A model generated the notes under the pieces. The model was not told where the DNA came from, did not search any database, and saw only the letters and a program-made list of their open reading frames with translations. Both the position numbers and the translations under genes were made by a program. A stretch of 64,000 bases of DNA from Nemertoderma westbladi (taxonomy: Eukaryota > Animalia > Xenacoelomorpha): NCBI GenBank assembly GCA_032718475.1, contig JAUCBJ010000013.1, forward strand, positions 1-64,000, read 5' to 3'. Of the stretch, positions 1-64,000 are shown one piece after another; within the stretch, counting starts at the first letter, position 1; the number at the start of each line of letters is the position of its first letter.

Positions 1-178
1 GGCTTTTACACTTTGAATAGAATTAATAAATACTACTTTTAAAATATATATATATAGAATTATATTCCCTAAATGCCGTGGATTTTCAAAATTTTATTTT
101 ATTCGAATTAACTTTGTAAAGATTGCTTTGAGTTCTCATTAGTATTGGTTCTATCTATTATGCATCTATCGGTCAAGT

Positions 179-262
179 GGTTCAGTAGCTCAGTTGGTAG
201 AGCGTTGGAAATTATATGTGTAGTAGGTATCGAGTTCGAATCCTAGTAAGTGCGAATTATTT
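179..262 (+). ncRNA. tRNA-derived Pol III type-2 promoter cassette inside the LTR (not a functional tRNA)
   Basis: A box TAGCTCAGTTGG (186-197) with intact D stem GCTC/GAGC, B box GTTCGAATCC and a T-run downstream. Anticodon and acceptor stems do not pair well. Confidence 0.7.
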
Positions 263-319
263 TGTGTGCAGAATTTCAACTCATTTAAATTAACCGCTAC
301 AAATTAATTGCATTTATCT

Positions 320-495
320 GTACCAATAAGGCTGTAGTTATTTGATTGTAACCAATGTAGTGCAAGTTATATATTAGCTGGACCAATAGCTATCTTTAAA
401 ACCTTGTTAGAACCCATAGAACAATCGAGAATTTTCTCGATTGATTGCGGCACAAATTTAGTATATAAAGGTGCGATTTGTTCATTAGTTATCAC
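320..495 (+). promoter_or_regulatory. Candidate Pol II promoter in LTR (three CCAAT boxes, TATA box)
   Basis: CCAAT at about 323, 352 and 383. TATATAAAG at about 463. Inr-like TTAGTT about 25 nt later. Confidence 0.45.
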
Positions 496-1969
496 TACTC
501 AATCTACCTAATACAATCATTTATTCTGTCGTGCTTAGTTTATTCTCAGATTACATTGTATTATAATTGTATCTTTGTAATAAAAGTCAGAAATACTAGT
601 CACATCTCAGCTTTTCTATCTGTTTTACTATGGTTTCACTACGGTGAACAAACTCAGGGACAGGATGGCCAGCTAAAGATCGGGCCGCAGCAATGAACGG
701 GAACATCACGGGAATGTAGACGAGAGACAACCCGCAATACCATCTAGTGTTATTCGCCCATCGCCTGAAAGGTTAGACAGCGTTCGATCCTTGCTACCTA
801 AGTATAAGACCAAAAGATCAAAGGTAGACGTAGTGACACGCTGTAAGCCCAAAATTACATCATAGGGACTGTACTGTCTTGATTCAGGGAAAACCGCAGT
901 AGACCTTCATATTCCTACGGGGGGGGAGGGAGAGAGAGCAGATACTAGTACGCAGATAGGACGTAGGCACACCGGTACAAGGCATACACATTGGTTAGGG
1001 TGCAGCAAACTGTACGCTTAACTCTTGCTAAGTACAGGTGTGTGTGCGACTATTTGCCGTACAACGGTGTCCGTTACATCAAAACTTGTAGGCTAGGGGG
1101 GTTGCTGTGTTTTCACCTGAATGGGGATTGTACCGTTCAGGCGGTAGGGCAGTTTACGCTAGGCGCAAATAAATTGAGGCTATCAGGGATATACTAACAT
1201 CTACCGTGTCCCCGCCAACGCCCTAATAGGAAGTTACCCGGACTACCTGGGTGACTAAAATTCTAGATAGGAGCCAGGATAGCTATTAGTACCCGTACGC
1301 CTACAGTAGTAAACTAACACATCTCTTCTTAGTATCAGGGACCTGGTACCTAAAATTGCCGAATTCTGGGCGTAGTATTAACCTTATGCCTGAATTTGAG
1401 TCCTGGAAATACGCAAGAGGGGAAGGAACCTTATCATTCGTGAGTATTGGACCTACAAGTTACAAAATTAGAATATTCGTAAAATGCACACTGCACCCAG
1501 TAATTATATATGTGAAGGAGCAAAACTGTTTTGACCGTTCAGAATTAACACACGCGCGTTAGAAATTATTTACACCTCGAAATATATAAAATTAACTTTC
1601 GTCCTTACTGCACTTTGCTCGCTAGTTAGACATCTCTAAATCTGCTCTGTACCTAGCTAGCGTCCCTTTGCCCAACCATATAAATCACACCGCGGCAAAG
1701 TATACGAGCCCCTTAGTCCGTCAGTGAGTCAGCCTGATTTTAGGATTCGCTGCGCGGGATTTTGTTTTATCGAAGTTTGTCTGCTCGTAGACTGTTTTCT
1801 GCCTCACCGGTTAAAAGAGATCGATACCGCAATATATTCGCTACTTGGGGTTTACTGTTTTGGTGAGAAGGTCGGATTTATGATTTGATTTACAAACTTT
1901 ACAGTAGGATATTGCAGGTATTGTTACCGTCTCTTCCGATAGTAGGAATAGGCGTATCTCTCCAATTTA

Positions 1970-1980
1970 GTAGGAATATG
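1970..1980 (+). promoter_or_regulatory. Non-tRNA primer-binding site (self-complementary to LTR 908-918)
   Basis: GTAGGAATATG directly abuts the LTR end and has no TGG. It is the exact reverse complement of CATATTCCTAC at 908-918. Confidence 0.75.
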
Positions 1981-3638
1981 TTTTACTGAACTACGGTTCG
2001 GTAGGACTAAAGTTATTTGAAAAATTTTGTATTTTGAGGTAAAAATTTTGTATTTGATTAGCTAAGTGCTAATTTTTTGAAATAAAATTTGATTTGAACC
2101 GCGTGTAAAATATTTTGGAATTGAATACCGGTGTTTAAAAGGGTTTAAATACCATATTGTACCGGTACAAAATTTTCGTAAAGTAAAACCTAACTCTTTT
2201 GTTTTTTCAGGATTCAGAACTCATTTCTAGACTGTAACGGGAGCAAGACCGTGTTTAGCAAGTTTGGGAGATAGATAACTCAACAACTTTGGTTGGGAAA
2301 ATCGCGTTTCGTCCGCAACGTTAAAAACGGAAAGGTTCACGTTCGGTTTGTATCTGGGAATCTGTTTTTCTGGAGAATTATTGGAGTGGGTGAGTTCGAA
2401 AAGTTGCATAAATAAGTTAGGCATTACCGTATTAGTTAAAATTATTGTGGGTTCCACTGTCTCAAGTATTTATGCATTCCGTATGATTTCTTTGTTCATT
2501 GCTGAATTAGTCCGTATTATTGTATTTAATTTACCTTTTGATAACGCATATCGTTATCCGATTTATTTGTTATAAAATTGGCCGCTAGGCTAATTTTATT
2601 ATATGTTTAATGTTTAATGTTTAATAGTTTGGGTATAAGAAAGCTAATGCTTATGGAACCCGTACACACCAAAAGAAAGTCCAACTGAAAGTAATTATAA
2701 CAGTACCGGTAAGTAATTAAGTATTGCGACCAATACCGACCATGTTTACGAAACAATGACAAAAACATATATAAAACAATTGGAACATAAAAGGACACAG
2801 TTAAATTAAAATAGTGTTCTTATAAAAATGGTTACTAATAAAATGTCTTGCTTGCTAAAGGGTTAAAGTGACGTCTGTAAAATCACGAGTATACACAGCA
2901 AATTACATAACAGTCGATAAAGTCAGATACATACACTAAAAATTACAAATATACATTAGAATTACTAAACAAATTCAATAAAATGACAGTCTATATAGTA
3001 TCACGAGTATACACAGAAAGTTACATATCAGTCGATAAAATCGGATACAAGTATATCGGTTAGGGCTAATATCGATAGTTTAAGGGTTGGAAATAAAATA
3101 TAAAATTAATTTAAAATATCAGATAATCCATAGCTATAAAAACAGTACGGTATGTAAAATAGATCAAGACATTTGAACACTTAAATTTACATGGATTAGC
3201 TAACACTACACGATGAGAAAATAAGTACACAGTTTAAGCTTTAAGGGTTAAAATAAAATATAAAATAAAATTAAAATATTCGATAAAATCGTTGTATAGA
3301 AACAGTTTGGTATGTAGAACTGATGGATTTAATTAAAATAAAATATTGCATATGAATTGGATTATTTAAGAAATAACAAATAACAGTTGCACCATTTGGG
3401 TCTATTTAAAAATACGAACGATTGGTAAGAGATTATACTGTAAGTTACATAAAAATATACATATACTTATTCCGTGACATTTATTTGCTGTAAAATTGGC
3501 CGTTTAGGCTAATTTTATCCATCTGCTATAAAATCGGCCGGTAGGCTAATTTTATATGACTGTAATTAGTACCGTTTTATACAAATACGGTAAACTCGAT
3601 ACTTTGACACTCACTTCACTTGACTTACAACTACCGAA

Positions 3639-6600
3639 ATGAGTGACAAACAAGACTATACGAAGAATACACAAACCGACTATGACTCATGTGACGCGGA
3701 TAAGTCAGCAGCGGAAGAACCACAGGGGAAGACTCGCGAGCCTACCGTACCTACACCGTGTGCGTCACCAGTACACCCAACGGGAGTACCGGATGCCGTA
3801 GTACGAGGCGACGGCAGGACCGAGGACTTTCTAACTGTTCCGCAACCTAGATACAGGGAAACGGACTTGGTAAGTTCAGCAGGAAGCACAGAAAGTGTGG
3901 TTAGAAGCGTCGGAGGTTACATGGCGCATATAACTAGGAGTATTGGAGAAGGCCAACGCATATTAGACGGGTTGACCGCTCCGATGTCTCGATTCGAGTT
4001 CTACACCCTCCAGGTTAGAGTACAGAGTAAAGTATATAAGTCCGTAGATAATCTAGTTGGCCTACAAGATCTAGCTAGACAGAGACAGGACATGGATACT
4101 CAACTTAGAATCCTCGAGAAACTAATGATCGCTAGAGAGAAACTGATTCAGTTTAAGTCGACGATTAGACAGATACAACAGGAACAAGCGGATCAGTTGT
4201 TAGGTGAGTCAGTTTCGGACGAATTATTACAGCCCGAGGAAGAACAGGAACTGTACCGACTGGATGGACAATTAAAACACCTGACGGACCACTTACGCAT
4301 GTGCGGCGAAGACGTCGGCGATTTGGAAACCGTGCCGGAATACACGAGGGAAACTTCATTCGCACAAATCGAATCGGCACCGGGAATACTAAATCAATCA
4401 TTGGTAAGTATTCGTAGCGAAATCTGCGAAGGAAGTATAGTCACGTCAGAAGTTGCTCGACAACAGCAGCAGTTCTACAGACAGCAACACGAGATAGAAG
4501 AACAAGCTCAACTTCTAATGATACAAACAGCAGTAGAGGAAGAGAAAATACGTGTTGCAAATGTAGCGAGAATCTCTCATCTGCAGGAACAAGCCGAACT
4601 CGAAGCGGCCGAAATGGAAAGGTTAGAGTTGGACATTGCCCAACAAGCGGCAGCGGCCGAGTTAGCGCAACGAACGGCAACAGCCGAGTTAGAGCGACAA
4701 ACGGCAGCGGCAGCGGCAGCGGCAGAGTTAGAGCGACAAACGGCAGCGGCCGAGTTAGCGCAACGAACGGCAACAGCCGAGTTAGAGCGACAAACGGCTG
4801 CCGCAGAGTTAGAGCGACAAACGGCTGCGGCAGAGTTAGAGCGACAAAGATTAGTTTCGGAAGCCAGAGTCGAGATGAAGACACGGCAAATAAAAGCCCA
4901 ACAAGCGATACGACAAGCAGAGTTCGAGGCGCAACAACAACAAACGGAACAACGAGAAAAGGAAGTTAAACTTCGTTTCGAACTTGAGAAAAGGGCGAGA
5001 GAATTAGCCGAAACCAAGGAAAATCTGGATCTTCTAGCCCGCGACCGATCGATGAGATCTCGTGACGGACATGATTTGGACCAGTTAGAGGTAAGACATC
5101 GCCAAATTCAGGAACGGAAGAAGGAAGGAAGCATAGGAGCACCCAGACGGGAACGACAATTAGTAAAAGACGTGTGTCAACGATTCCCACAGGTAACTCA
5201 TATGTTTGCACCGGTTACGACTAAGGAACCTGTTTCGATTGCGGGTAGTAGCGATATCTCTCCTATCCATGGTGTGACGGAACACAGGTTTGTTATTCCG
5301 GACGAGTTTATACCGCCAAGAGCAACGTCGTCGCCCATTCCGAAAGTCAAGGTAAGTAACCCACCGATTACAGATCGTAGTAGTTTATTAGTCGGACCTG
5401 CACTACTGACGACAAAACAGGTGAGTCCACCTTTGACACCTAAACCCGTTACGCACTATGCTTACCCCATGACATTTCGGCCTACAAGGCCTTTGGATTC
5501 AAACGCGGTCGTCCGACCACCATTCAATCAGTTTACGTCACAATCTACGACTTCGAGGAAGACTTGTGAGCCTACCGAACAACGGAGAACAGTGGAGACG
5601 CGACCATTCAACCAATTTACATCGCAATCTACGACTTCGAGGAAGACTTGTGAGCCTACCGAACAACGGAGAACAGTGGAGACGCGACCATTCAACCAAT
5701 TTACGTCACAATCTACGACTTCGAGGAAGACTTGTGAGCCTACCGAACAACGGAGAACAGTGGAGACGCGACCATTCAACCAATTTACATCGCAATCTAC
5801 GACTTCGAGGAAGACTTGTGAGCCTACCGAACAACGGAGAACAGTGGAGACGCGACCATTCAACCAATTTACGTCACAATCTACGACTTCGAGGAAGACT
5901 TGTGAGCCTACCGAACAACGGAGAACAGTGGAGACGCGACCATTCAACCAATTTACATCGCAATCTACGACTTCGAGGAAGACTTGTGAGCCTACCGAAC
6001 AACGGAGATCAGTGGACGATGTTCCGAAACGAGCCGTTAGAATTCGAACGACGCAACGGACGCGAGCACGTCGACCACCATATCCAGATGATAGTAGTAC
6101 TTCGAGCGAATCGGATTACCCGAAACGCGAGGTATTTAGAACAGGGGCGGCCGATGAATATAAACGCGAGCGTTCAGACAACTCCTTTGCAGACAATCCT
6201 CCACAGAATACACCAACACAGAAGGCGTTACAACCAACGGACGCAATTAGTACACAACAGTTCGCCGACATTCTGCGACCAGTTGTCAACAAGTTGGCTC
6301 AGATCGAGGAGCGTCTGGAGGAAGTTCAAACCGATAGTTCGAGGAACACCGAATTCGAACACAATAGACACCCGAAGGCACCACAAAGACCGGTACCTTC
6401 AAACCCCACATCGTATCAGGGAAAAGCGCCTAGAAGGGAGAACATCAACCAGGTTACCAACCAAGGACGCGAAACTCTGAACGTTGCCGAGGAGATAGCG
6501 AAATTCGCAGCCAGACAGGGATTGCCGGTACAACAACCACCGAAGTTTTCCGGTAGCTCAAAACACTGGCATACCTTCGTAGACTATATCGAATCCCAGA

Positions 6601-9600
6601 TCGCCGTGTGCGCCTTTACATCACGGGAGAAGTTCAATTACCTGCTCCAAACGTTGTCAGGAGAACCTAAACGTTTGGCGGAGACCTTCGTCGGTGTACC
6701 GGACGCTTTTGAACTAGCGTACGATCGTTTGACTTCGATATACGGAGGTACAGTGAGTATGGCCAGGTCAGTAATAGAGGAACTCTGTAAGGGAGGGGCT
6801 ATCACTAAACCAGTCGACTTACTAAAACTGGCTGACGAGATTAAGAACGCTATCACTACCTTAAGATCAATTGGACAACTTGATTACGGGAATACCCCTA
6901 CAGTCCTATTAAAGATAATAGGACGACTCCACCATCGACTTCGTCGGGAGTGGAGGAAGGTCGAATACCAGCGAGAGGAGCGAGGAGGATTCCTAAAATT
7001 AGAAGATGTGTACCTTTTAATATCCAGGGAGGCGGTAGTAGAAACTCGATCTAACTATACCGACCAGCACATCGTGGCAGAAGGAATCACACTGCCATCC
7101 TCCAACCGACAAAAACCCCAGACAACATCCACAAAGACGGCCACTTACGCCACACCGACGGAATCACGACAATTCTCAGACGGGAATAGAGTATCTGCGC
7201 CCATTGGAACGAAACAGACGAGACAGCAACTCAGCGCCGACTTCAACGGCTGCCAATACTGCGAACATTTAGGTAAGCGGTATATTGGTCACAAGTTACG
7301 AGGTTGTCGACAATTTCGCGAGTTGAACTCAGAAGAACGACGGCTGCAGATACGGCCACTGGACTCTTGTTGGCGGTGTACGCGACACGGACACGTCCGT
7401 AAGGATTGCCCAAATACCGACACTTGTCCATCCTGTGGACGCAACCACGACGGTCTGCTCCACACAGACAGCCACACGCCGACGAAACGCTTCGCCAGGG
7501 AACACCCGGAAGCAGCAGCGAGATGTGATGCGGCCTACCAAAAACGAGAATCGAAAACGACTCCGACTTTCGTGACCCATATAGAGGATTGCTTTTCAGA
7601 ACAATCCGGATTGTCGGACGAAGAATCAGAAGACGACGAATATTCAAATGGAGACGAACAACCGTCAATCGCGCTCCTGACCACTGACCAACTGAAGGGA
7701 TTCAGTGTAATCCCGATTAAAGTTACTGGCACAAAGGGGAGCAAAAGAATCTACGCGATTCTAGATTCAGCCTCATCTCACAGTTACGTGGATGAAAAGA
7801 TAGCTGACGTCGTAACGGATCTCAGACAAGGTAAACACGTCAGTTATACAGTAAGTAGTATGCATGGCCAGCGTGCAATACCAGTGACACGAGTTAAGTT
7901 GGACTTAGACTCTCTTCTTCCAAAATCGCAACACAGCGAGAGGGAGAGGTCTTTGTTGCCCTTTAGAGATCTAACCTTTGCGGCCACGAAGGACTTTAGT
8001 AACCTACTAGGTCCAGTGCCGGAACAATCTCTGGAGGACCGTAAGTATTTCAGACACCTTGGTGTACCCGAATGTCCTGTCAATTATAGATCGGTAGCAA
8101 TGCTGATCGGGACGGACCAATTCAACCTACATCAGGTGTGGGAAACCAGACCGTCGGCAGTTGTAGCAGGAAACGCATACGCCTGCAGAACGCCGATAGG
8201 GTGGTATACTCGAGCGCCTGTGCGCACACTAGACGTAAGTGACGAGGAAGACGATGTACAGAGTACATGTAGTTTATTAACTACAAATTCAATCCATTCC
8301 TTTTCACACGACGTGAACCATACTACGCTACAGTCGACAAAACATCACAGACGTGTAACTAGTATGATAAGTCACAAGGAGCAGCTAACCCACAAGGTGA
8401 GTTTAGAACTTGGGGAGAAGACGAATCAGCTAGAGATTCCATCGACGACAGATGATAGGCTTGCGAGTCTACCTACCCCAATAACTTCAACAGTGCCCAT
8501 CGATATCGACGATGACGCGTTGAAAATTCATCAGTTGGAACAAGCCGCCTTGGACAAAGAATTAACGGAGAAGACTATCAGGTGGTTAGAACAAGATACA
8601 GCTGAACCTGGTAGCTACGACCCTTGTATGTCGGAACAGGAGAAACAATCTCTAAAGATCATGGAGGATACTATCCGACAGACGGAGGACGGACATTACG
8701 AGGTGGGGATGTTATGGCGTAGCCAAAGTCCTAAACTTATAAATAACTACCCACTGGCTTTAAGACGTCTACACTCAATCCGACAACGTCTATTAAAGGA
8801 CGAGAAAGCCCATCTGCAGTACAACACTCAGATGAAGACATATTTGACAAAGGGATACGCTATCCGAATGACTAACCCGGAGCGAGTGACCGACCAGACA
8901 TACTACCTGCCACATCACTATGTGAGACATCCCGACAAACCAGATAAAGTACGCGTAGTCAATGACTGTGCGGCTCTGTTTGAGGGAATGTCCCTCAATA
9001 GTGAGTTGATGGATGGACCGAACATGAATAATTATCTTATGGGGGTGATTATGCGCTTCCGTCAGCGTCAAGTAGCCTTTACTTGCGACGTTGAAGCGAT
9101 GTTTCACCAAGTAAAAGCGTTAGAGCGAGACAGAGACAGTTTGCGGTTTCTCTGGTATCCGGAAGGGGACTTAAGTCTACCACCAGCGACTTACCAAATG
9201 CAAGTTCGCGTCTTCGGTGCCAGAGACAGCCCAAATTGTACGATGTACGCCTTGAAGCAAGCCGCTAGAGATCAGAAACATCTGTATGACCCAGAGATAA
9301 TTAGAATTGTAGAACGTGACTTTTACGTTGACGACGGATTACAGAGTTGCGACACAGTAGAACGTGCTACAACAGTAGCACATCAATTACGGGACTGCTT
9401 GGCGGGCGGAGGTTTTAACCTCACCAAATTCGCCTCAAACAGTGCCGAATTAGTTGACTCATTCGGAACTACTGAGCGTGGAGGTGGTGACATAGACCTA
9501 GAGTTCGAACCACTACCGACGACTAAGGTGTTGGGACTCTTTTGGGACCCAAACACAGACAACTTTCGAGTGAAGGTGAGACTGGACAGTCAAGGAAACA

Positions 9601-12600
9601 CACTGACCAAGAGATCATGCTTGTCAAAGTTGAGCCGATTGTTCGATCCGTTAGGATTCATCAGTCCAGTAATACTGCAAGCCCGCATTTATATGCGCAG
9701 TATATGGAAGGATGGACTAACGTGGGACGAGCCGATCTCATCAGACCAAGTGGACTTATGGAAGACCTGGGAGGCGGAATTGTCTTCGCTAGAGGATTAT
9801 TTCATACCCAGGGTTTACTTTCCATTACAGAGTACATTTCCTGACAACTTGGAACTACACTGTTTTTCTGACGCCAGTGACAACGGTTTTGGTGTGGCAG
9901 CGTATTTGCGCAGACAAGTAGAATCAGACGAGTTCGATGTTTCGCTCATTACTTCTAAGGCTAAGACCATGCCTACTAAGTATATGACGACACCACGAGC
10001 CGAGCTACAAGCCGCAACCCTGTCAACCACCATCGTGAACCTCATACAGACAGAACTACAGTCGAGTTTACAGATATTTTATTGGACTGACGCGACGTTG
10101 GTTTTATTTTACATAAACAACGACACACTCGAATTCAAGACATTCGTAGCTAACCGTCGCGCGGAAATTCTAGACCGTTCGATAAAAGAGGATTGGCGAC
10201 ATTGTCCCGGACCACAAAACCCAGCTGATATTGCGTCGCGAGGAATGATGCCTGAGGAATTCTGTAAACCGGAGAACAAAGAGTTTTGGCAACACGGACC
10301 CCAGTTCTTGCAGAAATCGACACAAGATTGGCCTCCGTTATACGACAACAAGTCCAACACCATTCCTAAGGACGCCGAAATCAAGAAACCAAAAAAGGGG
10401 AAGACAAAGAAAAAGACAACGGCGACAAAACTCAAGAAAAAACCGAAGGCGAAATGGAAGGATATAACTTCAAAGGTCAAGAGAGGAAGACTTGCGAGCC
10501 TTTCTACACCAGACATATCGCCAGACGGTCAACCAGACACGTTACTAGACAGCCAACCAGACATTTTGCCAGACATATCACAAAATGTTCCACCAGACGT
10601 TAGTAACGCACTGACAAACAGTAAAGCCGCAGTTTCCCTATTGGAGCGGCCTTCTATTGACAAACAACCAGATACGTTACCAGACGTATCGCCAGACACA
10701 CTACTAGACAGTCGACTAGACACTAGTAATGTATTGACTAACAATAAAGCCGCAGTTTCCCTATTGGAGCGGCCTTGTATTGACAAACTACCAATTTTGA
10801 CACACTTGAGCAACCATAAGCACGGTGAAACCTCATGTATTACAGATGTGGGTAGTACCTACGCTAATGTAAATACAGGTGTTACTTTGCGCTCAAGAGA
10901 CATACCGAACCTGCAACCTACGTTGAGACCTGGGATTAATGTCGGCAGGAAAATAAGTTTACCGAAACCTGCTGACCCCATAGAGTTCAAACCACCATTA
11001 ACGATCGACTTACAAAGTACCGACGATCAAGGTAAGAAGACAAAGAAGGACAAATTACTTGTAGACCCCGACGGATCAACAGTCAACAAGGGAATACTTA
11101 CCGGCGGACCCGTGGGCCCTTCTAGTAATTCAAAACCTTCCAAAATTTCCATTGACTTACCTGATGACGTCACAAATACTCACGTCGACCGGATTGTAAA
11201 CCTAACAGATTCTTGGTCAAGCGCTTGCCGAAAACTAGCGTGGATTGTACGTTTTGTACAATACGTTAAAGGCAAACGTGACTTTACACGTCGACTTACA
11301 TTGACTGAGATTGACAGATGTGAAATTAAATTAATTCACCATTACCAATTGCGATATTTCGCGCGCGAATTCACATCTATAAATCAAGGTCAACCAATCA
11401 AGTCGTCACCAATACTGAGTTGGAGTCCGATTATTTATAATGGCTTAATTTGTCATAAATCTCGGCTTCAAAACATTGACTTTAACACAAACTTTAGGTA
11501 CCCAATAATAATACCGCAACATCACGAACTACAACGTGCAATGATACTGGACGCACATTTACATCTGAAACACGCTGGAAGACACCACTGTCTTTCCTAC
11601 TTACGTACTAGATTTGTATTAATTAGACCCAGTAAAGCATTAAGTTCAGTGACACGTACGTGTATTATTTGTAAAAAGGTACATTCTAGAATAGGTACCC
11701 AAGAAATGAGTGAACTACCACAAGCACGACTTCAAGCATTCAGACCACCTTTTACAGAGACTGGAATTGATTGCTTTGGTCCCATACATACGAAACGTGG
11801 ACGTATACTAGTAAAACGCTGGGGACTGATTTTCACATGTATGTCCAGTAGGGCAGTTCACATTGAACGTGTGATGGATCTTTCCACCAACGCGTTTATA
11901 CTAGCACTGCGGCGATTTATCGCTAGACGCGGACTAGTAAAATGCTTGTACTCAGACCAAGGGACAAACTTTGTTGGTGCTCGGAATGAGATTGCTAGAG
12001 CCTTTAAGAAATTAGATCACGATCAAATCTCGAACGAACTGCAACCTCACAAGATTGTTTGGAAGTTCAATCCTCCAGATAGTCCTTGGAGAGGCGGAGT
12101 CTGGGAGAGATTGATTAGATCTATAAAGACAGCCATGGCAAAGGTCATTCCAGTAAACCACATATTAACAGACGACCAACTGACAACATTGTTTGTTGAA
12201 ATCGAGGCAATACTAAATACTAGACCAATAGTATTAGTACCCGATGACAAACAATCTCAGTTTGCTTTAACACCGGCACACCTGCTTATGCAGGCACCGA
12301 CGACATTAACGCCGATTTCTATTCCAATAGAAAGCGACAGTTACGGTAGAAAAGCGTGGAAAATCACGCAACTACTAGCTAACAAATTCTGGGAAATATG
12401 GCAAAACCATTATTTGCCCTCTATTTCTGCCAGAACAAACTGGTACAATAACACCCGCGCATTAAAGCCGGGAGATCACGTGCTGTTGGCAGAAGTGAAT
12501 CTAAAAAGACGCTTCTGGATAACAGGTGTCATTTTAGCCACACATCCATCTATGGATGGAGTGACAAGAACTGTGACGGTACGAACAATTGACGGTCGTA

Positions 12601-12692
12601 CAGTAGACAGACCGACTCAACGTCTCGTACTTCTTGAAGAGACTCGTAACGAGTCTGGAGACTACAAATCTCCACCTAATACTAGTAAATAA
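3639..12692 (+). CDS. BEL/Pao gag-pol polyprotein (3017 aa)
   Basis: Coiled-coil N-terminus and DUF1759-like gag. BEL triple Cys/His motif (CQYC..H..C, CWRC..GH...C, CPSC...H..LLH). Protease LDSAS, RT FYVDD, RNase H FSDAS/PRAEL/NPAD. Integrase H-H-C-C, GIDCFGP, SDQGTNF, GGVWER. Confidence 0.97.
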   Translation: MSDKQDYTKNTQTDYDSCDADKSAAEEPQGKTREPTVPTPCASPVHPTGVPDAVVRGDGRTEDFLTVPQPRYRETDLVSSAGSTESVVRSVGGYMAHITRSIGEGQRILDGLTAPMSRFEFYTLQVRVQSKVYKSVDNLVGLQDLARQRQDMDTQLRILEKLMIAREKLIQFKSTIRQIQQEQADQLLGESVSDELLQPEEEQELYRLDGQLKHLTDHLRMCGEDVGDLETVPEYTRETSFAQIESAPGILNQSLVSIRSEICEGSIVTSEVARQQQQFYRQQHEIEEQAQLLMIQTAVEEEKIRVANVARISHLQEQAELEAAEMERLELDIAQQAAAAELAQRTATAELERQTAAAAAAAELERQTAAAELAQRTATAELERQTAAAELERQTAAAELERQRLVSEARVEMKTRQIKAQQAIRQAEFEAQQQQTEQREKEVKLRFELEKRARELAETKENLDLLARDRSMRSRDGHDLDQLEVRHRQIQERKKEGSIGAPRRERQLVKDVCQRFPQVTHMFAPVTTKEPVSIAGSSDISPIHGVTEHRFVIPDEFIPPRATSSPIPKVKVSNPPITDRSSLLVGPALLTTKQVSPPLTPKPVTHYAYPMTFRPTRPLDSNAVVRPPFNQFTSQSTTSRKTCEPTEQRRTVETRPFNQFTSQSTTSRKTCEPTEQRRTVETRPFNQFTSQSTTSRKTCEPTEQRRTVETRPFNQFTSQSTTSRKTCEPTEQRRTVETRPFNQFTSQSTTSRKTCEPTEQRRTVETRPFNQFTSQSTTSRKTCEPTEQRRSVDDVPKRAVRIRTTQRTRARRPPYPDDSSTSSESDYPKREVFRTGAADEYKRERSDNSFADNPPQNTPTQKALQPTDAISTQQFADILRPVVNKLAQIEERLEEVQTDSSRNTEFEHNRHPKAPQRPVPSNPTSYQGKAPRRENINQVTNQGRETLNVAEEIAKFAARQGLPVQQPPKFSGSSKHWHTFVDYIESQIAVCAFTSREKFNYLLQTLSGEPKRLAETFVGVPDAFELAYDRLTSIYGGTVSMARSVIEELCKGGAITKPVDLLKLADEIKNAITTLRSIGQLDYGNTPTVLLKIIGRLHHRLRREWRKVEYQREERGGFLKLEDVYLLISREAVVETRSNYTDQHIVAEGITLPSSNRQKPQTTSTKTATYATPTESRQFSDGNRVSAPIGTKQTRQQLSADFNGCQYCEHLGKRYIGHKLRGCRQFRELNSEERRLQIRPLDSCWRCTRHGHVRKDCPNTDTCPSCGRNHDGLLHTDSHTPTKRFAREHPEAAARCDAAYQKRESKTTPTFVTHIEDCFSEQSGLSDEESEDDEYSNGDEQPSIALLTTDQLKGFSVIPIKVTGTKGSKRIYAILDSASSHSYVDEKIADVVTDLRQGKHVSYTVSSMHGQRAIPVTRVKLDLDSLLPKSQHSERERSLLPFRDLTFAATKDFSNLLGPVPEQSLEDRKYFRHLGVPECPVNYRSVAMLIGTDQFNLHQVWETRPSAVVAGNAYACRTPIGWYTRAPVRTLDVSDEEDDVQSTCSLLTTNSIHSFSHDVNHTTLQSTKHHRRVTSMISHKEQLTHKVSLELGEKTNQLEIPSTTDDRLASLPTPITSTVPIDIDDDALKIHQLEQAALDKELTEKTIRWLEQDTAEPGSYDPCMSEQEKQSLKIMEDTIRQTEDGHYEVGMLWRSQSPKLINNYPLALRRLHSIRQRLLKDEKAHLQYNTQMKTYLTKGYAIRMTNPERVTDQTYYLPHHYVRHPDKPDKVRVVNDCAALFEGMSLNSELMDGPNMNNYLMGVIMRFRQRQVAFTCDVEAMFHQVKALERDRDSLRFLWYPEGDLSLPPATYQMQVRVFGARDSPNCTMYALKQAARDQKHLYDPEIIRIVERDFYVDDGLQSCDTVERATTVAHQLRDCLAGGGFNLTKFASNSAELVDSFGTTERGGGDIDLEFEPLPTTKVLGLFWDPNTDNFRVKVRLDSQGNTLTKRSCLSKLSRLFDPLGFISPVILQARIYMRSIWKDGLTWDEPISSDQVDLWKTWEAELSSLEDYFIPRVYFPLQSTFPDNLELHCFSDASDNGFGVAAYLRRQVESDEFDVSLITSKAKTMPTKYMTTPRAELQAATLSTTIVNLIQTELQSSLQIFYWTDATLVLFYINNDTLEFKTFVANRRAEILDRSIKEDWRHCPGPQNPADIASRGMMPEEFCKPENKEFWQHGPQFLQKSTQDWPPLYDNKSNTIPKDAEIKKPKKGKTKKKTTATKLKKKPKAKWKDITSKVKRGRLASLSTPDISPDGQPDTLLDSQPDILPDISQNVPPDVSNALTNSKAAVSLLERPSIDKQPDTLPDVSPDTLLDSRLDTSNVLTNNKAAVSLLERPCIDKLPILTHLSNHKHGETSCITDVGSTYANVNTGVTLRSRDIPNLQPTLRPGINVGRKISLPKPADPIEFKPPLTIDLQSTDDQGKKTKKDKLLVDPDGSTVNKGILTGGPVGPSSNSKPSKISIDLPDDVTNTHVDRIVNLTDSWSSACRKLAWIVRFVQYVKGKRDFTRRLTLTEIDRCEIKLIHHYQLRYFAREFTSINQGQPIKSSPILSWSPIIYNGLICHKSRLQNIDFNTNFRYPIIIPQHHELQRAMILDAHLHLKHAGRHHCLSYLRTRFVLIRPSKALSSVTRTCIICKKVHSRIGTQEMSELPQARLQAFRPPFTETGIDCFGPIHTKRGRILVKRWGLIFTCMSSRAVHIERVMDLSTNAFILALRRFIARRGLVKCLYSDQGTNFVGARNEIARAFKKLDHDQISNELQPHKIVWKFNPPDSPWRGGVWERLIRSIKTAMAKVIPVNHILTDDQLTTLFVEIEAILNTRPIVLVPDDKQSQFALTPAHLLMQAPTTLTPISIPIESDSYGRKAWKITQLLANKFWEIWQNHYLPSISARTNWYNNTRALKPGDHVLLAEVNLKRRFWITGVILATHPSMDGVTRTVTVRTIDGRTVDRPTQRLVLLEETRNESGDYKSPPNTSK
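4645..4850 (+). repeat. In-frame 27-bp-type repeats (AAAELERQT) in gag
   Basis: Repeated GAGTTAGMGCRACRAACGGC units encoding an Ala/Glu helix. Confidence 0.85.
5517..6020 (+). repeat. 84-bp tandem repeat x6 in gag (28-aa unit)
   Basis: GGAAGACTTGTGAGCCT recurs at 5557, 5641, 5725, 5809, 5893 and 5977. Protein unit RPFNQFTSQSTTSRKTCEPTEQRRTVET. Confidence 0.95.
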
Positions 12693-13582
12693 TTAGGAGT
12701 TTACAAATAGATTTCCACGTACCTGTACACCGTAGTAAGGACAGCGGTAGAATTCCATTGTCTTTATATGTGAACATTGAGGGTAGTACCCTTATGTGTC
12801 ACATAGGAGCGGGATTCGTAGGTATAAGAAATGGAATTCTACTTGGAACTCACAATATTGAGACATTTTCGAAATTTTAGACAATCCATTTGGATTTGAA
12901 AAATTTTTAAAATTTTCTCCAGTAAATAGATTTCAGGGTACAGTCGGGTGGAACTTAAAATTAGAGAAACAAGAGAGGAAGACTTGCGAGCCTTTCTTAA
13001 AATTTTTAATTAAATTTTACACGGTCTTGTTTCAATAAGTTACGTCAATAAATAGACTCCCCTATATTTATTACTAATTCTTGATTGCTTATTTTCTGAT
13101 AATAGTTTGGGATCAAAAAGTGAGTATTTTAGACTCACAGCCAGTTTAGCCCAAATTCGTTTTATTTCGGCAAAAAATTTTAGATAAGAAGCAGCGTGTC
13201 ATTAAAGAAACCTTAGACCTTAGGCTATGGGTAGGAGGTTAGAGCGTTGTCGAGCCCAAAGGGCAGACGAAACTCTCACGTCTCCTCACAACTAACCACA
13301 AACTCTGTTGTATTCCCTCTAGTAGTAATGATTATGTAACTACACCCTAATTATGGAGAAAGGGATACAAGGAGAGCCGAGATGGGGATATGATATCCAA
13401 GAGGAGGCAGCAGCGCCATTCGAAAGATTTGGAGCCAAGGATTATACTATATTCGGTATAAAGGAATTATCAGAAAGTACAGCGAAGCTCGCAAAGACAG
13501 CAATGCCTTTACTCGAGCAGGATTTAGTATATTTCGAGACGTGTATCTTCGCTGTGCGGGATCTCTTATCGAAAGACCATCT

Positions 13583-15055
13583 ATGTTTACATTGTTACCC
13601 TATGAAGGAGAACGTATCGTGGAGATTATGGATGAATCACGGCAGACGCGCGCGCCTATCGGTCACCTTGGTGATGAATTCGAAGTAACTACTACGATCG
13701 CCGACGATCCTTTAGAGGAACTTCTTGAGATAGAAAGGAACCTCCCGAAGAAATCTCAGACGGAGATTCGACAACTTGAAGCAACAGATGCTATAGTTTG
13801 CATACAACCTTCAGAAACCTACCAACCCATAGACCCAGATGATTACGATTATAGTATGGGAGGAAGCGCTCGACCGATTGGAGATCTTATATACGAACGA
13901 GTGTGGTACCCTGCTAATACGATGTGTAGTAAATGTGGCGTCGCTGGACATCATATGGCAAAGTGCAGTGGAAAACACATTACTACGACTCAGCTAATCT
14001 GTGGATGGTGTGGGGATCAAGGGTCTCATACCTTTTATACTTGCTGGAGATTTATGGCTCAATGTACTTACTGCAATATAAAGGGACATCGAGCATCTGA
14101 ATGCCAACTGAGAGACATACCTTATGAACACGAATCTGTAAAACTCGTGAGGAAGTTATTTGATGAGTGGGAAGATTTGGCCGACGAACATGTATCGGCA
14201 CAAAGAAGACGGTTTCCGATGAGAGCGCATCTCGGATTTTGGGCGGTAAATCCTCAAACGATGATGTCGGAAGGATATATCTCCGCTATGCCCCAGTATG
14301 ACGAACTTATCGAGGTTGTCGATATTTTGCCCCACGACAGCGGATTTCGAGTGGTGCGCGAGTATCTGTTACAGATTCACCCAGATAACAAAAACACGTG
14401 GAATTTTCAGAAAGTCGTAAATCGTATCACGTATGGTGAATTTGATCGTTTCCGAACCGAAAAGCGGAATAAAGGAGCTTGGTTAACCGTCGCATGGGCG
14501 TACCGAGCCGCGTTTTACCATAAACGTATACGAGCGAGCGTATTCGAGGAAGAGGAGGTCCTAGAGGCGACGAATATATCAGCCACTCCGGTTGCGCCGT
14601 CTGCACGTCACCCTCGGGAGGACGGGCAGGGTAGGATCATACGGGTCCAGAAAGTGGGCCAACAATTGAAGAAAATTATTAATGTGGAAGAACGCAAGGG
14701 AGTTGAGCCGACTATTCGAGTTACTCGGGATACGGTATCACTTCCAAGAGAACCGGTAGGAGGATCGGGACATACACCAGCTGATCAACAGGGGGCGCAA
14801 GCTACTCTTGGGTCTGCGTCGTCCGCCTTTCGCGAGTTCCCAGACGTTCTACCAACTGTAGCGACAACTGATCGGTCACGAGGAATTGGTCGAGGTTTTG
14901 GGATGCCAAATAGACGAATTTGCGAGGAAATAGTTGCACCGTCTCTCAACGTCCCAAGTAAACCAGTGACTCGCCCCATTAGTCCCATATCGCGAGCAAA
15001 GTCACCTGTGCGCAGTTTTCGAGGACGCGGCAGGGCTCGATCTACTAAGCGATAA
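13583..15055 (+). CDS. Accessory ORF2 of the BEL element, with three tandem CCHC-type zinc knuckles
   Basis: Frame open from 13394; first ATG at 13583. Knuckles CSKCGVAGHHMAKC, CGWCGDQGSHTFYTC, CTYCNIKGHRASEC and a basic RG-rich tail. No signal peptide or TM seen. True start uncertain. Confidence 0.8.
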   Translation: MFTLLPYEGERIVEIMDESRQTRAPIGHLGDEFEVTTTIADDPLEELLEIERNLPKKSQTEIRQLEATDAIVCIQPSETYQPIDPDDYDYSMGGSARPIGDLIYERVWYPANTMCSKCGVAGHHMAKCSGKHITTTQLICGWCGDQGSHTFYTCWRFMAQCTYCNIKGHRASECQLRDIPYEHESVKLVRKLFDEWEDLADEHVSAQRRRFPMRAHLGFWAVNPQTMMSEGYISAMPQYDELIEVVDILPHDSGFRVVREYLLQIHPDNKNTWNFQKVVNRITYGEFDRFRTEKRNKGAWLTVAWAYRAAFYHKRIRASVFEEEEVLEATNISATPVAPSARHPREDGQGRIIRVQKVGQQLKKIINVEERKGVEPTIRVTRDTVSLPREPVGGSGHTPADQQGAQATLGSASSAFREFPDVLPTVATTDRSRGIGRGFGMPNRRICEEIVAPSLNVPSKPVTRPISPISRAKSPVRSFRGRGRARSTKR

Positions 15056-15099
15056 AAGGGAGGGCAAGGGTGGACGGAAGACTCGTGGGCCTTTCTTAT

Positions 15100-15900
15100 G
15101 ATTTGTGATTTATTTTGAATTATATGTTTTATATTTAGAAAATTTAGTAAACTTATATTTTATATTTGTGTTTATTCCAAACTTATGCAATTTGTATTGT
15201 TCCGAATTTATGAAATTTAGAAAGTTTAGAAGGAACTTATATTTGAAAGATTTATGTTTCATATTTGAGATGCAAAGGTTTATATTATTCTAAACTTATG
15301 CAGTTTATATTTATATTTAAGTAAAGACTTATATTTAGTAAGATTTATATTTAGTAAGAATTTATATTTTATATTTACGTGATTATTTCGAACTTATGCA
15401 ATTTATATTATTCTGAACTTATGCAATTTATATTGTTCCGAATATTATGCAATTTATATCTTATAAGCAGTATTTGTATTTACAGTGAAATAGAAAGTTT
15501 TATAGATAGAAAATTTGTGCTCAGAAAGACTCATATTTGTAATTATTCCAAACTTATGCAATCTACATTTAGGTACGAAAGTATTTGTAATTACTTGAAT
15601 TTATGCAATATTTGGGATGCAATAGTAGATGGAAGACTTGCGAGCCTTTCTTATTGTTTTCATTTATTTGTATTTGTAATTGTTTGAATTTATGCAATAT
15701 TTGAGATGCAATAGATTTATATTGGTGAATTTAATTTAGATTTATATTGTACTTACTTAGTAAAGCCTTAAATACGTAAAGTTTGAATTTGTAATTATTT
15801 TGTATCGAATCATTACGTAAAAGGGAAGTATTGTTTGAAACTTAATTGTAAATATGTAAGTACGCCCTAAGTATTTTATAGTTTGATTGATTATTGGTGA
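15100..15900 (+). repeat. AT-rich degenerate repeats in 3' UTR (AAYTTATGCAAT motif)
   Basis: Motif aa(c/t)ttatgca(a/g)t recurs about 8 times between 15180 and 15700. Confidence 0.65.
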
Positions 15901-16088
15901 AAACCGTATATTTTATGCACGATAATATCCTGTTTTCATGGAGCGGTATAGAATTATATTCCCTAAATGCCGTGGATTTTAAAAAATTTTATTTTATTCG
16001 AATTAACTTTGTAAAGATTGCTTTGAGTTCTCATTAGTATTGGTTCTATCTATTATGCATCTATCGGTCAAGTGGTTCAGTAGCTCAG

Positions 16089-18026
16089 GCAGAATACCTA
16101 AGGACTGTGGTAAATCTAAGGTTGAGAGTAGGCTGGAGCTAAGGTCGCGAGTAGCGTGGAGGTGAGGAAGGGAGTAGCTTGCTTAGGTGAATGGTAGGAA
16201 AAACCCGGCTTTCTATTGGCTGCTATAAATAGCTTACATAGTTTAAACTATATAGTAGTTCCCCTGGTTGAGGAGATGGGAAATCATGTACTGGAATAGG
16301 CTGCTAGGTTAACCCAACAAAACAACTAAACTTTTAATTAATTATTGATTACAGGCAAGGATTAGTAAGGAATTTTTAAATTTCATTAAAGGTTTACGTT
16401 TAATTAAACGAGTAGTATCAGTTAATCGTGTTATATTGACAAATAAATTATCATATTACAAATATATTATCTAGTTTTCTAGACTTATGAGTAAATAATA
16501 AACTTTCAATAATGTGTCATGAGTTCAAAGGCATCCACGAGTACAGTGTTTGGATACGGGAATTAGCAAAGGAGACCTGCCATTTAGCGGAGAAGGGGGG
16601 GGGGGGGGGTCATTTTTGGGGGTTTTAGAGCATGTAGTTGTAGGCCTAGGTTTTTGTACTACATGGTGTTGATCGTGTGGGTAGACCACCGAACAGTTGC
16701 GAATTTTAGACTAAAGAAGACAATTGTTTAAAATTTATTGTTTATTTTTGGAAATCCGATACTCACATTGCACATATAGAGTAAGATATACAGTATATTG
16801 TATAATTGCAATATTACAAGTTAAGTTACAATAATACTTTGGGCAATGGCGTGGCTAGTATTATAGCCCAATGTATTGTCTGGGAGTGCCGGGCAGGTAG
16901 GGGTGGTGTGCAGTGCTTGCAAAAAAAAAGGGGGGGGGGGATATTACTATTATGTGAATTGTGAGGTGTGAGATTGTTACTGTTGTTGTTGATAGGGAAA
17001 TAATTAATTATCCTAAGTTAATCTCCAGCGCAATCAATTGTTTCACTGGAGTTCCGATGCTGATCCAGGTATATAAAACTAAACTAATGAGTCGAGATAG
17101 GAAATACATAAAATATAAAATATTGGATGGAAAAGGTTATGGAAAATTGGTAAGATCTATGTTTTATTGATTGTTTACAGTGTACTTTAATTTAATATTT
17201 TAGAAGGTGACCTATTTCGAAAAGGGTACTGTATTTTCGATTTTTTATGTTTTACGTCAGTAGAGGAATCAGAGTTCCATATCGTTGGCCCTGAAAAATA
17301 ATTATTAGTGTTTGGAAATTATTGGAAAACTAATGGATCTTTGAGATGAGCAATGCGCATATCCTTGCCTTAAGGGCTGTTTACGCGTGGCAACTTTCTC
17401 GGCAACTTTTAGAGCAAACCAGGTTGCCGATCAAGTTGCTAAGTGTAAACACGTAAGTTGCTGAAAAAAATTGCCGTAAAATTTGCTCAACTTTTACGGC
17501 AACTTGAAGGAATTTGCGTTGGGGAATTAAAGCGGGATAATCAGATGTAATTATCAAAAACTAGCTAGTAGATAAAATGACCCACTATTTTACAGTTCCG
17601 GCCAAGTTGCTGGTAAAGTTGCCACGTGTAAACAGCGATTAAATTAAGTTGCTCCAAAAAAAGTTGCTAGTTTGCCGAGAAAGTTGATCTAAAAGTTTCC
17701 ACGTGTAAACAGACCTTTAGGGGTAGAATAGCTTACGTTGATAGTTAGACGTAAAGGATAATATATTATCTGTTGAATAAGTTAAATTTGTATAAGTTAC
17801 TGTATAATGTACAATGCTCTATATGTATATTACAATTTCTCATACTGTATAATATTAATATTGATATTTCAATATTTACAAAGTATAATAATTCTAATAA
17901 AAATATGTATGGTAGAAAAATACATTATTGCGTTTTTCCTTTCTCTCTGCGTTTTTCCTCCCTCTCTGGTCATTTTTCCGCGTAATTCTTTTCCCCCCTT
18001 GTTTACAGTCTGTTTTACCCCAGCCC
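16089..18026. mobile_element. Non-coding 1.94 kb element inserted in the tRNA A box, copy 1 (Dada-like)
   Basis: Flanked by TAGCTCAG (16081-16088, 18027-18034). No long TIR. Imperfect subterminal inverted repeat GGACTGTGGTAAA (16102-16114) / TTTACCCCAGCCC (18014-18026). Family assignment is inference. Confidence 0.75.
17373..17716. mobile_element. PIF/Harbinger (Tourist-like) MITE
   Basis: 25-bp TIR AGGGCTGTTTACGCGTGGCAACTTT with 3 mismatches. TTA TSD. Confidence 0.85.
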
Positions 18027-18034
18027 TAGCTCAG

Positions 18035-19970
18035 GCAGAATACCTAAGGACTGTGGTAAATCTAAGGTTGAGAGTAGGCTGGAGCTAAGGTCGCGAGTAG
18101 CGTGGAGGTGAGGAAGGGAGTAGCTTGCTTAGGTGGATGGTAGGAAAAACCCGGCTTTCTATTGGCTGCTATAAATAGCTTACATAGTTTAAACTATATA
18201 GTAGTTCCCCTGGTTGAGGAGATGGGAAATCATGTACTGGAATAGGCTGCTAGGTTAACCCAACAAAACAACTAAACTTTTAATTAATTATTGATTACAG
18301 GCAAGGATTAGTAAGGAATTTTTAAATTTCATTAAAGGTTTACGTTTAATTAAACGAGTAGTATCAGTTAATCGTGTTATATTGACAAATAAATTATCAT
18401 ATTACAAATATATTATCTAGTTTTCTAGACTTATGAGTAAATAATAAACTTTCAATAATGTGTCATGAGTTCAAAGGCATCCACGAGTACAGTGTTTGGA
18501 TACGGGAATTAGCAAAGGAGACCTGCCATTTAGCGGAGAAGGGGGGGGGGGGGTCATTTTTGGGGGTTTTAGAGCATGTAGTTGTAGGCCTAGGTTTTTG
18601 TACTACATGGTGTTGATCGTGTGGGTAGACCACCGAACAGTTGCGAATTTTAGACTAAAGAAGACAATTGTTTAAAATTTATTGTTTATTTTTGGAAATC
18701 CGATACTCACATTGCACATATAGAGTAAGATATACAGTATATTGTATAATTGCAATATTACAAGTTAAGTTACAATAATACTTTGGGCAATGGCGTGGCT
18801 AGTATTATAGCCCAATGTATTGTCTGGGAGTGCCGGGCAGGTAGGGGTGGTGTGCAGTGCTTGCAAAAAAAAAGGGGGGGGGGGATATTACTATTATGTG
18901 AATTGTGAGGTGTGAGATTGTTACTGTTGTTGTTGATAGGGAAATAATTAATTATCCTAAGTTAATCTCCAGCGCAATCAATTGTTTCACTGGAGTTCCG
19001 ATGCTGATCCAGGTATATAAAACTAAACTAATGAGTCGAGATAGGAAATACATAAAATATAAAATATTGGATGGAAAAGGTTATGGAAAATTGGTAAGAT
19101 CTATGTTTTATTGATTGTTTACAGTGTACTTTAATTTAATATTTTAGAAGGTGACCTATTTCGAAAAGGGTACTGTATTTTCGATTTTTTATGTTTTACG
19201 TCAGTAGAGGAATCAGAGTTCCATATCGTTGGCCCTGAAAAATAATTATTAGTGTTTGGAAATTATTGGAAAACTAATGGATCTTTGAGATGAGCAATGC
19301 GCATATCCTTGCCTTAAGGGCTGTTTACGCGTGGCAACTTTCTCGGCAACTTTTAGAGCAAACCAGGTTGCCGATCAAGTTGCTAAGTGTAAACACGTAA
19401 GTTGCTGAAAAAAATTGCCGTAAAATTTGCTCAACTTTTACGGCAACTTGAAGGAATTTGCGTTGGGGAATTAAAGCGGGATAATCAGATGTAATTATCA
19501 AAAACTAGCTAGTAGATAAAATGACCCACTATTTTACAGTTCCGGCCAAGTTGCTGGTAAAGTTGCCACGTGTAAACAGCGATTAAATTAAGTTGCTCCA
19601 AAAAAAGTTGCTAGTTTGCCGAGAAAGTTGATCTAAAAGTTTCCACGTGTAAACAGACCTTTAGGGGTAGAATAGCTTACGTTGATAGTTAGACGTAAAG
19701 GATAATATATTATCTGTTGAATAAGTTAAATTTGTATAAGTTACTGTATAATGTACAATGCTCTATATGTATATTACAATTTCTCATACTGTATAATATT
19801 AATATTGATATTTCAATATTTACAAAGTATAATAATTCTAATAAAAATATGTATGGTAGAAAAATACATTATTGCGTTTTTCCTTTCTCTCTGCGTTTTT
19901 CCTCCCTCTCTGGTCATTTTTCCGCGTAATTCTTTTCCCCCCTTGTTTACAGTCTGTTTTACCCCAGCCC
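18035..19970. mobile_element. Non-coding 1.94 kb element inserted in the tRNA A box, copy 2
   Basis: Near-identical to copy 1. Flanked by TAGCTCAG (18027-18034, 19971-19978). Confidence 0.75.
19317..19660. mobile_element. PIF/Harbinger MITE (copy inside unit 2)
   Basis: Same TIRs and TTA TSD as 17373-17716. Confidence 0.85.
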
Positions 19971-21801
19971 TAGCTCAGTTGGTAGAGCGTTGGAAATTAT
20001 ATGTGTAGTAGGTATCGAGTTCGAATCCTAGTAAGTGCGAATTATTTTTTGTGCAGAATTTCAACTCATTTAAATTAACCGCTACAAATTAATTGCATTT
20101 ATCTGTACCAATAAGGCTGTAGTTATTTGATTGTAACCAATGTAGTGCAAGTTATATATTAGCTGGACCAATAGCTATCTTTAAAACCTTGTTAGAACCC
20201 ATAGAACAATCGAGAATTTTCTCGATTGATTGCGGCACAAATTTAGTATATAAAGGTGCGATTTGTTCATTAGTTATCACTACTCAATCTACCTAATACA
20301 ATCATTTATTCTGTCGTGCTTAGTTTATTCTCAGATTACATTGTATTATAATTGTATCTTTGTAATAAAAGTCAGAAATACTAGTCACATCTCAGCTTTT
20401 CTATCTGTTTTACTATGGTTTCACTACGGTGAACAAACTCAGGGACAGGATGGCCAGCTAAAGATCGGGCCGCAGCAATGAACGGGAACATCACGGGAAT
20501 GTAGACGAGAGACAACCCGCAATACCATCTAGTGTTATTCGCCCATCGCCTGAAAGGTTAGACAGCGTTCGATCCTTGCTACCTAAGTATAAGACCAAAA
20601 GATCAAAAGGTAGACGTAGTGACACGCTGTAAGCCCAAAATTACATCATAGGGACTGTACTGTCTTGATTCAGGGAAAACCGCAGTAGACCTTCATATTC
20701 CTACGGGGGGGGAGGGAGAGAGAGCAGATACTAGTACGCAGATAGGACGTAGGCACACCGGTACAAGGCATACACATTGGTTAGGGTGCAGCAAACTGTA
20801 CGCTTAACTCTTGCTAAGTACAGGTGTGTGTGCGACTATTTGCCGTACAACGGTGTCCGTTACATCAAAACTTGTAGGCTAGGGGGGTTGCTGTGTTTTC
20901 ACCTGAATGGGGATTGTACCGTTCAGGCGGTAGGGCAGTTTACGCTAGGCGCAAATAAATTGAGGCTATCAGGGATATACTAACATCTACCGTGTCCCCG
21001 CCAACGCCCTAATAGGAAGTTACCCGGACTACCTGGGTGACTAAAATTCTAGATAGGAGCCAGGATAGCTATTAGTACCCGTACGCCTACAGTAGTAAAC
21101 TAACACATCTCTTCTTAGTATCAGGGACCTGGTACCTAAAATTGCCGAATTCTGGGCGTAGTATTAACCTTATGCCTGAATTTGAGTCCTGGAAATACGC
21201 AAGAGGGGAAGGAACCTTATCATTCGTGAGTATTGGACCTACAAGTTACAAAATTAGAATATTCGTAAAATGCACACTGCACCCAGTAATTATATATGTG
21301 AAGGAGCAAAACTGTTTTGACCGTTCAGAATTAACACACGCGCGTTAGAAATTATTTACACCTCGAAATATATAAAATTAACTTTCGTCCTTACTGCACT
21401 TTGCTCGCTAGTTAGACATCTCTAAATCTGCTCTGTACCTAGCTAGCGTCCCTTTGCCCAACCATATAAATCACACCGCGGCAAAGTATACGAGCCCCTT
21501 AGTCCGTCAGTGAGTCAGCCTGATTTTAGGATTCGCTGCGCGGGATTTTGTTTTATCGAAGTTTGTCTGCTCGTAGACTGTTTTCTGCCTCACCGGTTAA
21601 AAGAGATCGATACTGCAATATATTCGCTACTTGGGGTTTACTGTTTTGGTGAGAAGGTCGGATTTATGATTTGATTTACAAACTTTACAGTAGGATATTG
21701 CAGGTATTGTTACCGTCTCTTCCGATAGTAGGAATAGGCGTATCTCTCCAATTTAATATAGAATATAATATATTGTACAATATATATTGTACTATTTATA
21801 G

Positions 21802-21979
21802 ATTGTGGATCACTGCCCTCGGCCATCGCCTATAGACGGCGGTTGGTCTGACTGGTCCGACTGGACTGTCTGTGACTACACTGACAGCGGGTCTCGGTGC
21901 GTCTGTCGTCAGAGACTCTGTGATTCACCGTCTCCTAGCAACGGTGGCGTGCCTTGTTACGGTCTAACGATAGCCGTCT
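21802..21979 (+). CDS. SEMA5: Semaphorin-5 internal exon (TSP1 repeat)
   Basis: Acceptor tttatag| and donor |gttagt. Encodes IVDHCPRPSPIDGGWSDWSDWTVCDYTDSGSRCVCRQRLCDSPSPSNGGVPCYGLTIAV, with the CxCRxRxCDSPxP signature of class-5 semaphorins. Missed by the ORF track. Confidence 0.88.
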
Positions 21980-22384
21980 GTTAGTAAATATAAATTATTT
22001 AGTCCAACGTTGAAAATAGTAATTCTATTTACATTTTGTAAAAACAACAACAAATACATCTATAAGATCGTAACAAAATATGGGGGAGGGGGTGGTAAGG
22101 CATACATTTGGTATTTTCTTTCGATTTTGGGGGAATATTTCACATATGTATCGTATTTTTGTATCGTATTGGCGCCTTGTTTAAAGTTCTTAGAATGGCG
22201 CGATATAAATATATTGTTATTATTATAATTTTTTCGCATAAAAGATGGTTTCTGTCAGAAAATATTTGTTTTATCCCGAAAAATTAGTTTTAGCGGGAAA
22301 AATTAGTTGAAGTTAAGTTTTTATGTTAAAAAAAATTACAGACTGAAGAAATTTTTGTAAGAGGCAAGTTTATATTATGCACAT

Positions 22385-23640
22385 TTGATTGATTCTGTTA
22401 CCGCGCATTATTGGTGCCTCCGTAAACAATACAAATCTCTGATAACTAATAAACGTATTTCTTATGAAAATTTAGAACTTTTAAATCGGTCCATCTTCGA
22501 ACACGGATTCAAGCCGTCAGTAGCTCCTATAGATGCTGCTGTGCTTGAGGATCACTTTACGTCGCTCCTTGGAACCCCCAACGACCCTGCCGATGCTCCG
22601 CCCCCACCTGAAACAACGGAGTCGGAGCTGAACTCCGATGAATGGTTCAACCGCCAGTTCACAATGAAATATACGAGACTATCTCCAACCTTCCGAACAA
22701 TAAAGCTTGTGGTCAGGATGGTATTTTCTACGACCATATAAAACAAGCAGCCCCGTTTATTTTATCAATAATACCTCTTCTTTATAACGTTAGCCTTGAA
22801 TCTAGTAATCTTCCATCTATCTGGAAGCAAAGTGTAATTAATATACTCTACAAGGGTAAAGGTACAATTACAAATCCGGACAATTACCGCGGGATTGCTC
22901 TCCTTTGCGTTCTACTTAAAATCCTGACGTCAACGATAAACAAAAGAATTCGCCGTGCTTTGTCTGGTTTCATTCCGATAGAACAGTTTGGTTTTACTGC
23001 GGGAAGATCCACTAAACAAGCAATATCTCAGCTTCTTCGCGATATTTCGGCGGCATTTTCTTCAACGACGAGAGAAAATAGAACAACATACGCATTATTT
23101 GTAGATTTTAGAAAGGCCTTCGACCTCCTTAGCAGAAAGGTTTTACTTAATAAGTTGTATAATTCTGGTGTTCGTGGAAAAACATACAATCTCATCAAGG
23201 ACTTATTGTGCAATTATTTTCGTGTCAACGACGGCCTGCGATTCTCGAATTTTATTAGACAGCTCGCAGGCGTTTTATAGGGAGACTTAGACTGTCTCAG
23301 TCCCACCTGCTTCATTATATTTATCGCAGATCTCGCAGTTGCTCTTAGGAATGCGGCTTATCTGCTAAAGTTCATATTCTATGCCGATGAATTAGTTATT
23401 TATTCTAGAAACAAAAAGGATATCCAATCAGCTCTCGATGTCATATTCGCTTGGTGCAACTCAAATGGAATGGAAGTGAATCTACTGAAAACTAAGATCG
23501 TGAAGTTCCGTAAAGGTGGACGCTTTAGTAAGGACGACACTTTTATATATGGAAATAATAATGTTAAATTGGTGAACAACTATGAATATCTTGGAATAAC
23601 ACTTCAGCTTTCCACACACCGCAGCTCGCCGATTATAGAA
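22385..23640 (+). pseudogene. Decayed non-LTR retrotransposon RT
   Basis: NYRGIAL, QFGF..GRST, FVDFRKAFD, GVL*GD, FYADE and YEYLG motifs, with stops and frameshifts. Confidence 0.85.
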
Positions 23641-23889
23641 GTAAACAACATAAAATGACACTATATTTCGGGTCATGGTGTATATTATGCATAATTGGCT
23701 GTATATATATATATATATTACATAAGCTCGTAATTAAACATTGCAAGTATATAGATTAAATGTTAAAGTTGTCAATTAAATTTGTTTTAATGACATTTTT
23801 CTTTTTGTTCAATTTTTTATTTTTTAAGGAACTATGTACACACCCAGTGGGGGTAAATTGAATTTATTTATCTTATATACAATGTATTA

Positions 23890-24820
23890 CACCATGACCC
23901 GTAATATAGTGTCATTTTCTAATGACACGGACACCCCCCAAAATTTTTCTACACATCTTTATCATATTGCTTGAAATTTGAAACACAACTAGTTCAACTC
24001 ACCGTGGTTGTTACCATGAAGCCGGAATTTACGATTTTGCCTTTACATTTTTTTATAAGTGTTTTAAAAAAGTGTCTTTGCGAAATTGCACATCTCCTAT
24101 CATCGCCATTCTTCACATTAACCTCGCTTTATAGATATTATTAAAAAGCTTGCGTTCCAAGGATTCCAATTATGTAACAATATATGAGAAATAGGCGTTA
24201 AATCTACAAATAGGCGGAGAAATAGGCGAGAAATAGGCTGAGATATAGGCGTTCAAAGATTGCAGGAACTTTTGCTCGCTGCAGGCCATTTTTTCTATTT
24301 AATTAATATACAAAATTCTAGAACGTGTTATTTATTTTATGAGTTGGTAGGCAACAGCGGAATGGCTATACAATATTGCGTAGCTAATCATAAATAAACA
24401 AATTGTTCCAGAACATTGCGTATTTATTAAATAGAATAAATGGCAGGCATAGAACAATTCTTGCAATCTTTTAACGCCTATATCTCAGTTGTTTCTCAAC
24501 GAAATAAATATATTGTTACATATTTGGAATCCTTGCAAGGCAAGCTTTTTAATAATATCTATAAAGCGAGGTTAATGTGTAGAATGGCGATGATAGGAGA
24601 TGTGCGATTTCGCAAAAGACACTTTTTTAAAACGCTTTTAAAAAGAATGTAAAGGCAAAATCGAAACTTCCGGCTTCATGGTAACAACGACCGTTAGTGG
24701 AACTAGTTGTGTATCAAATTTCAAGCAATATGATAAAGGTGTGTATAAAAAATTGGTGGGGGGGGGGGGGGGGGGGTGTCCGTGTCATCAGAAAATGACA
24801 CTATATTTCGGGTCATGGTG
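23890..24820. mobile_element. Non-autonomous DNA transposon with ~300-bp TIRs (Tc1/mariner-type TA TSD)
   Basis: Ends CACCATGACCCG...CGGGTCATGGTG, with TA on both sides. Partial copies at about 23650-23680, 33990-34235 and 42976-43129. Confidence 0.85.
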
Positions 24821-24915
24821 TATAACAATAATTTGTATAATATTATGTTTTCTGCAAACTTTTTTAGCGTACATAACGGTACCAACTACCAATTAACTGT
24901 GTTTATTTAGATTAT

Positions 24916-26120
24916 CTACTTTCTTCTTTTGGGGGATTTCCGCCTCTTTGGTGATTTTGGCCGTTTCATTTTTGGTCGTTTCGGTGATTTACTTTTTTTC
25001 GGTGACTTTGATCTTTTCGGTGACTTTTTCTTTTTTGGCGATTTTGATCTTTTTGGTGATTTTCTTTTTTTCGGTGATTTTGATCTTTTCGGTGACTTTG
25101 ATCTTTTCGGTGACTTTTTCTTTTTTGGTGATTTTGATCTTTTAGGCGATTTTTTATTTTTTGGTGATTTTGATCTTTTAGGCGATTTTTTATTTTTTGT
25201 TGATTTTGATCTTTTTTTTTTATTTTCTTTCCCATGTTTTTTTGAACCACTTCTAGACTTGCTTTTCTTTTTATCTTTTTCTTTCTTATTTTTTTCCTTT
25301 AGGCCACGTTTCTTTGCATTTTTTTTACGTGATCTTTCTTCTCTTTTTAACATTTTATCTCTGAGTCTCTGTTTACGATTTTCCTCTTGCTTTTTTCTCT
25401 CCTCTCTACTCTTTGCTCTCCTTTCCTTGTTCCTTTCTTTCCTTCTTTTCTTTTCTTCACTTTTTTCATCACCACCTCCCACACCTCCCTGATCAGGTTG
25501 TTGACCTCCCCCGCTGTAATCGCTTTCCTGATTAAAACCCCCATCAGGGTCATCATTCATCCTACCACCGTTATCATAACCTTCATCGTTACCTCCACCA
25601 TAGCCACCGTTACTGCCACCGTTACCTCCACCATAGCCACCGTTACTGCCACCGTTACCTCCACCATAGCCACCGTTACTGCCACCGTTACCTCCACCAT
25701 AGCCATCGTTACCACCACCATACCCTTCTCTATCCTGACTATCACCACCACGCATGGGGGGTTGATACTCAGCATCTTCTGAGTAATCAGTATAATCTGC
25801 ACCACCCTCCTGATCAACCTCAGCCCCATTGCTGTACCCACCCCCTCGCCTAGCTCTAGGCCATCGATACGAAGAACAAACACAAATCCTATCCGGGATG
25901 TAGAAGAGATACCCGTAGGCTCCCATCTCCCAATACGGGTTGTCTGACGCCGCTAAATTACTCGTTTGTAACCATCGCAACAACGTTGCTAGTAGTAACT
26001 CAATGAAAAATATGATCAATGCCATGACTCCCCCGATGTCTATTACGCCTTCCCAGTCTGCCATCAACGTTTGTTTACAGCCCCTTTGGTTTATAGTTTG
26101 AACAGATCCACCACGTAGAC
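24916..26120 (-). CDS. PRPH2: Peripherin-2/ROM1-like tetraspanin, last exon (end of EC2, TM4, long Gly-rich and Lys/SPKK tail)
   Basis: Acceptor catag| with upstream CTAAT. Reads LRGGSVQTINQRGCKQTLMADW...LIIFFIELLLATLLRWLQTS, matching the peripherin RGC...LRYLQTS segment. Symbol denotes the family, not proven orthology. Confidence 0.8.
24930..25215 (-). repeat. 18-bp coding repeats (KSPK motifs)
   Basis: Alternating KRSKSP / KKKKSP hexapeptides. Confidence 0.9.
25588..25722 (-). repeat. 33-bp coding repeats (GGYGGGNGGSN)
   Basis: GTTACCTCCACCATAGCCACCGTTACTGCCACC x3, plus degenerate copies. Confidence 0.9.
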
Positions 26121-27166
26121 CTATGATGACGCATTAGTGAGGCCTACGGGATAGCCAGAATTATTTTCACACTTATTTTTACGAGTTGCTAATATGATTT
26201 GCTCAATAGAACATGTTACAGTTCCCTTTTTACTAGTAATATGCTGCTGCATATTTCCCTCACCCTATATCTGTATTGCTTACATTTTGACAGTTTTACT
26301 GAAATAGTATCTCTTAAGTATTCTTTGCAGCAACTTGTTTCGGCTACGGTTCCGTATGCCACTACACTTTTTATACCTTAATCATTGTTACTATGGCAAC
26401 AATGGTAATTATAGAACACCATATAAAAGTTATTTAACTATTCTAGAACATAAATAAAATAATAAATATAATGTTGTAGAACATTATAGCTAGTTGTTTT
26501 TATTTTAAATTAGTTAGTAATTTTGAAAAAAATTCAGATGTTAAATTTTAACAATTTGTCGCCAATGTTTTAACATTTTTTTATAGTTTCAAAAAATACT
26601 AGCTAGTAAAAAAAACACTACCTACTATAAAAAAACATGTCTACTAGTGTTCTAGAACACTTAACAATAATAAAAAGCGAAAATATTACCATATTTCTCA
26701 AATTTAATAAATGGTCACACAAGCGCTATACCTATGTTAAAAATACACAAAGCTATCTTAACAATTATTAGCTACCTGAAATTGTAAAATTTATACCCTA
26801 ACACTAAATTTAATAAATTTTTTTTAATTTATTTTAAGTACTAGCTATTTTTAAATATAAAAATTACTAGCTATATGTTCTAGAACATTATATTTTATTG
26901 TATTTATGTTCTAGAATAGTTAAATATCATTTATATGGTGTTCTAGAACTCTACATGTTTTCTACAAGTTGCATCGTGTGAGAGGAACCTAACTCCGCGA
27001 TACATTTAATAGGAGGAATAAAAATTGACTCACTCAAATTAAAGATAGGGAGTCTAAATTATTTAATAAGTATCACCTCAGATATTTTTCATAACCTTGA
27101 ATTTTTTTATTTTTTCTAACACTTTAATAAGATGTGTTGTAAAGTAATAGGTCACACAGGCCACAC

Positions 27167-27920
27167 TAATGTCACTTTTGGTTTCGCACGGTTGCAAAGT
27201 GACTTTGCGACAACAGCTAAACGGCACATCGTCCACTAAATATCTCCCGTCAAAACTTCTTCTTTCCTCCACTTCCCCCGCAGTTGTATCAATATACCTC
27301 GAATTAACCCACTGAACACCGAACCAATCCTGGTAAGATTCACTCCCACAGCATTGCAACTCCAACTGAAGCACGTCAACTTGCTCTTTTACGTAAGTGC
27401 TGTTTGGGTACTGCTCCATAACTTTGGATATCCCTCTAGAAAGCGAATTCATTATGTGAGATTCAAGTTGAAAACAAACTATTGAAGCTGCTATTATTAT
27501 AACTCCAAGAATAATATGGGCTAAAGTAAATAAATAAAGCCAAACATTAGATGATAAACGCGTTTCTTCATCTTGACTACTGAAACAAGTTTTCGCTGTG
27601 AATATGCCCAATACGATTTGAGCTACTCCCGTTATTATAAACAATAAACTAAAAGTGACGTCACTGTAATCTTTTAGTAAATGTACATAACCTCCAATCC
27701 AAACTCGTATCGCTATCGCGAATACAATCATAAGTTTCCCACTAAATATAGTCAGACAACTGAGGAACCAGGATATTCTCGCTAACACCTGTCTGCTTCC
27801 GCCACTCAGTTTCAGGGTCATCAATCGGTGTCCATCTCTAGGCAAACCGTTACGGTTCCTCGGAAATAATGCACTTTTTAGTCTCGAAAGTTTCGGGAGA
27901 CTCAAATGGCTTCCTGTCAT
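27167..27920 (-). CDS. PRPH2: Peripherin-2/ROM1-like tetraspanin, first coding exon (TM1-3, EC2)
   Basis: Three hydrophobic helices and CCG...DWFGVQWVNSRY...DGRYLVDDVPFSCC, the peripherin/RDS EC2 signature. Donor position is uncertain (phase-1 GT candidates after 27176, 27167 or 27158). Confidence 0.85.
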
Positions 27921-28040
27921 TTTTTAATATGTTTATTATGATTACGATATAATTTACTGTCAGCAAAAATTATTTATTAATAGAGTGACATAATGCCAGA
28001 TATCTTTCCAGTAGGGAATTCGTATAAATAAAGACTTGGG

Positions 28041-28711
28041 GGGTCGGTTTCTCAAAGCTCACTTATCTTAAATTGCCCACTTAAACCAAACTTTTTCTTA
28101 CAAAGTCAAAACTTAAACGACAATTTAAAATTACACATTTAATAATAATAATGATTATTATTCTTTATTAACTGATCACGCAGTTGCAACAAGAAGGGGA
28201 CAAAATTTCATATTTAAGGGAAGACTTAAGTAACACTGGGAGGTACTCTCTTAGGCCGCGATCACACTACCGAGTCAAAGTCAAAATGTAAAACATAATC
28301 ACAAGAAATTTATTTTTTTCTAGAATCGCCTTATGTATTATATTAGGCCTATATAATGTATTATTATTTATTATTGCTAGCTAGCTATATTTTTATTTTG
28401 ACTTTGACTCGGTAGTGTGAACGGGGCCTTATGTGTGGTCACTTAGGTATAATTTGCTCTGTACCGGTAATGTTTTGTTGAGAATAAAAAACATAACTGA
28501 TAAGCCGATCTGATTTGGCCACTGATTTGGCCTAGGCCCATCTGACCAATTAAAGGATCTGGGTCACAGGTTTGGAATATTTCAGTTTTGGATATCTTTT
28601 AATGAGAAACAACACTTAACTTAAATTAAGTGGCCATTTAACAAGTGAGCATTTAAAATTATTAAGCCGCCACTTTAAGATATGTGGGCACTTGGTTTGA
28701 GAAACCGGGCC
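28041..28711. mobile_element. Probable Harbinger-type MITE (older)
   Basis: Inverted ends CGGTTTCTCAAA / TTTGAGAAACCG. TSD not clear. Confidence 0.55.
28254..28428. mobile_element. 175-bp MITE with TTA TSD nested in the previous element
   Basis: TIR GGCCGCGATCACACTACCGAGTCAAAGTCAAAAT and its near-complement. TTA on both sides. Confidence 0.85.
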
Positions 28712-28770
28712 AATGTGTCAGGATTTATATATTATGGTTCAATTTAACTAGCAATTGTTTATCTAATATA

Positions 28771-31700
28771 CGAGAAAGGCATTTCCTAAAGGAAATGCAA
28801 CCACGAAGCTAAGGAAAATTAAACAAACGGCCACACTTTGGTTCGTTGCTTTAGCCTCGTTTAGTAGCAATTGTCAATAATTAACTTCTATTCCCATGGA
28901 AACTAGAGTTCTCTGGAACTGTTGCTTTAACCTTTGAAAAAAAATTCAGTACAGATTGTGGTTCAGATAACACATATACTGAGTTTCAGAAAATATTGTA
29001 GTTTATGTCCAAATTACCGATTGTCTATCAAAATGCATCTGTTTGCAGTGGTTCTCCTGGAAACTGAAAAATAGAACAATGTAATTCGGATGCAGAATAA
29101 GTCACATAGTGGGGGTAGGGGTTAGTCCCAAGTCATAATACTATTAACTTGTGCTTCAAATTATCATTTTATAAATTTTAACATCTGTTTAGACTTGTTG
29201 CTATGGTAACTGTATTTTCTAATTAACCTCAAACGGCTTGGATATGGATCTTATAGATGAGTTGCAAAACCCCAAGTTTATATATATTACAGTTTTTCTA
29301 CAAATATAGTTATCAATATAGATTTGAATGATATAGAGTTTAATAAACTACAGTTACCATGGTAACTAAATTTCTGGAATAATTTAAGTTTCACTAAAAG
29401 TTCCAACTAGTGGTCCAGATAACACATACCCAGTTTTGTAAAATTTTATCGTGAAGTCTATGTCCAAATGAATAAGTTTTGAATAAAAACATCTGTTTTC
29501 AGCGGTTGTCATGGTAACTGAAAAATAGAACAATGTAATTCGGATGCAGAATAAGTTATATAGTGGGGGTAGGGGTTGGTCCCAAGTCATAACACCTTGC
29601 CCTTAGGCCTCAAATTAACATTTTATAAATTTTAACATCTGTTTATCCCGGTTGCCAAGGTAACTGGATTTTCTATTTAGCCTCAATCGGATCTGCTATG
29701 GACCTTATAGTTGTGTTGCGAAACCCCAAGTTTATATCTATTATAGTTTTCCTACAAATAGAGTTCTAAATATTGACTTGAAATACATAGACTTTTTTTG
29801 AAGTCCGTTGCCATGGAAACCAGATTTTTCCTGGATATGAGACCCGGCCCAAAAGATGCGCCTCGTCGAGTAGTATATACATGCAAAATTTCATGGTACT
29901 TTTAAAGGCTAGTTTTTTCACCTATCAAAAAACCCCAAATCTGCCTCATACAAGTAAAATAGCCCACTATGAATAGACCATCTCAGCTAAGGAAAATCTT
30001 TCTTAGCGAAAGTAGTTGATTTTCCTTAGCTTCGTGGATATACCGAATTTCAGAAAATATTGTAGTTTACGAGAAAGGCATTTCCTAAAGGAAATGCAAC
30101 CACGAAGCTAAGGAAAATTAAACAAACGGCCATACTTTGGTTCGTTGCTTAGCCTCGTTAAGTAGCAATTGTCAATAATTATAATTAACTTCTATTCCCA
30201 TGGAAACTAGAGTTCTCTGGAACTGTTGCTTTAACCTTTGAAAAAAAATTCAGTACAGATTGTGGTTCAGATAACACATATACTGAGTTTCAGAAAATAT
30301 TGTAGTTTATGTCCAAATTACCGATTTTCTATCAAAATGCATCTGTTTGCAGTGGTTGTCATGGAAACTGAAAAATAGAACAATGTAATTCGGATGCAGA
30401 ATAAGTCATATAGTGGGGGTAGGTGTTAGTCCCAAGTCATAATACTATTAACTTGTGCTTCAAATTATCATTTTATAAATTTTAACATCTGTTTAGACTT
30501 GTTGCTATGGTAACTGTATTTCGTAATTAACCTCAAACGGCTTGGATATGGATCTTATAGATGAGTTGCAAAACCCCAAGTTTATATATATTACAGTTTT
30601 GCTACAAATAGAGTTATCAATATAGATTTGAATGATATAGAGTTTAATAAACTACAGTTACCATGGTAACTAAATTTCTGGAATAATTTAAGTTTCACTA
30701 AAAGTTCCAACTAGTGGTCCAGATAACACATACCCAGTTTTGTAAAATTTTATCGTGAAGTCTATGTCCAAATGAATAAGTTTTGAATAAAAACATCTGT
30801 TTTCAGCGGTTGTCATGGTAACTGAAAAATAGAACAATGTAATTCAGATGCAGAATAAGTTATATAGTGGGGGTAGGGGTTGGTCCCAAGTCGTAACACC
30901 TTGCTCTTACGCCTCAAATTAACATTTTATAAATTTTAACATCTGTTTATCCCGGTTGCCAAGGTAACTGGATTTTCTATTTAGCCTCAATCGGATCTGC
31001 TATGGACCTTATAGTTGTGTTGCGAAACCCCAAGTTTATATCTATTATAGTTTTCCTACAAATAGAGTTATAAATATTGACTTGAAATACATAGACTTTT
31101 TTTGAAGTCCGTTGCCATGGAAACCAGATTTTTCCTGGATATGAGACCCGGCCCAAAAGATGCGCCTCGTCGAGTAGTATATACATGCAAAATTTCAGGG
31201 TACTTTTAAAGGCTAGTTTTTTCACCTATCAAAAAAAAACAAATCTGCCTCACACAAGTAAAATAGCCCACTATGAATAGACCATCTCAGCTAAGGAAAA
31301 TCTTTCTTAGCGAAAGTAGTTGATTTTCCTTAGCTTCGTGGATGTCCAAATTACAAATTACCGATTTTCTATGAAAATGCATCGGTTTGTTTGCAGTGGT
31401 TGTCAGGGAAACTGAAAAATAGAACAATGTAATTCGGATGCAGAATAAGTCATATAGTGGGGGTAGGTGTTGGTCCCAAGTCATAATACTATTAACTTGT
31501 GCTTCAAATTACTAGAAAGGCATTTCCTAAAGGAAATGCAACCACGAAGCTAAGGAAAACTAAACAAACGGCCACACTTTGGTTCTTTGCTTAGCCTAGT
31601 CTAGTAGCATTTGCCAATAATTAGCTTCTATTTCCATGGAAACTAGAGTTCTCTGGAACTGTTGGTTCATCCTTTGAAAATAGATTCAGTCCAGATTGTG

Positions 31701-33942
31701 GTTCAGATAACACATATACCGAGTTTCAGAAAATATTGTACTTTATGTCCAAAATACTGATTTTCTATCAAAATGCATCTGTTTGCAGTGGTTGTCAAGG
31801 AAACTGAAAAATAGAACAATGTAATTCGGATGCAGAATAACTCATATAGTGGGGGTAGGTGTTGGTCCCAAGTCATAATACTATTAACTTGTGCTTCAAA
31901 TTATTATTTTATAAATTTTGACATCTGTTTAGTCTTGTTGCTATGGTAACTGGATTTCGTAATTAACCTCGAACGGCTTGTATATAGCTATTATATAACA
32001 CATATACCGAATTTCAAAAAGTATTGTAGTTTATGTCCAAATTACCGATTTTCTATCAAAATGCATCTGTTTGCAGTGGTTGTCATGGAAACTGAAAAAT
32101 AGAACAATGTAATTCGGATGCAGAATAAGTCATATAGTGGGGGTAGGTGTTGCCCTCAAGTCATAATACTATTAACTTGTGCTTCAAATTATCATTTTAT
32201 AAATTTTAACATCTGTTTAGTCTTGTTGCTATGGTAACTGGATTTTCTAATTAACCTCGAACGTCTTGGATATGGACCTTATAGATGAGTTGCAAAACCC
32301 CAAGTTATATATATTACAGTTTTGCTACAAATAGTGTAATGAATATAGAATTGAATTATATAGACTTTAATAAACTACAGTTACCATGGTAAATAGATAT
32401 TTCTGGAATGTTTTGAGTTTCACTAAAAGTTTAACTAGTGGACCAGATAACACATACCCAGTTTCGGATAATTTGATCGCGAAGTCTATGTCCAAAAGAG
32501 CTATATTTGTATCAAAACATCTGTTTTAAGCGGTTGTCATGGGAACAGGAAAATGGAACAGTGAAATTCGGATGCAGAATAAGTCATATAGTGGGGGTAA
32601 GGGTTGGTCCCAAGTCATAACACATTAACCTTAGGCTTCAAATTAACATTTTATAAATTTTAACATCTGTTTAGCCCGGTTGCCAAGGTAACTGGATTTT
32701 CTATTGAACCTCAATCGGCTCTGTTATGGACCTTATAGTTGAGTTGAGAAACCCCAAGTTTATATCTATTATAGTTTTCCTAAAAATAGAGTTATAAATA
32801 TTGACTTGAAATACATAGACTTTTTTTGAAGTCCGTTGCCATGGAAACCAGATTTTTCCTGGATATGAGACCCGGCCCAAAAGATGCGCCTCGCCGAGTA
32901 GTATATACATGCAAAATTTCAGGGTACTTTTAAAGGCTAGTTTTTTAACCTATCAAAAAAAACCAAATCTGCCTCATACAAGTAAAATAGCCCACTATGA
33001 ATAGACCATCTCAGCTAAGGAAAATCTTTCTTAGCGAAAGTAGTTGATTTTCCTTAGCTTCGTGGATCATTTTATAAATTTTAACATCTGTATAGTCTTG
33101 TTGCTATGGTAGCTGGATTTTCAAATTAACCTCGAACGGTTTGTATATGGACCTTATAGATGAGTTGCAAAACCCCAAGTTTATATATATTACAGTTTTG
33201 CTACAAATAGAGTTATCAATATAGATTTGAATGATATAGAGTTTAATAAACTACAGTTACCATGGTAACTAAATTTCTGGAATAATTTAAGTTTCACTAA
33301 AAGTTCCAACTAGTGGTCCAGATAACACATTCCCAGTTTTGTAAAATTTTATCGTGAAGTCTATGTCCAAATGAATAAGTTTTGAATAAAAACATATGTT
33401 TTCAGCGGTTGTCATGGTAACTGAAAAATAGAACAATGTAATTCGGATGCAGAATAAGTTATATAGGGGGGGGTAGGGGTTGGTCCCAAGTCATAACACC
33501 TTGCCCTTAGGCTTCAAATTAACATTTTATAAATTTTAACATCTGTTTATCCCGGTTGCCAAGGTAACTGGATTTTCTATTTAGCCTCAATCGGATCTGC
33601 TATGGACCTTATAGTTGTGTTGCGAAACCCCAAGTTTATATCTATTATAGTTTTCCTACAAATAGAGTTATAAATATTGACTTGAAATACATAGACTTTT
33701 TTTGAAGTCCGTTGCCATGGAAACCAGATTTTTCCTGGATATGAGACCCGGCCCAAAAGATGCGCCTCGTCGAGTAGTATATACATGCAAAATTTCAGGG
33801 TACTTTTAAAGGCTAGTTTTTTCGCCTATCAAAAAACCCCAAATCTGCCTCACACAAGTAAAATAGCCCACTATGAATAGACCATCTCAGCTAAGGAAAA
33901 TCTTTCTTAGCGAAAGTAGTTGATTTTCCTTAGCTTCGTGGA
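28771..33942 (-). mobile_element. Cluster of self-nested non-autonomous Helitrons (copies 28771-30038, 30070-31342, 31512-33066, host remnant to 33942)
   Basis: On the minus strand: 5'-TC start, 3' hairpin GCATTTCC-TTTA-GGAAATGC, CTAG/CTCG end, A|T insertion with no TSD. Subterminal inverted repeat CCACGAAGCTAAGGAAAA. Confidence 0.85.
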
Positions 33943-34895
33943 TATAATATTCTAGAATGTATTTGTATACAATTAAGTGGATAATAACTACACCATGTCC
34001 CGTAATATATAGTGTCATTTTCTGATGACATGGACCCCCCCCCCCCCCCCCCCCCCCCAGATTTTTGGATTTGAGATTCCAGATTGAAATTTGAAACATA
34101 ACTAGTTCCACTCACCGTCGATGACCCCATGAAGCCGGAATTTTCGATTTTGCCTTTAAATTTTTTTATAAGCGTTTTAAAAAAGTGTCTTTTGCGAAAT
34201 CGCACCCTCCGCATCGTGGCCATTCTTCACATTAGTCGTAAACAAAGCAAGCTGTTTAATGATATGAAAAAAGTAATTAAGTGCTAATTATGAACAATGG
34301 CGAATCTAATTTTATTTTATTTTTGGGGAATTATTAGTAGTTATGCAGTTAAACTTTCTAGAACAACCTAATAATGACGCGGTGACATATTGGATATCCT
34401 GGACATACATAGTAAAATGTATGGCGTAGGGACATACTGAGAAATAATATCGCACTGCGATATAAAGTTAGAAAATATATCGCCCTGACGATTTGGTACT
34501 GCGAAAATAAATCCATACAAATAAATAATAATATACATAATTAGGGCGGTGCGTTTTTTACTTTTTTTCGATTTCATTGTTCTACCGGTGCACAAAAGTT
34601 ACTAAATGGTAAAAAAAATGAGGCCAAAAAAAATTATTTAAATTTCGTAGAGAACTAGTGCCACAGGCACATGGCCAGAACCTACCATTTGGCACAAGTG
34701 ATGATAATTCTAAATGGCCAACTTTGAGTTCTCCTACTGCATTAATATTATGGTCATTAGAAAAGCAATGACCGATTTAGTGGGGGTAGACACCTTCAAA
34801 ACAAACGTAGAGCGAGCTTTCTTTCTTTGGAATCTTCTGTAACTATATTGTGTTGTACCAATTATTGTAACTTTTTATTTATCATACTTTTTTAG

Positions 34896-35078
34896 CGAAC
34901 TGCACGGTGGATGGCGGTTGGACTCCGTGGTCCCATTGGTCCGTCTGCAGTCAGCCTTGCGGGTCTGGGGTGTCTGTTAGACGGCGTCACTGCAGCAACC
35001 CCCCTACACAACATGGCGGCAGGAATTGTGTAGGTGCAGATATTGATCAGATGCCATGCAATACTCACCAATGCCCAG
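34896..35078 (+). CDS. SEMA5: Semaphorin-5 internal exon (TSP1 repeat)
   Basis: Acceptor ttttag| and donor |gtaact, phase 1-1, in frame with the previous exon. Encodes SNCTVDGGWTPWSHWSVCSQPCGSGVSVRRRHCSNPPTQHGGRNCVGADIDQMPCNTHQCP. Confidence 0.9.
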
Positions 35079-35687
35079 GTAACTAAAGTTTATCCTAAAG
35101 AAATCCCAGAGTGTCGTCATATAGGTTACAAAATTATCTCCATATTTGAGGTCATTTCAACTAGAGAAACACAAAAAAAAATTGCAACTCAAATTCATAA
35201 TTTAGGTTGTAGAGGGTTTTAATTTTAAAGCATTAATGTCAAAACGAATTCCAACATGGCCCCTTACGAGGATCGAACCCACGACCTCTGTAGCCAGAGA
35301 TGTTGATTCAATCCAATGGATTTAAATTAGATCCAAGGTTACAGGGGGTGAAGGCCTAATAACTATTTATTTACGGAAATATACGTTTCTAGGTTGTAAG
35401 TGGGCGTTTATTACAGAATACTCTCATTTTCAATTACACTCAAAACAAAACCATTGTAGCGAGGCATACAAAGAGGTGCTAATTGTTTTCTATACCTTAC
35501 CGGGATGAATACAATTGATTGCTTGACTGTTTTGCATCCACTGTTAAATCGAATGTTGGCCTTGTGTTGCGTAAATTTACCGAAGCGCCTTATTAGGTCC
35601 GCGTAGCGAGACCTCAGTATTCACTCCGCTGTTGTTACTGTTGTTGTTGTTAATTTCTCGTTAGGTTTTGGTATTAAGAATTGCTAC

Positions 35688-35762
35688 GGTCCGAGTGGCT
35701 CAGTTGGCAGAGCGTAAGACTTGGAATCTCTAGGTGCCGAGTTCAATCCCCGTTCCGGTGAA
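35688..35762 (+). mobile_element. tRNA-derived SINE-like head
   Basis: A box TGGCTCAGTTGG and B box GTTCAATCC. Related fragment at about 49068-49112. Another B-box remnant on the minus strand at about 35259-35300. Confidence 0.55.
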
Positions 35763-38700
35763 TGTTTTTTTTCTTTTAAGATTGGTTTTAAGCCATTCAA
35801 GGAGACAGTTCATACTTTAGTAGACGCGGACCTTTTACGCGATTTTGTGAATTGTTTTACATATGAGATTTATTATTGTTATTATTGTTTTCTTTCGCTT
35901 CGATTCAAGCTAAACCATCGGCAAACTTTAATGATAATGAATTTTCCCATTTCACGAACATTCATGAAATTTGATCTCTATTTCTGTAGATTTTATTTAT
36001 AGGGGGGGGGGGGGGGTAAACATGGCCCCCTCCCGGTATTTTATCTCAAGGTTCGATTATTTAGGGCAGCAGTAGAACCAGTGGCTTTAAGGATAGCACA
36101 TATGTCACCAAACTTGAACTTGCCGCTATAGGACCACCAAAGGGAACATGTAAATGGCATGTAACACTCTAAACCGAAAAAAGTGGTCAAATCATCAAGT
36201 TTTCAAAAGCATGACACATTATACTTATTTCAAAAGCTCAGAATTTTCTCTATTTTTAGTGCTAATCAGAGATAAAGCTAATTAAGACAGGACAAATTAA
36301 AAACTACAAACTGTAGTCTTGTACAATTTGTACAACTTCCAAGACTACATTGTAACCTTGGAAACTTGCTTATTACAGAGTATTTCATCTTTAAGCCCTA
36401 CGTACCTCTGTTCAGTTCATTCACTATACAGTATTATTGATTAGCCTAAATCAAACAATTACCAGTAAAAGACGGAACAGGCTCTACATAAATTTTACGA
36501 CAATATGAAATTTGCTTTCAGTATAGATCTTTCAATATCCTAACATTCAAAATATATACATTACAGAATTACGTTTACTCTTCTATAAAATTGATAAAAA
36601 TCAACCAAATTTACATAATTTCGATATTAGGCCGTCAACCGCAGGACAATTTATAGTGCAAACAGGCACTTGCTAACCTCCCTAGCTAACCTCTAGAACG
36701 AGAATGAACTGTGATACCCGTACTCCATGGTCACAAAGTACGTAAATCATGCCTATATATTATACAACCATGTAATTATTATTAATAATCGGTGGACAAG
36801 GCTACGGGACTATTCATAAGCGTACGGGAACCGCATTTACACTGGGGGGGGGGGGGGGGGGGGGACTTACTGCATATTAAGCCTAACACTATGTGTAGTC
36901 TTGGAAGCATAACCGGGGATTTTTAAGGATAGTCTCTGAATTTTTTTTATTGCCTTGAATTTTGATTTCATAGGAACAGCCTGTCTCTTTATTTCGCGTA
37001 GTTGTAAAAAACTTTATCCCAATTTCATACCGCTAATAAATATGGTATATGTATGATATGGATTTGATATATTTTGGAGGGTTCCAATTTTGGATGGAAT
37101 AGAACATAAAGTTTTAGTATATATAGAAAAATGATATATATAATATAATACCGAAATTTTAAGATAATTTTTTTATGCAAAGAAGTGGTTACAGAGGTTT
37201 TTCGACACATAGAATTTCCTTACACTTTATACTTGGGTTTCTTGTCGCGTTAAAATCGATGCCAATGTACTGAAAGTAGTTTACTGAACTGTAAATTATA
37301 TGAGGATCACATGGGTATGTAATATATTTGCATAAACTTGGTTTGAATTCTTCATTTTCGATCTATTATGACGCCAACTCTTCCAAAACAACACAAATTT
37401 TATTGTCAGGTCTACCTTTTTATGTATTTTAGGATTTACTTTCTCATGTTGTGTATATAATTAAATTTGTGCTACAGTTTTACAATTTAAATATGTTAAG
37501 GGCACGTGTTTGTCCATACATTTGACTATTAAACTTATGTACCTCTTCTGAGGAATTGGTTCAACAGAATGACTTGAAATTTGGAGGGGAATTAATTTTG
37601 CATGTGTCTCAGGCGTGGTAGCAGAATAAATAAAAAAAATTATTGTGATCACCAGAAATTTTCAAAGTGAAAAATGTTATTTGCAAAAAGTGAGAAAAAC
37701 ACGTATTTTGGCCGTTTTTTGTTATCTAACTTTTTAAATTTCTAACCCACATGTCTAAATGTGCTCCCACCTATAAAGGATTAGTAGAAGAACATATACT
37801 GAAAATTTCATACAATTTGGTCCAGTAGTTCCAGAGAAACAGGTACATGAGTGAAAAATAGAAACGAAAAATAAAATTCTGAGATAAAACCATTTAAAGT
37901 TTTCAAACCTTCCCGCCATTTTATGTTAAATGGAGGGATAATTCAAATTGTATTGAAAAAATAAGGAAGAATCCTTCCTAACTAAAATTTTCGATATGGG
38001 GGTTTTCTGGGGTGGTGATTGCATTTCCGATGTTAGTTTTGACGTTTGATGAATTCCAGTCTGTCTGTTTGTCGGACAATCTGTCTGTCTGTCAGTCAAT
38101 AATTTAGGAAACACACTACCGAACTGAAATTTAGGTTATGGGGGTTTTCCATGTCGGTGATTTCAACACCGAAGTTAGTTTTGACGTTTGAAGAATTCCA
38201 GACTGTCTAACTGTCAGTCTGTCTGTTTATCAGACAATCTGTCCGTCTGTCAGTCGAAATTTAGGAAAGGACACGACATCGCTAAAAATTGATTTAATGG
38301 GTTTTCCTGGTCGGTGATTCCATTTCTGATGTCAATATTTAAATATAATGGCTTTGTGTTGGGTCTGTATTCATGTCGGTCTGTCCGTCAAAATATAACA
38401 GACAGACAGACAACCTAATAGACCATGTAGAATCCTTTAACCGTTAAAACGGACATAAGAAATGGAATCATAGACCAGGAAAACCTCTACAACAATATTT
38501 TCAGTTGTGTATTTCATTCATTACTTTTTGACTGACAGACAGGCCAACAAACAGAAAGACAGACAGGCAGACATATAGACATGCAGGCAGGCAGGCAGAA
38601 TGACAGACAATCTAGAATGCATAAACGTTGATACTGGCATTATAAATGTGATCACTAAACAGGAAAATTCCTACAGTATGGCAAAATTGTACATTGCACG

Positions 38701-39760
38701 TGTTTCTTAAATTTTGTCAGACTGACCGACTGACAGCCAAACAGACAGCTATAACTCGAGAACTAAAAGAGATTTCGCTATGTCGTTTTCAGTTTTGAAA
38801 TAGCCATTAAATTTTGATACAGAATCCGTAAAAAAATTTTTTTTTATTTTTTTAAATTTTGCCCACAAACAAGTGCCCTTAAAGAGTAAAAAATTAGTTT
38901 TCGAACGATACTTGAATGACGAAAATACGTTTAGCGGTTCAAATGTTTCAACTTTGACCAAAATCTTGGACATTGAATTCCTTAAAGTGATACGTGCCAA
39001 ATACAAAATAATTAGAACAAGTATTTTTGATTTTTATTTTTGAAGTCTCCTGATGAGGAACTCCCTAATTATTATTATAACTACAGACTATAAAATTATA
39101 TATTTAAGTAGGCCAACAAAAGGTTACTTTCATTTAATTAACTTGACATTAAACTTTGCACCACAAATATCATATACTGTAACTATTCTATCACTCTTAT
39201 AACCGGTAACGTTAGGTATGTAACAGTGATATACTCAAAGAACCACCTACTAAATAAGTAAAGCATATAGGCCTAACTGACTCAATTAAATCAGCAATAG
39301 TTTGTACATCGGCACAATATAGATCCGCAAGACTGGGAGTGGAAGTTAATACCATAGCAATCTTCGCAGGTTGGAGTGGGGTCTCCAGGCCCATATGTCT
39401 GAGGTGTTGGTTGGGTTGTATATGGGAGTGTTTGTGGGATAAACGCCTCAGCACAATCCTAGAACGAAAAACGAAAATATATATTTTTTAATTAAACTGT
39501 TTAATAACTAATTACTAAATAATTAATTATGCACTCTAGCGGCAAACTAAAGAAGAAATAGAAGAAAAAATAGAAATACTTCTAGGAATAGTAATAATAA
39601 TTCTAGGAATCCTAGGAATAGGAATAGTTCAGCGTCATAAGAAAGGAACACCCCACAGTCTAGTACATTTCGTAGAAGATTAAGCCTGAACGATTATAAA
39701 CAATAAACAATAATAAACAATAAACAATAAATTTAAAAATGTTTTCTTTCTTCGCATTAA

Positions 39761-41198
39761 CCCTATTACCACTGGGGGGGGGGGGGGGGGGGGCGAATCG
39801 GCCCCTTCCTAGTTTTTAGTTGCTGTAACTATGCAACCACATTACGTACCGGCCCAATTTTTTGTGAGAATTAGCCAAATTTAATGCCGCATCTTTTGCA
39901 AAAAACGCCGTTGCAATTGGATTTCTACTTTTCGATGTGGGTGCCACCTCAAAATTTGGTCTCCAGCACCAAATTTTTTGAAATTTTCGAATTTTACAAA
40001 GTCATTCGTGATTTAGTAATTATTTATGTTTGGGCTATTTTTATTTATTTTTATTGGTTTGGATCACTCTAATGCTCTATACAAGTATGTAAGTGTAGTG
40101 GTACGTCATTTTTGGAGCACCAAAATTAGGGCGTGGCACTTTAAATTTTGAAAAATACGAGATTCTGAAAATACACTAAAGTTTTGATTTGCAAAGCATT
40201 TTTATAGGTTTTCTGGAGCGCTGAATCGATTGAAAGTAATATAGAAGCCTGAAGACTTAGTGGTTCGCCATTTTTGGTGCACCAAAATTAGGGCGTGGCA
40301 CTTCAAATTTTGAAAAATACGAGATTCGGAAAATTCACTAAAGTTTTGATTTCAAATTAATTTTATAGGTTTTCTGGAGCGCTGAATCGATTGAAAGTAA
40401 TATAGAAGCCTCAAATCCTTTGTGTACGAAATTTTCGGTGCACCAAAATTAGGGCGTGGCACTTCAAATTTTCAAAATTACTTTATTCGGAAAAAACACT
40501 AAAGTTTTGATTTCAAAAAATGGCTAACTTCTAAGTCTTCAGGCTTCTATATTACTTTCAATCGATTCAGCGGTCTGGAAAACCTATATAAATTCGTTAA
40601 AATTTCAATTTTGGTTTATTTTCCGAATCTCGTATTTTTCAAAATTTGAAGTGCCACGCCCTAATTTTGGTGCACCAAAAATGGCGAACCACTCAGTCTT
40701 CAGGCTTCTATATTACTTTCAATCGATTCAGCGGCCCAGAAAACCCATAAAGATGCGTTGAAATAAAAAAATTAGGGGCATTTTCTGAATATCAAATTTT
40801 TCAAAATTTGAAGTGCCACGCCCACTTCTTAGGTGCACGAAAAATAGCATCCACTTCAATTTTTGGAAGTGGAATATAATCACATTCGATTCAGCGTCTT
40901 GAAAAACCTACTAAATCTAGCCAACACTGCCACACTATTAGTTTTTAGAAAACGAAAAATTTTGTAATTTTGTCCTGGGACTACTTTTATTTTTCATCAA
41001 AATTATGAGTCCCTGCTTATGAAATTTTAACTTTTTAAGGTTTGGTAGTGTTCATCTATAGTTGTTTCATCAACAGCCCAAATTTTGTAGGATTTCATTG
41101 GACGACTACAAAAATATAGTGGGTGGGCCGAATCGCCCCCCCCCCCCCCCCCCCCCCCCAGTGGTGTTAATGGTAAAAAGACCCCAGTGGTAATAGGG
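39761..41198. mobile_element. Non-autonomous piggyBac
   Basis: TTAA TSD and TIR CCCTATTACCACTGGGG. Internal ~160-bp repeats in two opposed arrays. Confidence 0.9.
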
Positions 41199-41439
41199 TT
41201 AAGAGATTTCGCGCTCTGGCGGTAGATTGGAGAACCCAAGAACTGCAAAGCCCAAAGCAAATTATTTTCTAAACTTTTGACATGCTACATTATGCCGACA
41301 TTAGTCCGACAAAATTTGGTTACATTTAATTGAGGGTTTACTGAGTTATTATAAGGTAATTTTGACAGGAGTGTAAAATAATTAAATATTCTGAACTCCA
41401 GAACGCCAGACATACAAGCTGATTGATTGCACCCCTACA

Positions 41440-41602
41440 ACTACTACTAATACTGTATTAAGAATGCTGTGCCGGCTTGTTGACAAAATTGTGCGGCCAC
41501 AACTCCCTATCACCCATGACATTTGCTAGATCATCCACATCTTCAAGGCCAGTGTCCTTTAAGATGCGTCTCAAGAAAGTCATGGGCTGTCCACCATGCT
41601 TA
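41440..41602 (-). mobile_element. 3' fragment of an RTE LINE
   Basis: Reverse-complement match to the 3' end of the RTE copy at about 50038-50185. Confidence 0.75.
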
Positions 41603-42975
41603 TTCGCTCCATGAGGCCACCAAAGCACAAGAGGCGCCCCTCGACCTACGATAAGGCTCGCCAGGACATCATTATCGGTCCGAAAATTTTCAGATTGAGA
41701 ATTTACATGAATACAAAAACCCGAATTGAAAATTATTGGAACGCGAAATTTCGGTCGAAGAATTCAGTAGAATATAGATATCAAACAGAAGGTTTACTTA
41801 ATTTCGGCGCCTCATAGTATGGCTACCGATAATATTTAAACTGCGCTACAGCAATGGTAGTCCAGTTGGTCTGTAAAAATATAAATACATTGAATAACGT
41901 CACACATTATTTTTCTACTAAATTTAATGCTTGAATCATTATTTTTAAACAATTCCAGCGGCCTAACGAGCCTAAAAGATCCTCCCATTCATAAGATTAC
42001 TTCTTTTTCCACTAAAGTTTATCATTCCCAACTATTTTAACTGATCTAACGTTTTCTTCCCATTAGTGCTACAAATATTCTGTGGGTAAACTCTGGGGAC
42101 ATTTTTCTTATTTGCATCTTATTTAATGAAACCTAATAATAAGCGCAACCAACTGCCAACTGAACGTACCTTTATAAATAATAACACCATCAAAGTGCAT
42201 GTGAGGCGTATCATGTGTCCCATATTTAGCTTCTGAATTCAGTTATTCGAGATTTTAGAGTTAAGCAGTTGTCCCGTAAATGCTGTATGTTACGAAAAAT
42301 ATCTTGATTCTAACGAATAAACTATACTCAACCTGAAGCCACATAATATATAGATGTCTAATGTGGACAATCTGTACATTCAACCATTTGATATTGGTTG
42401 TAAACTAACAATAGGCCTATACATTGAATTGTGCAATCAATATCTACCAAATTTCACAGATTAACTTGATAAAATGCGCGAAAAATTGATTGAACACATT
42501 GTCCGTTCTCACATTATTCTTTCTATGTTACTAAACTGTATTATGTAAGTTATGGTGCAGTAACCGCGATTGAAGGTTTATCATGATCTGACAATCAGAA
42601 AAATACGAGTTTGTATTGCCAATAGCAATTAAAAGTTAAGTAATTATTGCTTGTGAGTTCCGCTTATGAACTTATGAGCTTGTTGAGCTTATGAATGCCG
42701 TTGGGTCTACATAGTTCGGAATCTCTTATTATTATCGTCCGGGTTCCACCCCGGTTGCTATAATTAGTAAAATGGCCTGACATGTGAAATAAAATTTACA
42801 GAGAGTACACAAAATATACAAGGTTAAAATTAATATGATAAATATAGACTATATATAACATAATAACGATATACATCATTGTATAATAGTTATAGTTCGA
42901 CACTAAATCAGCAACAGTAGAATGAATGGGCTGCGGGTTTGCCATTGGGTACTTTATTACAATTATACACAATTA

Positions 42976-43129
42976 CACCATGACCCGTAATATAGTGTCA
43001 TTTTCTGATGACACGGACCCCCACCCCCCCCCCCCCCAAAAAAAATTTTTTTCTACAAATCTTTATCATATTGCTTGAAATTTGAAACACCACTAGTTCA
43101 ACTCATCAACTATATTACGGCTCATGGTG
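42976..43129. mobile_element. Short internally deleted copy of the 23890-24820 family
   Basis: CACCATGACCCG...CTCATGGTG with TA flanks. Confidence 0.75.
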
Positions 43130-43294
43130 TACATACATAAATATATAAAGGTAAGTGTAACACAATATTGTCAATATTTGGTCCAGTAGAGTCAGTCTGA
43201 TATTATAAGTAGGGCCATGTAATATAAAGGCACTAAGATAAAGATTAGGACGAAATGAGTTTGGTTGACTGTATGTGGCGTATTAATGTTAGTA

Positions 43295-45833
43295 CGAGAA
43301 AGGCATTTCCTAAAGGAAATGCAACCACGAAGCTAAGGAAAATTAAACAAACGGCCACACTTTGGTTCGTTGCTTATAGCCTAGTTTAGTAGCAATTGCC
43401 AATAATTAACTTCTATTCCCATGGAAACTAGAGTTCTCTGGAACTGTGGGTTTTACCTTTGAAAAAAGATTCAGTCCAGATTGTGGTTCAGATTATAACA
43501 CATATACCGAGTTTCAGAAAATATTGTAGTTTATGTCCAAATTACCGATTTTCTATCAAAATGCATCTGTTTGCAGTGGTTGTCATGGAAACTGAAAAAT
43601 ATAATAATGTAATTCGGATGCAGAATAAGTCATATAGTGGGGGTAGGTCTTGGTCCCAAGTCATAATACTAGAAAGGCATTTCCTAAAGGAAATGCAACC
43701 ACGAAGCTAAGGAAAATTAAACAAACGGCCACAATTTGGTTCGTTGCTTAGCCTAGTTTAGTAGCATTTGCCAATAAATAACTTCTATTCCCATGGAAAC
43801 TAGAGTTCTCTGGAACTGTTGGTTTTACCTTTGAAAAAAGATTCAGTCCAGATTGTTTTTCAGATAACACATCGAGTTTCAGAAAATATTGTAGTTTATG
43901 TCCAAATTACAGATTTTCTATCAAAATGCATCTGTTTGCAGTGGTTGTCATGGAAACTGAAAAATAGAACAATGTAATTCGGATGCAGAATAAGTCATAT
44001 AGTGGGGGTAGGTGTTGGTCCCAAGTCATAATACTATTAAATTGTGCTTCAAATTATCATTTTATTAATTTTAACATCTGTTTACTCTTGTTGCTATGGT
44101 AAATGGATTTTCTAATTAACTTCGAACGGCTTGTATATGGACCTTATAGATGAGTTACAAAACCCCAAGTTTATATATATTACAGTTTTGCTAGAAATAG
44201 AGTTATCAATATAGACTTGAATGATATAGAGTTTAATAAACTACAGTTACCATGGTAACTAAATTTCTGGAATGATTTAAGTTTCACTAAAAGTTCCAAC
44301 TAGTGGTGCAGATAACACATACCCAGTTTTGTAAAATTTTATCGCGAAGTCTATGTCCAAATGAATAATTTTTGTATAAAAACATCTGTTTTCGGCTGTT
44401 GTCATGGTAACTGAAAAATAGAACAATGTAATTCGGATGCAGAATAAGTTATATAGTGGGGGTAGGGGTTGGTCTCAAGTCATAACACCTTGCCCTTAGG
44501 CCTCAAATTATCATTTTATAAATTTTAACATCTGTTTATCCCGGTTGCCAACGTAACTGGATTTTCTATTTAGCCTCAATCGGATCTGCTATGGACCTTA
44601 TAGTTGTGTTGCAAAACCCCAAGTTTAAATCTATTATAGTTTTCCTACAAATAGAGTTATAAATATTGACTTGAAATACATAGACTTTTTTTGAAGTCCG
44701 TTGCCATGGAAACCAGATTTTTCCTGGATATGAGACCCGGCCCAAAAGATGCGCCTCGCCGAGTAGTATATACATGCAAAATTTCAGGGTACTTTTAAAG
44801 GCTAGTTTTTTCGCCTATCAAAAAACCCCAAATCTGCCTCACACAAGTAAAATAGCCCACTATGAATAGACCATCTCAGCTAAGGAAAATCTTTCTTAGC
44901 GAAAGTAGTTGATTTTCCTTAGCTTCGTGGACTATTAACTTGTGCTTCAAATTATCATTTTATAAATAGTAACATCTGTTTAGTCTTGTTGCTATGGTAA
45001 CTGTACTTTCTAATTAACCTCAAACGGCTTGGATGGATATGGAAATTATAGATGAGTTACAAAACCCCAAGTTTATATATATTACAGTTTTGCTAGAAAT
45101 AGAGTTATCAATATAGACTTGAATGATATAGAGTTTAATAAACTACAGTTACCATGGTAACTAAATTTCTGGAATGATTTAAGTTTCACTAAAAGTTCCA
45201 ACTAGTGGTGCAGATAACACATACCCAGTTTTGTAAAATTTTATCGCGAAGTCTATGTCCAAATGAATAATTTTTGTATAAAAACATCTGTTTTCGGCTG
45301 TTGTCATGGTAACTGAAAAATAGAACAATGTAATTCGGATGCAGAATAAGTTATATAGTAGGGGTAGGGGTTGGTCTCAAGTCATAACACCTTGCCCTTA
45401 GGCCTCAAATTATCATTTTATAAATTTTAACATCTGTTTATCCCGGTTGCCAACGTAACTGGATTTTCTATTTAGCCTCAATCGGATCTGCTATGGACCT
45501 TATAGTTGTGTTGCGAAACCCCAAGTTTAAATCTATTATAGTTTTCCTACAAATAGAGTTATAAATATTGACTTGAAATACATAGACTTTTTTTGAAGTC
45601 CGTTGCCATGGAAACCAGATTTTTCCTGGATATGAGACCCGGCCCAAAAGATGCGCCTCGCCGAGTAGTATATACATGCAAAATTTCAGGGTACTTTTAA
45701 AGGCTAGTTTTTTCGCCTATCAAAAAACCCCAAATATGCCTCACACAAGTAAAATAGCCCACTATGAATAGACCATCTCAGCTAAGGAAAATCTTTCTTA
45801 GCGAAAGTAGTTGATTTTCCTTAGCTTCGTGGA
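43295..45833 (-). mobile_element. Helitron with a second copy (43669-44931) nested inside
   Basis: Same termini and hairpin as the 28771-33942 family. The host sequence resumes exactly after the inner copy. Confidence 0.85.
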
Positions 45834-45849
45834 TGAGGTAAAGTCGCGA

Positions 45850-48290
45850 ATCAAATCCATTTTTGTACTATATGAGGCGTCAGCATTATTTAATATAGAT
45901 TGGAAGTAAAGGCTGTAGAAGTAGACGTGTTCCTCTGGTGTCAAGGAGTTCAGGAGAAGTGGGAGTTTGCAATTGCGTGTGCAAAGTTTTAGTTTGTAAA
46001 TGTGGGTGGCCAGTGATGACAGCGATATGGTAAGCCCACCCTCCAAGACTTTATCATGTATGTCTTGTAAAGTTCAATGGTATCTTGCCCGCTAAGGTGA
46101 ATACTGAGTAGTCGGCCAAATAAGTAAGTCAGCTTTTCATTTTGACTATTAAATATATTATATATCGACCGGCATTGATGAGCACATATAGTATATGAGA
46201 GATCTGCAGATCCAAATAAGACATTTAAAACCGTATTATTAATGTAATTCCCATCATGTAGTATTGACCGCATACCCTTCCTACATGTAGTTGCTACATC
46301 ATAAATTGTAGTAGTACTCAGTGACGATGATCCGTAAGTAATGCTTGGGATTCATACAGACCTCCATATTGTTGCTGTCACATCTAGTAAGACTGAGTCT
46401 GGTTTTAGACCACGGGATGATAGCATTGAGCACTTCGTCCATATTTTTCTGATGAACAGGTCCTTGAGATTTTTATCTGTTCCGGTAGAGGTAAACCCAT
46501 ATATGTGCAGATTGCCTGAGAATAAAGGGTGTCTCGATTACCTTTAATGGTTCTCCAATAGAGGTGGAGCCATCTGGATTTGTTTTAATAAAGTGGCTTT
46601 TCATATTGAGTTCCGTTAATGAGTTTGTCAGTGTCATTGTTAGAGCCTCGATATCATGCTTATAGCTTGCAAGTATGATGATATCATTAGCATAGCTGAC
46701 AATTGAAAAAGAGTTATGTCCTAAGTGAATACCAAGACCACTGTTAACTATTTCGTTCATCATTGCAGTGATATAAAAGTTGAACAAGATGAATCCCTTC
46801 ATTATGTAAGTATCCGTCACAATTCAGGAATGCCAATTGAGTTTCTATAGTAAGATTCGATAGCATCCACTAGTTTATTATTTAACTTGGTCTGTCGAAG
46901 CTTGTCAAAAAGCTTTTGGTAGCTCACTTTATCGAAGGCTGATGATAGATCGAGGGAGAGCAAATTCTTCTTGTTGAAATATTTTATGAGGTTGTTGACC
47001 GTTAGATATGCAGATCCATTCGGAGCTTAAGTTTTCCTTATATCCCAGCTGGAGGTCATTTGTCGACATTCTTTCATATCTCCAACAATGGTAATCTCCC
47101 ACAACTTTGCAAGGGTTGCTTGAATGCTAATCATTCTTGAATTAGTTCCTGGTGCTGTCTGTAGTTTCTGATCCTTGCATGTCTTTGGAACAGCCGTCAT
47201 TAGTCCTGTGCACAGAATCTTCGGACATTCACCGCTATCTTTAATTTGGTTAAATACATCAGAAATAAATTTACATAGAGTTTGTGAGATCCCATAGTAG
47301 ATATGTTCTGATTGAATGTTGTAATAATCAGCTGTTTTCCCCTTATTTAGCGCTTTTATGTTTTCTTCGATGGTTTGTGCAGTCACTAGCTTATTAGGTT
47401 GTTTGGAGTCCTCATACGCCCCATCCACATTGCTTGTACACATACTATCTCTTGATGGTGAAACTTGATCAGCATTGAAGTGTATTTTGAGTTCATCATG
47501 AAGTGAGTCTGCCACATTGGAAAACATTGGTTTCTTCGGTTTGACCTTCTTTACCAATTTCCAGAACTGTTTTGGATTTTTGGTCGATTCTGCCAGCTCC
47601 TTAAGGTATGAGTTGTATGAGTGATACATGCTCTGTTGGTTGCTCTTGAGTAATGCAATGTGCATATAATGTTGGTGACTCTCTGTACCTGATGTCCACC
47701 CATGTCTCTTATGTATCTCTTTAGCTTCTTTCAGTTTCTTTTAACAATTTCGCAGTTCAATGTTATTTAAGATGCTACAGTTTTTCGGACCATATGATGT
47801 CTTTTTCTCTTCTGGTGCACTCTAATGCAAGGAATGTTTCTCCTGGATGACTCCAACAGGGTATCTGTAAGTTTCTTCAAAATTGTTTCTGGTTTGCTAC
47901 CCGTATACTGTTCAAAAGTGGTTAACATAGTAGCAATATCTGATTTGTAGATATTGATAGCTTCTGGAGTAGCCTTATTAAAGTAGAAGAGATCCTTTAG
48001 TCGCTTATGTCTGCGTTTGGCAGGAGTTGCAGAGGTTGACCGATTAAATGTGGCGTGGTTAGTGGATCCTCTTCAAATACCTTGATCCATAGATGGTTAT
48101 CCTCAATGTTCTGAGGGGTCAGGATGTGGTCAATATCACTTTTTCTTAAAATTACTCCATCTTTTGACTTAAAATAGTATGTGTATTCATTACCACTTTC
48201 GTTTATTGTCATATCTGAGACTATTATATTGTATTTAGACACAATTTGTTTCTCAAAAATCATGCCAAATTCAGTTTCATTAAAATTCAT
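45850..48290 (-). pseudogene. Decayed APE-RT LINE
   Basis: Endonuclease end (YTY...SDIDHIL) and RT motifs (DLSSAFDKV, SYANDII) spread over several broken frames. Confidence 0.75.
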
Positions 48291-49329
48291 TATAATAATA
48301 ATAATAACGCGCCATTTGGTGGTCTCCACTAAATGTTTGGATCTGACCTGACCAAGTTGGTGAACTACTGAAGATCCGAAGTGGGCACACTTGAGTGGGC
48401 CAATCGGAATCCGACGAGGCGGTGCCGACATTGGTATTTGGCTTTTGTACATTTCTAACAGTATGGAGTTGCTGGATTCTTACGGTATATTTAAAATGAT
48501 AGTTTATGAAGAGTTTATGAAGTGTTAAAGTGGTGGCGATGTAGCTGACAAATATATAAATAACACTCTTTTTGGCTCTCTCAAGTTGATCTGGAATTGG
48601 AACAATGTAATATTTCTTCACTCCTGCAATAATTTGGGTAGTTTGATGAGATTGCGGTGACCTGAATCGCGTGGCGGGATGTATTTTTTGTAAAACCACG
48701 AGGAAACTGTCGAAAAGGCGTGTTTAAGTGAGCGCGGGAAGCCAATTTTGGAAATCGGCTGTGATTGGCTGCTACAGATTTGAGGATAATTTTTTATCTT
48801 GGTTTCTATGAACAGCGATTTTCTATCCTTTCAAATACACATTTAATCTCAATCTTTCACACGCGGTTTATATCAATTGAAAACGGAGAGGAGAGACTTG
48901 CGCATCTTTTGACACTGTAATTAATTAAATTAATAATTCATAATGAGAAACATTGATAAAATTCTGTTCAGAATTGTAAACTCTGTAGATTGCCTGGTGC
49001 TGCTGTACTGTGCATCAGTGAGTACGAATTGCAGAGCAACACGTTCGTAGGCCAACCTTTACCTTTTGGCTTGGAATCTCAAGGTGCCGTGTTCAATCAC
49101 ACTTTCCGGTGAATTTGTTTTGGTACTGAAGGGGCCGCGTTAGTAAACGCGGCCTTTGAGCTTTTTCGCGCTTGTTTAATTAGTTATTAATTATTAGAAA
49201 GCAAATAATAATCCGGTCAAGTATTGATATGATGTTTCAAGGCCACGTATTAATCCACTACACCAGGGTGGAAATTATAGTCTTTAAAGTATTATTGAAT
49301 CCTGTATACCTCATGTTCTAAACATGTCC

Positions 49330-50230
49330 TTAGATCATCATAATGATGATGGGGTGATGATAACTCCACCTACTGGCTCCAGAAGTCAAGGAAATCCTGC
49401 CAAGTACCTAACTGATCTAGACTTTGCTGATGGCTTAGGAGAGTACTTTCAGAATAGCTCATATTAGAACAGGTTGCTTCTAGTGTTGGTCTTTTTATTA
49501 ACTCCAGAAAGACCAAAATTTTAACAGTTAACTTTGAAAGTCCTCAGCAAGTCTCTGATCGGATGAGCATAAGCTCAAAGGATGGTATGCTTGACCATGT
49601 GGACGACTTCTGTTACCTGGGATCATGGATCCGGAAGTCAGGTGAGGACCTTCGAATACGTAAGGGAAAAGTCTGGGCAGCAGCCTTGAATAGGCTTTCC
49701 AGGAATTGGAAGTCACCGAGAATTAATCGGATACTTAAGGTCCGATTATTTAGAGCAGCAGTAGCTACAGTACTCCTCTATGGGAGTCCATGCTGGGCTC
49801 TAACTGCTGAGGACACCAAATCTCTGGATGGCACATTCACAAGAATGCTACACCGGGTTCATTGTGTTAAGTACAATGCACACATCTCCAATCAGACACT
49901 ATATAACATTGGAGGTGTCTCATTGGTTCGCCCAAGCTTGACACTAGAACAAAATCGCCTCCGCTTTGCAGGACATTGCTTTCGCCGTGAGGACCAGCCA
50001 GTTCATAATCTTGTACTTTGGCAGCCTCATGGAGTGATTAAGCATGGCGGACAGCCCATGACTTTCTGGAGACGCATCTTAAAGGGCACTGGCCTTGAAG
50101 ATGCGGATGATCTAGCAAATGTCATGGTTGATATGGAGTTGTGGGGGCGCAATTTTGTCGACAAGCCGGCACAGCATTCTTAAAAATGCAGCTGCAATGC
50201 AGCATGCCGATCGAGGTAGTAGTAGTATAC
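49330..50230 (+). pseudogene. 5'-truncated RTE-clade LINE
   Basis: DLDFAD, DDFCYLGS, LLYGSPCW and RLRFAGHC motifs. Confidence 0.85.
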
Positions 50231-50677
50231 CTCATTCCAAATTCTTTAATACTGCATTAAAAATATATAGCTGTAGATATTATATATCATATAATTATTT
50301 TCGCAACTTGTAATATAATTTTCTGCCGAAAATATCGAAAATTATATACAGCTGCGAGTTCGTACTCTTTTTTTTTAATCCAATCCTCATTTTATTTACA
50401 ATAGTTAAAAAACTTTCAAACGAACAATAGGACATGACATCGTTATACACACGGATAAAATAAACCCACCACCAGCTGACTCGCCAATGGATAGTTTAAA
50501 TATATATATTTTACGGTTCCACCTCCGCATTAGCCATCACGATGGCTGCCTCAGCCCAAGTCACTTTGACTGGCCGCCTGGCTGCAGAGCGGCACCCACG
50601 TAAGCAGAGCAGCGCTGACCAAAGTAGAGTGAAGCTCAGGTTGCGCCTCACCCAGACAACGCACTCTGAGTACGGGA

Positions 50678-53600
50678 TGTTCACGCTTTCAGACCTTTAG
50701 CAGTTTAACCTGCCAAATTTGGGTGTCTTCTAGATTATAAATCGACTTTAGCCTATGACGAGTATTTGATACACTACATTAGCTGAAGCCAGTCTATGCG
50801 CGACCATTCACCCGCTGGATATACCCGGGAGACTGGATTCGGAAGCTTTGACCTTATTGCGGTGTAGGCCTACTGTATTATTCGACTGATTGTTAATATA
50901 TATTTTCTGACAAATATTATTCACTTTCGGGAAATATTAACAGTTCCTTTAGGACGTGGCGCTCTAAATATGTAAACAGAGTTATGACTTACACTAGACA
51001 CAACGGGATGGCTATGGATTCACGTATATAGCGCATTCTTTAGGAGATGCTTTGTTATCAGTCACAATCATACACACTACTGCACAATGCTGCACACCGA
51101 TCTGCCGACCTTCACTAATTTTAGTCACATATAAAGAGAACAACAACCGACACATGTAGTGCCTATGAAATAGCATTAGATTCACTCCAAAACCAATATA
51201 ATGTAAGTCGCAATTGCTATATGTAACCTGTCTCTTACCTTCAGTATATCAATAAGATTGGGGGTTTTATGATTATTTATCGATATTATCCAAATATAAT
51301 AATATTCCATCAACTGATATAATTAATAACCGACAGTGATTAGCAGTAAAAATGCGGTGTTTGTAGTTGACAATATGATTTGCATTGATATGCAGTGTGT
51401 TGAGTTGGTATGGTTTGATTTGTGGTTTGTTTGATAACAGTTATACGTTTCTATGACCAAAGCCTACTAATGTTTGGCTAAAGCCTGAAACACAGTAATT
51501 CCAAAGCCGGTCTTCTGGCTGTGGACAAAATATACATACTGACTGAATCGCATGAGTTTCTGTATACAATCTCCAACACAGAGTCAAAAAACGCTCTGAT
51601 TGGTTGACCGAACAAAGAACGAACAAAGAACAAAGAAATGTTACACGTGGACATATCAGCTGTTAGATGTTGTCATGGTAACTACACTGTATCAAGAGGA
51701 TTTTGGCTTATTGCGACATAAGATCGCTAGTTATGTCCGCTAAAGTACACATACAGAAGAAATGGCTTTTTATGTCCACTAAAACACCGGTACAGTAAGG
51801 AAACGGCTTTTTATGTCCGTTAAAACACCTACAGAGTACTTTGCGGGGAAAATAACTAGCTAGATCCGCAAAAGCCTTTACACCGCTCCCAGAAAATGGG
51901 ATTTAATTCTATAAAATATAAAAAATCACAGTTTCTAAAATATAAAAATACTCTAAACAGTTAGTTTTTCTTGCGCGGACGGCGTTTTTGGTTGCTTTAC
52001 TTTGCTTGATTACCGTTATTTAAGCAGTAGTCCAACTGATATTAAGACCTAATTGTTGTATGACAGGCCTACTATTTATAAATCGGTTTGAGTTGATTTA
52101 TAATATATATATACCCGTATAATGGGTTTTGTCAATATTTGAAATAAATGTTATTATTTCTGGGAAGGAGTCACTACACAGAAGCTATGCGCTCTCAGTG
52201 AAGTGCTACTTGTTGGACACTAAAACAAATAATTCTAATTTACCTAAGTTACTTAATACTACAAATTACGTACAATTCAGGGTGAGATTACAATCTCTAA
52301 ATAAACACAAAAAATTTACACGTACGAATTTTTAGGGTAATTTTACAAGAAGTCTACAAACCAGCCTAACAAAGAGTTAGAATATCTGGTTATTACAACG
52401 GACAGGGTACTACGGTATTTGAAAATAACAAAGCAGTAGTAAATATACTGCGTTGTCCAGATAGGAAAAATACCACCGTCTGACGACTTATAGCCGTATC
52501 GCTATAAGTACTACGTTATGTATCACGGAGTGTTCCTACCTAGAAGTTAATTACCGCGGTCTACCAGAACCAACGTGCCTATTAACCACTTTACAACACA
52601 AATATACTGCCTACACACTAATTACCTTCGGAAAGCACTGTACACTAAACCCTAGATTAGGTACAAGTACTTATACAACAAATAACTAGCAGTTAGAAAT
52701 ACTTGTACAGCTAAAAGAACCACGGTATCTGCTGGAGTGACCGGGGCACAAAATCACCAGTCTTTACCTACGCCAAGCAGCCCTGATGTAGTACCGGGGT
52801 TAATTTGACTATAACGGTATATATAACAAGCACAATTACTGTAGGAATAAACTTGGGGATATGAATGTTGCGAATAATCGCATAAACTCTGAATAATAAA
52901 TATTACGCTACGCGTACAGACTACTCAAACAAAATACAGACCAAACGCTGGCAGACTACTATCAAGCCCAATCAAACTACAGTATATGCAGACTCCGAAA
53001 GGGTTAGTTAGTATGCGTTCTAACCGAGTAGTACGACTTATTCTTTCAGGGGGATTTACCTCACAGCACTGGAAGCCCCTACGTTCCTAACTAGTCTTTT
53101 ATCGGACATACACTCTACACACACCGCAATCTCTTCAGACCTAACAACAGCCAGACAACAATCCAGCCTACAAATTATCTGAATAAGAAATATTACGCTA
53201 CCCGTACAGACTACACAAACAAAAATACAGACCAAACGCTGGCAGACTACTATCAAGCCTAAACAAACTACAGTATATGCAGACTCCGAAATGGTTAGTT
53301 AGTATGCGTTCTAACCGAGTAGTACGACTTATTCTTTCGAGGGGATTTACCTCACAGCACTGGAAGCCCCTACGTTCCTAACTAGTACTTTATCGGACAT
53401 ACACTCTACATACACCGCAATCTCTTCAGACTTAACAACAGTCAGACAACAGTCCAGCCTACAAATTATCTGTACAATCTGAGCAGGCTTACACGTCTTC
53501 TGCTTAATATTAACCTACAAGTAAATAAAACTGACAGAAATAAGTAAAATCTCAATAAATAACCAGGGCTGCAGTCCCTGATTAAATATTAAGGCCTACC

Positions 53601-54950
53601 GGTATATAATTCTCAAAATCGAATAATACTGCTGTACCTGTACTGCTGTAAGTACCGGTTCGGGTAGTTAGGCAGTCAGGCCTACTAGTTACCGGTCGAC
53701 CGGTACTTTAGACTGTATTTATTGCCTACACTGCAATCAGAACTCAATAACTGTTATTGTTCGCGCTTTCAGACCTTTAGCAGTTAACCTGCCAAATTTG
53801 GGTGTCTTCTAGATTATAAATCGACTTTAGCCTATGACGAGTATTTGATACACTACATTAGCCGAAGCCAGTCTATGCGCGACCATTCACCCGCTGGATA
53901 TACCCGGGAGACTGGATTCGGAAGCTTTGACCTTATTGCGGTGTAGGCCTACTGTATTATTCGACTGATTGTTAATATATATTTTCTGACAAATATTATT
54001 CACTTTCGGGAAATATTAACAGTTCCTTTAGGACGTGGCGCTCTAAATATGTAAACAGAGTTATGACTTACACTAGACACAACGGGATGGCTATGGATTC
54101 ACGTATATAGCGCATTCTTTAGGAGATGCTTTGTTATCAGTCACAATCATACACACTACTGCACAATGCTGCACACCGATCTGCCGACCTTCACTAAATT
54201 TAGTCACATATAAAGAGAACAACAACCGACACATGTAGTGCCTATGAAATAGCATTAGATTCACTCCAAAACCAATATAATGTAAGTCGCAATTGCTATA
54301 TGTAACCTGTCTCTTACCTTCAGTATATCAAGAAGATTGGGGGTTTTATGATTATTTATCGATATTATCCAAATATAATAATATTCCATCAACTGATATA
54401 ATTAATAACCGACAGTGATTAGCAGTAAAAATGCGGTGTTTGTAGTTGACAATATGATTTGCATTGATATGCAGTGTGTTGAGTTGGTATGGTTTGATTT
54501 GTGGTTTGTTTGATAACAGTTATACGTTTCTATGACCAAAGCCTACTAATGTTTGGCTAAAGCCTGAAACACAGTAATTCCAAAGCCGGTCTTCTGGTTG
54601 TGGACAAAATACACATACTGACTGAATCGCATGAGTTTCTGTTTACAATCTCCAACACAGAGTCAAAAAACGCTCTGATTGGTTGACCGAACAAAGAACA
54701 AAGAAATGTTACACGTGGACATATCAGCTGTTAGATGTCGTCATGGTAACTACACTGTATCAAGAGGATTTTGGCTTATTGCGACATAAGATCGCTAGTT
54801 ATGTCCGCTAAAGTACACATACAGAAGAAATGGCTTTTTATGTCCACTAAAACACCGGTACAGTAAGGAAACGGCTTTTTATGTCCGTTAAAACACCTAC
54901 AGAGTACTTTGCGGGGAAAATAACTAGCTAGATCCGCAAAAGCCTTTACA
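50678..54950 (-). mobile_element. Non-autonomous non-coding LTR retrotransposon (LARD-like)
   Basis: TG...CA LTRs at 50678-51882 and 53758-54950. TSD CGGGA. Minus-strand PPT GGGAGCGG (51883-51890). 1.87 kb interior with no ORF and a ~290-bp duplication. Confidence 0.93.
53747..53757 (-). promoter_or_regulatory. Non-tRNA primer-binding site (self-complementary to LTR 54513-54523)
   Basis: Minus-strand ATAACAGTTAT directly follows the LTR end. It is the exact complement of minus-strand ATAACTGTTAT within the LTR. Confidence 0.65.
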
Positions 54951-55319
54951 CGGGACGCTTCGTTTGTCGCACAACTTCATCGACAGCCTCTTCACGAACT
55001 GGCTCGCCGATGGGCCCATGCTACCGTAAGCCGACAGGATGAAGGGAGTAAAGGTTGAATGTTCAACCTCCCTTAAACGTTCCTCATATTTGAGGACCTT
55101 GCGGTTCTCATTGTGGCGGTAGACAGCGTCCGAATCCATGGAGACGTAGGAGGCTGCGAGAGGGTTGAAGACCGACATATTAATGAAAGTTCTTTGAAAT
55201 CGGTTTCCCCAAAACCCACAAGCAGATACATCTAGACGGGCCAGTTAGTCAGTTCGTACTCTTTAGTCTGTACTTCTCTATGGTATATTGTAGTGACTAT
55301 TTTATTTATATTATTACAG

Positions 55320-55478
55320 TTCCGACAGTCTCCCCTTTGTGGTCTGATTGGGAGTGGGTGGGGAATTGTTCTTCTACTTGCGGTGGAGGGTTCCGTCTGC
55401 GAGTTAGAAACTGCACGCAGGGAGACTGCGAAGGTTGTCATAATGGATATCGCCCTTGTAATACTCAGCCATGTACTG
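55320..55478 (+). CDS. SEMA5: Semaphorin-5 internal exon (TSP1 repeat)
   Basis: Acceptor ttacag| and donor |gtaagt, phase 1-1. Encodes VPTVSPLWSDWEWVGNCSSTCGGGFRLRVRNCTQGDCEGCHNGYRPCNTQPCT, with the class-5 DCxGC..Y..CNT.PC pattern. Confidence 0.9.
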
Positions 55479-55612
55479 GTAAGTGGTAGTTGGTAGTAAG
55501 AGGTTGGGGGTTTAGTAAATGGTAAGTGGTAGTTGGTAGTAAGAGGTAAGTGGTTTAGTAAATGGTAAGTGGCAGTAAGAGGTAAGTGGTTTAGTAAATG
55601 GTAACTGGTACT
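55478..55612 (+). repeat. Short tandem repeats containing GGTAAGT
   Basis: GGTAAGT at 55478, 55521, 55545, 55564 and 55581. Confidence 0.8.
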
Positions 55613-57160
55613 AATTCCCTAATGTCACAGTGTCCGATTGGATACACTTCCTGAACTGCTTTTACTATAGTGCTGGGCTGCGCAAGCCCAATTCAACTAA
55701 AAGTTCTAGAGATTTCGCACTGTTGTGTATCTAAGCAAGATACCGTAGACATTATTGGTCACCCAAACCCAGCAGTATAAAGGCAACCTTGCTTCTGCTG
55801 GAGAGTAAAGAAATGGTTGGGTAGTTAGTGTTCAGCATTGGGAGTTAGTGTGGCGCTCTCCCTTATAGTTATACTGTAGGTAACAGCCAAGAGAGAGAAG
55901 AGCCTTCGGGTTCGGGTTGCCTCCGGTGCGGTGGTTTATGTTTTACACTTTTACCGATCACTTTACTTTAACTGGTAAGTGATACTAAATTTTTTCTTAT
56001 CCAACACAGTAAAGACTTTATATTATAATCATATTGTAAATAAACAGAATTGCTAAGTAAAGTAAATGTAAATTATGGGTCCTACGGTAATTTATTGTGG
56101 TAGTGTGTAAAAAAAAGTGAGAATCAACATAGTTTAGTGCCACGAGAACCTTGTAGTACAGCGCCGTCGACGGCCCATATTGGTAATCGGTACTTAATTT
56201 TTTTATCTGTCATAATTTAACTTTATAACTTTATCATTTATATTTGTTAGGCGCTTTTTCCCGTCTTCGACTAACGAAAGATAATACAATGCTTTGCCAT
56301 TACGGGAAAGGTGTAGGCTACAGGGGCACGTTATTTTAACCAAAACAATAAACTAAAGTCAATAGTTACAGTTTTATTTTTGGGAGTAATCAGCTGTTAT
56401 TTGGGTTGATTTTCACCTGGAGAGGGATGAATTTTCTTTGCGTCCAGATCCCCAGTTGGGTATTATTTGTTTACTTTCTCTTTCTAGTTGCTATGTAAAC
56501 TAGAGAGTGATAAAAAAAATAGAAGAACAAATTATTATATATATGTTAGCTTATTCAATCCCGCCAACACCCCATAAAGTTATTAGCCGATAAGCAATAT
56601 TGGGAGCCACGAGATTGGGCAATTAACCAACTCGTGCCATCCCAATGAGAGTGGGAAGGAAGCACACAATAGAGGGTCAGGGGCCAAACCCCTAACCCAA
56701 GGAGAACAGGTGGAGTGAACGGGAATACTCCACGGGGCGCCAACAAGGGTATTAACCAATCAGAGGGGGGAATGGCATCGATTGAGTAGCAGTAAGGCCA
56801 CCGTGCAATATAACCAATAACCTATTAATCAGTGATTCAGTTATCTCAGTGCAGCAGTGCTAGCGTAGGGTACAGTCAATTAGTTTAGTTAGGGGATCAC
56901 GGGACTTTAGTTACCGTATCCCGCCTACCGTATAATTCACAATATATCTATATCCTATAACCTATTATTATACACCGAACTTCAGAACTCAGTTATCTTT
57001 ATTTCACTCTTATACACGGCGGGGACGCGTGGACTAAATACCACATCGGATAAATCGGGATCCCTCCTGGATCCCGTCACAGTAACTAAAGCCGAGCTGC
57101 CGCCCTAGTTAAACTCTAAGAACTGCAACCTAGCTAGCCGAATCATCAGCCACAAACGAG

Positions 57161-60100
57161 ATGAGTGAGTCGGGCGAGACACCACCGCGGACCCCGGACG
57201 AAGACCTAACGATCCGCGAGGCCGCGACCAAACGATACAGGCCCACGACGCCGGAGCCATCGATAACGGGCGAACCGGAAGCACAGGACGAGGAGGGCCT
57301 GGAACCCGAAGTCGAGCCAAGAGAGAAAGAGAGCGAGACGGAGGGAGAAGGAGATGAGTCGACACGGGACGGAGGACGGCGCGCCGATGTCGCCGGCCAG
57401 CTACCGGCCGAGGGCGACGAGCGGCCCACCGAATCGGTGGGGCCGACGGTGCGACGCCGGACGCGAAGAGACGGAGGAGAGATTAGTACCGATGTCGCCG
57501 GCCAGCTACAGGCCGAGGGCGACGGACGGCCCACCGGAACGGCGACGGTGGAGCCGCCGGTACGACGTCGGACCCGGAGGGACGGAGGAGAGGTCGGCGA
57601 CGAGGACGTCGGGGTTTCTGACCGACTTCGACGGGCCTACAACGCGACCCGGAAGCTGATAAACGACGCCAAGAAGGAAGGGGCGAAGGTAGACGAGGTG
57701 AGACTGAGAAAGCGACTAGGTGAGTCGGATAGACACTTAAATTACCTGATACGTTTTGGGCAGAGAGAACTAGCCGGGGAGAGAGCAAAGGGAATTGCAG
57801 GCGAACTGTTTGAACTATGGGAGTGTGGGAGTATGGGACCTAGCATAGCGTCAGTGTACATAGGGCCATACTTAATCGATGCCCGGGGAGTAAAACCGGT
57901 GGGTTGGAGGGGACTCGAAGGGGGCGAATCCGAGGTTAACACCGAGGATTCGGCCTCGTCGGTCGGAGAAAGCTCCGGGAGGCGGGGGAAAGTTAGTAGG
58001 TCGGGAAGGCGGGGGAAGTCCGTCGTAACCGATAAGTCTGTTACATCCTCCGCGAAAGAAAGAGCGGTGAGGAAAGATAGGAGCCGCATACCGTCTCAGC
58101 ATGGCAGAGCAAGGTCAGAGAGAAATGAAGGAACGGCTAGAGGAGGGAAGAGTGCGGTTAGAGAGGGAAACGGTATTGCTTAGAGAAACCGGAGAAAGGG
58201 CCGAAAGGGCTTTGAAAAGCCTAAGGGAGTATGATGAGATAGAGGAAAGGGAGTGTAGGGAGCGTGAAGCGAGAGAGGAAAGGGAACGCAGAGAGCGTGA
58301 GGCAAGGGAGGACGAGGAACGCAAGGAACGTGAGGCAAAAGGGGAAGAGGAACGCAAGGAACGTGAGGCAAAAAGGGAAAAGGAACGCAAGGAATATGAG
58401 ACGAGAAAGGAAAAGGAACGCAAAGAGCGTGAGGCGAGACGAAGGGAGAGCATTAAGAGTGCCGCAGACTCGGCCATCAAGGACACCCAGGAGCGTGAGG
58501 GGAAAATGGCAGAGAGTGAAAAAGAGCGCAAGGAATTAGAGAAACGGCAGAGTGAGTTTGCGGGAAATATAATTAGAGGGGAGCACGAGTTGGAATACGT
58601 GCGAGCGACGCCGTCTGAAACCGGGGCCGGCTCGAGTATTTTTGAGGAGCCGAGGGCCGTAGATATATTTATTAATACTCCACTGACAGGGACCGCACGA
58701 CAGACCCAAAACTGGTGCGACCGTACGGGCGGGGGGGGGGGTAATAATAATGGTACAGTAGACGTTGTTGATATTAATAGTACCGTATGGGATAACGCTA
58801 ATCAAACCTTTATTACAGGAAATACTTTGCCTAGTGGTAGTAATTTAAATTTAAATCAGAACAATCCCAGTGTTAATGTAGAAAATAATCCTAATATTGA
58901 TGTAGTTACGCAAAATAATTCAAATAATCAAAATAATAACTCGAATTCGGACCTACAAAATAACTTAAATAACGCGATTACACAGAATAATTCGAATAAT
59001 TCAAATAATGATCTTAGCCCGAATTTACAAAATAATTCAGATAACGTAGTCGCGCAGAATAATACAAATGATTTTGTTTCAAATGAGCAAATTAATTCCG
59101 TTTCCAATATGGGTGCTATTAATGTAAACACGTCGGGCCTACGTAACCAGGGAGCAGAGGGCCTGGTAGGCCACGTAGTTAGTAGACAGGGAGCAGAGGG
59201 CCTGGTAGGCCACGTAGTTAGTAGACAGGGAGCAGAGGGCCTGGTAGGCCACGTAGTTAGTAGACAGGGAGCAGAGGGCCTGGTAGGCCACGTAGTTAGT
59301 AGACAGGGAGCAGAGGGCCTGGTAGGCCGCGTAGTTGGTAGGCAGGGAGTAGAGGGCCTGGAAGGCCACGCAATAGCAGAGGGAGAGGCGGGGGTGAACA
59401 GACCCGACTGTGGTAGGGTTGATGTGTCGACTAGAGAGATATATAGTGGCGGGGCGAGAGGTAGCGAAGTAGAATGTAGCGGGTGGGGGGGGGGGGGCTA
59501 CAAGGGCCCCACAACAGAGAGTTAGCGGCGAGAGGGGGGGGGCAGAGAGTGTCCCACAGCCGTCAGCGGACAATGCGAGGGCCGAACAAGGTAAACCGCA
59601 ACAACCGGCGACGGAAAGTAATAGGGGGATTGCGAGTATCCCCAGCGACGTGCGATCGAGCAGAGAAAGACAGGTTGACGTCGCGGGAGGGCAGACGGAG
59701 CGTCGAGCCCGATCAGAGGAGGAAAGAAGAACAGTGGGGTTTAACCGGGAGGTCGACGAGAGATCTCGTGAGCGGGAATATTCCACTGATAGGAGAAGAG
59801 AGGAAGACAGTAGTAGAAGTATCGCCGCAAACGATAGAAGAGCGAGGACGGACAGCGAGCCGTCGGTAGTCGAGATGAGAACGGAGAGTCAGTGGGGTCG
59901 GACTCCGGGAGATTGCCGTCGCCCCGGAGGGATGCGATCCGGTGAGACGCATTACACGCCGAGAGAGGGGTACGCGATGTACCGGTACGAAGATGAAAAC
60001 AGTGGAGAGGGGGGTCGAAGAGAAACTTTCCGACGGAATATACCTACCGATCGAGAATACGGTAGCCGCGGGGAGGATTATTCGAGAAGAATAAACTTCG

Positions 60101-60483
60101 ATCCCGAGCAACACATGCAGACTGTAGGGCATACTGTAGGTCTTACTGCACATACCGTAGGCCATACTGAGAGAGGCAATGTAGGCGATAGGATAGCGCG
60201 GACAACGGGATTAAACCCGGAAGTCGCGGAATACATACCGGCGAGTAGGCCAGAAGCTGATAGGCCTATACCGGTACCAGCACAGCAGTATGACTACAGC
60301 ATGCAGGGACATAACATATACCCAGGGGAGGGGGGAATTATTGCGGATAGGTGTATGGGCCCCAACATATTAACATCAACCCCAGTACCAGACATACCGG
60401 TGGGGGGGGGGGACAGGGTGACATTCCCCCATCACAATATCAACAATATACCCCGACAGGAACAAGAACAACGAGACCCCTAG
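57161..60483 (+). CDS. N-terminal gag region split over three frames (57161-58183, 58101-59525, 59650-60483)
   Basis: Overlapping or consecutive long ORFs with a charged coiled coil, an Asn-rich tract and 39-bp repeats. Two frame changes lie at or near poly-G runs. Confidence 0.55.
59148..59370 (+). repeat. 39-bp tandem repeat x~5.5 (QGAEGLVGHVVSR)
   Basis: AGGGAGCAGAGGGCCTGGTAGGCCACGTAGTTAGTAGAC units. Confidence 0.92.
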
Positions 60484-63137
60484 ATGAAAACAGGTCGTGT
60501 GATACAGACATATGGAGGGGGCCGCTACCCCCGATGACATATCCGAGTCAGAGAAGATCAAGAAATAGGACGGACGAACCGCACCAGACAGGGGAAACTA
60601 TACAGCACCCGTCGAATCCATTAGAAGCGCAGGCAATGGGGATGGCCACGTTGATCGATGCGTTGAAAACGAGGATCGAATTACCACCCGTGGAACCGTT
60701 CAAATTCGATGGGAGCAGGCCGGAAGAATACTTACAGTTTCGGCGAATGTATAGTAACGAAATACTAACAAAAAACTTGACGCAGGCGGAGTGCCTAAAG
60801 TATCTACAAGTATACACGGGAGGCCCAGCATACGACATCGTGAGGCAATATCAGGGAATAGAGGGCGGCTTCACGACAGCATGGCGGGCACTGGATAGGG
60901 AATACGGGCACCCGGCCAAGATCATCAGGCAAACGCTGAGAGGCATAACATCGGGTGGCCTACAGGATAATCCCGTTAGCATTAAGACGTTTGCTAACAA
61001 AGTCGAGAAGGCGCTGATCGTGCTGAAGACGCTAGACGCGCCGTACGAGCTCAACGCGTCCAATAACATCACCACGATAGCGCAGGCACTACCGAGCTGG
61101 CTGCGCAACAAATGGAGGAAGATCGCTTTCTCCACCCGAGACAAGAAGGGTGCGGAACCAGGTTTAGAAGAAATGTCAAACTTCTTAAACTACGAGGCTG
61201 AACTAATAACTGACCCAGTCTATAGTGAAGATAGCCTGGGAAAGGGACCAAAGACAGATCACTACAGGCCCAAACCAGAGCACAATACATCAAACGCATT
61301 GCCGAGGCTCAGACAATCATTGCCATACGCAGCGACGCAGGGGACTGCAAGTCCACAGGCAAACGAAGATAAGACAACATCAAGGGACGGACAGGGGAAC
61401 AATAACAACATGAATAAACATAACCCCAGTACGTCCAGTAGGCCAAACCCAGTCAATAAGAATAGTAGGGACTTTGGTACGAATATAACTGCGATACGCA
61501 ATGCATTGTATAAAGAGGGCTACGACCCAAAGAGCAAATGCCAGTTACACGCAAATGCGCTTCATAAAACTATGAATTGCAGGTACTGGCAGGCGCTACC
61601 GAGGCAAGACCAGATAGATTACGCGTCGAGCAATAAAATCTGCTCGCGATGTGTGAAGAGTGGACACAAGGCCAGGGAATGCCAAGAGAAGCCGGTCAAG
61701 TTTGGCCAAAGGAGAGGCCAGACGATGGCAACGAGCACAGTAGGGGCGAAGAAGAGAGGAACAGTGCTACTTGGAGTAGTACCAGTACGAGTGATCGGGG
61801 AAGGCAATCGATCAGTAACAACACTAATGCTGGTTGATAGTGGAGCTGCCTTCACATTAGTTGAGGAATGGGTGGCCGAAGAAATAGGGTTGAGAACGAT
61901 GCCAAGCAGGATGGCGGTAACAACCATCTCTAGCAAAGATGAGATCCTAGAGATGAGGACAGGACGGTGCGCAATTGCAGCAGTAGCACCAGGATGCGAT
62001 TATGGGGCAACCATCGACCCCATCCAAGTAATAGAGTCAATCAACATCAATGCCAGGCGGCCAACCAACATCGAGGTCGAGCAATACAAATTCCTGGACG
62101 ACATTGACTTCTCGATCCCAGACGTGGACGTTAGGAAGGTATCCATCATAGTAGGAATGGACTGCCCGACGGCCCACGAAAGAATGCAAACGGTCTTCGG
62201 CGAAGACAAGCAGAGCGACCCGGTGGCCATACTAACACCATTCGGGTGGACACTGACAGGCCCAATTAAGAGTAATATACCATTCAATGTGTCCGAGAGT
62301 TCAGGATGCATGGTGCCAGGAACCGACGAGATAGAGGAGAGGTCAGAGATGGGCAATAGTGGTAGACAGCTAGAAGTAGAAGCAACACCAAGAGAGTGGG
62401 CGGAGGAGAATGGTATGGATGCAGAAGATCTGGAGACGATGGGTTGGAATAAGGGTCCCAGCAAGTATCGGTATGGAGATGGAGAGGAGCGGACGGTGGA
62501 GTGTCGGGAGGACAAACCGGAGAAGTGTCCGGTGGAGTGTCCAGAGGAGCGTCCGGAAGAGACGCCGGTCCGGTTGAGAGGCATACCGACAAGGGGGAAG
62601 CCGAGTAAGAATACAAGATGGAAAGGGAGAAGATGTGAGACGATCAGACCAGGGGCAGAGAAGCCCATGAATAAACATATGGTGGACAAAGGAGGCGGGA
62701 GAGTAGGAGGCGTGCTGCGTACGCACGCGGAACTGACAGAGTGCGAGGGGGCATTACATGCGCAGACATCGTGTATACCGAAGGACGAACGGGGGTCGTT
62801 GAAGCCTTTAATGCCAGCACACATATTAAGGGGGAGGCCAGCAGAGATGGCATCTAAGATTAAGGAGAAGAACAGGGGCGGCATTATACCGCCGGGTGAC
62901 ACGTTGAAGGGTGGCACTTTGCCGCCAAGGGACGACCACGAGATCAGAAACATAAATAAGAGACAGCATTTGCCAAAACAGGAGAAAAGACCACCTATCG
63001 AATTGACAAGGAGAGCGGAGCGAAGAATTAGAGAACCTATAGGGCGGCAGTGGGAGAGTTGCCTGCTGGAGGAATCACCCCTTGGGTCGCTGAGTTGTCC
63101 AACAGGTTGGACTAGGATGGAAGAGTTAGATCCGTAA
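60351..63137 (+). CDS. BEL gag-protease without RT/RNase H
   Basis: DUF1759-like FDG...Y..F region, CQLH...H...C and CSRC..SGH...C knuckles, protease LVDSGA, A..TPFGW. No YVDD motif. Confidence 0.85.
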   Translation: MYGPQHININPSTRHTGGGGGQGDIPPSQYQQYTPTGTRTTRPLDENRSCDTDIWRGPLPPMTYPSQRRSRNRTDEPHQTGETIQHPSNPLEAQAMGMATLIDALKTRIELPPVEPFKFDGSRPEEYLQFRRMYSNEILTKNLTQAECLKYLQVYTGGPAYDIVRQYQGIEGGFTTAWRALDREYGHPAKIIRQTLRGITSGGLQDNPVSIKTFANKVEKALIVLKTLDAPYELNASNNITTIAQALPSWLRNKWRKIAFSTRDKKGAEPGLEEMSNFLNYEAELITDPVYSEDSLGKGPKTDHYRPKPEHNTSNALPRLRQSLPYAATQGTASPQANEDKTTSRDGQGNNNNMNKHNPSTSSRPNPVNKNSRDFGTNITAIRNALYKEGYDPKSKCQLHANALHKTMNCRYWQALPRQDQIDYASSNKICSRCVKSGHKARECQEKPVKFGQRRGQTMATSTVGAKKRGTVLLGVVPVRVIGEGNRSVTTLMLVDSGAAFTLVEEWVAEEIGLRTMPSRMAVTTISSKDEILEMRTGRCAIAAVAPGCDYGATIDPIQVIESININARRPTNIEVEQYKFLDDIDFSIPDVDVRKVSIIVGMDCPTAHERMQTVFGEDKQSDPVAILTPFGWTLTGPIKSNIPFNVSESSGCMVPGTDEIEERSEMGNSGRQLEVEATPREWAEENGMDAEDLETMGWNKGPSKYRYGDGEERTVECREDKPEKCPVECPEERPEETPVRLRGIPTRGKPSKNTRWKGRRCETIRPGAEKPMNKHMVDKGGGRVGGVLRTHAELTECEGALHAQTSCIPKDERGSLKPLMPAHILRGRPAEMASKIKEKNRGGIIPPGDTLKGGTLPPRDDHEIRNINKRQHLPKQEKRPPIELTRRAERRIREPIGRQWESCLLEESPLGSLSCPTGWTRMEELDP

Positions 63138-63267
63138 AAGGTGCGGGCAGAGGTTTTACCTGTCTCTTAGAAGGAGCACCTTAGTCCAAGTTTTGGACTG
63201 AGGGGGGTGGGGTTGAGGGCGAGACGCCCTTCCCACACAAATAAAATAAAATAAAAATAAAAATAAA

Positions 63268-63960
63268 AGTTAGTTAGTTAGTAGGTACGTAGTACCTAGA
63301 GTTAGTTAGTCAGTAGGTACGTAGTACCTAGAGTTAGTTAGTTAGTAGGTACGTAGTACCTAGAGTTAGTTAGTTAGAGGGTACGTAGTACCGATAGTTA
63401 GAGAGTTAGAGGGTACGTAGTACCAATAGTTAGTTAGAGTTAGAGGGTACGTAGTACCGATAGTTAGAGAGTTAGTAGGTACGTAGTACCTAGTTAGAGT
63501 TAGAGGGTACGTAGTACCGATAGTTAGAGAGTTAGAGGGTACGTAGTACCAATAGTTAGTTAGAGTTAGTAGGTACGTAGTACCTAGTTAGAGTTAGAGT
63601 TAGAGGGTACGTAGTACCGATAGTTAGAGAGTTAGAGGGTACGTAGTACCAATAGTTAGTTAGAGTTAGAGGGTACGTAGTACCGATAGTTAGAGAGTTA
63701 GTAGGTACGTAGTACCTAGTTAGAGTTAGAGTTAGAGGGTACGTAGTACCAATAGTTAGTTAGAGTTAGAGGGTACGTAGTACCGATGGTTAGAGAGTTA
63801 GTAGGTACGTAGTACCTAGTTAGAGTTAGAGTTAGAGGGTACGTAGTACCAATAGTTAGTTAGAGTTAGTAGGTACGTAGTACCTAGTTAGAGTTAGAGT
63901 TAGTAGGTACGTGGTACCTAGTTAGAGTTAGAGTTAGGGGGTACGTAGTACCATTAGTTA
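63268..63960. repeat. 28-34 bp minisatellite built on hairpin GGTACGTAGTACC (~20 copies)
   Basis: Repeated GGTAC-GTA-GTACC cores separated by GTTA/GTTAGA-rich linkers. Confidence 0.92.
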
Positions 63961-64000
63961 GAGAGAGAGAGAGAGTGAGAGATAAAAGGGATATATAGGA

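Follow-up and report, generated by a model that had tools for sequence, protein, structure and literature searches.

The jumping gene at 53–21755 of the 64-kb stretch of DNA analysed here (the window) is an intact, recently inserted BEL/Pao retrotransposon, and its reverse transcription is likely to be primed by RNA of its own LTR and not by a tRNA, in whichever geometry the two RNA segments meet. This reading of the sequence, which a preliminary description had put forward as a tRNA-independent, self-priming BEL/Pao lineage, is supported by variants at partner positions of the putative primer and primer binding site (PBS) within the family, and by pairing of the PBS with the element's own LTR at eight of 14 distant BEL loci. 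One geometry, in which an internal segment of the unspliced RNA would be cut after C918, takes a little over half of that likelihood; for it the complementarity, its place at the LTR end, the matching alleles and the splice are observed, and we infer the cut, the extension and the RNA ends by analogy with Tf1.

The anatomy of the element was established from the window and from four sequencing runs: X1 and X4, which are DNA-like with flat cover, X3, whose label as DNA is in question, and X5. The features of the element, with their immediate flanks, are as follows.

48–52, plus strand: 5' target site duplication ATATA, the same five bases as at 21756–21760
53–1969, plus strand: 5' LTR of 1917 bp, from self-BLAST, alignment and loose contig ends
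186–260, plus strand: tRNA- or SINE-like head inside the LTR with A-box-like and B-box-like motifs, a reading of the sequence
462–470, plus strand: TATA box, from sequence, with a start predicted near 494
579–584, plus strand: first AATAAA, 5' of the primer segment, a candidate signal from sequence
772–2210, plus strand: GT..AG intron containing the primer segment and the PBS, from a splice joint in X3
897–903, plus strand: predicted arm of a side helix with 1982–1988 (RNAduplex, computed without null or variant support)
908–918, plus strand: candidate self-primer CATATTCCTAC, with 3' end AC and variant 910 T>C
919–945, plus strand: purine run after the primer, of which 925–931 is predicted to pair with 1957–1963 (RNAduplex, without null)
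1168–1173, plus strand: second AATAAA, 3' of the primer, a candidate signal for the end of the genomic RNA
1942–1950, plus strand: decoy within the LTR, a 9-nt copy of the PBS that serves as an internal control
1970–1980, plus strand: candidate primer binding site GTAGGAATATG, without TGG, at offset 0 from the LTR, with variant 1978 A>G
2211–2389, plus strand: likely second exon, bordered at 2390 by a GTGAGT donor; an X3 contig covering 2209–2389 stops exactly there
3624–12692, plus strand: open gag-pol frame of 3022 aa, first ATG at 3639, in the order Gag-PR-RT-RH-IN
13394–15055, plus strand: extra open frame of 553 aa with three CCHC zinc knuckles, 3' of pol
15940–15946, plus strand: short polypurine tract GGAGCGG, linked to LTR base 53 by a loose end in X5
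15947–16088, plus strand: first part of the 3' LTR, 98.6% identical to 53–193
16089–19978, no strand assigned: a 1.94-kb insert, present twice in tandem, that interrupts the A-box-like motif of the 3' LTR
19979–21755, plus strand: second part of the 3' LTR, including the primer copy at 20694–20704
21756–21760, plus strand: 3' target site duplication ATATA, repeating 48–52

The 5' and 3' LTRs differ at five of 1917 positions. Their start had earlier been placed near 186, and alignment, loose contig ends and the target duplication move it to 53, making the LTR longer than first taken. A start at 186 is an artefact of the nested insert in the 3' LTR, and starts at 319 or just behind the purines of 919–940 were rejected because the loose ends and the target duplication give 53, a base that loose contig ends confirm in both X3 and X5. 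At the other end, the 5' and 3' copies diverge after 1969 and 21755, respectively, and three X3 contigs enter other flanks at that point. The LTR termini read TA...TA instead of TG...CA. The last LTR bases, CCAATTTA, are similar to the CA plus spacer that precedes the PBS of the relatives described below, as if the spacer before the PBS had been absorbed into the LTR of this element. The family is abundant, with thousands of contigs covering 2.4 kb in runs X1 and X4.

ARAGORN found no tRNA genes in the window; neither it nor an Rfam search of 1–3700 returned a match for the tRNA-like head, whose box-like motifs were assigned from the box consensus. Within the copy of this head in the 3' LTR, the two units of the insert are 99.8% alike, TAGCTCAG occurs three times, at the joints, and neither clear terminal inverted repeats nor a transposase frame was seen. 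Tandem insertion of 1.94-kb units into a tRNA-like target recalls, by description, the Dada transposons, which have 6–7 bp duplications and no terminal inverted repeats according to the available portion of their account (PMC3706591).

By its proteins the element belongs to BEL/Pao. The gag-pol product matches DUF1759, Peptidase_A17 (E 9e-42) and DUF5641 above the cut-off and Integrase_H2C2 below it; the motifs YVDD (RT), CFSDAS and YSDQGT can be placed, and protease, RT, RNase H and integrase follow in BEL/Pao order. An LTR pair, a polypurine tract, albeit of only 7 nt, and a short target duplication are also present, and Pol is of the BEL/Pao type, not that of a Ty3/gypsy chromovirus (Tf1/sushi group). 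Among the matches listed, the closest protein relatives (1662–5289 aa) are at most 44% identical over RT-RH, those with names come mostly from marine invertebrates, and PF05380 is carried by the 120 relatives; a search of viral contigs gave no relative. The extra 553-aa frame has no Pfam match, and its Atlas matches, at most 0.76, serve as a lead only; its zinc knuckles suggest that it might encode a nucleic-acid chaperone or packaging factor.

What the element does not carry is a tRNA PBS of the BEL/Pao type: as the preliminary description had pointed out, no TGG lies within the first bases after 1969. The same description had paired the 11 bases that follow the LTR with a segment inside it, and CATATTCCTAC is indeed the exact reverse complement of GTAGGAATATG. 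Within the window the former occurs only at 908 and 20694, and the latter only at 1970. With 11 bp and no offset from the LTR end, the pairing falls within the rule applied to Tf1-type elements, an own-LTR complement of at least 10 bp to a site 0–5 bp behind the LTR. When the LTR is shuffled with its dinucleotides preserved, at least 11 nt are reached at offset 0 in 13 of 20,000 trials and at offsets 0–3 in nine of 5,000, and of 33 control windows from the element's own leader, with splice-junction matches allowed, one reaches 11 and two pass the rule. The match on its own is thus suggestive, not decisive. The decoy at 1942–1950 gives a duplex of −12.2 kcal/mol, compared with −15.8 for the candidate PBS.

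Around this duplex, the side helix proposed earlier between GGAGA..AGATAC and the LTR end holds insofar as purines downstream of the primer are predicted to pair with the LTR end, and fails in its register, since RNAduplex picks 925–931 with 1957–1963 and not AGATAC with GTATCT; it adds a second helix, 897–903 with 1982–1988, likewise predicted without a null. Two other primer arrangements were rejected. A TGG at 630 could have been the fossil of a tRNA site, but the LTR extends as far as 1969, and the TGG is missing from an X4 variant; a primer built by splicing was set aside for this element, where the 11-mer is contiguous and no such joint is listed.

If the PBS is copied from the LTR, variants at paired positions should accompany one another. 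Position 910 carries T>C at 22.3% of depth in X1 and 26.7% in X4 (among the variants listed, 40 of 137); the other 97 may include further minor variants within 908–918. Its pairing partner is 1978, for which A>G was forecast before the look-up and then found, at 25.8% in X1 and 23.2% in X4. In the variant listing for 880–2010 (likeness 90, share at least 10%; all 19 rows, at 18 places), it is the sole substitution within 1850–2010; position 910 is missing from that listing, apparently since it lies near the edge of the stretch. Base 1950 of the decoy, which could also pair with 910, shows no variant at 10% or above. The joint change of primer and PBS expected of a Tf1-type element is therefore seen at matched shares in X1 and X4, with the two positions unphased, as no contig covers both; the shares are summed contig depth, not copy number, and the window itself may derive from X1 or X4. 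In X3 the shares are unequal, 94% at 910 and 31% at 1978, from few contigs, and X5 has no cover at 801–1040 and 1921–2160 and is hence uninformative on both.

The energies of the four pair states at 910/1978 are −15.8 (T/A), −15.8 (T/G), −11.5 (C/A) and −17.7 kcal/mol (C/G). Because A>G at 1978 on its own still allows a U-G pair, at −15.8, this change is not by itself forced. Plus-strand synthesis copies the 3' bases of the primer back into the PBS, so that a host primer tends to fix the PBS; with a self-primer, changes in the LTR pass into it. The matched variants at 910 and 1978 fit a self-primer of this kind. A low-depth variant in X1 and X4 has the last 90 LTR bases (1878–1969) swapped for 26 other letters, and this removes the side-helix partner.

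The preliminary description had looked to related BEL families for co-variation of PBS and LTR, and this is borne out at eight of 14 loci, which pair with different letters. Scanning metagenome contigs yielded 79 BEL loci, none of which resembles 53–2400 at the DNA level, and the test set comprises the 14 with both LTR ends marked by divergence, chosen by eye; circular-overlap contigs and contigs cut inside an LTR were scanned separately and stand outside this count. At the eight loci, a PBS 2–4 nt behind the 5' LTR complements 10–15 nt of the same element's LTR, contiguously in L001 (whose two LTRs are only 74% alike), L018 and L024, and across a GTAAG..AG LTR intron in L013, L019, L036, L048 and L054. 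Under the same rule, only one of 462 leader windows in these loci matches, or four of 528 when two window elements are added. Cross-pairing one locus with another gives four matches in 240, two of them between L036 and L054, which share a PBS. The eight loci are 39–75% identical to one another in RT-RH and 38–42% to the element studied here. With no first letter imposed, the PBS begins GT in all eight and in this element, so the primer ends in AC; at least seven different PBS sequences are represented, each matching its own LTR or an LTR splice junction.

The remaining six loci failed the rule. L049 has a TGG at +5, in a site at 55–75 of that locus, as expected of a tRNA-primed element, and lies near the self-type L013 and L019 in the tree (weak support); self-type and TGG-type priming seem, from these sequences, to coexist in related elements. 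L069 is a near match with one G-U, and L025, L027, L076 and L078 show no own-LTR match, their ends being unlike LTR ends. An anchored scan of 14 unpaired loci, run without a null, returned five matches, of which one was already counted and one belongs to the L036 family, and added L008, L009, L034 and L042; a wider scan of 31 unpaired regions returned four (L002, L012, L047 and L073), with about 1.7 expected. In a tree of 80 RT-RH rows and 11 named proteins, none dropped and none a named reference of the BEL/Pao clades (Sailor: Sinbad, Sparrow, Surcouf; Suzu; Tas; Pao; BEL), the self-type loci are spread over many branches, and this element sits on a long, weakly supported one. Deep support is low and no order of events is supported.

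The window holds other elements. In a second BEL element (55623–63137), whose gag is split over several frames and which is itself truncated by a tandem repeat at 63236, a TATA box, a splice donor and acceptor and AATAAA are followed by a primer/PBS complement: CACA and then GTAACTAAAG at 57082–57091, the complement of 56905–56914 (10 nt; 11 of 300 shuffles, with its LTR end inferred). A third LTR element (50677–54950, minus strand) has 1.19-kb LTRs that are 98% alike, TG...CA ends, a CGGGA duplication, a 1.9-kb interior without a long frame and a polypurine tract like that of the BEL/Pao element at 53–21755. Directly behind its 5' LTR, too, lies an 11-mer complementary to the element's own LTR (27 of 5,000 shuffles), which begins with AT in place of GT and is almost a palindrome. 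Elsewhere in the window lie two blocks of a complex 450-base satellite (28700–33800 and 43200–45800), an intronless tetraspanin-like frame (27078–27923, minus), a glycine-rich repeat frame (24916–26133, minus) and an RT fragment (22642–23280).

How the primer of the element at 53–21755 would be delivered depends on the layout of its transcript. Run X3 behaves like RNA: it holds a splice joint and an A>G-rich contig, and its cover is uneven compared with the flat X1 and X4. The joint, 769>2209 with a cut at +2, removes 772–2210 and is carried at a depth of 250 by one contig of X3, and by none in X1, X4 or X5. The intron has a branch-like motif and a pyrimidine tract before its AG, and one X3 contig starts at the 2211 acceptor and ends at the GTGAGT donor at 2390, for which no acceptor was seen. 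The A>G-rich contig, over 1099–1799, has 94 differences, largely A>G on the plus strand, the pattern that A-to-I hyper-editing of double-stranded LTR RNA would leave.

If X3 is RNA, splicing from 771 to 2211 places the start of transcription upstream of 772, in agreement with the TATA box at 462 and its predicted start. The caveat raised earlier, that the 11-mer may not be the 5' end of the RNA, therefore stands: this transcript starts upstream of 908, and in it the primer is not at the RNA 5' end as it is in a Tf1-type element. Since the intron holds both segments, the spliced form lacks primer and PBS. The first pair of TATA box and AATAAA predicts an R region of about 494–602, which has no sequence behind the primer. 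X3 contigs pass 1969 into the flanks, implying read-through of the first AATAAA if X3 is RNA.

Because the X3 transcript starts upstream of 772, the primer in this element is probably internal, unlike that of Tf1. In the geometry that we favor, 908–918 of the unspliced RNA would anneal to 1970–1980. By analogy with Tf1, RNase H of the element would separate C918 from G919, and the resulting 3'-OH would belong not to an 11-mer but to a long 5' fragment, of about 425 nt given a start near 494. RT would then extend from C918 and copy 1969 back to 919 (1051 bases), after which the cDNA would jump to the 3' LTR copy. The jump would need a genomic RNA that passes the first AATAAA and reaches beyond the equivalent of 919, either to the second AATAAA at 1168 or by read-through; an R region of 494–602 would not permit it, which speaks against the internal geometry. 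Copying of the primer during plus-strand synthesis would overwrite the PBS with LTR sequence, moving LTR variants into it, and the spliced RNA would serve as message only. A broader proposal is that a wide BEL/Pao group uses an AC-ended primer from its own RNA, often built by host splicing, and that in this family the primer lies deep in a 1.9-kb LTR, primer and PBS share one intron, the choice of splicing sorts message from genome, and the priming end is on a long internal RNA. To this combined proposal we give slightly less than an even chance.

A different geometry for self-priming, included in the likelihood given to self-priming as a whole, is possible, though we hold it only tentatively. 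The 3' LTR copy of the primer (20694–20704) could lie at, or be cut near, the 3' end of the RNA; a primer could act in trans, supplied by another genomic RNA or by read-through RNA of solo LTRs; or a second start near 832 (TATAAG at 803) could give a shorter genomic RNA that begins past the splice donor. Such arrangements suit the finding that the spliced transcript does not begin with the 11-mer, and a 3'-copy or trans primer would leave the template unbroken to the RNA 5' end. X3 depth, a poor measure of transcript level when taken from contigs, is 775–885 over LTR positions 922–1509 and 40–80 over the part of the intron behind the PBS, which would fit a large number of transcripts made of LTR alone. 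Folding also favors the duplex when the RNA starts at 880 or later: its probability is 0.9–1.0 in folds from 880 or 908, and 0.0 in folds from 494 (494–2250) or of 772–2210, where 900–959 pairs locally with 1050–1104 and the flanking helices of RNAduplex are likewise absent, a point against the internal geometry, although folds of 1.1–1.8 kb are unreliable in either direction. Against these geometries, TATAAG at 803 is a weak match whose start near 832 is predicted only, and the relatives appear, from their sequences, to have a transcript layout closer to that of Tf1. In L013 a TATA box lies 31 nt upstream of the primer, and a poly(A) hexamer is found downstream of the primer in five of the eight relatives and upstream in none, with none found in the other three.

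It is improbable that the duplex is instead an RNA structure for packaging, dimerisation or control of the 772–2210 splice, with a protein or an unrelated RNA end as the primer. Compensatory change does reflect selection on pairing and not on priming as such; the duplex would close most of the intron into a loop, with side helices predicted; and the dense A>G changes over 1099–1799 in X3 are typical of double-stranded RNA. A structural role would leave unexplained why the duplex ends exactly at the LTR boundary, and 2–4 nt from it in eight relatives, why the AC end is fixed, and what primes an element in which no tRNA site remains.

Still less probable is priming by a host tRNA half or other small RNA, with the LTR match masking the site or representing a captured copy. 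Anticodon-loop primers do exist in Copia-type elements, according to the available portions of two accounts (PMC6317226; PMC10886601). A host primer should nonetheless keep the PBS constant, and here a second PBS allele at about one quarter of depth matches the LTR allele, while the PBS sequences of the relatives each follow their own LTR or LTR splice junction. A chance match is very improbable. In its favor are the 1.9-kb length of the LTR, the degenerate versions of the PBS near the LTR end (1904–1915 and 1942–1950) and a cruder shuffle that gives 11 nt at offsets 0–5 in 31 of 5,000 trials, but chance accounts neither for the matched variants at partner positions nor for eight of 14 relatives against one of 462 controls. 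Self-priming by the LTR's own RNA remains the likely reading.

If true, self-priming in BEL/Pao would extend the trait to a third superfamily, BEL/Pao being the sole LTR superfamily described as tRNA-primed throughout. It would also bear on whether self-priming preceded tRNA priming; self-priming has been discussed as possibly ancestral (PMC3601003). What is new here is a partner allele that was forecast and then found, a metagenome set with controls, and an intron enclosing both primer and PBS. Natural partner alleles in one high-copy family allow a direct test of pairing, and if primers are internal or splice-built, annotation tools that seek tRNA sites or a primer at the RNA start would miss such elements.

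The preliminary description knew of no described case, and our literature search, outside which lay most subscription papers, Repbase notes and supplements, gave no account of self-priming in BEL/Pao. The ICTV treatment of Belpaoviridae describes a PBS of 18 nt that complements the 3' end of a host tRNA, tRNA-Arg or -Gly, together with LTRs of 0.2–1.2 kb and genomes of 4.2–10 kb, and calls BEL/Pao replication poorly understood (PMC8742986). The available main texts of three BEL/Pao surveys contain no discussion of a PBS or primer (PMC3118150; PMC6238403; PMC554778), and that of another mentions the PBS only generically (PMC8220671). With Belpaoviridae the element shares a single gag-pol frame, the PR-RT-RH-IN order, Pfam domains, LTRs, a polypurine tract and a 5-bp target duplication; it differs in the absence of a tRNA site, in its 1.9-kb LTRs with TA...TA ends, in a length of about 17.8 kb once the nested insert is left out, and in its additional zinc-knuckle frame. 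The Helenus TRIMs, as far as their available description goes, likewise have tRNA-like box motifs in the LTR, and are short, non-autonomous and tRNA-primed, unlike this element (PMC10886601).

The closest mechanistic parallel is with Tf1 and Tf2 of Schizosaccharomyces pombe. In Tf1, RNase H cleaves the RNA between bases 11 and 12, and the first 11 bases then serve as the primer (PMC7175516; PMC5006619; PMC5443660). These elements likewise have no tRNA site, 11 LTR-RNA bases complement the PBS, and the cut after the 11th paired base is the Tf1 model. Flanking helices are predicted for them; in the element described here RNAduplex predicts such helices and whole-RNA folds from 494 or 772 lack them. 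The Tf1/sushi group belongs to Ty3/gypsy, whereas the element described here is BEL/Pao and no member of that group. Self-priming has also been predicted for the plant TAR lineage (Houba, Osr-1; Ty1/copia) and the Tcn1 clade, by requiring that a site 0–5 bp behind the LTR pair over at least 10 bp with the 5' LTR (PMC6317226). The element described here has a complement of this kind; those in plants are Copia elements or chromoviruses, and their self-priming is a prediction only. The available text on them describes no splice-built or intronic primer; in the BEL/Pao element at 53–21755, primer and PBS both lie within an intron.
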